64,000 nt of DNA from Flectonema sp. DT1601 (Eukaryota), in NCBI GenBank assembly GCA_964019425.1, contig OZ025803.1, forward strand, positions 930,001 to 994,000. The letters are read 5' to 3'. The position numbers and the translations under genes were made by a program. Below the pieces are notes generated by a model. The model worked only from the letters and a program-made list of their open reading frames with translations. It was not told the DNA's origin and searched no databases. Shown here piece after piece: positions 1 through 64,000 of the stretch. Within the stretch, counting starts at the first letter, position 1, and the number at the start of each line of letters is the position of its first letter.

Positions 1-2083
<2,083 letters not shown>

Positions 2084-2543
2084 TTTGAAAAGTGTTTTTG
2101 GAATTCAATAGCTGGAGGACGGGGAGGGAAAAGAAATTAGAAATACACAACTCCTCTCAGTTCACAACAATCAACAAAACAGAACAACAAGCAGCTCATA
2201 ATCCAACAAAGACCATCTAATTGTATAAGGCTGTGAAAATAGTTTAATAACCATACTTACCTTTTGAAATAGTTATCAAAGTTGGCATTGCCATGTGTAA
2301 AGCGAGTTGCAGGGAGTTCCTGTTTCCCTGCCTTTTCCCTTTTCCTTTTTTTTTTTTTTTTTTCTAAATACTTTTTTTTTCAGGGTTGGAGAACACCAGG
2401 AGTGATGTATGACGGAAACCGTAAAAATGCATTTTATTTTGTAAATAGGCCTCTTGTTGTTTACAAAGTTAGTTGTGTAGGCTGACCGTCACTTCCGTGT
2501 TGGCTCTCCATCTCACCCTCAGCCTCCCAATCTCTGGCCATCA

Positions 2544-2684
2544 TTAAGACTTCTGATACGTAACAGTGTATCCTGAGTTCTGAGCTGGTAGGTACAAGTT
2601 TCCTGGCAAGATGTTGTATGCCTGGTTTCCTGGAAGTGCGAAGGTGTATCCTGCTCCTCCCTGGGCTGGTCCTCCGACTGGCAT
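2544..2684 (-). CDS. 46-aa Gly/Pro-rich microprotein (paralog of 2976-3122)
   Basis: MPVGG...GYTFALPGNQAYNILPGNLYLPAQNSGYTVTYQKS aligns ungapped with the neighbour. An AG acceptor and an A/C-rich leader lie upstream of the ATG. Confidence 0.7.
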   Translation of the reverse strand: MPVGGPAQGGAGYTFALPGNQAYNILPGNLYLPAQNSGYTVTYQKS

Positions 2685-2975
2685 TGTTTTAGTGGTGTGT
2701 AGTGTAAATCTATTGATCAATATGATAAAAATTAATGAATTCACTTGAAAACAATCTTAACTAGTAACACAAGTGTATATCAGGGTCATGTTTTGTTTGT
2801 CTTCTCAATTCAATTCTTGTTCTGACCCTTTATATCTTTTTTTCTTCTGTTCACAAACGTTATTTTTATGTTTGTACGTGTATTTTTTTTTATTATTTTT
2901 TTATTTCTTTTTTTGATGTCTTTGCCAGAGATATAAAGTAACAACAACAAGTCACTCATCTACTTAACTAACATC

Positions 2976-3122
2976 CTACGAAGAGTTCGAGTAGATGATG
3001 GAGTATCCCTCAGCATTCCCAGGCAGCTGTAGGTTTCCAGGGTTGATCACTACTTTCTGGTTCGCTGGAAGAGTGAAGGCGTATCCTCCTGGACGTGGAG
3101 CGTTGATTCCCAATCCTGGCAT
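2976..3122 (-). CDS. 48-aa Gly/Pro-rich microprotein (paralog of 2544-2684)
   Basis: MPGLG...GYAFTLPANQKVVINPGNLQLPGNAEGYSIIYSNSS. A CAG acceptor and an A/C-rich leader lie upstream of the ATG. Confidence 0.7.
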   Translation of the reverse strand: MPGLGINAPRPGGYAFTLPANQKVVINPGNLQLPGNAEGYSIIYSNSS

Positions 3123-3581
3123 CGTTGTGTTGTGTAAGAAGTGTGTAAAAACTGAGGTGAGGGGGAAGGTAATTCTTAATCCACAAAAGAAGCAATTACG
3201 AAAATAACTCAATTTTTAAAACACAACAAGGCAAAACACTCGTCACACGGAAAATCTAGCCGGAAACAAACAACACAAACGAGTATCTACTGAGACTGTA
3301 AAATGGAAGTAATTAGTTATCACAAGAGGTGCTGAAGAAGATATTTTCTAAAATAAGGTTTCTAGTTAGGTTAAAATTCTATTTATTTTTTACAAGTCAA
3401 ATCGATGTGGGAGAGACCGACAACTCCACCCGTGAGTTTCGATGCGAAAAGGACCAAAACTGACCACTCCATAATATTATTATCACTTAGTTGGATGTGC
3501 ATATGAGAAGTCTCAATCAGACTACTCGCAAGAGCGCTTCGATATAAAATATTTTATTCACGACCGGAGTGGAATTAGTTA

Positions 3582-3959
3582 CTATCGAAGAGCAGCATGC
3601 GAATGCGCCACAGCTCTGAAGTAGTTCTTTAGTTTACTTCTGTTTGTGTCGTCGATGTTTTGATTTACTTTCGATGCCAACAGACTGCTGTCAGAATCAA
3701 ATCGAAGAGAGGAATCAATCTGTCGGTTCATCTCCTGAGGAGAGGATGATGAAGCCGCCGCCATTAATTGTGAAGTTGAAAGCTTACCAACCACAGAACC
3801 CAATTCACTATTCTCAAGAAGCCCATTCAATGTCGCTCTAAATTCCTCAACAGACATCTCTGAGAGAGTCTTTTCGATATCACTGCTGCTAACCTTTCGA
3901 ACGTCATCTGACGACAATCCACTTGAGGCCTCTCTAATGTCATTTAGTGATGTGGTCAT
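3582..3959 (-). CDS. Hypothetical protein, 125 aa, predicted helical
   Basis: ATG-started ORF with protein-like composition, same strand as neighbours, AG just upstream. Confidence 0.6.
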   Translation of the reverse strand: MTTSLNDIREASSGLSSDDVRKVSSSDIEKTLSEMSVEEFRATLNGLLENSELGSVVGKLSTSQLMAAASSSSPQEMNRQIDSSLRFDSDSSLLASKVNQNIDDTNRSKLKNYFRAVAHSHAALR

Positions 3960-4142
3960 TCTTATTTCTGAGAAAAGTAATTAAACACCTGACGCACAAC
4001 GTGGAAGACAATTATAAAATCCGTAAAAGAGTTCGAGTTCGACCCACGTGGTGAGAACTAATAAACATATCGAAGCTTAGATAATCCTAGAAAGGTTACC
4101 TCCGCAACGAATGACAAAATAAATTGACACTAAAATACCTTG

Positions 4143-4502
4143 TTAGTATTCTTCCATTGTCAGAGTAGAGATTGGAGAGGGTGCTCTCTTAAGATTTGTT
4201 AGTCGGAATCTCTGCATTTGTTGCATTTGAACTAATTTCCTGGCTGTCTTCCCCTGCCATGGTATCCAAGACTCTCTACTTCCTATTTCATTACCGCCTC
4301 TGAATGAAGGTCCAGGTTTTCTAGTGTGAAGCGGAATATCAAAATCAGAAGGCAAAGTATAACCCGGAGGTACGATAGTACTCTGCCTGCTAACAGCTGT
4401 CGGAGGAGGTGCCAGTGATCTGGATTTAGATTTCCTTAAATCTCGAAATGATGAAAACCCGTGTCGGAAGATTAATTCATCCTTCCACAACTCCACCGAC
4501 AT
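4143..4502 (-). CDS. Hypothetical protein, 119 aa
   Basis: ATG-started ORF in the co-directional cluster; no recognisable domain. Confidence 0.55.
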   Translation of the reverse strand: MSVELWKDELIFRHGFSSFRDLRKSKSRSLAPPPTAVSRQSTIVPPGYTLPSDFDIPLHTRKPGPSFRGGNEIGSRESWIPWQGKTARKLVQMQQMQRFRLTNLKRAPSPISTLTMEEY

Positions 4503-4810
4503 TGTAACCTAATTAGGTACTTCTGTGAGTGTGATAAGTTATTACGATCACTTCTTATTAATTACGTTAGTCGGGGTAATGTGTTGTTCTGCTGTAAAAG
4601 AAAAATAAATTATTTTCTTTCTCAGAAAACAAAAGTAAAGTTAGCAACGGAGCGAAAAAGGTCCTCGGAAGAGTCCCCTCGCCACCGGTGTAAATATAAA
4701 TAGAAATAATAAAAAAAATAAAATAAAAAATTGAAATTTTGGATACTTTTATAATAAACTTCCGACCCGAACAAGAACAGGAACAACAGGACGGTACAGC
4801 CGACGGTACT

Positions 4811-6199
4811 TTACTTCTTCGATGAGAGTCGCTCGCCCATCTCTTTCCACTCGCCATCTGTCATTACTTTAGATGATTTATTATCAATCAGATATTGGTG
4901 TTTTAGTCTACTGAGTGTCTCTTTTTGTCTTGTTACTGCAGCATCGTGTAGCCTTTGACTAACAGCTCCGTTCTCAGCAGCAGTCAGTCGTTTACCTCCA
5001 CAGCGATTACTGATGAGTGTTGCTGGGAGGTATTTATTCATTAATGAAGTTTGCTTTTCCCTCGACTTTTGAATGCTCGTTGTGTACAATCGAGTGATAC
5101 TTTCTGTTAAGTCTTCAGGTGATATACACCTCGGTTCTATTGGAGAGGATAAATATTTTCCAACTAACTGCTGCAGGCGGTTACTTTGATCTTTTGACAC
5201 TGAGTGCAAACGATTGACTGAATCGCACTGTTCGTCTACTGTTGGTTTGATTTTCTTATCCCTTTTATCACACAGAACTCTGTCTGTTAGTTGTTTCATG
5301 TTCTCTTCTTGTTTCTGTCTTGCTATTGTGTATAATCTGTTGACGAGTTCTCCTTCTTCTTCAGGTTGAATCTTTTTTTTTTTATTAACATCCCTCCCCT
5401 CTTCCGATGGAAATGTCCTTCCCAGCGGACCTATTTCAGACTCTTTAAGTTTTGGTAATTTATCGAAGGGGAGTAAATCTAATTCAGATTGCTCTTCTCT
5501 TGAGATTAGTTGAAGGGGATTTTGTCTCCTCCTCCCACTGCTATTGAGTGAAAGTATTTCTCTTAAAAATGAATTTTTAGTTAATTGCAAAGCAGTTTTC
5601 CTCCCAGGTGTTTGCTTATCGAGAAGAGCTCCTTTCGCTTTTAATAATTGACAACTGTCCCGACCCTCAACACCAACAGAGTGAAGGGCTAAAAGATGAA
5701 TTGGTGTCAAACCTGCGTAGTTAGTTGTGTTAACTCGTAGGATCTTTAGCCTACAGATATCAGATATAAAAGAGACGGGTGGTTTAGGACGTGTACAGCA
5801 ACAGTGAAGTATCGCATTGCCATCTACTTCTCTCTGATAGTTAACATTATTTCCATTCTTCGATAACAACAACAATCCAATATCATATTTACAATATTTA
5901 ATACTAAGAAACAAAGCTTCTATCTGTAGTTGAGCATCAGAGGTCTTGTCGTAGATTAAATTCGTCATTTTCTTTCTTCCATTAAACACAGCGTGGTGTA
6001 GTAAAGGACCCTTTACATTACTACTAGTGATTATTATGTTGCATTTGGCATTTGAATCGTCGCAGGAAAGGCCTTCCGCAAGTTTATTATAATTACCCTT
6101 TTCAATAAGGAATGCCAGCTCAAGTACTTCTTTTTGAAGAGGTGTTTCTTCAGTGTTTTGTTCGAGATCGACGGTTTGCTCAACTTTTTCCGAATCCAT
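4811..6199 (-). CDS. Ankyrin-repeat protein with C-terminal RLY/RLH-type helical repeats
   Basis: Ankyrin-like motifs PLLHHAVFNG, GNAILHCCC, GLTPIHLLA, RKTALQL; repeated VNRLY/VNRLH/ITRLY/SQRLH. Start placed at MDSEK. Confidence 0.8.
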   Translation of the reverse strand: MDSEKVEQTVDLEQNTEETPLQKEVLELAFLIEKGNYNKLAEGLSCDDSNAKCNIIITSSNVKGPLLHHAVFNGRKKMTNLIYDKTSDAQLQIEALFLSIKYCKYDIGLLLLSKNGNNVNYQREVDGNAILHCCCTRPKPPVSFISDICRLKILRVNTTNYAGLTPIHLLALHSVGVEGRDSCQLLKAKGALLDKQTPGRKTALQLTKNSFLREILSLNSSGRRRQNPLQLISREEQSELDLLPFDKLPKLKESEIGPLGRTFPSEEGRDVNKKKKIQPEEEGELVNRLYTIARQKQEENMKQLTDRVLCDKRDKKIKPTVDEQCDSVNRLHSVSKDQSNRLQQLVGKYLSSPIEPRCISPEDLTESITRLYTTSIQKSREKQTSLMNKYLPATLISNRCGGKRLTAAENGAVSQRLHDAAVTRQKETLSRLKHQYLIDNKSSKVMTDGEWKEMGERLSSKK

Positions 6200-7297
6200 T
6201 TTTTTTTTTTTATTATCGTCAGTGGTGGTGGTCACTTCACCCTGTTGGAATAATTAAAACATAAAAAAAACAACACAAAAAAAAAAAAAAAAATTAAAAA
6301 AAAAAAAAAGAAACAAACAAAGAAATCATATCTTCGCCTTTGCAACACCAAAGTAATAAGGAGACGGAAGGCAAGGATTTTTGACGAAATGTTAACAAGA
6401 AGAAGATAAAAAAAGAAGGAAAAACCATCCTATACCAAAAGGGGGGAGCGTTAATTGTTTGAGCAGATATAAACATAAAGATCGTATCAAAAAGTTAACT
6501 AATATAAAAACGATTAGTAATTAATGATACACGTTGACTAAAGGTAATGTTTGTATAGGTAGGCCACATTATTATCTGCATACACATATCTTTTTTCGTG
6601 GTGTTATTCAGCGTAGTACGGAATTGAGTTATTCAATTGTTTAAGTGAGCCCCGGGAAATCAAATATAACTGAGAAAAGGGAGGTCAATCAGTTGTCATT
6701 GTCGTTGTTTTTTTTTTTTTTTTTTTTTTTTTTTTCTACATCGATATATCAAGCGGAACCCAAACAGGATAAAAGACAATAACAAAAAAAACATATCAAC
6801 TACACGTCTATGCTTTGCAGAAGGTGTTATAAGGAGAGACATACCTAATCGATGTCGTGATTAACAAAAAAGCAACTTGAAAAATTACTTTACTTCGCCA
6901 AACCTCAACCACCAAGACAGATGAAGACAGATAATTAGAAACAAATTTAGTTTTCCGACTTGCTACTCGCATTGTTCTGTCGGCATTGTGGTTAACAGTA
7001 CCAGAGAGAATTCTTTTGAAATTATAAGAGGTTCTTAGTCGGGGCAAACAAGGGGAACAAAGAGGGGGGAAGCGAATCCAGTCCACATTTACTGGGCTGT
7101 ATTCTACCAGATGACGAAATTTTAGAGAAAAAGAAAACAAAGGCAAGTAGGGGGGCAGAGTTCCATAATGTTACTACCCTTAAGTAATAGCAGGAGGTTC
7201 AATATGAATAGATTACCGCCAACGAGTCTACCTTTTGAAGGACAACAAAGATAAGAAAACAGAAACCACAAAATAAGTTCTAAAAGTATACAACAGA

Positions 7298-8850
7298 TCA
7301 CATGATAAGACAATTCTTTTTCTTACCTTTTCGACTGTCAGATGTCTTGCCATTATGAGACGCCATTTTCCTAAAGAAAGCCAGTCGGTTGGCATCTTCA
7401 GTATGAACAATGTGAAGAGCGTGTCCACTAGCAGGTTGGAATCCCTGAGACACTAATGGCACTGATGGTAAAAGGGGTGTTGGTTTGAATGACGACAGAG
7501 TAATATCACTCTCACCCAACCAGTACACAGCCTGAGCATTCCAAGAAGCTGTCGAGATACGTGCGTCATGCCAGTGTTTGTCTGAAGTTAATTTCTTGTG
7601 GATGTGAACAGGAGTTGCACTCCCCCGAGAGCAACGCACGTGTCTACTCTCAACAGTTTCACTGTATCCCCAAAGAACTACCAAGACGTGTAAAGAATGA
7701 GCCTTTTTGAGCGGGGGGTCAGTAACCCCACACCACTTCGTAATTTCTCTGACAAGAAACTTTGGCAGCCCAGATATGTTGTTATTACGTGCCGTTGATA
7801 CCGCTAAAATTTTTATAAATTTTCTCGTCTCCGATGTTATCCAAATCTTACCAACAGTGTCATCGCCAGTCTCAACGACGCAATTCCTCGTCAGTTTGTG
7901 TGGTATTTTTAACTGATCACATAGCCCTCGTAGCTTTTTAACATTTGAGGCAAAGCAGCTGTCGGACTTTACATTCCATTGAGTGCCTTGTTGACAACTG
8001 ATTGTCATTTTAGAAACGTCTGTTTCTGAAGTCTTTACAGTCAGACCAGAAACATAATAACAACCACCAGAGTCGAGAACTTTTAGTTTATTTGGTTTGC
8101 TAACACTTTGACAAAATACAATCTCACTCTCAGATTGGTGAAGTTTGAAAACAACCTTATCAGAAACTGTTCCCTTTGGTATGTTATTCCAAACACCTGT
8201 CTCATCAGCTAACTTCTTTAGAGATTCTAATAATTGAGGATGTGATTGACTTTGTGAAGGTAGATTACAACCTTTATATATGTCAACAAATCTAAGCATC
8301 GGACCCCTCTCATCATAAACAATAGTTCCGATATCAGCCCTTGGAGAGTTGTTAACGTGATACGATATACCTCTTCCAGCTCCTTTAGCAGGTGAGAATC
8401 GGAGTTTATTTCCTGTCTTACCGTCGAGGAACTCTACTGGTGCAGCATTGACTGATCTTTTCAACGTTAGGCTGTTCGCCATGCGGAATTGTTCAGCTTT
8501 TGAATTCTTTCTTCCGGTTAAATTAGGTTCTGGAGTATCGTCGTTTCCCCCTCTGATCTCTCTCTTTGTGTAAAGAGATGTCGTTTTTGGAATGGACAGT
8601 TCTTCAACTAATTCTTCTTCACGACACTTGTTTGATTGATACATCGTTTTGGAACCTTTTTCCAAGTGAGGAGTCTGTTGGTAGTATTGTATTTGAGAAT
8701 AATTATATTTAACAGTAATGTGAGACGGAACAGGACAAGACAGGAACAACATACTACTTCTTCACTATTACAATTTTCGTTTTCCTCTGTGGAACTTTGA
8801 ATATCTACATCCGCTTTTGTCTCCAAGTCCACTCCAATATCCGCATTCAT
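7298..8850 (-). CDS. Hypothetical protein, two exons (intron 8675-8754)
   Basis: Exon 1 MNADIG...SEEV splices through a GTATGT...CAACAG intron in phase into TPHLEKGSKTMYQ of the long ORF 7298-8752. Confidence 0.7.
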
Positions 8851-9276
8851 AGTGAGGAGGGGAAGGAGGGGAGCAGGTCCTTCCCACCTGAAAAGATAAA
8901 TAAATTTGATCATAAAATTATAAAAACTTCTAAATAAGTTCTACAGCGCAGACTCCAACTATTCCGTTAGCGTGGACATCAGAGTACCTGTCATTGAGAA
9001 GAACAGTAGTTATAATTATAATAAAGATAATTAACAGTAGACACAAAAAGGGGAATAAGAACAAAAGAAAAAACTAAATTACAATCAACACACTCGATAT
9101 GTGCGCATAACGTTTAAGGCAAAAAACTCTACATGTTTGGCTTTAAAAAATAATATACATCTCATCAACAACTTATGTCGGAGAGAGTTGACTGCTGACA
9201 TTCAGAAGTGAAGTGATCTCGTTAAGGGTCCTCAACTCTTCTCAAAAAGATTGATGAGGAGGATATTAATAAGAGA

Positions 9277-11466
9277 TCACATCAACACTGCAGTCAATGC
9301 TAAAGGTTCCATTCCTTCAGCTACGAGTACAGTCGGAATATCTGGAGGAAGTCCTTCTTTCGCAATGAAGACGTCAGCATTGCTGATGTGCATTCCACGA
9401 GCGACAGCCCCGAGGGGAACAGACTTCCCGCAATATATAAAAAGTGTTCTATCACAGACTATGTGATAGACGCCATGTGGGGACACAGTACCGCGAGTAA
9501 GAGAAATCGAAGAGAATGTAGGACCCCCACCGCCCGGTGCAAAAAGTAGTACCTGCATCTGCGGAACAATAGCAGCAGTGCGAAAACCGATACTCGCGAC
9601 TAGACGAGCATCAATTTCTTGTTGTTGAGATCTACTTGCTTGAGGAAGTAATGCAGCTAGTTGTTCCTGGTACATTCTAAGTAGAGGTAGTCCTAAAGAT
9701 TCAGCTAAGGCATGTGCTAGGGATAAGGCAGTCTGTGTTTGTGTTCCAATAACACCAACGCCATCATCACCCTTTATCACAATAATTGTGTTGCTGCTAC
9801 TTCCGATACAACTTATTAATACTTCTTGACAGGCTGGTAGTTCTGATACTATTCTCGAGGTGGCTTCAGGAGTGTTGAAGAATCGAATACGACCATCTCT
9901 GATAGGCTCACAGTCGACTGTTGCAATAAATCCATTCGTGTTCTTACGAAGTGCCGTCAGTTCAAAAGACTGTGACTCTGCATCATGAAAAACTCTTTCA
10001 TGCCGTCCGGCACTTATCTCTTCTGCTGTTATACAACTCTGACTGAAGGCACTGTCAGCAACTGATTGGGGAGCGTGTCTCCCGATCCAATATAACACTT
10101 CTCTTGTCATTTTATTCGAGAATACATAACTACAACTAGTGTGTAGGACTCCACTAAAAGCAACAGAAATATTAGTAACGACAGCCTGCCCGGATGGTAA
10201 GGCTGAATGTTTAGACACTTGTAATTCTGATGGAACGATCCGAGGTGAGACTGAAGGTACAGTCATTTGATCAACAGCTGACGGTTGATAAGGTTTGTGT
10301 TCAACTGGTGATGTACTCGCGACATATGGGTAATGGACATCAGGTGCCCTGTGAACATCAGGTGGTCTGTGGAAATCAGGTGGCCTGTGGACATCAGGTG
10401 CCCTGTGAACATCAAGTGGCATATGGACATCAGGTGGTCTGTGGAAATCAGGTGGCCTGCGTGTATCAGGTGCCCTGTGGGCATCAAGTGGCTTGTGAAC
10501 ATCAAGTGGCATATGGACATCAAGTGGCTTGTGGACATCAAGTGGCTTGTGGACATAATGACGACCAACAGCTACATTATGAGGAGGTGATATCCCACTC
10601 GGAACACTACTAACTGTCGGAGGGTGAGGTTGGTATCCGATATCTGTTTGGTGTGAAGGCGTTGGTTTTCTAACCATTTGAAGCTCCGTTTGTCGAACAG
10701 CTTCTTCGAGAAGCGACAAAGCATCGCTGGTAGACGTGACTTCCCTTTTCGGTTTCTTTCCCTGCATGATGTCCAGAGCATTCTCAAGCTCATTAATAGC
10801 GAGGTCTAACTTGTCTTCATCAACTGTGGCCATGGATGTGGTAACTGTTGTTGTGTTAACGGGTTTCTTACTTACGGTCCCTACTGATGAGGTTCCTGGA
10901 GGGGTTTTATTGATATCAACAAGAAGTTTTCTGGGTCGAACCGGAGTTAGTCGCCTCTGATTTTTAACAACTTTTGGATAAGGTGATAACGGTGGGGGAA
11001 TATCGATAGGATCATTTATGGTAGTTGGAACAGATATATGTGACTGCTGTAGTTGTTGTAGGTGAGGTTGTTGTTGTTGAGGATGTTGTTGTTGTTGAGG
11101 ATGTTGTTGTTGTAAGTGAGCCCATTCATTAGCAACTTTAGTTCGAGCCTGTTCTTTGATTTGTTGGATTAAATCGTCAGCAGATCGTTTTCCATCTTTT
11201 TCAACTTCGTCCTGGTCCACAGCAGCCGTGTCATAAATATTTCTTCTAACAGTCGTAGGTACTGCTGTATGAGAATAATTTCTCATTCTTAAATACTTTT
11301 TTCTCAGTTCCGACAAAAGTTGTTCCTCTGCACCCTTCCATTCATCCAATATATCCGGGATACTGACTAACTTAGTAGGGTTGTGTTCTTCATAAAACTC
11401 CCACAGAGGCCACACCATACCGAGAGCCAGTCCCCGTTCTTTGCATTCATTCAGGACAGCTTCCAT
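9277..11466 (-). CDS. Hypothetical 729-aa protein with poly-Q tract and His-containing hexapeptide repeats
   Basis: Long ATG ORF with QQQHP tracts and PLDVHK/PPDFHR/APDVHR repeats. Confidence 0.8.
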   Translation of the reverse strand: MEAVLNECKERGLALGMVWPLWEFYEEHNPTKLVSIPDILDEWKGAEEQLLSELRKKYLRMRNYSHTAVPTTVRRNIYDTAAVDQDEVEKDGKRSADDLIQQIKEQARTKVANEWAHLQQQHPQQQQHPQQQQPHLQQLQQSHISVPTTINDPIDIPPPLSPYPKVVKNQRRLTPVRPRKLLVDINKTPPGTSSVGTVSKKPVNTTTVTTSMATVDEDKLDLAINELENALDIMQGKKPKREVTSTSDALSLLEEAVRQTELQMVRKPTPSHQTDIGYQPHPPTVSSVPSGISPPHNVAVGRHYVHKPLDVHKPLDVHMPLDVHKPLDAHRAPDTRRPPDFHRPPDVHMPLDVHRAPDVHRPPDFHRPPDVHRAPDVHYPYVASTSPVEHKPYQPSAVDQMTVPSVSPRIVPSELQVSKHSALPSGQAVVTNISVAFSGVLHTSCSYVFSNKMTREVLYWIGRHAPQSVADSAFSQSCITAEEISAGRHERVFHDAESQSFELTALRKNTNGFIATVDCEPIRDGRIRFFNTPEATSRIVSELPACQEVLISCIGSSSNTIIVIKGDDGVGVIGTQTQTALSLAHALAESLGLPLLRMYQEQLAALLPQASRSQQQEIDARLVASIGFRTAAIVPQMQVLLFAPGGGGPTFSSISLTRGTVSPHGVYHIVCDRTLFIYCGKSVPLGAVARGMHISNADVFIAKEGLPPDIPTVLVAEGMEPLALTAVLM
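10335..10560. repeat. Coding 18-bp tandem repeat
   Basis: About 12 imperfect units of gacatcaagtggcttgtg type, encoding xxD(V/F)H(K/R/M). Confidence 0.9.
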
Positions 11467-11729
11467 TGGTGCGTTTTCATTTGATTTGAGTAATTGAAAT
11501 TCTGGTTTCTGAATGAGATGAGATAATTAACGAAAGGGAATAAGAAGAAGGAGGAGAAATAACAATTACTACGTCGTCATCGGAGCAACAGACGTGATAA
11601 GAGAGTCTGGATGAGACTCTCAGAATAGAACAAAAAACCAAACAAAAACAAATGAACGACTTCATAAAACACGTTTGTATCGGTTTGACGAATCGTCACA
11701 ATGAGTAGGCAAAAGCCAATTGTCGATTA

Positions 11730-12548
11730 TTATAATTTACTTTTTCCAACCAGTCGAAGAGTATTCTTATTTTTTAGAATATATTGCTTAAGATTCTGAA
11801 TAGACTTTGCCTGAGATGATATAATTACATTCACAACACTGGCAGGAATCCAACCTCGAGGATCAACCTGAGCAATGTAAATAACATTAACACTACCTGG
11901 TGAGGTTGGGGTCACTATGAATCCTGTGGTTAATATATCACCTCGTACTACTCCTTTACGAGACGCTGTTGTTGGAGGAGTAACAGATATTGCCTTACAT
12001 ATAAAGGATCCATCATCCTCGAACTGTTCACTTACCACAACTTCAAAATCTCTCGCACTAACAATTGACGGAACTGGACTTCGGAAATCCATGTGTCTGT
12101 TTGTGTTGAAGATGTGTTTGAGAGGAGTTTACAAAAAATATATATAAAAATAATATTAAAATAGAATACACACCTGTGGTATATTTCAAGTTTTGGGTTT
12201 TCACGCATTCTGTAAGCCTGGATGTCCCTCCCACCCTCAAAAAGGTCATCCCAGTGAGGTCTTCTCTCGAAGTTTAACGCCGCTTTAAACTGCTGTACGG
12301 TACTTTCTAAAGGTATCTCTCCCAGTAAAACATGTAATCCAGTGCCGGGTGTGATTTTTGTCCAAGTTTTTACACCACCCTGTTAGTTAGTGTATTGACT
12401 TGTGTTACTTTCATTTGTGAAATAATAAATTAGTACAAACCTCGAATCGGTTAGGCTTTCCACAGGACTGTCTTGTACGAGGGTGGGCTAGCTCTCGTAG
12501 TTCACGGAAATCGTTGCTACTGGATAGACACTGTTGTAGTGAAGGCAT
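11730..12548 (-). CDS. START-domain lipid-transfer protein with C-terminal SKL; three exons (introns 12380-12440 and 12097-12173)
   Basis: Spliced product has START motifs RPHWD, SARDF, GVVRG, QVDPRGWIP. Both introns are GT-AG and keep the frame. It ends GKSKL. Confidence 0.85.
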
Positions 12549-12873
12549 CTTATATGTTATTGTATTGTGGGAATACTTCCCACAGCCCTCCCTCACTGTA
12601 ATTGTGATGAACGTTAAGAAGAAGACAGATGGAATATTGCTGAAAATCTAATATTTTCTTTCACAGTACACAAAATAATGAGGTCTCCTTATTCCAACAT
12701 GTGTGGATGCAGTTAGAGTGTCACCTGTGAAAGGAAAACTTAAAAATTATTTTTTAAAACAAACTCGTTTGATAATACTTTTTCTTAATAAAAAAAAAAA
12801 AAAAGAAGAAAAGAAATTTGAACAAGGTAAACACCGAAAGGAAATTCAGCGTTTGTGAGGTCTCTAAAACAAT

Positions 12874-12909
<36 letters not shown>

Positions 12910-13300
12910 AATTTCTTTTTCTTTTTCTTTTTCTTTTTTTTTCTTCTTCTTTGTTAAATCTATAGAAGGTGGTTTCCTCCTGTCAATCAGCTGTCTCTAT
13001 CTATCTCTATTTATATCAGTAGACTACTGGTTGATTATAACTTGTTATTATTGACAATTAACTTTTTAAAAACTTGTTAAGTTGTTAAACAAAAAAAAGG
13101 GAAAAATAATATAAAATTTGCTGGTGAAGTGGTCGTGAGAATATTAGACAAAAAATAAATAACAAAAACAGATTATCTATGAGGAGGTGAGGGAGAGGGA
13201 GAGTGAGAGTGAGAGAGAAGGGAAAGACATATTATAATCTGAAGAAGTAACACAAAAAGGATCCTCTTCTCCAATTCATTACAATACTTCAGACGTGAGT

Positions 13301-15710
13301 TTAGTGAAAAGGTCGTTTCAACTTAGTTTCTTTTGTACCTTGATGAGATCCTCGACGCGTTCCTGGGGATTGTCTGCGTGACCTGTTTGTGTTATTATTT
13401 CTTAGATCCGTACATTTGTGTAAACATCCCCATCGATGTCTACAATATCACATACCTCGTCTCGGCACCAACAACTGCATTAGACGCACGTCCTCGCTCC
13501 GAGGTCGGGGCGATTGCGCCCTTCCGTTTGCCGAGGGAAGAGCTGCGAGAGATTCGTTGCTTTGTTGAGATGCCAGAACCACCGCTCTCTCTTCGGCACA
13601 GCTGATGGGAAGAAACTTTCGTATGAGGTGCCTTCAGCTCCTTTTCCTTCTCCAAAGGTGAAAGCTGCTGCCCAGACATTTGCAGCTTTGAAAACACAAT
13701 ATTAGAAGGGACTTGATGACGTGAACCCGATTTAATTTCATAAGTAGCGTTATCAGTAATGAGATACTTACTAACACTAAGATCTCCCTGAGACCATTCA
13801 CCGATAGTAATTCCTTCGTGATCTTTGAGCTCACCTGGTCCGTGACGGAGTCCTTCAGACCAAGTACCGTCGTATATTGATGTCTTTTTTATCATTCGAC
13901 CGTGTCCATGCATAGTGTCATCGTGCCATTCTCCCTCGTAGATTGTGGAATCTGGCCATGTTCTGATACCATATCCTTCCATTCTTCCCTTAGAGAATTG
14001 TCCTTTGTAAATTGACTTGTCAACGAGTTTGAGAGATCCCTCTCCATGCAGTTCGTCTTCAATCCATTGACCTTCAGCTACTTCACTTTTACTTAAGAGT
14101 TTTCCCCGACCGTGTCGGAGGTCATTTTGCCACTCTCCGTCATAGGTTCTGCCATCAGAGTATTTGTACTCACCCTCTCCGTGTTTTTTATTCGAATGCC
14201 AACTGCCAGTGTACGTGTCTCCGTCAGGCCATTTCCACTGACCAAGTCCGTGACGACGACCTTCTTTAAATGAACCCACATATTCGCCTCCGCAGGTCCA
14301 GCGGTACTCCCCTTCACCTTCAAATTGATCATCCTGCCAGTAACCGGTGTAAGAATCTCCATTTGACATGGTGAGCTTGCCAGTGCCTTGGCGTTTATCT
14401 TCCGACCATTCACCTTCATAGGTGTCTCCATTGGTGTAACGATATACTCCGTAACCGTGTTGTTTTTCCTGTTTCCAGAGACCAGTGTAGACGTCACCGT
14501 CAGGCCAGGTGCGGGATCCGTGACCTTCAAAGAAGCCGTCTCTGAACTCACCAACGTCAGTTATGCCTTCACTCCATTTGTAAGTACCTGTGCCGTGGTA
14601 CTTGTGATTTTCCCACTGACCTTCGTAAACATCTCCTCCTTTCATTTGAAGGGTGCCGTTACCCTGACGAAGTCCATCAACCCAAGTACCGTTATAAACA
14701 TGTCCTTCAGAGTATCGAAAGGTGCCTTCCCCGTTTGGTTTGTCGACTCTCCAGTCACCGCTGTACTGTGCGCCTGAAATCATTGTGAGGGTTCCGTTAC
14801 CTGAACGGATATCTTCTTCCCATTGCCCTTCATAGACGTCTTCGGAGGCGTAGACAAATTTCCCCAATCCCGATTTCTTACCGACTGACCATCCCCCGGT
14901 ATACTTGTCTCCCGTGGAGTACGTAAACTCTCCTGTTCCGTCTTTTTTGTCGTGGGCCCACTGACCAGTGTAAGTATCCCCGTTTACCCATGTCCGGGTT
15001 CCAGTACCGTGAAAGTACCGATTGTCGAAGTCGCCTTCATAGGAATTTCCCTCCTTCCAGGTGTACAGACCTTTACCGTGAAATTTGTCAGCGTGCCAGG
15101 AGCCTATGTAAGAATCACCAGATGCCATATTAAACTCACCTTGTCCACATCGGATATCTTCTTTCCACTCACCCTCATAGACGTCACCACTGTGATAGCG
15201 ATAGGTTCCAGTTCCATCTTTTTGATTACTTTTCCAGCCGCCAGAGTACGTTTCACCGTCGACCCACGTGCGAGTGCCAAAACCATCGAAGTCATTATTT
15301 GAAAACGATCCCTCGTGAACAGTTCCGTCGCTCCACGTGAAGATTCCTTCTCCGTCACGTGTGCCATTTGCCCAACTGCCTTCGTAGGTGTCCCCGTGGG
15401 GTGTTCGGCATTTTCCGTTGCCATGCCGACTGCCGTTGCGAAATTGTCCAAAGTATTCTTCACTGTTTTTACAAGTGAGCTCACCAGTACCGTGCATTTT
15501 ACCATCCCGCCATTCTCCCTCGTACCTGTCTCCGTTTCCGAACACCATGACACCTTTCCCTTCTCTCACAGCTTTCAGGTCACCTTCAAACACCCCGTCG
15601 CTGAACTCTACCCTTCCTGAGAAGGTCGGATCATTTCCAGTGCCGCTCAGGTTCCAGGTGTTCGGGAGTGCTGCCCCGAGGCTGCGTCCTCGGTCGGGAG
15701 TGCGAGGCAT
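13301..15710 (-). CDS. MORN-repeat protein (probable short last exon after intron ~13383-13455)
   Basis: More than 20 YxGxW/F..(D/N)..HGxG MORN units. A GTATGT...AAACAG intron near the 3' end gives the in-frame tail RSRRQSPG...RPFH*. Confidence 0.9.
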
Positions 15711-16612
15711 CTCGTCTTACTGTTAATGGAAATAACGGAGTTGGTTGTTTTTACGGAAGTAACTTATTTGCACACGTTAGTTAAAAACCTTTATTCAACT
15801 ATTTGTCTGTGTCCAGAGTTAACTTTGTGTTTGCTACACCTGGATGGATGAAAAGTTTCTTTTTTATCATTTTTTTTTTTTTTTTTCCAATTTCAAAAAA
15901 GATATAATGCGACACGCGGCACTGAGAACGGAGGGAGGAGGGAAGGGAGAGGCAGCAGATGCACTACTACACAAAGGATAAACATTAATCAGTTTTGAAT
16001 ACAGGAAGATCAATTGCACTACCCAGAAGCAGGATGCGACCAGAAGGGGATTGAAAAGGTACTTTTCTGAAACAGCCCCAAACGGGAATGGGGGTGGCAG
16101 ACGCTCGTAGTTATAAAAAACAAGAAAGAGGCGAATTAAAGTACCACATTGAAAACAGGGAGCTTAAATCGATATCAGTGTGGTACTCTTCTGATTTACA
16201 AGTAAAGTAAGCTTCAGGCTTCTGATAACTACTAAGACGCGCGTCTGTATGAAAAGTAACCATAAAATAAAATTATTACACAAAACACGATACACTCATG
16301 ATGATTTCTCTTCATTTTTTTTTTTTTTTTTTCCCTTCTCTTTTTCTTTTTTTTTTCCCACAAATATTCCATCTTCAAGACAAACCTTCAAAAAAAAAAG
16401 TATGTTTTTTTTTTGTTTTTTTTCCGTCTTTTTTTTTTTCTCTTCCCCCACGTATGTAGTAATAAATTGTGTATTTATTCTTTGCAAATATGGAGAAAAG
16501 GAAGTAGAAAATCCTTTCTTTCTTCAGACTACGAAGGAACGAGTGAAGGGTCTCCAGCTCGTAAGGCAAGGACACAGAAGCGGAGACTAAGTTATTATGT
16601 TGCAAATGAAGA

Positions 16613-17101
16613 CTATGCAGTCTCGTTAGCGACCTTCTTCATGTAGAAATAGGCCAGAACAACAGCTAAAATAGCGAAGATTAGCCACCTGTTTTGTGTT
16701 TTGTTTTGCTATCAAGAACCGTTGCAGGTTGCAGCATCAATGAGAGAGATTTTCAAAGTAACGAAAATAATATTTATAAAGACCACATACTTGCTTCCTT
16801 CACCACCACCACCGGAAAGGTCCTCCTCAGTGAGAAGAGTAGCACCCTCGAGTTTACCGATGCAAAGCTTCTTCATTTCAGCTCTGGCGCCGCTACCGTG
16901 GCCAACGTGCTTGAATTCTTCAGTGGCGTCCTGTCCACGGACTGCTTGAAGGGTTTCAATACCACCTGGGTGCTGGTCCTTGTATTCACTCACATCATAC
17001 ACACGACCTCCGATGGAGATCCAGAATGCTGACTTGGTGTCTCTGTGTGACTCCAACTCGGCCTTGGAGATGGTCTTCAACTTGCTGTCGTCCTCAGACA
17101 T
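16613..17101 (-). CDS. Cytochrome b5, tail-anchored; two exons (intron 16689-16790)
   Basis: HPGG heme motif, GQDATEEF, GHGS. The spliced exon 2 encodes the TM anchor WLIFAILAVVLAYFYMKKVANETA*. Confidence 0.92.
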
Positions 17102-17783
17102 ATTTATTAGACTTTTTGAGATGACTAGATCTGGTGAAAGATAAGATAATTAAACATTTCGTTAAAGTCAAGTAACATCCACTACAGTCCTCAGCCATTC
17201 ATTACTCAAAGTAATATGTACATCTGTAAAGGGAAAAATAACTTTATGTTGACTTTAACGACAACCACAACTGTGAGATCTACAATAACAAAAGGAACAT
17301 AAAATATAAATACTAAAATACGCATACAGAACAGTGGACTAATAATTCCCGTGGGTCATCCAGAAAGAGAGTTCGAAGTCAATCTGATGACGCAGTTGGT
17401 TAGATGTTTTAAAGGGAATCAAATTCCCTAATACTGCAAATAACTACAAATGTTTTTTTTTATTTCACCAGTTCGTCTAATTTAAATATAGAAAAGAGAG
17501 AATAGGTCGGTTAATCTAGGTGTCTACTAACACACACTTTTATTCGTGCGATTCGTAAAGTTTGTTTAGAATTGAAAAGTTAAATAAGAGTTCACATTGT
17601 CTAACATTCCATCTGATCAGCTGTGTTAATGTACCGTTTGGATGGACCAGATTACAGCTTTTTCTTAATACATGTATTTAGATTAAAGAAAAGCTGTTTA
17701 ACAAACTGGTAGTAGACAGCAGTCTGTTCCAATGATAAAGTTATCGATATCCTGAAGTACTCAAAGTAGTCAAATAACTGACG

Positions 17784-18059
17784 CTAACTGCGATGATGTT
17801 TTTTCTTATCACCCGCATCTGTGCGAGACTCCAGTCGGTTTACTTGTTTTTGAAGGCTGGTTTGATTTATTAATAGAAAATAGAAGTCAAAATAATTCCA
17901 AAAAGAATTGGCTTTAACTTCAACTATACAGAAAATAATGATATAACACTGTGATTTTTGTTTGTGCACGAAACCGTGAACCGACTTAAACTGATAAAGC
18001 TAAAGGGGGTTTACGTGTGCTGCCAACATTCTTTTTCGTTCTTACAATACTTGTTAAAT

Positions 18060-18095
<36 letters not shown>

Positions 18096-19427
18096 AATAA
18101 AATAGTTCACATACTCTTTCATGGTATTCATTAAAGCTGCAACCATATCACTTTGAGGAATAGGAGGAGAGCTGCTATGGTTTTTCGATTTCCGGTCTCT
18201 CTGCACATCTTTGGGTTGATGTGGTTGCGATGATCTCGGAGTGTTCTTAGCATACTGATTAGTGGTATTGGTCTGCTTGTTGCCCTTAAAACCTACAGAA
18301 GCTGTTCTTTTGTACGGTTCATTATGATTCTTAATCGGTCGAGCTCCTTCCAAAGATGCTATACGAGCCTCAGATATTTTTATTATTTTGTGAAGGTCTG
18401 ATCGGTCCTCTTCCAGGGTTCGGATTTGTGTCATAGCAGATTCCAAAGCAGAATGTGTCTCGGTTGCTCGTTTTTCGTTAAGGGAAGAAAACCTAGCCCG
18501 TTGCTGATATCCTTGTAGAGTATCTGACACACCATGAAATCTCTTATTTGATGCTACTAATTTTGATTCCAGGTACCGAATTCTCCTTTCTTTCACAGAC
18601 AATGGATCTTCTTGTTTGTTTACCGGGGGCGGAGCAGAGGGTTTTTTACCCTGTGTCAGTACAGATATTAATCTTTGATCATCATCATGGATCACACGAA
18701 AGCATTCGAATAAAGCCTCTATGTGTGATTCATAAAGTCCTACAATACCATCCCAGACAGCTGTGGGAAGCTCCTTTTTAGCAGACTCACGACAATCTCT
18801 AAGACTTGGAATGGTTTCTTTCCAGAGATCATCAAGCCTATTTTCTTTAACTGGTTCTGCAGAGGGTTGCCGTTCTCGACTAACGCTAGAGAAGGCATCA
18901 GTGTTTGTCGGTTCTGGTGGAGAATGATGGGGTTCGGGCGGTTCATTCTTAGATTCTTCTAAGTTGTCGCACGCCATGTAACGCTCATCACGGAAATCAT
19001 CATCCACCTCACTGAATCCTTCGCCGCTGCTGTTACTTGTAATATGCTGAGGCGAAGTTGCAACTGCTTTTCCTGACGACATTCTTCGTGCTATTGAAGC
19101 ATATGTATCTGCTTGGAATGCCCTTACGGTCTTGACGCACTTCTTGCGATCTGACCGTGATGATGAACGCACGGCAACGTCCTCTGTATGTCTCCTCGCG
19201 GATTTGGGACAATTACTTCGCCTCAGGAGGTCATCAAACTGTCGTAAGATGGCGGGTTCCTTTCGTAAACCCTCCTCCCAAGGATATCCACCAGGGGATA
19301 TGGATGACGTACCTCGGCCATCATCAGATGACGCTTTCATATTTCCTGTGAATACTGTGAAGGGGATTATAACAGAAGGGTCAACATCGTTGAAATTAAA
19401 CACGTCAAGAATCTCAACGCTACTCAT
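17784..19427 (-). CDS. Hypothetical coiled-coil protein; two exons (intron 17857-18114)
   Basis: 457-aa ORF reading into a GTATGT intron. The CCAG acceptor gives the in-frame tail DLQKQVNRLESR...HHRS*. Confidence 0.75.
17905..18061 (-). mobile_element. Solo A-B split-repeat remnant of YR retrotransposon family 2, inside an intron
   Basis: Near-identical to 37801-37958 and flanked by A-tracts on both sides. Confidence 0.85.
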
Positions 19428-19726
19428 CGATGATTAATACAAAGGTAGTTTGTTATCTAAATCTTTTAATGACATTTAGATTGGATATTTACGTATCACA
19501 AACCTTGCGCTGGTTGAGATTGGTTTGGTGTTTTTATGAGAAACTTACCACCAAATGCATCACATTCATGTGCTGGCTGTAATGAGAATACGTTTGGGAA
19601 GGAAAGTAAACACTCGCCTTCGTAAGGCAAACTTTGTGAGGAAAAAAAAGAAATTTTCCGGAATATTTAAATTTTATAAAATGTACCAAAAAAGTATTTT
19701 CTCATCACACTTAGTGGGGTAGTCAC

Positions 19727-20221
19727 TCATGATAATATATCTGAATTCATTCCACCAGACTCTCGGTATTGCTGCATAATTCCTCTGAGAGTTGCCAATG
19801 TTTTCTCATCGCGCTCTGAATCAGGTTTTAGCTCTTCGCGTATCCTACGAAGAATGATTGGGTTCCAAACCTTCCAAAATGGAAATCCGAACGCTCGAAT
19901 AGGACCTGCAGTGGAAATCAGCTCATTACGAAATTCGATGTTTTGAGAGAATTTTTCGAAATTTGCCTGATACATGATATCTACCTTTACAGCTTCCCAG
20001 TCAGAGCGAATGGGATGCAATTTTGTTTGCCCCATCTTCCAATGGGCGGCAGTGTTACGCTCGCCATGTATTACTTCTCTGTAAGCTTTATCGCTGAATT
20101 TCATCGCTTGAAAGTATTGCTCTGATGAGATCCATATTTCACCTTCAATTTCAAACTTGCATTCCGTAAAGTTATCCATCGAATTATATGAGACACCTCC
20201 ACATTCACATGGGCCACCCAT
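19727..20221 (-). CDS. NADAR (YbiA-like) family protein
   Basis: Motifs SSEQYFQAMKF, RSDWEAVKVDIM, KFSQN..LIST. Confidence 0.8.
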   Translation of the reverse strand: MGGPCECGGVSYNSMDNFTECKFEIEGEIWISSEQYFQAMKFSDKAYREVIHGERNTAAHWKMGQTKLHPIRSDWEAVKVDIMYQANFEKFSQNIEFRNELISTAGPIRAFGFPFWKVWNPIILRRIREELKPDSERDEKTLATLRGIMQQYRESGGMNSDILS

Positions 20222-20635
20222 TTGTTTTGTTCCACTGGGAAGGAAACATCGAACTGGAAGATTTAAATCCCATTTGTGATCCTCGTCAGCCCAACGTTTC
20301 CCGAAAACTCATTTGAATAGTTTTTTTCTATTTCTTTTTAATTAAAACTATTTTGTGGATTTTAATTCCCAAAAGTTCCTCCTTTTGTTTTTAAACTTTT
20401 CCCTGTGTTGATCTCGGCCAGTTTTGACCTACTTCCCAATGTTTAGTAAAGTCTTTCTAAACTTTACTAAAATGTATTTCAATCCAAGCATTTCGATTAG
20501 TAACTTTAAAATTAGATTTTCGAGGGACCGCACAAATGGCTTTGAATGAATCCTCTAATGAGGGATATCATCGCCTTGGATGTTACATCATTTCAAACGC
20601 GTTTCTCAAGTCGTGCAGTCGCTAATTTCCCATCA

Positions 20636-20670
<35 letters not shown>

Positions 20671-21989
20671 GTACTCACCTTTCGACATTTTTGATACTTT
20701 TTCTTTTTAGGAGGAGCTGCAAGCCCAATAATAAAGCAGTAGAAAGTTAAGAAACTGACTCGTGAGGTTGAAGAGCTTTCTAAGTTGGACCCAGAATGCA
20801 TTAAATTCAGATTGATGATCGCATATTGCGATTCATAAAGTTAGCAGAACAAGATAGTGGAGAGGATATGTACAAGTGACTCGAGTCAGTAACAACAGAC
20901 ATGTTGGTATCATGTATCGCCAGGATTCCACCATCATCCAATCTACTACTACGTCACAGCGAACAGGGAAACCTGTCACACTTCTGACACTTTGGCCATG
21001 CAGGGAAGGAAGATGTAGGAGATATGAGCAGAATGGTTGTGTGGCAACAGGAGCAGTCTTCATACAGTGGTATTTCTACAGCTGATGCAGTCTGCACATG
21101 AGAAGCTACACAATTGCTGTACAAAGAGAGAAGGCTTCTTCCGCAGCTCCAAACACACGATTGTTAGAAGGAGGGAAATTCCAGCTGCGGATTTCATCAC
21201 ACACCAAGAGCAGCTAGCTATTCACTATGACCTACAGTACAGTCGGGCCGACAGGGATTGCGGGGATGACAAGAAATGCTTAAGGGATAAGAAACACAAA
21301 GCTGATATTAAACTCATAAAAAGGGAATATTTGACATGCATTGAATCCTACTAATCCGAACCCATCAGACACAAACAGGCTTTCTGTTCTAACATTTGGA
21401 TTGAAGATCTGGCTGAGAAAATACATGAAAGGTAATCAAACTTCTTGTCACAACTGACATAACGACTGGTAAATAACAACACAGTTAAAGCTTCAGAAGT
21501 GCAAGTGTCAACAGAGCGAGTGGTCAGCTAAGTGAAACTATAAAGTAAGGATGCACCATGTTATGAGATTCTTATAAAAGGATATGAATACCGTTTTACA
21601 AGGATCTGTTTCAATAATGCTCATCCTTGACCAAGCAAATAGTGCTGACAACAGACGCAATCGGGAGGCTCGTTGATTTCTGGTAAACAAAAGAAGATCA
21701 CAAATATATACCGCAGAAACCCGGATGAGAGAGATCTGCTACCTTCAACGGTGTTGGGGTTAAAGAAAGCAAGGATTAGCAATATTTTCCCGACGAGACA
21801 TTTTGTTCTCGTCACAGAAATTCAATTGAGTTTTAAACTATTTTATCTTAATTAGTTAACTTACAAACACGGCACAAATTGGGAAACAAAAACACACAGA
21901 CAACACATAGACAAATATAAGCACTCTCGAACTCAAACAAATTATGCACTTGTACCCTTGGTCACCTTGTCATGTCTTAAATAATGAGC

Positions 21990-23123
21990 TCACAACTTGG
22001 AATCTTCACCAAAGGTGATAAGTGTCTTTATTACGCCAGTACGATAGTTGGAAGCTGTGTCATAAGCTTCTGGGAAGCGACTGAAATTGAAATTGTGAGT
22101 AAATACATCAGAAACATTTATACGACCTGTCTCAATTAGTGACATTGCAAGCGAAAAGGTATCCATCGAAGGAGCATGTGTAGTTATGTAACGGATATTG
22201 CGAGCAAAAGAAGCAAAATCAATTCGCATAAAACTGTGCTGAGGAGAAGGTGGAAGGCCAAAAATTAACACCGAGCCTGAGCTTTTTGTAACCGCAGTGC
22301 AGAGATCAAGAGCGGCGCCATGGTGTCCCACCATTTCGATACTGATATCAACCATGTTGTTGTCAGTTAGCCTTGCAATTTCATTTTGAACTCTCTTTTG
22401 GTCATTTCCAACCAAAATTGCATCTGAAGCACCACACGTCAAAGCTTTGTTCAGCCTGTGTTGCAGTCTGTCAAGAACTATTATTTTGTTGCATCCCATT
22501 TGTGAGAGAACCTTAGTCATCAGTAGTCCATTTTGACCTTGGCCGACGACAGCAATATTCTTATTAATTATTGGAATCGCGGAATTTTCCAAATTTTTAA
22601 TTGCGTGCAAAATCGTTCCAAGAGGCTGTGCAGCAACATACCAGTTGCGATTAAAATTGGGGAATGGGACCGTCTTTGGTAACAACAACGAAACCGCATC
22701 ATACGAGATAAAATACTCACAAAACGATCCCTGAGTGGGTAAGTCATTCACAGAAGCATTCGTTGTTTTCTCATATTCTTCTCGGACGGTGTCAACTCCT
22801 TGGAGGTAGTTGGTAGTCATGCATAAGACTACGTCATCTATCCTTCTTTTGCACGGCTCGTTTACCTTTACAACTTTCGCTACTACTTCGTGCCCTGATC
22901 CCCCAACAGCGCCGTCCTTTTCCCAATAGTGGTCAATTACTCCCCTCCAAGGCTCACCGTCAGCGCTCATCTTTCCCCACAAGTCAGACCCACAAACTGA
23001 TGTGGCGACGGTCTTCATTAGCATCACTCCCGCAGGTAATCCCTCGATTGAAGGAATTGCCACATTACGAAGCTCTGCAACTAAGGTCTGAGCATCAGTG
23101 TGACAAAGAAACGCTGCTTTCAT
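21990..23123 (-). CDS. Zinc-type medium-chain dehydrogenase (sorbitol/threonine-DH-like) with C-terminal SKL
   Basis: VCGSD, GHE, QPLG and Rossmann VVGQGQNG motifs; no four-Cys structural zinc lobe; ends EDSKL; no intron. Confidence 0.88.
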   Translation of the reverse strand: MKAAFLCHTDAQTLVAELRNVAIPSIEGLPAGVMLMKTVATSVCGSDLWGKMSADGEPWRGVIDHYWEKDGAVGGSGHEVVAKVVKVNEPCKRRIDDVVLCMTTNYLQGVDTVREEYEKTTNASVNDLPTQGSFCEYFISYDAVSLLLPKTVPFPNFNRNWYVAAQPLGTILHAIKNLENSAIPIINKNIAVVGQGQNGLLMTKVLSQMGCNKIIVLDRLQHRLNKALTCGASDAILVGNDQKRVQNEIARLTDNNMVDISIEMVGHHGAALDLCTAVTKSSGSVLIFGLPPSPQHSFMRIDFASFARNIRYITTHAPSMDTFSLAMSLIETGRINVSDVFTHNFNFSRFPEAYDTASNYRTGVIKTLITFGEDSKL

Positions 23124-23516
23124 TGTTGAAGTTCCTGGAGATAATGACCTTAAGGTACGACGTTAAAACTTGTGTCTTCTTTTAAGTAAAGCGAAGTGAT
23201 ATATTGGATCGGGAAATACCCTTTACGATTAATTACTGCAGCGGGCTTCTATCGTGACTGTCAAAGAAAAGAGATTAAATACCGCACTCTTAAATCCATT
23301 CATGACCCAACACTACAACCCGCTCGGAGATCTTATTTTCTTTTTTTGTCTGCTGTTAGCTAGAATCCGAGATATGAAGAAGTAAATGACTAACCCGAAG
23401 CTTGTCTTCTTAATTTTCATGCATTTTTCCCATGGGAGCTAACCCCCATCACGATATTCGTGAATGACAGAAACACTACAGACTTCTAATAAGTCAACAA
23501 CAACAATTCGACCACT

Positions 23517-23909
23517 CTATGCGAAAAGCATAAGGAAGGCAATCATGAGAGCGAATAGACCAATAGCCTCAGTCAGAGCGAATCCAAGAATGGCGTAGTT
23601 AAAGAGAGCTCTCATGAGGTTTGGTTGACGAGCAGCCGCCAACAAGAAACTTCCGAAGACGTTTCCGATACCAACACCAACTCCAGCAAGAGCAATGGCA
23701 GACAGACCTGTTCGTGTTGTTAGTTTTAAAGGGGTTAAATGTTGCTACTACAAAGACTTTTCAACAAGAACCAACACAAAAGTTTTCATATCCATACCGG
23801 TACCAACGTAGTTAAGACCCGAAACGGTCACCTGAAGGGATGAGTTACGCGCCTGAACTGGAGCAACAACAGCAGAGCGGGCGGCGACGCGAAGTCCTGA
23901 TCTCATCAT
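23517..23909 (-). CDS. ATP9: Mitochondrial ATP synthase subunit c, nuclear-encoded with presequence; two exons (intron 23708-23797)
   Basis: Hand-spliced 100 aa: [12 protein letters not shown]...[26 protein letters not shown]...ARQPNL...[24 protein letters not shown]. It is absent from the ORF track. Confidence 0.95.
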
Positions 23910-24098
23910 CTTAAAGGAGTGGTGAAGGCTGAAATAACTGTTGGGAGGGAAAATAATATAACAAACCGCAACAACAAATAATATTCAAATTCTGCAAGAG
24001 AAGATAAGCAACAAACACACTTTCCAGTTATTGATCCTGATCCCCTTCTCCATATATTTGTTATTAACAAAAATATTATGAGTGGACTGTCACCTTCT

Positions 24099-24610
24099 AA
24101 GAACACTGTTGGTCTCAGACACAAAAGAGTTGAGACGCTATATAAACAAGCGCAATCAATTAAATTAGACATCCTCAGATCCTCACAGGACTCTGACATG
24201 CACGGTGTCTACAATGTTATTATGGAGAAATCGTCCAATTGGTCGAAGAAGTTTTCAGCTTCTGCTGAATGGGAGCGCCTTATTAAGTTTTTTTCTTACC
24301 GTTCTCTCGCGAAGCAATCAGCTGGTCTTGGTCACCGATTGCGCGATCTACGTACTACTCGCCCCGATCTCCTTAAGCGTTTTGAAGTGGAAGCCACAGA
24401 TGAACTACTGAACTCTTTGAATAAATTACAAGTCCAAGGACAGTGAAAGGAGTGGTCTAAATGTATGATAAACGACTTCACCTGGAATAAGGTACTTAGG
24501 GAGGGAAATCCTGCCTATATCTCATTTCAACTGAAAGCGGTTACAAACACCCTCCCCTCACAAGATAATTTAAAGAGGTGGAACATCACCAATGTGGACC
24601 AAAATTGTGT
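24099..24610 (+). mobile_element. Internal fragment of the REL-type non-LTR element seen at the window end
   Basis: Near-identical to ~63481-63992; carries a TGG>TGA stop at 24444-24446. Confidence 0.9.
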
Positions 24611-25059
24611 ACCAACGATTCTAAAGCTACAGTTTCTGTTAAATCTATTTCGGTAATTTGCAGCATTCTCAAGCACCAGGGAAAATAGCGCCGACACGTA
24701 GTAGCATCGGTGTCGGCGATCGTCAGGACCATTTTGTTACAGTAGATTTAAAAGATCAGTCTTATTTATTATTTGATCTACGTTATTATTATTGTCCCCT
24801 TTACTAGGAAATCGACGATCGCGTTGCAACCTTCGAGAAAACTTTTTAAATTGGCAACCCAACGAACCAACGGGCCCAGCAGGCGTCCAGCCCAACCAAC
24901 GGCGGACCCACCACACCCCAACGCAGTGGCCTACTCGTCAAGGGTAGACCACCAAGTTGACAACTATTATATGTTTATGGTTACCGAGTGAATTGTTTTC
25001 TATCTTCTTTCTTTTATCAGGTGCAAAAAGAATGCGTAGCCAATTACTGTACTTTATTG
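24611..25059 (+). other. Spliced-leader (mini-exon) sequence, nt 2-39, split by an insertion: 24611-24639 plus 25051-25059
   Basis: Joined halves give ACCAACGATTCTAAAGCTACAGTTTCTGT|ACTTTATTG (38 nt), containing the euglenozoan SL core CAGTTTCTGTACT.TATTG. No GT donor follows, so this is not an SL RNA gene. Confidence 0.88.
24640..25050 (+). mobile_element. Solo A-B terminal repeat of a VIPER-like YR retrotransposon (diverged variant of the 27627-30926 element)
   Basis: Start taaatctatttcggtaatttgcagc resembles 30469; 24853-25050 aligns with B repeats 30262-30468 and 30720-30926; it ends aattactgt. Confidence 0.85.
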
Positions 25060-25193
25060 TTTTTTCCCTCCCTCGCCCCATCCCCGTCAGCGAGTAGGAA
25101 AGCGCAGCTAGGAATTTTTCCACGCAAGCGGATCCCACAACCCGACCACCCTTCCCCACGCTCATCCCATCCGCCCTCCCCCACCCCAACAAA

Positions 25194-25505
25194 ATGAAAT
25201 CGGCGGCAGCCACGATACAGGCGCAACAGACCGGAGTGGGTACGGAGAGGTCTAGGGAAGAGATCGGTCCGCTGCTCATCGCGGCATGCGCGTGTAGAGG
25301 AAGGACGGGGGCTGTCACCACAATGACAAAGCAGACACCATCACCGAAGAAGCAGCCACCACCGATCCCTATGTGTGACTTGTGCGGCCAAAACAGCCAC
25401 AATAAACACAACAAAAAAGGTTTGCACCCTTTTGCCTCTTTGTTTCTTTCTCGCCGCTCGCCGTCAAGCACACATTGGGATAGATTAGATGGGTATGCTG
25501 GATGA
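25194..25505 (+). pseudogene. Truncated ORF ending in an incomplete CCHC zinc knuckle (second copy 31070-31381)
   Basis: First ATG after the SL; CDLCGQNSHNKHN is CX2CX4H, with the fourth ligand lost where sequence character changes (~25413). Confidence 0.45.
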
Positions 25506-26170
25506 TCGGTGTCTGCCGCAATGTGGAATGGAGGGCCAAAGCCAAAAGCTTGCCCGGATCCACCTGAAACCACCACTAAAAGGACAGTTTTCTCATAGTT
25601 TGTGATTATTTATATGTTGTGGGAGGAAATAAATAGGCAAGGCTTATTACAGGTTTTGATGCCAAGGCTGACAATATACTGAGTTGAGGAAGTTGGGAGT
25701 GGAATAGGGGCAGTGAACTTTTGATTCAGGCCCTTCCCATCGGACAGGACGAAGACTTCTAAAACCTAAGATGAACCAATTGAGTTGAAACAAACAGATA
25801 ACAGAGACGCAACACATACCGGAACATCATCGCAAGCAATGCTTCGGACCTCCGTCGACCTTCGTTCTTCCGGCGGCAAAGGGAAACAAGAAAGAACGGG
25901 CAAAGAGACAAACCTGTTAGTTGGTGTTGTGTTGTTGTTAAAAACAAAAACATAAACGCCAGGAAGTTCGACAACGAAGACATCGACATCGATCGCTGCT
26001 CTGCAGATGTCCGGCGGGTGTTTGTCTACACTGTGTTTATTGTTTGTTTTTACCCTCAGGCTCAACCTTGGGGAAGAGAAGTAAAAATTCCGTCAATGTT
26101 GGCCTTCCTGTTCGAAGGTGCGCACCAATGACGATAAATAGAGTGGGGGGAGACCAGGGAAGGTTACACT

Positions 26171-26377
26171 GTGAGAACCTGTGAATGCGGTGGGAAGGTA
26201 TCGAGATACAGCAAGAAGGCTCATGTCAAATCGGTGAAACATCAAACATATTTGAAGCTTGTTGAGAGCGTGAAGAATAACGCTAGTGAAGGAGTTAATG
26301 AACATGATCGCTTGCTGGAATGCGAGAAAAGGTTGTCCGAGATAATGACCTTACTGAGCAAGGTTAGAGGTATGTGA
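26171..26377 (+). pseudogene. 5'-truncated small CECG zinc-finger gene (second copy 32047-32253; paralog of 34673-34927)
   Basis: CECGGK..YSKKAHVKSVKH; the N-terminus of the paralog is replaced by the 370-bp repeat. Confidence 0.6.
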
Positions 26378-26936
26378 TATGATTTCATTGCAATTGCAAT
26401 GATGTCCTGGAGGGAAAAGGGAGCATTGATACAGCCCCCCTGTGGAAAGAGATAAGGGATTAAAACGGGGGCTCAGGCTATAGGTTTCTTTTCTTGTAGC
26501 ATACTTAAAAGGTGGCCTAAAAGGAAGAAAACATAAAAAGAAAAGCTAAATGGAAACGAAGGGATTTGGGAGAGGGCAAAACTTTTTTTTTTCTTTTTTT
26601 TTTTTTTTTTTTTTTTTTGTACCCGTGCTACACAGTTACAGAATGCCCGCAAACTCTCATAAGAATTTAGGGGCTGATTCGAGCAAGGAGCTAAGCCGAG
26701 GTTATTTTTAGCCGATAGCTTCACTGATCAGAAGAAGGTTATACTGCTTGAAAATACGATGCAAAAAGAAATGAGATGGTTAACAAAAATATTATAAAGG
26801 AAAGGAAAAAAGGAAACGGAATAAACATGAGAGATGGGACCTGTTGGTCAGCAAAGGTTTACTGTGTCAGTCAAAAACCACTAAGGATTTCAGGTCAGAC
26901 TCGAAACAAAGAGGAAAGAAGAAGGCCCACATGCTT

Positions 26937-27626
26937 TCAGTTGGAAGATCTCGTGGGCAGAATTTTCTTCACGATTTCGAGTATCTTCGTGTGCACATCA
27001 GCATCCTCCTCTCCTTTAGATAACACACTTAGAGTGTCAGTGTAGAGTTGGACGGAGTGAAGTACTCGTAAATTGTACCCCGTGAGGTCCATACATGAAA
27101 CCACGAAGCTGTGGAGGTCATCAACCGGTCTGGGCGTGTATTTGGTGAGTTTTTGGATCCACGGTGCTCTGAATTCCTCTGGGGCACCCTCGTGCAGAAC
27201 CTCTGAAGTGCCTTTGATGGCAGACCCCCAGTCATTGAGCAGCACAGTAGGGTCACCGTCGATTTGAGTTGAAAAAAAGTTGCTCGTTGTAACGTCACGG
27301 TGCACGTACTCTTTGGAATGGACAATTCGTAGGATATCCATCAAAGCAACTGCATCCTCGTAGTAAAATATCCGATCAGCTCTGTTAAAGTGACGGGCAA
27401 AAGGTTTAACAACAAGATACTTCCCTCCTGATGCAATGATCCTGAGGATGCGTTCACTAAGTCCCTCTGCGAGAGCAGTGAGAATCGATGCTTCTTTCTT
27501 CTGGCGATCCTCATTATCATACACCTTAAGCACTCCGCTGTTGTCAGCGAGACTGTACACATTACAAGTCGCACCTCGCCCACGCCATGGACCAGCAACG
27601 TACTCATTCCCGTTGATAGCCACTGG
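26937..27626 (-). pseudogene. Kinase-domain-only truncated copy of the REase+kinase gene
   Basis: Identical to the 3' part of 32813-34477; the 5' part is replaced by the YR element at 27626/27627. Confidence 0.85.
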
Positions 27627-27739
27627 ATTCAGGCAACGAGAATTTTCTACTGGATGGCGAAGCCGAGCTTCAGACCGCAGAAACATCAACTCTAGGAACG
27701 CTAGAAGGAGATGTAATAAAAAGAGCAGTCTTAAATATT

Positions 27740-28648
27740 TTGCAACAGAGTGTCAAGAAAAAGAAGCAATCGGAGGACGAAGTGGACCCGGACGAGGCCG
27801 AGGAGAGGATTCAAGGCCTGGTCGAGAAGACTTGGGCGAAGCCAACAACGGTTGCAAGAAGAGCACTGTGGGACAGGTTGAACAGATGGATCCAATTGAA
27901 CGACCTTCCCTTGAACGCAAACTCGGCAGTTCTGTTTGTGGCGGCAACAGGAGCGGCCCCATCTGCCCTCCTTACGTATTCAAAGCACCTGTCAGCGATG
28001 ATGGGGAAGCTGGGAATGGAGACAAGTCCGTTATCAATAATGGGTACTTCGTTGAGAGCCGCTGGTGCCGAGATTCCAAGCAGGCAGGCAGAACCGATGG
28101 CGAAGGAAGATTTGGTGAAGTGGGCCAAGACACAAAAAGTGAATGTCCGGTTGGCACTCATGATCTGCTGGAAGACCGCGTCCCGGTGGGGAGAGGTGGC
28201 GACCCTGTCAAGCGAGCAGGTGAATGTGATAAGCAGAAACGAGGTGATTGTCGACTGGGCAACGAACCCCAAGGGCAGAAAGCGGAATCCGTTCTACCCT
28301 GGAAGGTGGGCAGTTATCGTGGGAGACCTGGTGGAGGAGATCGCGTCCGACAACATCCAGTTAGGAAAGTACGAAAGACTGACGGAGTGGGACACAGCAA
28401 AGTTGGTGCAGGAATGGAGAAGGGAGAAGTACATGAAGAAGTACTCGGCGCACTCCATCAAGCGAGGGGCGATAAGTCGCCTGTTCGAACAGTTGGCGAG
28501 CGGAGAGGATATCAGGGAGGAATTAATAAGCCGCCTCGCGAAGCACAGCACAACCGCCGCCCTCTCGAACACAACGATCCGGTACGGAGGAAACCCAGTG
28601 GCATTGGCCCGGGCATTGCGAACATCGGAGGTGACGATTCACCTCTGA
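27740..28648 (+). CDS. Tyrosine recombinase of family-1 element (start uncertain)
   Basis: Catalytic motifs WKTASRW (R), HSIKRG, LAKH, TIRY. Confidence 0.88.
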   Translation: MQQSVKKKKQSEDEVDPDEAEERIQGLVEKTWAKPTTVARRALWDRLNRWIQLNDLPLNANSAVLFVAATGAAPSALLTYSKHLSAMMGKLGMETSPLSIMGTSLRAAGAEIPSRQAEPMAKEDLVKWAKTQKVNVRLALMICWKTASRWGEVATLSSEQVNVISRNEVIVDWATNPKGRKRNPFYPGRWAVIVGDLVEEIASDNIQLGKYERLTEWDTAKLVQEWRREKYMKKYSAHSIKRGAISRLFEQLASGEDIREELISRLAKHSTTAALSNTTIRYGGNPVALARALRTSEVTIHL

Positions 28649-28662
28649 CCTGTATTAGGAAA

Positions 28663-30345
28663 ATGAGGGCGCAGTTTACTCACAGAGGAAAGAGTACTCG
28701 TCTGCCTTCAACAGTTGAGGAGAGGGGCGCGCCGTTGCATGTCTCGAAGATACCGGAGATGAATCTCAGACATGTCAGGTCACGAATGCTACCTTCGATA
28801 AGGAAGCGTTTTGAACATGTATGGTCACTCACATTTAATTATATCAACAAACAGGAAAAAGAAAGTAGAAAGAAGAAATCAAGGTTTTCAGCAGACCATG
28901 CTAAGAAGCTGGCTGAGTGTCATATTGCCGTTCCTTTTAATTTATCTGAGTCAAGGGCGCATAATGTGCCATTTACTGTTTTCGAAGAAAGAGAGTCTGG
29001 AAATAGACAGAGGTTTATTTTGTGGACAAAAGAAGAGAACGAAAGAATCACAGGGGAGGGGTATGTTCCTTTTGTCCCGTTGAAACACATTTCGGAATAC
29101 CTGGGTGCAGTTGACTCAGAGGTTGCATCTCTGAGAGACTTCAAAACTGGTTTTTACCAGGTTGCAATCCCAGAAGAGGCAAGAGGCCTGTTTGCGTTTC
29201 AGGATTCCGAGGGTGCTTCGTATGCCTTGACCAGACTGCCCATGGGGCATGTTTGTGCACCGGAAATAATGAACACCGTGGCTGCTGTGGTAGCAGGTGA
29301 CCCGCTTTTTGTCAAGGACAGGTATGCGGAGAAGGATGTTGGGATCCATTGGTGGATCGACAATATCAGGTATTTCGGTGGAAGGGAGAAGGTGCACAGT
29401 GCAACAGAAAGATTGGATAAACTGGCATCTGAATGCAACATTTCTTGGAAACCACAGGATACAGTTAACTGTGGTGGATCTTATGATTTTCTTGGTGTTT
29501 CTTTTTTACATAATGCAAAGGAAGTGGGCTTAGGTGCCAAGATTAGAAGAGGTATTTTCAAGTGTGATTTAAATCGTATGACTGCCTCGAGTATCGAGTC
29601 ATTAGGGGGGAGACTTCTACATGCGAGTGCAATTTCAGGTGTTCCACCTGGGCGTTACTGGTTTGCTTTAAAGTTTCTGAGAAGAGTAACAAACAAGCTC
29701 AACAAGGGCTCTTTACGTGTTGAACAGGAAGTGGTTATTCCCCCCTCTGTGAAAAGAGAGTTTTTCAATTGGTGTAAGTCGGTCCAGAAGAAAAGGATCA
29801 TTAAGTTGAATGGGACAAAGAAAAAGAAAGCTGAGGTATTTGTTGATGCCTCGCTCCAAGGGTGGGGCGGGGTTATTGTTTGGGAATCTGGAGAATTGGA
29901 AATCCTGGGAGGGGCATGGCCATATGGTGGGAGTCGCCACATTAACATTCTTGAAGCTGATGCTCTGGCCAGGACTCTGGGTGGAATCAGCCATGCTGAC
30001 CACCTGGACATCTGGGTAGACAATACCTCGGTATGTGGAGCATTCAGGAAGAGAATGTGTGTAAGATCGCATGATTTGAACTTTTTTGTTATAAAAGCAG
30101 TGGAGAGAATTTTGTTTTTTAAGTGTTCTTTTTCTTTAAAATGGGTGAGTACGAAGTACAACCCAGCAGATATTCCATCTAGGGAAGCAATATCTTCGGC
30201 TACCAGGCAGAAGGTAGAACTTGCGCTGGGGGAATTCTTTAACTCGCGGCGGGGTGGTGGAGCCGGCAACCCAACGAACAGAACTGGGACCGGCAGCGGC
30301 GTCCAGCCCATCCATGGCGGACCCACCACAACCCCAACGCGGTGA
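28663..30345 (+). CDS. Reverse transcriptase-RNase H of family-1 element
   Basis: DFKTGFYQ, RLPMG, WIDN; RNase H motifs FVDAS, HINILEA, VDNTS, NPADIPSR. The frame is also open upstream across the YR gene. Confidence 0.9.
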   Translation: MRAQFTHRGKSTRLPSTVEERGAPLHVSKIPEMNLRHVRSRMLPSIRKRFEHVWSLTFNYINKQEKESRKKKSRFSADHAKKLAECHIAVPFNLSESRAHNVPFTVFEERESGNRQRFILWTKEENERITGEGYVPFVPLKHISEYLGAVDSEVASLRDFKTGFYQVAIPEEARGLFAFQDSEGASYALTRLPMGHVCAPEIMNTVAAVVAGDPLFVKDRYAEKDVGIHWWIDNIRYFGGREKVHSATERLDKLASECNISWKPQDTVNCGGSYDFLGVSFLHNAKEVGLGAKIRRGIFKCDLNRMTASSIESLGGRLLHASAISGVPPGRYWFALKFLRRVTNKLNKGSLRVEQEVVIPPSVKREFFNWCKSVQKKRIIKLNGTKKKKAEVFVDASLQGWGGVIVWESGELEILGGAWPYGGSRHINILEADALARTLGGISHADHLDIWVDNTSVCGAFRKRMCVRSHDLNFFVIKAVERILFFKCSFSLKWVSTKYNPADIPSREAISSATRQKVELALGEFFNSRRGGGAGNPTNRTGTGSGVQPIHGGPTTTPTR

Positions 30346-31658
30346 CCTACTCGCATGGGTAGTCCACCAAGTTGACCATTGTTTAGTTTATTGATATCAC
30401 CGAGTGATTTGTTTCTCATGTTTCCTTTCTTCCAAACAGGTGCCCAAAGGATGCAAGATAATTACTGTTAAATATATTTCAGTAATTTGCAGCATCCCAA
30501 AGCACCGTTTCAACAAGCATCGAATTTTTCGATGCGTTCCCATAATGTAAATCCAACATTATGATTATTAGTTTCTTAATACCAATTCTTAATTCACACC
30601 CATTTATCAGATTTCGAACCCCGTTTCGCGCATACCATTTTCACGAATTTTAAATTCCCACCCACCCACACCTTTTTAAAAAAAAAAAAAAAAAAAGTCC
30701 CACCCACCGACCCTCCATCGCCGGCAACCCAACGAACAGAACTGGGACCGGCAGCGGCGTCCAGCCCATCCATGGCGGACCCACCACAACCCCAACGCGG
30801 TGACCTACTCGCATGGGTAGTCCACCAAGTTGACCATTGTTTAGTTTATTGATATCACCGAGTGATTTGTTTCTCATGTTTCCTTTCTTCCAAACAGGTG
30901 CCCAAAGGATGCAAGATAATTACTGTACTTTATTGTTTTTTCCCTCCCTCGCCCCATCCCCGTCAGCGAGTAGGAAAGCGCAGCTAGGAATTTTTCCACG
31001 CAAGCGGATCCCACAACCCGACCACCCTTCCCCACGCTCATCCCATCCGCCCTCCCCCACCCCAACAAAATGAAATCGGCGGCAGCCACGATACAGGCGC
31101 AACAGACCGGAGTGGGTACGGAGAGGTCTAGGGAAGAGATCGGTCCGCTGCTCATCGCGGCATGCGCGTGTAGAGGAAGGACGGGGGCTGTCACCACAAT
31201 GACAAAGCAGACACCATCACCGAAGAAGCAGCCACCACCGATCCCTATGTGTGACTTGTGCGGCCAAAACAGCCACAATAAACACAACAAAAAAGGTTTG
31301 CACCCTTTTGCCTCTTTGTTTCTTTCTCGCCGCTCGCCGTCAAGCACACATTGGGATAGATTAGATGGGTATGCTGGATGATCGGTGTCTGCCGCAATGT
31401 GGAATGGAGGGCCAAAGCCAAAAGCTTGCCCGGATCCACCTGAAACCACCACTAAAAGGACAGTTTTCTCATAGTTTGTGATTATTTATATGTTGTGGGA
31501 GGAAATAAATAGGCAAGGCTTATTACAGGTTTTGATGCCAAGGCTGACAATATACTGAGTTGAGGAAGTTGGGAGTGGAATAGGGGCAGTGAACTTTTGA
31601 TTCAGGCCCTTCCCATCGGACAGGACGAAGACTTCTAAAACCTAAGATGAACCAATTG

Positions 31659-32029
31659 AGTTGAAACAAACAGATAACAGAGACGCAACACATACCGGAA
31701 CATCATCGCAAGCAATGCTTCGGACCTCCGTCGACCTTCGTTCTTCCGGCGGCAAAGGGAAACAAGAAAGAACGGGCAAAGAGACAAACCTGTTAGTTGG
31801 TGTTGTGTTGTTGTTAAAAACAAAAACATAAACGCCAGGAAGTTCGACAACGAAGACATCGACATCGATCGCTGCTCTGCAGATGTCCGGCGGGTGTTTG
31901 TCTACACTGTGTTTATTGTTTGTTTTTACCCTCAGGCTCAACCTTGGGGAAGAGAAGTAAAAATTCCGTCAATGTTGGCCTTCCTGTTCGAAGGTGCGCA
32001 CCAATGACGATAAATAGAGTGGGGGGAGA
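31659..32029. repeat. ~370-bp dispersed direct repeat (also 25783-26153 and 35273-35644)
   Basis: agttgaaacaaacagataac...ggggggaga, near-identical in three places; two copies bracket the kinase module. Confidence 0.9.
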
Positions 32030-32812
32030 CCAGGGAAGGTTACACTGTGAGAACCTGTGAATGCGGTGGGAAGGTATCGAGATACAGCAAGAAGGCTCAT
32101 GTCAAATCGGTGAAACATCAAACATATTTGAAGCTTGTTGAGAGCGTGAAGAATAACGCTAGTGAAGGAGTTAATGAACATGATCGCTTGCTGGAATGCG
32201 AGAAAAGGTTGTCCGAGATAATGACCTTACTGAGCAAGGTTAGAGGTATGTGATATGATTTCATTGCAATTGCAATGATGTCCTGGAGGGAAAAGGGAGC
32301 ATTGATACAGCCCCCCTGTGGAAAGAGATAAGGGATTAAAACGGGGGCTCAGGCTATAGGTTTCTTTTCTTGTAGCATACTTAAAAGGTGGCCTAAAAGG
32401 AAGAAAACATAAAAAGAAAAGCTAAATGGAAACGAAGGGATTTGGGAGAGGGCAAAACTTTTTTTTTTCTTTTTTTTTTTTTTTTTTTTTTTTTGTACCC
32501 GTGCTACACAGTTACAGAATGCCCGCAAACTCTCATAAGAATTTAGGGGCTGATTCGAGCAAGGAGCTAAGCCGAGGTTATTTTTAGCCGATAGCTTCAC
32601 TGATCAGAAGAAGGTTATACTGCTTGAAAATACGATGCAAAAAGAAATGAGATGGTTAACAAAAATATTATAAAGGAAAGGAAAAAAGGAAACGGAATAA
32701 ACATGAGAGATGGGACCTGTTGGTCAGCAAAGGTTTACTGTGTCAGTCAAAAACCACTAAGGATTTCAGGTCAGACTCGAAACAAAGAGGAAAGAAGAAG
32801 GCCCACATGCTT

Positions 32813-34477
32813 TCAGTTGGAAGATCTCGTGGGCAGAATTTTCTTCACGATTTCGAGTATCTTCGTGTGCACATCAGCATCCTCCTCTCCTTTAGATAAC
32901 ACACTTAGAGTGTCAGTGTAGAGTTGGACGGAGTGAAGTACTCGTAAATTGTACCCCGTGAGGTCCATACATGAAACCACGAAGCTGTGGAGGTCATCAA
33001 CCGGTCTGGGCGTGTATTTGGTGAGTTTTTGGATCCACGGTGCTCTGAATTCCTCTGGGGCACCCTCGTGCAGAACCTCTGAAGTGCCTTTGATGGCAGA
33101 CCCCCAGTCATTGAGCAGCACAGTAGGGTCACCGTCGATTTGAGTTGAAAAAAAGTTGCTCGTTGTAACGTCACGGTGCACGTACTCTTTGGAATGGACA
33201 ATTCGTAGGATATCCATCAAAGCAACTGCATCCTCGTAGTAAAATATCCGATCAGCTCTGTTAAAGTGACGGGCAAAAGGTTTAACAACAAGATACTTCC
33301 CTCCTGATGCAATGATCCTGAGGATGCGTTCACTAAGTCCCTCTGCGAGAGCAGTGAGAATCGATGCTTCTTTCTTCTGGCGATCCTCATTATCATACAC
33401 CTTAAGCACTCCGCTGTTGTCAGCGAGACTGTACACATTACAAGTCGCACCTCGCCCACGCCATGGACCAGCAACGTACTCATTCCCGTTGATAGCCACT
33501 GGCTCGCACATTCCAAAATCAAAGCTGCTGCTTTCCATGAACCCTCGTACGGTCTTCCAGGCACTTTCTTTTTCATTTACATCACTGTACTCATACTTTG
33601 TCATTCCTTCCCCATGTTCTCCAAACTCACAGCGCATAACTAAGGATTGATACCCGTTAAAGAGCATGCCATAGACAACCCTCCTTCGACCCTGAAAGTG
33701 TGCAATTCTGCTCAACTTGTCCAGCAGTTCACCTTTAGTCTCGTTGCTGTTGATGCTAACATTCGGTGCTTTCAATTCAATTATGGCAATGAGTGTGTGT
33801 GTTTCAGCCGTCTTGCCCTTCAATGTGCAGGACAGGTCAGGGCACTGAGCGTTGAGTTCTCCCTTTGAATCCTTGAGACAGGAAGAGTTATGGGTGTCAT
33901 GCCACGTGAGAGACATGTTTTTGGCATTATCAAATAAGTCGGCAAACGCACTCTGAAGGTCTGCTTCCTCCGTTGCTTCTTTACAACTTGATTTGCATTT
34001 CGTCCATCCTTCTTGCCAGGTGTCACCGGAGTAGCTCCGAACGATATTGCTGTTGTGTGAACCTAGTTCTGATACCTTGAGCGTAAGCTCGCTGCGCGTT
34101 AAAGCAAATGTGTCTGAGCTCTTGGGTCTCTTCAAAATATGCTGTTGCACCTCCTCCACCGCCTCTGCCAAGCGTTTAATCTTGGCATTAGGTTCCCTGA
34201 GTGCAGCCAATTTTGCTGCTACATCTTCACCTTTTGTCAGGAGATTTAGTCGTTCTTTGGCTTTTGTGATATTTTGCTCGAGGTCACTGGCTTCAAGTTC
34301 TGCTAATGCACAATCGTCTGTCTCTGTTTTCTTTTCTTTCGCCATCCTCATTATTTTTACTTTAAGAATTCGCAGGTCCTTCTGCAACTCCTTTACCTTC
34401 GCATCCAACTCCTTTCTCTGCTCCTTTGCGTCTGCCTGGAACTTGTCCACCATCTCCAAATCATGGCTCTCTGCCAT
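32813..34477 (-). CDS. Crinkler/RHS-type effector-like protein: coiled coil + PD-(D/E)xK nuclease fold + protein kinase
   Basis: N-terminal coiled coil; CPDLS...IIELK; kinase motifs GRGATCNVY, VLK, HRDVTTSN, DWG; no intron. Start placed at MAESHD. Confidence 0.78.
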   Translation of the reverse strand: MAESHDLEMVDKFQADAKEQRKELDAKVKELQKDLRILKVKIMRMAKEKKTETDDCALAELEASDLEQNITKAKERLNLLTKGEDVAAKLAALREPNAKIKRLAEAVEEVQQHILKRPKSSDTFALTRSELTLKVSELGSHNSNIVRSYSGDTWQEGWTKCKSSCKEATEEADLQSAFADLFDNAKNMSLTWHDTHNSSCLKDSKGELNAQCPDLSCTLKGKTAETHTLIAIIELKAPNVSINSNETKGELLDKLSRIAHFQGRRRVVYGMLFNGYQSLVMRCEFGEHGEGMTKYEYSDVNEKESAWKTVRGFMESSSFDFGMCEPVAINGNEYVAGPWRGRGATCNVYSLADNSGVLKVYDNEDRQKKEASILTALAEGLSERILRIIASGGKYLVVKPFARHFNRADRIFYYEDAVALMDILRIVHSKEYVHRDVTTSNFFSTQIDGDPTVLLNDWGSAIKGTSEVLHEGAPEEFRAPWIQKLTKYTPRPVDDLHSFVVSCMDLTGYNLRVLHSVQLYTDTLSVLSKGEEDADVHTKILEIVKKILPTRSSN

Positions 34478-34672
34478 TGTTTTGTTTTTGTTTTTGGTTT
34501 CGTTTTCTGGGGCGGGAAGTAATAAATGACTAAAAAATAACACATCCAGAAAGTAACACGCTCGTGGGACTACTGCGAGACTTCCGCGGGACTGTTGCAG
34601 GTTTTCTACGGGACATCCACAATTTTAGGTTCATTTAAAATCAACCCTTAAATATAAAAACTCACTATAAAA

Positions 34673-34927
34673 ATGGGCAGACCACAAAATGGTAAGATTA
34701 AGACCAAGGAAGGGTATACTGTGAGAACCTGTGAATGCGGTGGGAAGGTATCGAGATACAGCGAAAAGGCACATTTCGAGTCAGTGAAACATCAAACATA
34801 TTTGAGACTTGTTGAAAGCATGAAGAATGGGACAACTGAAAGGGTTAACGAACATGATCACCTGCTGGAGTGTGAGAAGAAGCTGTCGGAGATTATGACT
34901 CTGCTAAACGGTGTAAAGAGTCGCTGA
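34673..34927 (+). CDS. 84-aa CECG-type C2H2-like zinc-finger/coiled-coil protein
   Basis: CECGGK..YSEKAHFESVKH. A diverged paralog at 32047 keeps the frame and the motif. Confidence 0.65.
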   Translation: MGRPQNGKIKTKEGYTVRTCECGGKVSRYSEKAHFESVKHQTYLRLVESMKNGTTERVNEHDHLLECEKKLSEIMTLLNGVKSR

Positions 34928-36026
34928 TACCTTGATATTGCATCGATTTCATTGCGATTGTAATGACATTTCCTGTTGAATGAATGTAATAACTTAAGTT
35001 GGACGAACATGATTAATGGGACGAAACGAAAAGGAAAAACAAGTAATTATATCTCAAAGCACCCAACGTGACCTTGGGCCGAGCGGTATCGTTCGTTCAA
35101 ACAGTAAAATAGAGAGGAAAATAAATTTAGAGAGGAAAATAAAGAAAAATGTCAATCACACATGTGGGTGTCATAGTTCCCAATCGAATGAGGGAGTGGG
35201 AAAGATGTAGCCATGGTTCTATTCTCGAAGACTTGGTAATGTGTGCTTGTAATATTTTGCAGACATTTCGTAAGTTGAAACAAACAGATAACAGAGACGC
35301 AACACATACCGGAACATCATCGCAAGCAATGCTTCGGACCTCCGTCGACCTTCGTTCTTCCGGCGGCAAAGGGAAACAAGAAAGAACGGGCAATGAGACA
35401 AACCTGTTAGTTGGTGTTGTGTTGTTGTTAAAAACAAAAACATAAACGCCAGGAAGTTCGACAACGAAGACATCGACATCGATCGCTGCTCTGCAGATGT
35501 CCGGCGGGTGTTTGTCTACACTGTGTTTATTGTTTGTTTTTTTCCCAAGGTTCAACCTTGGGGAAGAGAAGTAAAAAATTCCGTCAATGTTGGCCTTCCT
35601 GTTCGAAGGTGCGCACCAATGACGATAAATAGAGCGGGGGGAGAAAACCTTTGATCCAACTGGATCCCTTCACGAGCTGACATTGCCATGTGAAGTTAAA
35701 TATTCTGGCGATGCCAGCTCAGGCGACTTAGCCTGCTTTTTTCTTTAAATAAAAAAAATAAAAAGATACCAACAGGTGGGGTGATGGGTTGCGCCACTGC
35801 AATCCAGTCACAAAAAGAAACAAAGGTAATCTCAAGGGTTCTCGACCCTTGGCTCTTCCTGCGCAAGCATCGCATGGAGGGTGACGCTAAGCACCCGGGG
35901 GGTACGAAACAAACTTTCCCCCTGCTGTCCTGGTTGAAATAAAAAAAAAAAAAAAAAAAAAAGGGATAGAAGTAAACAGAATACATTACACCTCAACAGG
36001 TGACGCTAAACACCCAGGGGATACAA

Positions 36027-37312
36027 TGAGGCGATCGGCAGGGGTGGAGGTTTCACGAATTTTCACGATCCTTCACGGTTTGTCACGAGTTGTCACTACC
36101 TATCACGAAAATTCACGAAAATTCACTGCCAAAAAGCATGGTGAAAAATCGTGAATTTTCGTGAATTTTGATATTGAGATTTGTGGTTTGGTAAAAAAAA
36201 CTACTCAGGGGGGGCCTGAACTGCACTGCTTCGTAGTTGTCATCGGTGCTTGTTAATCCTATCGTTCTCTACAGTTTATTGTTAATACTACTTCTCTTTA
36301 ATCCAGCTCTTGTTACAGTTTCATGTGGTTGCTGAACTATTCTAGCACAGGTGGGTTGATAGGCATGTGTGGTGATCGTTGAAGTGGTGGGTTGTATGTG
36401 CAGGATTGTGTGTTCCTCATTCGCAACCGGGAGAGTACCTTCTGCCTGGTAAGTGACACAACATCTGTGCTTGTTCATACGTGGGAATCGGTCGTTTGCT
36501 TACTTGCTTCGCAACAAGCACCGCATCTCTTTTAGGGCGTGCCCATTTAAAGAGAAGGTTACAAATGGGCGCTTCGGAACCTTAGCATTTGCATGCTATG
36601 TGTTATCATGCCCGCTTCGAGGTATTCCATTCCTCAGGTGGGTTCTCACATTCTTGCAGCGCAACAAGCGCCTCATCAAGTACTCTCATCGTCGCAGGCG
36701 GGCATACGCTTACCTGATGTCTCTCAGTAACGAGGAAATGGGCAACATCATGGAGTTCATGTGTGCACAATATAGTATTGTGAATGGTGTGCTCAGACGT
36801 CTCATCTCATTCTCCCGGGAGCATCGCACTCCGCGACAGCTTCTCCAGTTTTGGGCAGAGGTTGCACGTGACATGTCAGAGGCAGCCACAATTGACATCT
36901 CATATTTGCTGAATGATCATGGTCGGGTTGTTACAGAACAGAACAGTCTGAACGAGAATGAGCCCACTCAGTGATTAAACCCACCGCACACGCGATGCGC
37001 CGGTCCAAAGTCCGGAACCTCACCACAAGCGATGGTCAGGAAGGGTGATGGGTCACTGGGCACAAGCGATGCCCATTTAGTTGTCAAAGTGACATGTATG
37101 GCAAACTGAACAGGTTTGACATTGCACAGCACCAACGGTACCATCTGGATGTCACTCACTTTTTTCACTAGAATTCACACATTTTCACACATTTTCACAC
37201 ATTTTCACAGGATTTCACTACCAAAAAGCAGCAAAAAATTAAGTGAAAAATCGTGAAAAATCGTGTAGCAAAGTGAAAAATCGTGAACACCTCCACCCTG
37301 CCGATCGCCTCA
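36027..37312. mobile_element. Non-autonomous TIR element, ~1.3 kb, superfamily unassigned
   Basis: TIRs tgaggcgatcggcaggg(g)tggaggt / acctccaccctgccgatcgcctca with TTCAC(G/A) subterminal repeats at both ends; internal 173-aa ORF with no recognised domain. Confidence 0.75.
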
Positions 37313-37795
37313 CTATGTCGATCACTTTCTATTTTCCGTCCTGGTCAAGACGCTAAACTGATTGTTTTTTCTTTAAAAAATAATAAAAAGGATTTAAAAA
37401 AAAAAAAAAAAAAAGTATAAACAATGTTATCATTGTTTTTTTATCGATCGACTATGTCGATCACTTTCTATTTTCCGTCCTGGTCAGGACGCTAAACTGA
37501 TTGTTTTTTCTTTAAAAATAAATAAAAAGAATAATAAAAAAAAAAAGGAATAAACAATGTTATCATTGTTTTTTTATCGATCGACTATGTCGATTACTTT
37601 CTATTTTCCGTCCTGGTCAAGACGCTAAACTGATTGTTTTTCCTTTAAAATAATTAAAAGGATTTAAAAAAAAAAAAAAAAAAAAAGAATAAACAATGTT
37701 ATCATTGTTTTTTTCTATCGATCGACTATGTCGATTAATTTCTATTTTCCGTCCTGATCGAGACGCTAAACTGATTGTTTCCTTTTTTTAAATAA
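37313..37795. repeat. Palindromic AT-rich satellite, ~100-135-bp units (copy at 43025-43507)
   Basis: Unit aacaatgttatcattgtt-T(n)-atcgatcgactatgtcgat-...gtcctggtcaagacgctaaactgattg-A/T tracts. Confidence 0.95.
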
Positions 37796-37800
37796 AAAAA

Positions 37801-39561
37801 GAATTGGCTTTAACTTCAACTATACAGAAAATAATGATATAACACTGTGATTTTTTGTTTGTGCACGAAACCGTGAACCGACTTAAACTGATAAAGCTAA
37901 AGGAGGTTTACGTGTGCTGCCAACATTCTTTTTCGTTCTTACAATACTTGTTAAATGCAAAAAAGAATTGGCTTTAACTTCAACTATACAGAAAATAATG
38001 ATATAACACTGTGATTTTTTGTTTGTGCACGAAACCGGACCCCTTTCCAGTGGATTGTTCGTGGCCGTCGTGTCTAGTTTGATATGGTATCTATCAAAGT
38101 TGGGAGAATAACGGTCTTTTATGAGATAATAAACCGATGCGATGCGGTGTTCGTTCTTCTTGTGTATCATTTCTTAGTATGCTTCATCTTCCAGTCTAGT
38201 GTGCTTGTCAGCAATATTGTCCTCGCTCGCCACGTACTCGACGTGCAGAACTGAACTAGACCTGTCCAACAGTCGATGAATAGTCCGTAACATGGGTTGT
38301 ACATTTTGTTGTAGAGAATAGCCACGGTGCAACGAACCGATAACTCCCTTGTTGTCTACATGTCCCGTCACCCTGCAACTCTGCAGTTTTAACTCTGTCA
38401 CTACATATTCAATGGCCTTGACTACTGCGAAAAATTCCTTTTCGAAAATCCCCATGTTCACTATATCGCGCGGGAAGCGTCCTCTCCGATAAGAGTTTCC
38501 CACTACAAATGCCCAGGCTTTTGTACTTGCATCAGATACGGAAGTCATTTCTGTTTCATAGCTACGCTTATTCCACCGCACCCATTCGTTCTTCACAAGC
38601 TGCAGGAATTGAAAGAAATACGATGTAAAGTCAAACTCGCAAGCGTACCTACGTGGTAGCAAGGTTTCCACTATCGTTTCGTAAGACGGTAGCCTGCATG
38701 GCGGTAACGAGGTATAAGCTGTTAACTCATTAATAGTCTTACAATTTAGGATGAAACGTAATTGTCCAGGTGTACTTTTCGGTATGAGAAAAGCAGAGTG
38801 CATGAATCTATTCGTCGTCGATCTAGGAGATGGTTCGGCGAAACCAAGCTCAAGCATGCGTTCGGTATGAGGTTTTAATTGGACATTCTTTGCGCCTATC
38901 CCAGATTCGTCTTCTTGTGGCGAATTGTTAATCACTTGGATGACAAAGTTCGGATCTGCAATCCATCTCATGTTTGTTCTCAGGTTCGGATAGCTTCCCA
39001 CTAGCAGTTCCATGTTTACCGGTTCCATTCTTATTCCAGATATGGTTCCGTCATAACATGTTCGCGGACAACGTGTTCCAGTTATCCCCGTTAGCCATCC
39101 TTCCGCGTAGTCGTACATGCGGAATCCTGCTTCCAATTTTGAAGCCCAAAAAGGTCTGTCATGGATAGCTTTCACTGCAGTAGTGCGGCCGCTTTTATCG
39201 TATTCCGAGTCGAGGTCCAAGTCTCCGGCGGTATGTAGAACTGGGTTGACGTCCCTGATGCATGCCGCGCCATCGCCTGAGCGTCCCGTTCCGACGACTC
39301 CAACGCGACATACGTGAGTGCACTGTGACGTATGTAGTGGCTCGTGGTGTCGAGATGTCTTTCCAGCCATCTGTTGTATCCCGATCGGTTCAAACCCGTG
39401 AATACCATTTCGCCATTCGTTGTTGCCAACCATTGCAACACCACGCGGAATAAAGAGCCATTTTTTGCTACCAGAATCCATTGACCTTGTCTCGTTTTGT
39501 CGGTCTTCCCCCCGACCAAGCCAATTAGGTAACCGTTCCTGACTTCCCGGATGTTAAATGC
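37801..39561 (-). mobile_element. YR retrotransposon family 2, internally deleted non-autonomous copy
   Basis: YR C-terminus (HYIRH, ARH, FY; 39172-39519); RT lacking its catalytic region fused to RNase H (SDAS, EFFAV, VDN, NIADKHTR); B1-A2-B2 at 37801-38037; only the outer ~11 bp of A1 retained. Confidence 0.85.
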
Positions 39562-40706
39562 AAAAAAAAAAAAAAAAAAAGGAGCATCTCCCTGCTATCC
39601 CCATATCCCCACAATAATATTATACCTTTTCATTTTCTCTTTCCTTTTCTGGTCTTTTTTTTTTCTTTTTTTTTCCTTTTTCATACAACGTTTTTTATTT
39701 ATATTTTATTTTATTTTTTTTTCATGTTTGATTACTTCCTCTTCATATTTTTTTTTTTTTTTTTTTTTTTCTCTGCCTCTCTCTTAATTCTGTTCGTTTC
39801 TTTGAAACGAAAATTCATTTGAATATTATTCCTTGGTCAGCAACAGTCATTGTCGCCCTTTGGGCCTGTTAAAAAAAATAAAAAATAAAAAGAAAGTTTA
39901 CATCGGGAATAGGCAGGAGCCAAAAGCTCCCAGTCCGTTACTTCCCACTTTATCGAAATCTTCTAATAACTGATATCACATGTCTTTCAAGCTTGTATTT
40001 TACTACTTCTGTGGTATAATTATTTAGTGAATTTATGGATATCTCCTCCTTTTAGTGACATTTTTTTAATCCTAGGTAGGGAAAATGTGTGTTAAGGCAA
40101 GTATAGCGAAAAATCATACTCAGTGTTGAGTTGAGTTGAATTACCAGGTGAGATTTGGACAGTTAGCTTTTGGCTAAGGCCCTCCCTGAAGAGCAAGAAC
40201 AAAAAAACTACTCGCACCTGAAGAAAACATACACAAAGAACAACGATCGGCTATGCCGATCGACCTTTAAAATAATTGTCTTCTTCTTCTCGACGTTCAG
40301 ATCCAATTGATCGACCTTTTCTTTTTTTTTTCCTTTATTCCTTCCATCCCTCCCGCTCCCCTTATTTTAATAAAAACAAGATCAGCTCAGCTTGATCGTT
40401 ATTTATTTATCTATTTATTTATTTTTTTTTTTTTTTGTTGGTCCTAGTCAAGACCTTAAACTGACTAATCGGTCTTAATTTTAACTAACCTTTTAATACT
40501 CTCTATCTGGTCTGTTATGTCATATTTCTCATTTAATTTTATCATCCATTTTACTTTTCACTGTTTCCCATCTACATTTTATTTTCAAATAGTTACGGTC
40601 TGTTAAAAAAAAAAAAGTTTAAATAAGTTAAATTGAACATGTTAACTCAATTCCTCAATTCTTCCGTCATGGTCATGACATTCTTTTTCGTTTCTCCAAT
40701 GCACAA

Positions 40707-40801
40707 GAGATACCATCACTCATGAGATACCAACGCACATACGAGATACCAGCACTCCAGAGATACCGACACGCTAGAGATACCAAGTCACTTGAGATAC
40801 C
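40707..40801 (+). repeat. Six phased GAGATACC motifs with variable spacers (also 46419-46513 and 55683-55777)
   Basis: Start-to-start spacing is 17,19,17,17,17 in both diverged versions. Confidence 0.9.
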
Positions 40802-40955
40802 TCCTTGTAAATTAATTCCCGGTATTTCAAATTTGAATTGATAGTGTCAACTCTGCTTGCTGCTCTCGTTTATGTGTTGTCTCCTGAAAGTGATCTTAAC
40901 TCCTATAAAAAGAAAAAAAAAAAAAGAAATCAAAAAAGAAGAATTTTCAAACGAG

Positions 40956-41936
40956 TGAGTTAAGTTACCAGGTGAGATTTGGACTGTTAGCTTTTGGCTA
41001 AGGCCCTCCCTGAAGAGCAAGAACAAAAAAACTACTCACACCTGAAGAAAACATACACAAAGAACACACTGTAGGCTGTGTGTGTATTTTGTGTTTGTCA
41101 CAACAGGAGAGAAAAGAAAGAATGTCAAGGTTGGTCACCTTGCCTATCAACGCACAACATTGGTGGTCTCTACTAGACCCTGAGTGATCCCACTGGATCT
41201 CTCATCGTTCATAGTACCTATGTGAAGTTATAAAATCAAAGGTAAACTATGAACTACAAATGACTTAGCCTGTTATTATAATGCCACAGGCAGGCCCTGC
41301 ATTCAGCAACTATCCAGCAGTGCTTGGATGTCCTGATCTTCTTCTAAAAAAAAGAAAGAAAGAAAAACAAAACTGTAGCTGGGATCACTCAGGATCAACA
41401 GACTACCAATGCTACCTGTTGTACTTGCTCACTATGGGGGGTGATGCCAAACACCCAGAAGTACTAAACTGCTTTCCTTCTTGCTGCCCAGGAGTTTCTG
41501 ACCAGAACTAATAGAAAATAAAAAGTAGATGGGAAACAATAAAAAGTAAAATGGATATAACTGAAGTTATACAAGACAAATGAAGTAACAGACCAGAACA
41601 GAAAGAGAATTGTAATAGAAGATTACAAATAAAAAAATGCAAGTATCAACACATGATCAGGATACACCAGCAGCTAACAAACAACATAAAATTGAAGATC
41701 AGTTGCCAGAGTATTTCAACCATGGTAGAATACTCGCCCCTCTGGCAGGGATTATCCCAGACTTGTCCTTTAATCTAGTTGGACACCATGGCTTACAACC
41801 CTTCCAGAGGGAAGCACCATTATGACTTCTATTTTTTTTCTTCAAGAAAATCATAAGGTGGGAACAAAGAAAAATGCTAAGAGGAACCCCCTATTAACAC
41901 CTAAGACATCTAAACTGCAGCCCAGCCTATGCCCAG
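40956..41936. repeat. ~1-kb non-coding dispersed repeat present in both orientations
   Basis: Inverted copies at 42082-42616, 47794-48328, 48709-49684 and ~49825-50130; direct copy at 46668-47648; partial copy at ~40130-40243. Confidence 0.9.
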
Positions 41937-43512
41937 TTATAACAACCCCTACCACCCATTATGATCAATTCCGCTTGTTTTTTTTTTTTTTTTTAAAAAC
42001 AAATAAAAAAATAAAAAAAATTATAAAAGAGTAAACAATGTTATCATTGTTTTTTTTATCGATCGACTATGTCGATCACTTCTCCTGGGCAGCAAGAAGG
42101 AAAGTAGTTGAGTACTTCTGGGTGTTTGGCATCACCCCCCATAGTGAGCAAGTACAACAGGTAGCATTGGTAGTCTGTTGATCCTGAGTGATCCCAGCTA
42201 CAGTTTTGTTTTTCTTTCTTTTTTTTAGAAGAAGATCAGGACATCCAAGCACTGCTGGATAGTTGCTGAATGCAGGGCCTGCCTGTGGCATTATAATAAC
42301 AGGCTAAGTCATTTGTAGTTCATAGTTTACCTTTGATTTTATAACTTCACATAGGTACTATGAACGATGAGAGATCCAGTGGGATCACTCAGGGTCTAGT
42401 AGAGACCACCAATGTTGTGCGTTGATAGGCAAGGTGACCAACCTTGACATTCTTTCTTTTCTCTCCTGTTGTGACAAACACAAAATACACACACAGCTTA
42501 CAGTGTGTTCTTTGTGTATGTTTTCTTCAGGTGTGAGTAGTTTTTTTGTTCTTGCTCTTCAGGGAGGGCCTTAGCCAAAAGCTAACAGTCCAAATCTCAC
42601 CTGGAAATTCAACTCAGTCCTTGTCAGTTTTGGCATCAAACTTGTAATGGTTTAATCATTACAGGTTATTTACTGAAATATTTGTTCTAAAAGTTGCTAA
42701 GTATTTCTCACTTAGAAATTTTTTATTTTTTTATTTTCAGCTTAATTAGCTAGCGGGTGATGGGTCACTGGGCACAAGCGATGCCCATTTAGTTGTCAAA
42801 GTGACATGTATGGCAAACTGAACAGGTTTGACATTGCACAGCACCAACGGTACCATCTGGATGTCACTCACTTTTTTCACTAGAATTCACACATTTTCAC
42901 ACATTTTCACACATTTTCACAGGATTTCACTACCAAAAAGCAGCAAAAAATTAAGTGAAAAATCGTGAAAAATCGTGTAGCAAAGTGAAAAATCGTGAAC
43001 ATCTCCACCCTGCCGATCGCCTCACTATGTCGATCACTTTCTATTTTCCGTCCTGGTCAAGACGCTAAACTGATTGTTTTTTCTTTAAAAAATAATAAAA
43101 AGGATTTAAAAAAAAAAAAAAAAAAAGTATAAACAATGTTATCATTGTTTTTTTATCGATCGACTATGTCGATCACTTTCTATTTTCCGTCCTGGTCAGG
43201 ACGCTAAACTGATTGTTTTTTCTTTAAAAATAAATAAAAAGAATAATAAAAAAAAAAAGGAATAAACAATGTTATCATTGTTTTTTTATCGATCGACTAT
43301 GTCGATTACTTTCTATTTTCCGTCCTGGTCAAGACGCTAAACTGATTGTTTTTCCTTTAAAATAATTAAAAGGATTTAAAAAAAAAAAAAAAAAAAAAGA
43401 ATAAACAATGTTATCATTGTTTTTTTCTATCGATCGACTATGTCGATTAATTTCTATTTTCCGTCCTGATCGAGACGCTAAACTGATTGTTTCCTTTTTT
43501 TAAATAAAAAAA

Positions 43513-45273
43513 GAATTGGCTTTAACTTCAACTATACAGAAAATAATGATATAACACTGTGATTTTTTGTTTGTGCACGAAACCGTGAACCGACTTAAAC
43601 TGATAAAGCTAAAGGAGGTTTACGTGTGCTGCCAACATTCTTTTTCGTTCTTACAATACTTGTTAAATGCAAAAAAGAATTGGCTTTAACTTCAACTATA
43701 CAGAAAATAATGATATAACACTGTGATTTTTTGTTTGTGCACGAAACCGGACCCCTTTCCAGTGGATTGTTCGTGGCCGTCGTGTCTAGTTTGATATGGT
43801 ATCTATCAAAGTTGGGAGAATAACGGTCTTTTATGAGATAATAAACCGATGCGATGCGGTGTTCGTTCTTCTTGTGTATCATTTCTTAGTATGCTTCATC
43901 TTCCAGTCTAGTGTGCTTGTCAGCAATATTGTCCTCGCTCGCCACGTACTCGACGTGCAGAACTGAACTAGACCTGTCCAACAGTCGATGAATAGTCCGT
44001 AACATGGGTTGTACATTTTGTTGTAGAGAATAGCCACGGTGCAACGAACCGATAACTCCCTTGTTGTCTACATGTCCCGTCACCCTGCAACTCTGCAGTT
44101 TTAACTCTGTCACTACATATTCAATGGCCTTGACTACTGCGAAAAATTCCTTTTCGAAAATCCCCATGTTCACTATATCGCGCGGGAAGCGTCCTCTCCG
44201 ATAAGAGTTTCCCACTACAAATGCCCAGGCTTTTGTACTTGCATCAGATACGGAAGTCATTTCTGTTTCATAGCTACGCTTATTCCACCGCACCCATTCG
44301 TTCTTCACAAGCTGCAGGAATTGAAAGAAATACGATGTAAAGTCAAACTCGCAAGCGTACCTACGTGGTAGCAAGGTTTCCACTATCGTTTCGTAAGACG
44401 GTAGCCTGCATGGCGGTAACGAGGTATAAGCTGTTAACTCATTAATAGTCTTACAATTTAGGATGAAACGTAATTGTCCAGGTGTACTTTTCGGTATGAG
44501 AAAAGCAGAGTGCATGAATCTATTCGTCGTCGATCTAGGAGATGGTTCGGCGAAACCAAGCTCAAGCATGCGTTCGGTATGAGGTTTTAATTGGACATTC
44601 TTTGCGCCTATCCCAGATTCGTCTTCTTGTGGCGAATTGTTAATCACTTGGATGACAAAGTTCGGATCTGCAATCCATCTCATGTTTGTTCTCAGGTTCG
44701 GATAGCTTCCCACTAGCAGTTCCATGTTTACCGGTTCCATTCTTATTCCAGATATGGTTCCGTCATAACATGTTCGCGGACAACGTGTTCCAGTTATCCC
44801 CGTTAGCCATCCTTCCGCGTAGTCGTACATGCGGAATCCTGCTTCCAATTTTGAAGCCCAAAAAGGTCTGTCATGGATAGCTTTCACTGCAGTAGTGCGG
44901 CCGCTTTTATCGTATTCCGAGTCGAGGTCCAAGTCTCCGGCGGTATGTAGAACTGGGTTGACGTCCCTGATGCATGCCGCGCCATCGCCTGAGCGTCCCG
45001 TTCCGACGACTCCAACGCGACATACGTGAGTGCACTGTGACGTATGTAGTGGCTCGTGGTGTCGAGATGTCTTTCCAGCCATCTGTTGTATCCCGATCGG
45101 TTCAAACCCGTGAATACCATTTCGCCATTCGTTGTTGCCAACCATTGCAACACCACGCGGAATAAAGAGCCATTTTTTGCTACCAGAATCCATTGACCTT
45201 GTCTCGTTTTGTCGGTCTTCCCCCCGACCAAGCCAATTAGGTAACCGTTCCTGACTTCCCGGATGTTAAATGC
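43513..45273 (-). mobile_element. Duplicate of the family-2 deleted YR retrotransposon
   Basis: Same ORFs and termini as 37801-39561 at +5712. Confidence 0.85.
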
Positions 45274-48200
45274 AAAAAAAAAAAAAAAAAAAGGAGCATC
45301 TCCCTGCTATCCCCATATCCCCACAATAATATTATACCTTTTCATTTTCTCTTTCCTTTTCTGGTCTTTTTTTTTTCTTTTTTTTTCCTTTTTCATACAA
45401 CGTTTTTTATTTATATTTTATTTTATTTTTTTTTCATGTTTGATTACTTCCTCTTCATATTTTTTTTTTTTTTTTTTTTTTTCTCTGCCTCTCTCTTAAT
45501 TCTGTTCGTTTCTTTGAAACGAAAATTCATTTGAATATTATTCCTTGGTCAGCAACAGTCATTGTCGCCCTTTGGGCCTGTTAAAAAAAATAAAAAATAA
45601 AAAGAAAGTTTACATCGGGAATAGGCAGGAGCCAAAAGCTCCCAGTCCGTTACTTCCCACTTTATCGAAATCTTCTAATAACTGATATCACATGTCTTTC
45701 AAGCTTGTATTTTACTACTTCTGTGGTATAATTATTTAGTGAATTTATGGATATCTCCTCCTTTTAGTGACATTTTTTTAATCCTAGGTAGGGAAAATGT
45801 GTGTTAAGGCAAGTATAGCGAAAAATCATACTCAGTGTTGAGTTGAGTTGAATTACCAGGTGAGATTTGGACAGTTAGCTTTTGGCTAAGGCCCTCCCTG
45901 AAGAGCAAGAACAAAAAAACTACTCGCACCTGAAGAAAACATACACAAAGAACAACGATCGGCTATGCCGATCGACCTTTAAAATAATTGTCTTCTTCTT
46001 CTCGACGTTCAGATCCAATTGATCGACCTTTTCTTTTTTTTTTCCTTTATTCCTTCCATCCCTCCCGCTCCCCTTATTTTAATAAAAACAAGATCAGCTC
46101 AGCTTGATCGTTATTTATTTATCTATTTATTTATTTATTTTTTTTTTTGTTGGTCCTAGTCAAGACCTTAAACTGACTAATCGGTCTTAATTTTAACTAA
46201 CCTTTTAATACTCTCTATCTGGTCTGTTATGTCATATTTCTCATTTAATTTTATCATCCATTTTACTTTTCACTGTTTCCCATCTACATTTTATTTTCAA
46301 ATAGTTACGGTCTGTTAAAAAAAAAAAAGTTTAAATAAGTTAAATTGAACATGTTAACTCAATTCCTCAATTCTTCCGTCATGGTCATGACATTCTTTTT
46401 CGTTTCTCCAATGCACAAGAGATACCATCACTCATGAGATACCAACGCACATACGAGATACCAGCACTCCAGAGATACCGACACGCTAGAGATACCAAGT
46501 CACTTGAGATACCTCCTTGTAAATTAATTCCCGGTATTTCAAATTTGAATTGATAGTGTCAACTCTGCTTGCTGCTCTCGTTTATGTGTTGTCTCCTGAA
46601 AGTGATCTTAACTCCTATAAAAAGAAAAAAAAAAAAAGAAATCAAAAAAGAAGAATTTTCAAACGAGTGAGTTAAGTTACCAGGTGAGATTTGGACTGTT
46701 AGCTTTTGGCTAAGGCCCTCCCTGAAGAGCAAGAACAAAAAAACTACTCACACCTGAAGAAAACATACACAAAGAACACACTGTAGGCTGTGTGTGTATT
46801 TTGTGTTTGTCACAACAGGAGAGAAAAGAAAGAATGTCAAGGTTGGTCACCTTGCCTATCAACGCACAACATTGGTGGTCTCTACTAGACCCTGAGTGAT
46901 CCCACTGGATCTCTCATCGTTCATAGTACCTATGTGAAGTTATAAAATCAAAGGTAAACTATGAACTACAAATGACTTAGCCTGTTATTATAATGCCACA
47001 GGCAGGCCCTGCATTCAGCAACTATCCAGCAGTGCTTGGATGTCCTGATCTTCTTCTAAAAAAAAGAAAGAAAGAAAAACAAAACTGTAGCTGGGATCAC
47101 TCAGGATCAACAGACTACCAATGCTACCTGTTGTACTTGCTCACTATGGGGGGTGATGCCAAACACCCAGAAGTACTAAACTGCTTTCCTTCTTGCTGCC
47201 CAGGAGTTTCTGACCAGAACTAATAGAAAATAAAAAGTAGATGGGAAACAATAAAAAGTAAAATGGATATAACTGAAGTTAAACAAGACAAATGAAGTAA
47301 CAGACCAGAACAGAAAGAGAATTGTAATAGAAGATTACAAATAAAAAAATGCAAGTATCAACACATGATCAGGATACACCAGCAGCTAACAAACAACATA
47401 AAATTGAAGATCAGTTGCCAGAGTATTTCAACCATGGTAGAATACTCGCCCCTCTGGCAGGGATTATCCCAGACTTGTCCTTTAATCTAGTTGGACACCA
47501 TGGCTTACAACCCTTCCAGAGGGAAGCACCATTATGACTTCTATTTTTTTTCTTCAAGAAAATCATAAGGTGGGAACAAAGAAAAATGCTAAGAGGAACC
47601 CCCTATTAACACCTAAGACATCTAAACTGCAGCCCAGCCTATGCCCAGTTATAACAACCCCTACCACCCATTATGATCAATTCCGCTTGTTTTTTTTTTT
47701 TTTTTTAAAAACAAATAAAAAAATAAAAAAAATTATAAAAGAGTAAACAATGTTATCATTGTTTTTTTTATCGATCGACTATGTCGATCACTTCTCCTGG
47801 GCAGCAAGAAGGAAAGTAGTTGAGTACTTCTGGGTGTTTGGCATCACCCCCCATAGTGAGCAAGTACAACAGGTAGCATTGGTAGTCTGTTGATCCTGAG
47901 TGATCCCAGCTACAGTTTTGTTTTTCTTTCTTTTTTTTAGAAGAAGATCAGGACATCCAAGCACTGCTGGATAGTTGCTGAATGCAGGGCCTGCCTGTGG
48001 CATTATAATAACAGGCTAAGTCATTTGTAGTTCATAGTTTACCTTTGATTTTATAACTTCACATAGGTACTATGAACGATGAGAGATCCAGTGGGATCAC
48101 TCAGGGTCTAGTAGAGACCACCAATGTTGTGCGTTGATAGGCAAGGTGACCAACCTTGACATTCTTTCTTTTCTCTCCTGTTGTGACAAACACAAAATAC

Positions 48201-49744
48201 ACACACAGCTTACAGTGTGTTCTTTGTGTATGTTTTCTTCAGGTGTGAGTAGTTTTTTTGTTCTTGCTCTTCAGGGAGGGCCTTAGCCAAAAGCTAACAG
48301 TCCAAATCTCACCTGGAAATTCAACTCAGTCCTTGTCAGTTTTGGCATCAAACTTGTAATGGTTTAATCATTACAGGTTATTTACTGAAATATTTGTTCT
48401 AAAAGTTGCTAAGTATTTCTCACTTAGAAATTTTTTATTTTTTTATTTTCAGCTTAATTAGCAACAAATTGTTTCTACTAAGTGTTTCTCACTTAGATTT
48501 TTTTTTTGCTTTTCAGCTCCTTAAAAGCTGCTAAGTGTTTCTGCTAAGTGTTTCTCACTTAGAATTTTATTTTTATGTTCGTTTTCTATCCCTTCTCCTA
48601 TCCCTTTTGTTCAAAATAAGCGGGAGGAAATTCTCTCATTCACGCTAAGATGCACTCTGAACTTTGATTTTTTGATCTGAGTGTGAGGGAATGACCTGTT
48701 AGTGCATTGGGCATAGGCTGGGCTGCAGTTTAGATGTCTTAGGTGTTAATAGGGGGTTCCTCTTAGCATTTTTTCTTTGTTCCCACCTTATGATTTTCTT
48801 GAAGAAAAAAAATAGAAGTCATAATGGTGCTTCCCTCTGGAAGGGTTGTAAGCCATGGTGTCCAACTAGATTAAAGGACAAGTCTGGGATAATCCCTGCC
48901 AGAGGGGCGAGTATTCTACCATGGTTGAAATACTCTGGCAACTGATCTTCAATTTTATGTTGTTTGTTAGCTGCTGGTGTATCTTGATTATGTGTTGATA
49001 CTTGCATTTTTTTATTTGTAATCTTCTATTACAATCCTCTTTCTGTTCTGGTCTGTTACTTCATTTGTCTTGTATAACTTCAGTTATATCCATTTTACTT
49101 TTTATTGTTTCCCATCTACTTTTTATTTTCTATTAGTTCTGGTCAGAAACTCCTGGGCAGCAAGAAGGAAAGTAGTTGAGTACTTCTGGGTGTTTGGCAT
49201 CACCCCCCATAGTGAGCAAGTACAACAGGTAGCATTGGTAGTCTGTTGATCCTGAGTGATCCCAGCTACAGTTTTGTTTTTCTTTCTTTTTTTTAGAAGA
49301 AGATCAGGACATCCAAGCACTGCTGGATAGTTGCTGAATGCAGGGCCTGCCTGTGGCATTATAATAACAGGCTAAGTCATTTGTAGTTCATAGTTTACCT
49401 TTGATTTTATAACTTCACATAGGTACTATGAACGATGAGAGATCCAGTGGGATCACTCAGGGTCTAGTAGAGACCACCAATGTTGTGCGTTGATAGGCAA
49501 GGTGACCAACCTTGACATTCTTTCTTTTCTCTCCTGTTGTGACAAACACAAAATACACACACAGCTTACAGTGTGTTCTTTGTGTATGTTTTCTTCAGGT
49601 GTGAGTAGTTTTTTTGTTCTTGCTCTTCAGGGAGGGCCTTAGCCAAAAGCTAACAGTCCAAATCTCACCTGGAAATTCAACTCCTATTTTCCGTCCTGGT
49701 CAAGACGCTAAAGTGATTATTTTTTCTTTGAAATAATAAAAAGG

Positions 49745-49787
<43 letters not shown>

Positions 49788-50129
49788 AAAGAATATTAAA
49801 AAAAAAAAAATAAAAAAAGAATATTTGTAGTTCATAGTTTACCTTTGATTTTATAACTTCACACAGGGTACTATGAACGATGAGAGATCCAGTGGGATCA
49901 CTCAGGGTCTAGTAGAGACCACCAATGTTGTGCATTGATAGGCAAGGTGACCAACCTTGACATTCTTTCTTTTCTCTCCTGTTGTGACAAACGCAAAATA
50001 CACACACAGCTTACAGTGTGTTCTTTGTGTATGTTTTCTTCAGGTGTGAGTAGTTTTTTTGTTCTTGCTCTTCAGGGAGGGCCTTAGCCAAAAGCTAACA
50101 GTCCAAATCTCACCTGGAAATTCAACTCA

Positions 50130-50472
50130 ACAATGTTATCATTGTTTTTTTTTATCGTTCGACTTTGTCGACTAATTTCTATTTTCCGTTTTTTTCTTTA
50201 AAAAATAAATAAAAAGAATTTAAAATAAAAAAAAGAATAAACAATGTTATCATTGTTTTTTTTATCGATCGACTATGTCGATTACTTTCTATTTTCCGTC
50301 CTGGTCAAGACGCTAAACTGATTGTTTTTTTTTCAAAATTAATAAAAAAGAATATAAAAAAAAAAAATAAAAAAAAGAATAACCAATGTTATCATTGTTT
50401 TTTTTTTATCGTTCGACTTTGTCGACTAATTTCTATTTTCCGTTTTTTTCTTTAAAAAATAAAAAGAATTTA
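50130..50472. repeat. Palindromic satellite block
   Basis: Same units as 37313-37795, including the short variant. Confidence 0.9.
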
Positions 50473-50583
50473 GGGAAAACCCCTAATTCCACAAAAATAG
50501 TTTGCGAAATCGCCAACTCATCACAAAAATTTTAACCGCTCGAAACAACCCAACATGACGGGAAAATTTTCAGAATTTTCTGA

Positions 50584-50661
50584 GCTCCGGTGGTCTACTG
50601 GTTATGACCGCCGAATCATGACCCGGAGGTCTCGGGTTCGAACCCCGTGACATCCTTTTTT
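50584..50661 (+). pseudogene. tRNA-like sequence with Pol III A/B boxes and T-run terminator (tRNA pseudogene or SINE head)
   Basis: A box TGGTCTACTGG 50591-50601, B box GGTTCGAACCC 50635-50645, T arm pairs, T-run follows. Acceptor and anticodon stems do not pair. Confidence 0.6.
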
Positions 50662-50887
50662 CTCTTTTTCGTAATGACGGAAAATGTGACCAAAACATAG
50701 TCAAAGGGCGGATTGATCACCTACTGGTCGAGTTGAGACATATTCCCGTTGCAATAAATCACCAAGACCCCTCCCGTGTGATCGATCACTTTAAAATGTT
50801 ACTGTGCAGTTCACCAGTGAGACTAAGACCTCCAACCAAAATTCACCAGACTTCAAGTTCCAAATTAGGTAATTTTTGTCAGGCATA

Positions 50888-51180
50888 CTGTAAAGGGAAA
50901 TATTCTCGCGGGGAAATATTCTCGCGGGGAAATATTCTCGCGGATTTGGGGATTTTTTTTCAAACTCGCGGGTTTTTCCCCACAAGAATATTTCCCTGCC
51001 ACAGAGGATTTCTGCTGTAAGAAATATTTCCCTGCAACAAAAAAAATTTATTGCAGAGTTTATGTAAAGATTATTATTTTTATGTCCTGCATCAAGTGCA
51101 ATCAAGGTTGGAACCAAAAGTTAAAGGAATTTATTTGAACTTAGCAAACAAAAACAAACATACCAAGGGAACAACTAGTA
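50888..51180 (+). mobile_element. Probable 5' end of a pogo-like DNA transposon
   Basis: TA|CTGTAAAGGG followed by 3x AAATATTCTCGCGG; 51121-51175 resembles the leader and start of the CENP-B-HTH ORF at 61283-61335. Confidence 0.5.
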
Positions 51181-51606
51181 ATGGTCCTAGTCAAGACCTT
51201 AAACTGACTAATCGGTCTTAACTTCAACTAAGTGAATGAACCCTTCCCGTTTTCCTTTTCCCTTTATTACTCTCTATCTGGTCTGTTATGTCATAAATCT
51301 CATTTAATTTTATCATTCATTTTAATTTTCACTGTTTCCCATCTACATTTTATTTTCAAATAGTTCCGGTCTGTCTTTAATTTTAAATAAAACCATTCAG
51401 ATTAACCTTATATTTCGTTGAACGCAGACAAAATCCTGTCGCACGGGGAAAATAAATCATGACCATAAGAAATAATCGGTTTTCAATCTGAATAGTTTCT
51501 TCTCCGACTACGTCGGTACAAAAACCATTCAGATTAACCTTATATTTCGTTGAACGCAGCTCATGACCATAGGGACCGCAAAGCGGAAAGAAAGAGAAAG
51601 AACATT

Positions 51607-53352
51607 TCACTCGAAGAACTTACATTGCTGAGGTAAACTAGGAAGGCTGATTCCCCCACCTGGCGCCTTGGTGCCCCGGGTGTACTCGTCCGCACGTTGA
51701 GAAGTGGTATCGACCCAGGTGCATCTCACTCGCAAATCAGCCGCGCCGGCTGTCTCATACAATGTGCACAACATCTCGTTCCCCATGAAGTTGGAGCTGT
51801 GGCCTTTGTTAATAGCAGCCACTGCCGCCGTGTTATCCACGCGCAAATCCAGAACGTGACCCGGCCGCAGTACCGCAGCCAGTCGAACCGCCTGGAGAGC
51901 GGCAAACATTTCCTTCAGGAATATATGATGTCTTGAAGGGGAGGGAAAACAGCCCTGAATCACTTCCTCCGGAACAATCTCCAGCACCGCCGCCCACTCC
52001 AAATCCGAAGCATCCGACCACGCAGTCACTTCGGGGTTGTCAGGGACAGCTGAAACCCAGTCGTTCCGTCGAAGCACATCCAAAACTCCCGCAAGCTCTC
52101 GCAATACTGACGGACAGAGTGGTAACGATTCGTCCCACCCGTCTGGCCTAGCTGCCATCTCTCTCCCAGCTCTCCTTACGAATGCCAGCGTCGATCGCAA
52201 GAAACACAAACGGCGTCCCGTCGTGTACCAAAACCATACCAAGCCACCGAAGACCCGGTAAAATTCCCTCGCCGTCACGGGGCGTCCCCCCATCATCCGT
52301 CCCAACGTCTCTGAGGATAACATCTTCTGGACCCAGTCTGGCGCCGATCGATAACGTTGCGGTGTGGCTGACAAATCAAATTCCAAACCCAGAGCCACGA
52401 AGTTCGACTTCGGTTCACCAAATCCTTCAGCATCACTCAGACGGGCACCAACGTAATCCGCCCTACGTTTGAATTCCGAGTAACGCTGCGCGGTCTCCTC
52501 CTCCGACTCTCCCACTACGAAGAAGTTGTCCACCCACGCCACACCATCTGACTCCGGGAGCAGAACCATCGCTGAACGATGCGCAATACACGGAGCCCAG
52601 CTCCACCCCATACACAGAGCCCGCAGCTTCGCACGCACGAAAGGACCTCTGGCGCCTCCCAAATTCACTCCGAAGTAATCGTCAACACCTCGTCCGAGAG
52701 GGAACTGGTAAAACCAACTCTTACCGTCGTCCTGAGCCACATAGCGTACAGAAAGGAAACGGGCTATCACCGATCGGATCCCAGGCAAAAGCATCGGTGG
52801 CGGTGGTCGCATCAGACGATTCAATTTTCTTCCATCACACACGAGTCGTAGCCCTCCCGAACTCTTCGGTACCGTGAACGCCGGAAGTACGACCTTCTGC
52901 TGGCTCGTTCGCTCCACCACACCCCACTTCTCCAAGTGTTCCAAATGCCTCATCATATGCCTCGAAGTACCACGGGACGCTGACCTGTCCGCCAACGCCT
53001 GCATCGCCTCAGGCAGAAATAAGGCCTCAAAAGCAGTTTCGTCTCGAATTACATCTAAGATTCCAGTCAAAATTCCTTCCGAGTCCAGCTCCACCAGTCT
53101 ATCTAAATCTAGTCGGGACTCTGAAATCGGAGCCAAATCACCCGCCTCCCTGTCAGAAGGAGGGGAGACGTGACGGCCTCCGACAGCTACGGTCGCCACT
53201 CCCGAGTACGTCAGCATCACGTCCGGTGCACCAGACTCCTCCCCCAAACTCCTCGCCCTTGGCGGAGGTGGCGGGGGATCCGGCACTTTGTACTTCACTT
53301 GCGGTTCCAGCAGAGCCCTTGGCTGAGCAGGAAACGCGGGACAAAACGGCAT
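51607..53352 (-). CDS. Reverse transcriptase-RNase H of family-3 element
   Basis: FTVPK..GLRLVCD, DGKSWFYQ, MGWSWAP, WVDN; RNase H motifs WSDAS, HIFLKEM, VDN, RADEYTR. The ATG overlaps the YR stop. Confidence 0.9.
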   Translation of the reverse strand: MPFCPAFPAQPRALLEPQVKYKVPDPPPPPPRARSLGEESGAPDVMLTYSGVATVAVGGRHVSPPSDREAGDLAPISESRLDLDRLVELDSEGILTGILDVIRDETAFEALFLPEAMQALADRSASRGTSRHMMRHLEHLEKWGVVERTSQQKVVLPAFTVPKSSGGLRLVCDGRKLNRLMRPPPPMLLPGIRSVIARFLSVRYVAQDDGKSWFYQFPLGRGVDDYFGVNLGGARGPFVRAKLRALCMGWSWAPCIAHRSAMVLLPESDGVAWVDNFFVVGESEEETAQRYSEFKRRADYVGARLSDAEGFGEPKSNFVALGLEFDLSATPQRYRSAPDWVQKMLSSETLGRMMGGRPVTAREFYRVFGGLVWFWYTTGRRLCFLRSTLAFVRRAGREMAARPDGWDESLPLCPSVLRELAGVLDVLRRNDWVSAVPDNPEVTAWSDASDLEWAAVLEIVPEEVIQGCFPSPSRHHIFLKEMFAALQAVRLAAVLRPGHVLDLRVDNTAAVAAINKGHSSNFMGNEMLCTLYETAGAADLRVRCTWVDTTSQRADEYTRGTKAPGGGISLPSLPQQCKFFE

Positions 53353-54305
53353 TACAACTCGGTTCCCAGCTTCCAGGATGTCTCGGCTGACTGCCTCGCT
53401 ACATGTGTCTTCCCGGCCGGAAGGTATCTCGCCAAGGCATCCAACGACGAGTGTCTGGAGAGCTGGCGTATCGATTCCAGGCCTACTCCCTCCAGCAGTA
53501 AAGTGTGCAGTGCGCCCCTCCTCAGCGAGTGTCCCGACAGGTCCTTCCCCTCTCGTCTCAGAGCCGCCACTACCTTTCGGTAAGAAGTGTCCAGCAGCAA
53601 ATCGCCCGGACTCAGTCCCGTCATTGCCGTCTGAAGCGCGTTCCTCCACTTGTCGGCCAGGTACAGTCCCGTAGTCCGTCCCAAGCGGAAGGGGTCTGAC
53701 TTCGTTTCCGACCAGTTCACCGCCACGTATTCTCGTTCCAGAGTGATGTCTCCCACCTTCAATCGGATCACATCGGACACCCTTGCCGCGCCCGCCCAGC
53801 ATAGTACGATCGCCAACTGTGTGTCCCTGTCTACTTCCTTCCGCACCGCCTCCATCACCTGCTCTCCCACGGCCGGTACCGCTTGACGTTGTGGACGGAG
53901 CGCGCCGGCTCTTTTTAAAGCTCTCACGTAATCGGTCAGCATCTGGCCTTCTACGATGGAAATTCCCGTCCTTCTCAATGCCGCTTGGGCCCGTCCTACG
54001 TATTCCAGCGCCGTTGAGTTCGAAATTGGACCCTCGGTCCGAGACCTCTGTCTCTCCACCCAGTAAATGATCGCCAGATCCCACGACAACAAGACTCCCG
54101 TCGTCGCGTGCCAACTGTTCCGAAACTGAATCAGCCGACGCTGTGCCGCCTCCAGCCCGCGCCACCTCGAGTGTGATAGTGCATTTCCCACCATCTGAAG
54201 AGCCGACTTCGTCACAGTCATCGCCTTCGGCTTCGTCACCTCCTCCTCCGTCATTCTCGGTCGACCCACGTCTCGCACCGACAATATTCCCAGTCCCTCT
54301 AGCAT
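53352..54305 (-). CDS. Tyrosine recombinase of family-3 element
   Basis: AARVSD (R), TKSD (K), HSLRRG, SRH, ARYL. Start placed at MLEGL just after the gag stop. Confidence 0.9.
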   Translation of the reverse strand: MLEGLGILSVRDVGRPRMTEEEVTKPKAMTVTKSALQMVGNALSHSRWRGLEAAQRRLIQFRNSWHATTGVLLSWDLAIIYWVERQRSRTEGPISNSTALEYVGRAQAALRRTGISIVEGQMLTDYVRALKRAGALRPQRQAVPAVGEQVMEAVRKEVDRDTQLAIVLCWAGAARVSDVIRLKVGDITLEREYVAVNWSETKSDPFRLGRTTGLYLADKWRNALQTAMTGLSPGDLLLDTSYRKVVAALRREGKDLSGHSLRRGALHTLLLEGVGLESIRQLSRHSSLDALARYLPAGKTHVARQSAETSWKLGTEL

Positions 54306-54310
54306 TGAGG

Positions 54311-55525
54311 TCAGTGCCGACTCTTCGTTGCGGGGGGCCTCTGTACCGGTCTTTGCGATGGCTTCTCCGTCTTCCCTTTTTTCACCCACATCTTCCGCAG
54401 AAAAGGTGGTACCGATGGCGCCACAAAGTGCGCATCTTCCATCTCCTGCGCCGCCGTCCAGCCTCCCCCCGTCACTCCTTCTCTCAATATCTCCAAACGG
54501 GCGATGTTCTCCTTCACCATGTCCCTGATGAGTCGTTCCGCTTCTTCCAGGTTGTCGATGGATGGTAACCTTGCCATCACTGTGCCGAGCTCTCGCAATC
54601 TGGCGTGTGCTTCGTGCGCTTGGGGACGGGCGTGGGCTCCTGCTTTTGCCTCCACCAGCTCGCGGTAGTGTTCCCGCTGGTGGACGTGCACTAACGATAA
54701 GTGCTCGGCGCTTCCTTCCCACCAGGCGTCCACGTCGATCGACGCCAGACCGCCCATCAGCGGTCCCCTGGTGATTTCTTCCAGCTGATGATCGGAACCC
54801 ACTCCGCCGGTCAGGTGGGCTCCATCGTTTCCCGTCCTTAGGTTCAGCAACTGATCCTGCAACACTCTCTTCTCCTCCTCGTGGCGTATCTGCCGACGCA
54901 GTGAGGCCAGATCCTCCTCTTCGATTCCGGGAGCTTGTGCCTGTGTCGGTGCGGGTAATGGTGATGGTGCTGGTGCTGGTGCCGGTGCGGTCAGCTTCGC
55001 TGTACGTCTCTCCAGCTCTAGCTGGGCTCGTAATCCAGCCAACTCCTTCTCGTGCTTGGCCTCTAACTGGGCTGTCCTCACTGCCGCCTCCGCTTCGTTC
55101 ACCATCAGTCCACACTGGGCGCGGGCCGCATCTACCTGCCGTCCGGCTTGGGCCTCCGTCACCGCTACCCCCGCCTGGGCTCTGGCGTGGTCGACCTCTC
55201 TCCCCGCCATCGCCTGGGTCACGGCCACACCCGCCTGTGCCCGTACCGTCTCGATCTCCCTTCCCGCCTGCGCATAAGTAACGGCTTGTGAGGCCGCTGA
55301 GTTGGTCGCCGCAATCGCGGCGTTTCCTTCTGCGTATAACGCCCGGATTTCTCCGGCGGCTGCTGCTTCTGTCGCCCTCGTGTGTGCCTCGGCGGTGTGG
55401 GCGGCTATCGCGGCCTGGGCCACGAGTACCGTGTTATCCACGGCCGACTGGGGTGCTAGTTGGGGCTGGCCCCTTCCGGCTCCAGCCGACAATTGCAGCA
55501 CTGTATTTGGGTTGACTCCTGGCAT
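54311..55525 (-). CDS. Gag-like ORF1 of family-3 element, Ala-rich with 20-aa repeats
   Basis: First ORF after A1; 3x AQAGREVDxARAQAGVAVT-like repeats and a coiled coil. The gag label is by position only. Confidence 0.7.
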   Translation of the reverse strand: MPGVNPNTVLQLSAGAGRGQPQLAPQSAVDNTVLVAQAAIAAHTAEAHTRATEAAAAGEIRALYAEGNAAIAATNSAASQAVTYAQAGREIETVRAQAGVAVTQAMAGREVDHARAQAGVAVTEAQAGRQVDAARAQCGLMVNEAEAAVRTAQLEAKHEKELAGLRAQLELERRTAKLTAPAPAPAPSPLPAPTQAQAPGIEEEDLASLRRQIRHEEEKRVLQDQLLNLRTGNDGAHLTGGVGSDHQLEEITRGPLMGGLASIDVDAWWEGSAEHLSLVHVHQREHYRELVEAKAGAHARPQAHEAHARLRELGTVMARLPSIDNLEEAERLIRDMVKENIARLEILREGVTGGGWTAAQEMEDAHFVAPSVPPFLRKMWVKKGKTEKPSQRPVQRPPATKSRH

Positions 55526-56084
55526 AGTTGTTTTTTCGTTGAACGCAGACAAAATCCTGTCGCACGGGGAAAATAAATCATGACCATAAGAAATAATCGG
55601 TTTTCAATCTGAATAGTTTCTTCTCCGACTACGTCGGTACAAAAACTGATCATGTTAACTCAATATTTTTTCTTATGTGCAAGAGATACCAACACGCAAG
55701 AGATACCAACGCACATACGAGATACCAGCACTTCCGAGATACCGACACAAAAGAGATACCAAGACACTTAAGATACCAGCAAGGACAGTGAGAGGTAGAA
55801 TGAACCCTCCTCCTTGTGTCCGATCCTGATTATTTTTTGTTGAATTGGTAGTGTTACCTCAGTTTGCTACTCTCGTATCTGTGTTGTGTTAACTCATGTA
55901 AGTGATCTTAACTCCTGTTAAATAAAAAAAAAAAAAAAAAAAAAAAGAAATTAAAAAAGAAGAATTTTCAAATGAAGTTATATCAACCCCTGCCACCCAT
56001 TATGATCAATTCTGCTTGTTTTTTTTTTTTTTTTCTTTCTTTTCTTCAAATATAAAAAAAAAAATTAAAAAATACAAAAGATGA

Positions 56085-57603
56085 AACAATGTTATCATTG
56101 TTTTTTTTATCGATCGACTATGTCGATTACTTCCAGTTTTCCGTCCCGGTCAAGACGCTAAACTGATTGTTTTTTTTTTTTAAAAAAATTAATAAAAAGA
56201 ATATAAAAAAAAAAAAAGAATAAACAATGTTATCATTGTTTTTTTTTTTATCGATCGACTATGTCGATCACTTTCTATTTTCCGTCCTGGTCAAGACGCT
56301 AAACTGATTGTTTTTTTTTTCAAAATAAAAAAATATTAAAAAAAAATAAAATAAAAAAAAAGAATAAACAATGTTATCATTGTTTTTTTTTTTATCGTTC
56401 GACTTTGTTGACTAATTTCTATTATCCGTTTTTTTTTCTTTAAAAAATAAATAAAAAGAATTTAAAATAAAATAAAAAAAGAATAAACAATGTTATCATT
56501 GTTTTTTTATCGATCGACTATGTCGATCACTTTCTATTTTCCGTCCTGGTCAAGACGCTAAACTGATTGTTTTTTTTTTCAAAATTAATAAAAAAGAATA
56601 TAAAAAAATACAAAAAAAGAATAAACAATGTTATCATTGTTTTTTTTTTATCGTTCGACTTTGTCGACTAATTTCTATTTTCCGTTTTTTTTTCTTTAAA
56701 AAATAAATAAAAAGAATTTAAAATAAAAAAAAAAGAATAAACAATGTTATCATTGTTTTTTTATCGATCGACTATGTCGATTACTTTCTATTTTCCGTCC
56801 TGGTCAGGACGCTAAACTGATTGTTTTTTCTTTAAAAATAAATAAAAAGAATTAAAAAAAAAAAAAGAATAAACAATGTTATCATTGTTTTTTTATCGAT
56901 CGACTATGTCGATTACTTTCTATTTTCTGTCCTGGTCAGGACGCTAAACTGATTGTTTTTTTTTCAAAATTAATAAAAAAGAATATAAAAAAATACAAAA
57001 AAAGAATAAACAATGTTATCATTGTTTTTTTTTTATCGTTCGACTTTGTCGACTAATTTCTATTTTCCGTTTTTTTTTTCTTTAAAAAATAAATAAAAAG
57101 AATTTAAAATAAAAAAAAAGAATAAACAATGTTATCATTGTTTTTTTTATCGATCGACTATGTCGATCACTTTCTATTTTCCGTCCTGGTCAAGACGCTA
57201 AACTGATTGTTTTTTTTTCAAAATTAATAAAAAAGAATATAAAAAAAGTACAAAAAAAAAAGATTAAACAATGTTATCATTGTTTTTTTTTATCGTTCGA
57301 CTTTGTCGACTAATTTCTATTTTCCGTTTTTTTTTTTCTTTGAAAAATAAATAAAAAGAATTTAAAATAAAAAAAAAAGAATAAACAATGTTATCATTGT
57401 TTTTTTTTATCGATCGACTATGTCGATTACTTTCTATTTTCCGTCCTGGTCAAGACGCTAAACTGATTGTTTTTTTTTTTTCAAAATAAAAAAAATATTA
57501 AAAAAAAAAAAAAATAAAAAAAAAAGAATAAACAATGTTATCATTGTTTTTTTTTATCGTTCGACTATGTCGACTAATTTCTATTTTCCGTTTTTTTTTT
57601 TCT
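56085..57603. repeat. Palindromic satellite array with alternating long and short units
   Basis: About 13 units of the same monomer. Confidence 0.95.
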
Positions 57604-57607
57604 TTAA

Positions 57608-59739
57608 CCCTCTAATAAGAGGCCAAAAACCCTGTTTTTGAGAAAAATTGAAAAAATTGACAAAGGGGAAAAGGGGTGTGGGGGAAAATACAAAAAAATT
57701 ACAGGGTGAAAGACACCCCCCCGCGCATTGAAAAAACACCGAGGTCAGCCCGCAAGGGGGCGAAAAGAAATTGGGAAAATGCAACAACAACCTAAAAAAA
57801 CACTGTTACTTAAGACCCCTGGGTTCGCTTTGATTTTGGCGATTTTGTAGGAGTAGAGTGCTTCCGTTTCACGTTTTTTGGTGGGGTATGACTGTCCGTA
57901 GCAAAGGTATGGTTGTTGCAAGCAGGTGCTGAAAACTTGTCAATATTCTCGTGATATTGTTCGAAGCAGGGATCAATGCATAAGAAAACCCCACATTTTG
58001 AACAGTAAATCGTTGACCTCACTCTTTTTGAAGAACAAATTCGTGAACTGCAGTAGGCACAGTCCCTAGAAGTATCGGACCTGCGTGGGTAGTGACCTTC
58101 TGTGCGAGTTTGGGGTGTTCTGCTATCAATAAGTTGAGAACACAGCCTACTCTTGAACTGAGTATATGTCCCGACGTCTTTTCCAGACTTCTTTTGAAGG
58201 GTGAAAACGTTGAAAATAGAAATCTCTAACAAGTAGTGAAAGACTTTCAGGGTCCAGCGTTTTGTCATCAGAGTTCTTTTTGCCTTCCCCTTGATACTGT
58301 CTACGAGGTCAACACCACCCATTAGTTTGTTGTATTGATGGATCTGTACCGGTAAGTCAATTTTGACCTTTTGCTGGATATTCTTTACTTTTGTCCAACG
58401 TGTGGCTGTCACATAACCTTTCTTGAGAGGCAATGTGCTGAAGACATGAACCTCTTTTGAGTTGTCCCTAAACTTTATGTGCTGCACATTGTGCTGGGAC
58501 TCCAGGTACGAGGCAGAGAACTTCTCCATCCGTCCCTGCACCTCCTCCTTTCTTTGTCTACCAGGCCCGGGGGTTGACTTTCGCTTCGTGACTTCAGGTA
58601 CACCTCTCCTGTTTCTCCTTACTGTGCCGACACAGTGGAAACCACGATCGTACATGTCCACGAAGAGTTGATAACTCGAATAGAAATTATCAAAGGCTAT
58701 CCATCTGCCTTGTTTCTCATACGGCTTGGTCAACTTTGTAACGTAGTCTGATGCTGTGTTCTTATTCCCCTGATGCAGCAGTATTTCCTGCACGTAGCCA
58801 GATTTCGACTCCGCCAAGACGTAAACCTTAATACCAAACCTAACTCTCTTTCTGGGTTCAAAGACTTTCATCCCTGCTGGGAGCTTACCTTTGGTGGGAA
58901 TCATACTCTCGTCAAGAGATAACTCTTTGTCTAGGTTATTAATCTCAGACCATTTGGGAACTATTGTGTCCAATAAGCTGCGGATTTTGTAGAGCTTGTC
59001 AGTTGGTTCAGGATTGGTAGCAGTGTAAAAATTTAAATTGGCTCGAATTTGGTGGAACCGATCTCGACTCATGCAGGAAGCAAAGTGGGGTGTGTACGCT
59101 GGGTCTGATGGACCGTGCCAGTATTCTGAGATATTTGGTTTATCACAAAGACTCATGAGGATATGGAGTCCTAAAAAGAGTTTGAGTTCAGCTACGTTAA
59201 GATTGAGTGCCTGATTGTAGTTGTTGCTGTAGTGCACAATCATCTTCATCACCGTTGGGGTGAACACAAGTTCAAATACCTGCAGTTCCTTCATCTTCTT
59301 CAGGTCTGACATGTTCCGCAGGGGCCTCCGAAACGTGTGCCGCTTTATCTTAGTGATTTTCTTGCTCCATTTCGGAGTGGAAATACTTTGCTCTATTGTA
59401 CTCTCGTCATCGCTCGAGCAAGACTCAGGAGCAACCAAATCTGGGATAGATGACCCTACTGAATCATTTTCGCTAGACATGGTTTTAGGGATATTAATTT
59501 TTGGCTGAAAAGATAGGATAGTCATGGGCAACCTGGCTAAGACTGTTCCCAGTGCAGAAAAAAAAAAATGAACTTTTTCTCAGAAAAAGCTGGTGATTTT
59601 TGCAGCTCGATCCCACATAAAATTTGTCGTTTTTTGGCAGCTCTGGCTCCACCCTTGTACTCAAAAGGTACATTTTTCCCCTTTGTCAAAAAAAAAAAAA
59701 CGCGAAAGGCCACTATAGTGGCCTTCAGGGCTTAAAGGG
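57608..59739 (-). mobile_element. piggyBac DNA transposon, apparently intact
   Basis: TTAA|CCCT...AGGG|TTAA; internal inverted motif ttgacaaaggggaaaa / ttttcccctttgtcaa; full transposase ORF. Confidence 0.95.
57810..59480 (-). CDS. piggyBac transposase
   Basis: DDD motifs LDESM, FDNFYSS, MGGVDLVD; C-terminal Cys-rich domain CAYC...CSKC...LCIDPCF..YH. Start placed at MSSEND. Confidence 0.95.
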   Translation of the reverse strand: MSSENDSVGSSIPDLVAPESCSSDDESTIEQSISTPKWSKKITKIKRHTFRRPLRNMSDLKKMKELQVFELVFTPTVMKMIVHYSNNYNQALNLNVAELKLFLGLHILMSLCDKPNISEYWHGPSDPAYTPHFASCMSRDRFHQIRANLNFYTATNPEPTDKLYKIRSLLDTIVPKWSEINNLDKELSLDESMIPTKGKLPAGMKVFEPRKRVRFGIKVYVLAESKSGYVQEILLHQGNKNTASDYVTKLTKPYEKQGRWIAFDNFYSSYQLFVDMYDRGFHCVGTVRRNRRGVPEVTKRKSTPGPGRQRKEEVQGRMEKFSASYLESQHNVQHIKFRDNSKEVHVFSTLPLKKGYVTATRWTKVKNIQQKVKIDLPVQIHQYNKLMGGVDLVDSIKGKAKRTLMTKRWTLKVFHYLLEISIFNVFTLQKKSGKDVGTYTQFKSRLCSQLIDSRTPQTRTEGHYPRRSDTSRDCAYCSSRICSSKRVRSTIYCSKCGVFLCIDPCFEQYHENIDKFSAPACNNHTFATDSHTPPKNVKRKHSTPTKSPKSKRTQGS

Positions 59740-59743
59740 TTAA

Positions 59744-60680
59744 AAAATAAATAAAAAGAATTTAAAATAAAAAAATAAAAAAAAAAGAATAAACAATGTT
59801 ATCATTGTTTTTTTATCGATCGACTATGTCGATCACTTTCTATTTTCCGTCCTGGTCAAGACGCTAAACTGATTGTTTTTTTTTCAAAATTAATAAAAAA
59901 GAATATAAAAAAATACAAAAAAAAGAATAAACAATGTTATCATTGTTTTTTTTTATCGTTTGATTTTGTCGACTAATTTCTATTTTCCGTTTTTTTTTCT
60001 TTAAAAAATAAATAAAAAGAATTTAAAATAAAATAAAAAGAATAAACAATGCTATCATTGTTTTTTTATCGATCGACTATGTCGATTACTTTCTATTTTC
60101 CGTCCTGGTCAAGACGCTAAACTGATTGTTTTTTTTTCAAAATTAATAAAAAAGAATATAAAAAAAATAAAAAAAAAAAGAATAAACAATGTTATCATTG
60201 TTTTTTTTTATCGTTCGACTTTGTTGACTAATTTCTATTTTCCATTTTTTTTCTTTTTAAAAATAAATAAAAAGAATTAAAAAACAAAAAAAAAAAGAAT
60301 AAACAATGTTATCATTGTTTTTTTTATCGATCGACTATGTCGATTACTTTCTATTTTCCGTCCTGGTCAGGACGCTAAACTGATTGTTTTTTCTTTAAAA
60401 ATAAATAAAAAGAATAAAAAAAAAAAAAAAAAGGAATAAACAATGTTATCATTGTTTTTTTTTTATCGATCGACTATGTCGATTACTTACTATTTTCCGT
60501 CCTGGTCAAGACGCTAAACTGATTGTTTTTTCTTTAAAAAATAAATAAAAAAAAAAAAAAAAAAAAAAAAAGAATAAACAATGTTATCATTGTTTTTTTT
60601 CTATCGATCAACTATGTCGATTAATTTCTATTTTCCGTCCTGATCGAGACGCTAAACTGATTGTTTCCTTTTTTTAAATA
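59744..60680. repeat. Palindromic satellite array (continuation after piggyBac)
   Basis: The monomer resumes in register after TTAA. Confidence 0.95.
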
Positions 60681-61318
60681 ATAAATAAGAAAAAAAAAAA
60701 AAAAAAAAAAGAGCATCTCCCTGCTATCCCTCATATCCCCACAATAATATTATACCTTTTCATTTTCTCTTTCCTTTTCTGGTCTTTTTTTTTTTCTTTT
60801 TTTTCCTTTTTCATACAACGTTTTTTATTTATATATTTTTTTTTTTTTTTTTTTTTCATGTTTGATTATTTCCTCTTCATTTTTTTTTTTTTTTTTTTCT
60901 CTGCCTCTCTCTTAATTCTGTTCGTTTCTTTGAAACGAAAATTCATTTGAATATTATTCCTTGGTCAGCAACCATCATTGTCGCCCTTTGGGCCTGTTAA
61001 AAAAAAATAAAAATAAAAAGAAAGTTTACATCGGGAATAGGGCAGGAGCCAAAAGCTCCCAGTCCGTTACTTCCCACTTTCTCGAAATTCCTTTTTTGGT
61101 CAGCAACCATCATTGTCGCCCTTTGGGCCTGTTAAAAAAAAATAAAAAATAAAAAGAAAGTTTACATCGGGAATAGGGCAGGAGCCAAAAGCTCCCAGTC
61201 CGTTACTTCCCACTTTATCGAAATTCATTGCTAAAGAATTTTACTGCAATGATTTAGATTTCTGTGTGTGTACATCATCAAGTTAAAAAAGTTATTTAAA
61301 CCAGCAAACAAAACAACA

Positions 61319-61880
61319 ATGCCAAAGGAACAGCCACTTATTACTTCCTTCCTAAAGAAGGATGGAAATACACCACCACCAAGATTCAACCTACCTGGAC
61401 CTATAGTAAGAAGCATTGCTAGGCAAGTAAGAGAGGAAAAGGGAAAGAGAAATCAGGTGAAGTGGGAAAAAGAAGAACTGATAGAGATAGGTAGGAGGAT
61501 GTCAGTGGCCACCAACTTAGCAGCAGGGATCAGGGTGTGGAACCAAGGTGAAGGGAACAAGAGACTTGCAGAGACAACTGCAAGACATGCAGTTAAGCTT
61601 TATAGAGAAAGGAACAGTATGCAGGCAGTCAAGCGAAAAGCTGGAAGACCTTCCCACCTTTCAGAAACAAATGAAGAAGAGGTCTTAGCACACCTAAGGA
61701 ACTTAAGAAGGTTTGGTGCTTCAATCAACAGTCTGGTGGTTAAGGCCACAGCCAAGGCCATATACTACAGAAATGACCCACAAAGGGAAATTACATTCAC
61801 AACTGAATGGGCAAAGAAGTTTATGGGTGCAAGAGGATTTGTTTGGCGCTCAGCAACTGCAAGTAAACCCCTTCAAGAGA
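61319..61880 (+). mobile_element. pogo/Tigger-like transposase N-terminus (CENP-B-type HTH), truncated
   Basis: KAGRP...LRRFGASIN...FTTEWAKKFM...GFVWRSAT; no DDE domain follows. Confidence 0.75.
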
Positions 61881-64000
61881 AGAATCTGGAAATGAAACAG
61901 CTAAGACAGGAGCTCCGCAAATCTGGGCCTTCTATAGAGAACGCTGTCAAATGGAAAGAGGCAAGAACGAGAATGAAAAGGATTTTCCGAATGTATCGGA
62001 ATTTAGAAAAGAAAAATTTATTCAAAAAATTACAAGATAAATTTCGTCAAAATCCGTTTACTGCCATAAAAGAAGAACTCCAAAAAGAAGATCCTCAACC
62101 CCCCTCCCTTGATATTCCAGAGGAAAAAATAATTGAACATTTTAAAAACAATTATTGTGACAATGAAAAAAAAAAACTGATTTCACCCATCCCTCTTTTT
62201 TACCTAAGTCTGACTACAAGACAATGGATGATATCCAGTTCCCGAGCTTCGAACAGTTTGGTATTCTCTTATCAAAGAAAAAAAACAAATGTGCCCCTGG
62301 TCCCAATTGCATACCTTATGTTGTATGGAAAAAGGTCCCAACTTTTATGGAAGCACTTTACAAGGTATTAAAGAGAATTTTCGAACTCAAGGCCTATCCG
62401 GATAGTTGGGGCTTAGCATTTGTAACAATGCTCCCAAAGCCCAACTCCGATGGGAAAGACATCTCGAAAACGAGACCGATAGCTGTGGGCAACTGCGACG
62501 GGAAAATTTTTAATACGGTTATTCAGGAAGCCGTCGCAAACCACACTCTTTCTAAATTTAATTTTCAAAAAGGCTTTAGGAAAGGTGTCTCTGGGTGTAT
62601 CGAACATGCCACGATCACCTCAGAGATTTTTAAAGAAGTGAAAGCTCTCCGGAAAAACCTAACAATTGTCTGGGTGGATTTGGCAGATGCCTTCGGCTCA
62701 GTCAAACATCAATTAATTTTCTTTGCTTTAAAATATTTCGGAATTCACGAAAGAATAATCGGTTTCTATAAAAGGTATTATTCCTCCATGCGCGTCCAAA
62801 TCAGAGTTGGAGAAGGCCTGACGCCCACTATCCCTTTTGAAGTTGGTGTCTTTCAAGGCTGCGTTTCCTCCCCAACCCTTTTTAATTTGGTATTCCAACT
62901 ACTGCTCTTTTCCTTAGCAGTTCATCAACAGGAAGCCTACGAGTTTAACAATAAATCCCTCCAACTATTAGTTGCAGCTTTTGCTGATGATTTACAACTT
63001 ACCACGTCATCAAAGGCGGGGGCAAAATTGCTAATCAAGTCGCTCGAACAGTTTCTTTCCTGGTCTCGTGGTATGAAAGCGAAACCCCAGAAATGCATTG
63101 CCCACAGCTTTGTACAAGGGAAACCAGCTAACCCGGACCTGAAGATTAACAATGTTCCGATTACGAATCTCCAGGAAGCTGGAGAGTTCAAATACCTCGG
63201 GCGTTGGTTTGAGCCGAACGCCAAAGAACAGAAATTGCGAGAGCGCCTGACCACTTTTACCAGGAATTTTTTAAAAAAAGTCGACGCCATGCCACTATAT
63301 GGGTCTCAGAAGGCTTGGTCTGTCCAACACTTGTTATTGTCAAGGTTAACATGGAGTTTAATGATCCATGACTTATCTCTCCCTTTTGCCAAAAAAATGG
63401 ACAAAATTATTAAACCTTTTTTGAAGAAATGGTGGGGATTTGTCCGCTCTGCGAACACAGTCATCCTTTTTACCGGTTCAAAGAACACTGTTGGTCTCAG
63501 ACACAAAAGAGTTGAGACACTATATAAACAAGCGCAATCAATTAAACTAGACATCCTCAGATCCTCACAGGACTCTGACATGCACGGTGTCTACAATGTT
63601 ATTATGGAGAAATCGTCCAATTGGTCGAAAAAGTTTTCAGCTTCTGCTGAGTGGGAGCGCCTTATTAAGTTTTTTTCTTACCGTTCTCTTGCGAAGCAAT
63701 CAGCTGGTCTTGGTCACCGATTGCGCGATCTACGTACTACTCGCCCCGATCTCCTTAAGCGTTTTGAAGTGGAAGCCACAGATGAACTACTGAACTCTTT
63801 GAATAAATTACAAGTCCAAGGTCAGTGGAAGGAGTGGTCTAAATGTATGATAAACGACTTCACCTGGAATAAGGTACTTAGGGAGGGAAATCCTGCCTAT
63901 ATCTCATTTCAACTGAAAGCGGTTACAAACACCCTCCCCTCACAAGATAATTTAAAGAGGTGGAACATCACCAATGTGGACCAAAATTGTGTTTTGTGTG
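61881..64000 (+). mobile_element. REL-endonuclease-type non-LTR retrotransposon (HERO/NeSL-like), 5'-truncated, runs off the window
   Basis: Hand translation from ~62176: APGPNCIPY, TRPI, QKGF..GCIEH, DLADAFGSV, GVFQGC, FADDL, ending LPSQDNLKRW...CVLC. One frameshift lies in the A-run near 62170. Confidence 0.88.

Follow-up and report, generated by a model that had tools for sequence, protein, structure and literature searches.

Organization of the locus

The window (the whole 64,000-nt stretch of DNA analyzed here) contains a sequence matching a spliced leader (SL), which is split by a solo terminal repeat of a tyrosine-recombinase (YR) retrotransposon. A truncated coding copy of a second subfamily lies downstream and is followed by another copy of the right part of the SL. 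The following features were identified in this region:

24095-24610, + strand: LINE-like (non-LTR) fragment, 98.45% identical to 63477-63992, broken inside a Cys-rich motif by an SL-capped cDNA
24611-24639, + strand: left part of the SL (SL positions 2-30), all 29 nt identical to the exon of the SL RNA gene in L012
24640-24852, + strand: A part of the solo repeat (subfamily 1; inner boundary approximate), its start aligning with the start of A2 (86.7% over 45 nt)
24853-25050, + strand: B part of the solo repeat (subfamily 1) with CTGT end, 79.5% identical to B2, last 9 nt identical
25051-25059, + strand: right part of the SL (SL positions 31-39), joined at a trans-splice acceptor
25051-27626, + strand: block X, copy 1, made up of the right part of the SL, the body of the cDNA and the 3' part of a minus-strand kinase-like gene, identical to copy 2
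27627-30926, + strand: YR retrotransposon (subfamily 2), 5'-truncated, with gag and A1 missing
27629-28648, + strand: YR ORF without its first 113 residues (Pfam Phage_integrase, E 0.003, under the curated cut-off)
28663-30345, + strand: reverse transcriptase (RT)/RNase H (RH) coding part (Pfam RVT_1, E 0.0069, under the curated cut-off; 94 homologues)
30262-30468, + strand: repeat B1, ending in the CTGT core (30465-30468), 100% identical to B2
30469-30719, + strand: repeat A2
30720-30926, + strand: repeat B2 with CTGT end
30927-33502, + strand: block X, copy 2, beginning with the SL right part and running into the whole kinase-like ORF, identical to copy 1
32813-34624, - strand: kinase-like ORF, whole

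Splitting of the spliced leader

Excision of 24640-25050 joins the two SL parts into a 38-nt sequence identical to positions 2-39 of the SL RNA gene exon in L012. The original prediction had described an SL split by a solo A-B terminal repeat at these coordinates, all of which were reproduced, as was the succession of A-like and B-like sequence; the agreement with the exon speaks against the doubt raised there, that the joined sequence might not be the SL of the species. The left part has no second match in the window with up to 6 mismatches allowed, and the right 9-mer occurs at only two places (25051-25059 and 30927-30935), with a probability of 8e-6 calculated from base composition; therefore, the split SL is not a chance resemblance.

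The left part ends in the CTGT core (24636-24639), and the insertion point is located inside the 38-nt SL even though 555 CTGT sites exist in the window alone. There is no target-site duplication, and the short CTGT core is common to both element ends and to the inner B1/A2 junction of the coding copy, an anatomy that supports integration through the shared core. At the inner junction (30460-30473), where a core shared with the SL had been proposed and is indeed present, SL sequence is absent and CTGT stands between two arms inverted at 8 of 10 positions, a value reached by 2 of the 555 CTGT sites. The arms reconstructed for subfamily 1 are inverted at only 5 of 10 positions, and the SL flanks of CTGT, inverted at only 4 of 10, match the arms of the element poorly.

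The target is a retroposed cDNA

In L012, the SL RNA gene consists of the exon followed by a GT donor and is located inside a cluster of 5S, U5, U6 and tRNA genes. Judged by its match to this true SL RNA gene, the split leader is the authentic SL, likely the one added by this protist to its mRNAs. An SL RNA gene at the insertion locus was rejected, since the GT donor is absent and an acceptor junction is found there instead: in contigs of three out of four related sequencing runs, different sequence ending in CA stands in front of the base at 25059, giving a CAG acceptor. This AG junction behind the SL identifies the target as a retroposed trans-spliced cDNA in a LINE. Thus, the proposed use of the conserved multicopy SL as an attachment site holds as far as the authenticity of the SL is concerned, whereas the locus itself derives from retroposition of an SL-capped cDNA instead of belonging to a multicopy SL RNA array. 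The locus also documents retroposition of SL-capped mRNA in this lineage.

After position 24610, the other LINE-like copy of the window and contigs of all four related runs continue with different letters. The LINE label is a reading of the ORF at the end of the window and not a family match. Rfam gave zero matches in the window. The 3' remainder of the LINE was searched for within the window and not found, so a clean insertion of the cDNA, flanked by LINE sequence on both sides, is not what the window shows. The four related runs have low coverage (0.05-0.15 of words); their contigs showed neither an SL-left/A or B/SL-right junction nor an intact SL gene, and these absences count as blanks and not as evidence.

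A search with the SL pattern matched nine viral and two genome stretches, all with A as the base after CTGT, and these SL stretches are therefore uninterrupted. On giant-virus-like contigs, the same SL is located behind promoters of their own.

Two subfamilies at one insertion point

The coding copy retains the 3' split direct repeats B1-A2-B2, with B1 and B2 100% identical over 207 nt. Its RT frame is open upstream across the YR, which lies inside the open frame 27394-30345, and the RT/RNase H ORF stops inside B1. The truncated YR ORF is 99.7-100% identical to residues 114-452 of the proteins P0095 and P0164. These full-length YR proteins extend 113 residues further upstream, hence 27627 is not an element end; of the variant originally placed at 27627-30926, the 3' end at 30926 stands, whereas 27627 is a rearrangement break that also interrupts the kinase-like ORF. 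P0179, a protein of the sister cluster, carries extra sequence upstream. The catalytic set of YRs comprises R, K, HxxR, H and Y; residues R156, K185, H245, K248-R249, H276 and Y289 are invariant in 24 aligned sequences. HSIKR takes the place of the usual HxxR motif, so that Lys occupies position four and Arg directly follows it. The near-identical copies (RT 99-99.6%) and the identity of B1 and B2 point to recent activity.

The two B repeats end at the same base and are followed by the same SL right part, which bears out the predicted presence of a second, clearly diverged variant. The differences between the solo B and B2 are spread over the whole repeat, with identity limited to the last 9 nt, and the whole A of the solo repeat is only 51% alike to A2. 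One insertion followed by simple duplication was rejected because the B repeats differ by 20%, and a chimeric solo B was rejected because the differences continue up to the last 9 nt. These comparisons support the presence of two distinct subfamilies ending at one base, which is most simply explained if both inserted there. Only the solo repeat of subfamily 1 shows an A-type start, the coding copy of subfamily 2 having no 5' end.

The same junctions might have arisen with no targeted integration at all, if reverse transcription jumped at CTGT from one template to another, the two being an SL-capped RNA and the RNA of the element, or if the SL formed part of the element transcript. The target being itself a cDNA fits such an origin; however, two exact switches at the same 4-nt core and at the very ends of A and B would be needed in two subfamilies, trans-splicing adds the leader as a whole, without splitting it, and the inner B1/A2 junction has no SL sequence. 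We consider this origin very improbable.

A duplicated block behind both right junctions

The two copies of block X (25051-27626 and 30927-33502) show no differences in 2576 nt, a long T run included. Since the DNA behind both right junctions is one duplicated block, the window contains one target locus and not two. The original prediction had named one insertion plus conversion or misassembly as a way in which both junctions could arise. They do belong to one duplicated locus, but the B repeats are only 79.5% alike, so one insertion and a duplication are insufficient for both.

A single real insertion in the SL relic would suffice if the second junction were a misassembly, with alleles or a chimeric read joined, or if the solo repeat had been converted from a donor elsewhere. 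The perfect identity of block X and the 27626/27627 break, which contigs of the low-coverage related runs do not bridge, are in keeping with this explanation. Nevertheless, a misjoin of alleles still presupposes that each variant had reached this base, a conversion event would need to have exchanged A repeats of only 51% similarity, and the break has no homology in the window, unlike repeat-driven misjoins; overall, we find the explanation improbable. A second near-perfect tandem duplication, with 2457 of 2458 nt identical in the part compared, is located nearby and may be real or a similar artefact.

Relatives and their distribution

Protein searches returned 94 RT and 70 YR homologues, with Diplonema papillatum proteins such as DIPPA_26658, DIPPA_05142 and DIPPA_11650 among them. 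The RT cluster of the window has eight members on at least six contigs, while the 15 listed of the 20 members of its sister cluster occupy at least 14 contigs and the 15 listed of the 26 members of another cluster at least 13. Close and distant relatives are thus spread over many large contigs, a distribution that SL targeting can accommodate only where SL relics or arrays are themselves scattered. A profile search recovered 1029 clusters at E up to 1e-30, showing the family to be large, and none of the ten clusters looked up bore a name deciding between VIPER and TATE. The other YR element of the window has a GTTTT core (minus strand) at a non-SL site, so the SL is not the default target of YR elements here.

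Among metagenome contigs, the RT alignment search gave two loci from 65 candidates, both under 2 kb and without a blastn match to the repeats of the window or the SL. Among viral contigs, the RT and YR alignment searches gave 0 of 44 and 0 of 43, respectively, and junction-pattern searches gave 1 and 10 matches, which lacked both an SL context and a neighboring YR or RT and were judged to be chance. A protein search with a spurious frame reading B2 into the flank yielded no candidate copy. On one low-depth contig of run X3, a B-like sequence stops aligning 15 nt short of the core, and the 30 letters inspected contain no CTGT and no right part of the SL.

Under an alternative explanation, the YR prefers a short motif (CTGT plus a few flanking bases) and its own ends and not the SL, the SL relic being one of many fitting sites; the second subfamily would have inserted at the B end of the first, followed by duplication and precise loss. 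The dispersal of family members over many large contigs is consistent with this explanation, as is the fact that the SL and the element have in common only 4 identical core bases and weak flanks; moreover, DIRS-1 is reported to target itself, and the integration sites of DIRS elements are believed to be set by short motifs at the junctions (PMC7192593). On the other hand, a lucky first insertion is needed: an element recognizing only the core would enter an SL gene about 5 times per 100,000 insertions, an estimate that SL relics would raise and that is based on the CTGT density of the window and on published figures for Diplonema papillatum, namely 110 SL genes and a size of 280 Mb (PMC10161547). 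We regard the short-motif explanation as possible but doubtful.

A proposed model of SL-specific integration

The element sits exactly inside the SL and two versions of it end at the same base, and therefore it likely aims at the SL. SL-specific integration, with the YR likely recognizing the SL sequence as its attachment site, is in our view the best reading of the one target locus, with a probability of roughly 0.55. Counting against it is that this single locus was picked because of its appearance, and the spread of relatives over many large contigs, the B-like end in run X3 and the poor match between the SL flanks and the element arms weigh against it as well. From the original prediction of an SL-specific YR retrotransposon, the VIPER-like YR, the solo A-B repeat, the real SL and the CTGT-core integration are retained, whereas specificity of the whole family for the SL is a proposal drawn from one locus.

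In the proposed scenario, a trans-spliced RNA would have been reverse transcribed with loss of the first SL base, and the cDNA would have landed in the LINE. The element RNA would be copied to a circle joining B to A, which places two inverted arms around CTGT, and the YR would recombine this site with the CTGT of the SL, producing SL-left/A and B/SL-right junctions and no target duplication. Recombination between A1 and A2 would then leave the solo A-B repeat. The second subfamily would insert at the identical base by one of two routes, using another copy or allele of the locus or else the B/SL-right junction left by subfamily 1. A non-homologous break would finally join both states in tandem. 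By analogy with DIRS-1, which is reported to insert into DIRS-1, the second insertion may have been directed at an end of the element itself; even for DIRS-1, a double-stranded circle is yet to be demonstrated (PMC7192593). Genome-wide, the element would mainly target SL RNA genes and SL relics. We give an even chance to the broader proposal that diplonemid-type euglenozoans harbor a VIPER-like lineage whose YR uses the universal SL as a bacterial-style attachment site, with several subfamilies competing for one base in SL RNA genes and retroposed SL relics, as an independent recombinase-based route to the niche of SLACS, CZAR and CRE.

Literature searches found no published SL-targeting YR element; Additional file 1 of PMC10161547 deals with repeats and SL arrays and may bear on novelty. 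Non-LTR elements are described as targeting the SL (PMC12278014), and among YR retrotransposons TATE is described as inserting at a fixed site (PMC6681497). If true, SL-specific integration by a YR would open another entry to the same safe site through an unrelated mechanism. The arm-CTGT-arm junction of the element and the 39-nt SL would then form a defined substrate pair for a class of eukaryotic recombinases whose specificity has been called untested for DIRS-1 (PMC7192593); the long-standing circle-integration model would become testable, and a natural site-specific integrase could be supplied for euglenozoan genetics.

Comparison with known systems

The assignment of the element as a VIPER-like YR retrotransposon is supported. 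The 944-aa proteins of Trypanosoma cruzi match at 31-32% identity (E about 1e-60 to 1e-62). In a quick RT tree of 76 rows, from which matches covering <400 query residues were excluded and in which TATE, Ngaro, PAT and DIRS are not represented by named sequences, the RT of the window groups with diplonemid-like sequences, apart from the T. cruzi rows, and the trypanosome sequences are set off on a long branch of their own. VIPER and SIRE, its solo form (T. cruzi, Crithidia, Bodo saltans), have the YR followed by overlapping RT/RH, as in the window, split repeats ending B1-A2-B2 and no target duplication (PMC6681497 and the available part of PMC12278014). The repeat sizes are similar (A 173 and B 219 bp in T. 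cruzi; A about 251 and B 207 in the window), and the solo A-B repeat of the window is equivalent to SIRE, neither having a target duplication. In contrast to the window element in the SL, neither the SL nor another fixed target is described for VIPER in PMC6681497 and the available part of PMC12278014.

TATE (Leishmania braziliensis and others) has the same gene order and repeat pattern as the window element. Its insertions fall at a fixed position within the telomeric hexamer (PMC6681497), which shows that elements of this group can target a specific sequence, whereas the flanks of the window element are SL halves. No protein named TATE or from Leishmania occurred among the 94 RT or 70 YR matches. 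A DIRS-like or PAT-like assignment was rejected, as no methyltransferase domain follows RT/RH (no Pfam match, with the ORF stopping inside B1). In the Ngaro elements of Cafeteria burkhardae, the RT is ORF2 and the YR lies behind it; the window has YR then RT, and a Ngaro-like assignment was also rejected. These elements have the structure A1-[ORFs]-B1A2B2, of which the window element shows the B1A2B2 part, solo AB repeats like that of the window, and a type-specific DNA preference comparable to the one proposed here; however, virophage DNA is preferred (PMC8547959), whereas the window case involves one base of a host RNA sequence.

Membership in the CRE/SLACS/CZAR group was rejected as well, the window element having a YR and split direct repeats instead of a non-LTR structure. 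NeSL also targets the SL and is grouped with the CRE clade. Insertion at one relative position in SL RNA genes is described for this clade (SLACS, CZAR, CRE1, CRE2) in the available part of PMC12278014; these non-LTR elements encode a restriction-like endonuclease and end in a poly-A tail, in contrast to the YR, RT/RH and split direct repeats of the element that is found in the SL here.

Structure of the interrupted spliced leader locus

A VIPER-like tyrosine recombinase (YR) retrotransposon has inserted into a genuine spliced leader (SL) at a defined core, where two of its subfamilies occupy one base. The locus is arranged as follows; block X is a duplicated segment.

24095-24610: LINE-like fragment
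24611-24639: SL left half, with CTGT at its end
24640-25050: solo A-B (subfamily 1), with CTGT at its end
25051-25059: SL right half, present again directly after the YR element (30926), ahead of the second block X
25051-27626: block X, first copy; the second (30927-33502) likewise starts with the SL right half
27627-30926: 5'-truncated YR element with B1-A2-B2 (subfamily 2)

As originally predicted, the solo A-B splits an SL: the two halves in the window correspond to positions 2-39 of the SL exon at an SL RNA gene locus, L012. With up to six mismatches allowed, the left half has no further match within the window, and the right 9-mer occurs at only two places, both of them junctions. The B1 and B2 repeats are identical (207 nt). 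The element had been placed at 27627-30926; its end at 30926 holds, whereas 27627 is a break, since complete YR proteins from this subfamily are 452 aa long and the window copy begins at residue 114. An ATP synthase subunit c-like gene with a GT-AG intron lies at 23500-23900. The window is euglenozoan and most likely of diplonemid origin.

Authenticity of the leader and nature of the target

Scanning genome contigs with the SL pattern yielded L012, a eukaryote-like contig within a bacterial MAG; on it, a GT donor comes directly after a 39-nt SL exon. This SL RNA gene (2210-2248, minus strand) belongs to a dense cluster with 5S, U5, U6, SRP and tRNA genes. The contig is filed under a Cognatishimia MAG, a record that likely holds eukaryotic contamination. 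For Diplonema papillatum, the accessible text of PMC10161547 gives an SL gene with a 39-bp exon, in 110 copies and linked to 5S.

In three of the four related sequencing runs compared with the window, contigs match block X from base 25059 onward and carry different letters before it, with a CAG acceptor, so the SL is joined exactly at the position expected for trans-splicing. The LINE-like sequence runs past 24610 with its own letters in all four runs and in the window's second copy. By its match to the L012 exon and the acceptor position, the leader is, at sequence level, a real SL. The acceptor and the uninterrupted LINE elsewhere together indicate that the target is an SL-capped RNA which was reverse transcribed and inserted into a LINE. 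The same acceptor junction and continuing LINE rule out an SL RNA gene as target; of the original prediction, the authenticity of the SL stands, the target being a retroposed cDNA and not one of the arrayed SL RNA genes.

The SL-capped cDNA spans 24611-26400 and 30927-32250, and its transcript seems to be multicopy. At 31090, related contigs diverge from the cDNA into what could be the start of a GT intron, so that an intron may have been removed from it too. A short Cys/His-rich ORF within the cDNA recurs at about 34670-34930.

Two junctions at one base and the specificity of integration

The two copies of block X show no differences in 2576 nt, and both junctions therefore represent one locus, not two. 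The second, diverged variant predicted at the same base is indeed present: similarity is 79.5% between the B repeats, where every 40-column block contains differences and only the last 9 nt agree fully, and 51% between the A repeats of both subfamilies. One insertion followed by duplication and collapse to a solo copy was rejected, because it would leave identical repeats. The refutation named originally, in which both junctions trace to one insertion plus misassembly or conversion, agrees with the single shared locus but not with the two distinct variants at one base. The simplest histories require two hits at this base. These may have struck separate alleles or copies of the locus, or they may have come one after the other, the second at the B/SL-right junction, with a duplication and a precise loss afterwards. 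In the serial case, the second hit may have been drawn by the element's own end rather than the SL. A single hit combined with an artefact is unlikely. A misjoin of two alleles would fit the finding that no contig of the related runs bridges the 27626/27627 break, but both variants would still have to occupy the same base. Template switching is more improbable still.

The B1/A2 junction has, as foreseen, a CTGT core in common with the SL (SL positions 27-30). There CTGT lies between arms inverted at 8 of 10 positions, a level reached at 2 of the 555 CTGT sites in the window; the subfamily 1 arms as rebuilt reach only 5/10, and the SL flanks only 4/10. This junction is the one that would be expected of a circular copy, and recombination of the circle site with CTGT at SL positions 27-30 would produce exactly both observed junctions without target duplication. 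We infer the circle and recombination step by analogy with the standard DIRS model. In the accessible text of PMC7192593, circle integration is stated for DIRS, the YR specificity of DIRS-1 is called untested, and its cDNA is described as mostly linear and single-stranded.

SL-specific integration is the most likely reading, with a probability of roughly 55% from a single locus (n=1). A preference for a short motif or for the element itself, rather than for the SL, is a weaker though tenable explanation. It agrees with the wide dispersal of relatives: eight members lie over at least six large contigs, the 15 listed of 20 relatives over at least 14, and the 15 listed of 26 relatives over at least 13. 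Also against SL specificity, a low-depth B-like contig leaves the alignment 15 nt before the core, with no CTGT or SL in the 30 letters shown. Searches of metagenome and viral contigs yielded no further copy of the element together with its flanks. The window's other YR element (about 51390-55650, minus strand) uses GTTTT as its core and lies at a site that is not an SL; its reverse transcriptase (RT) is at most 22-23% like that of the VIPER-like family. It is apparently complete, with gag-like, YR and RT/RNase H (RH) regions and with split repeats that measure about 135 and 39 nt.

Spliced leaders in giant-virus-like contigs

The same SL was observed in the DNA of giant-virus-like contigs:

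IMGVR_UViG_3300046534_001516 (237,777 bp): L003-L007 and L009-L011
GVMAG contig: L008
45-kb MAG contig: L013

The 10 loci scanned contain 13 distinct SL-like copies with 0-6 mismatches, 11 of them on one contig. By raw count, all 13 follow a AAAATTGA-like motif (at most one mismatch) at a distance of about 15-20 nt and precede an ATG by 8-64 nt. We take AAAATTGA to be the Mimiviridae early promoter. This arrangement suggests that viruses of diplonemid-like hosts build the host leader into their own mRNAs without trans-splicing. Literature titles and abstracts gave no report of a viral genome-encoded host SL, and "spliced leader" has no occurrence in the accessible text of the Bodo saltans virus paper.

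Other features of the window

The remaining features are:

32813-34624, minus strand: coiled-coil-like N-terminus and kinase-like ORF (weak DUF6826 and Pkinase matches), with a long A run that lies some 320 nt beyond the stop
37043-48466: near-perfect tandem duplication (5712 nt) that includes an ORF of 459 aa as well as inverted repeats (400-525 nt) and arrays with a unit of 130-140 nt
57810-59579: piggyBac-like DDE transposase (PF13843, E 8e-69), flanked by the arrays of the 130-140 nt unit
61253-64000: Tc5/pogo-like remnant and, joined to it, a LINE-like ORF extending beyond the window

Relationship to known elements

Pfam matches of the YR and RT are weak and under the curated cut-offs; strong homologues number 70 and 94, respectively. 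The closest named ones for both are Diplonema papillatum proteins (about 41-50%); a transcript of Flectonema neradi matches as well. The YR residues R, K, H, K-R, H and Y are kept in 24/24 aligned sequences. In all 24, the catalytic HxxR motif takes the form HSIKR, where Lys replaces the usual Arg; in the window's other YR element it is HSLRR. The RT of other copies is 99-99.6% identical, which points to recent activity.

Titles and abstracts in the open-access literature gave no report of an SL-targeting YR element, in line with the original prediction, which knew of none. The term "spliced leader" does not occur in PMC6681497. In the accessible portions of the other sources, only the CRE clade is named as SL-specific (PMC12278014), the targets given are SL exons for non-LTR elements and microsatellites for CryptonV (PMC8869645), and SLACS- and TATE-like ORFs are mentioned without analysis of their targets, a rigorous element survey being declared still due (PMC10161547).

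T. cruzi 944-aa proteins, taken as VIPER RT/RH, match at 31-32%. In a quick RT tree of 76 rows, which excluded hits covering <400 query residues and held no TATE or Ngaro rows, the window RT groups with unnamed sequences. The proposed VIPER-like affiliation is upheld by the frame and the solo A-B, but the tree does not separate VIPER from TATE. The open frame that contains the YR continues into RT/RH, an arrangement given for VIPER and TATE in the accessible text of PMC12278014 and PMC6681497, and the solo A-B relates to the element as SIRE does to VIPER in that of PMC6681497.
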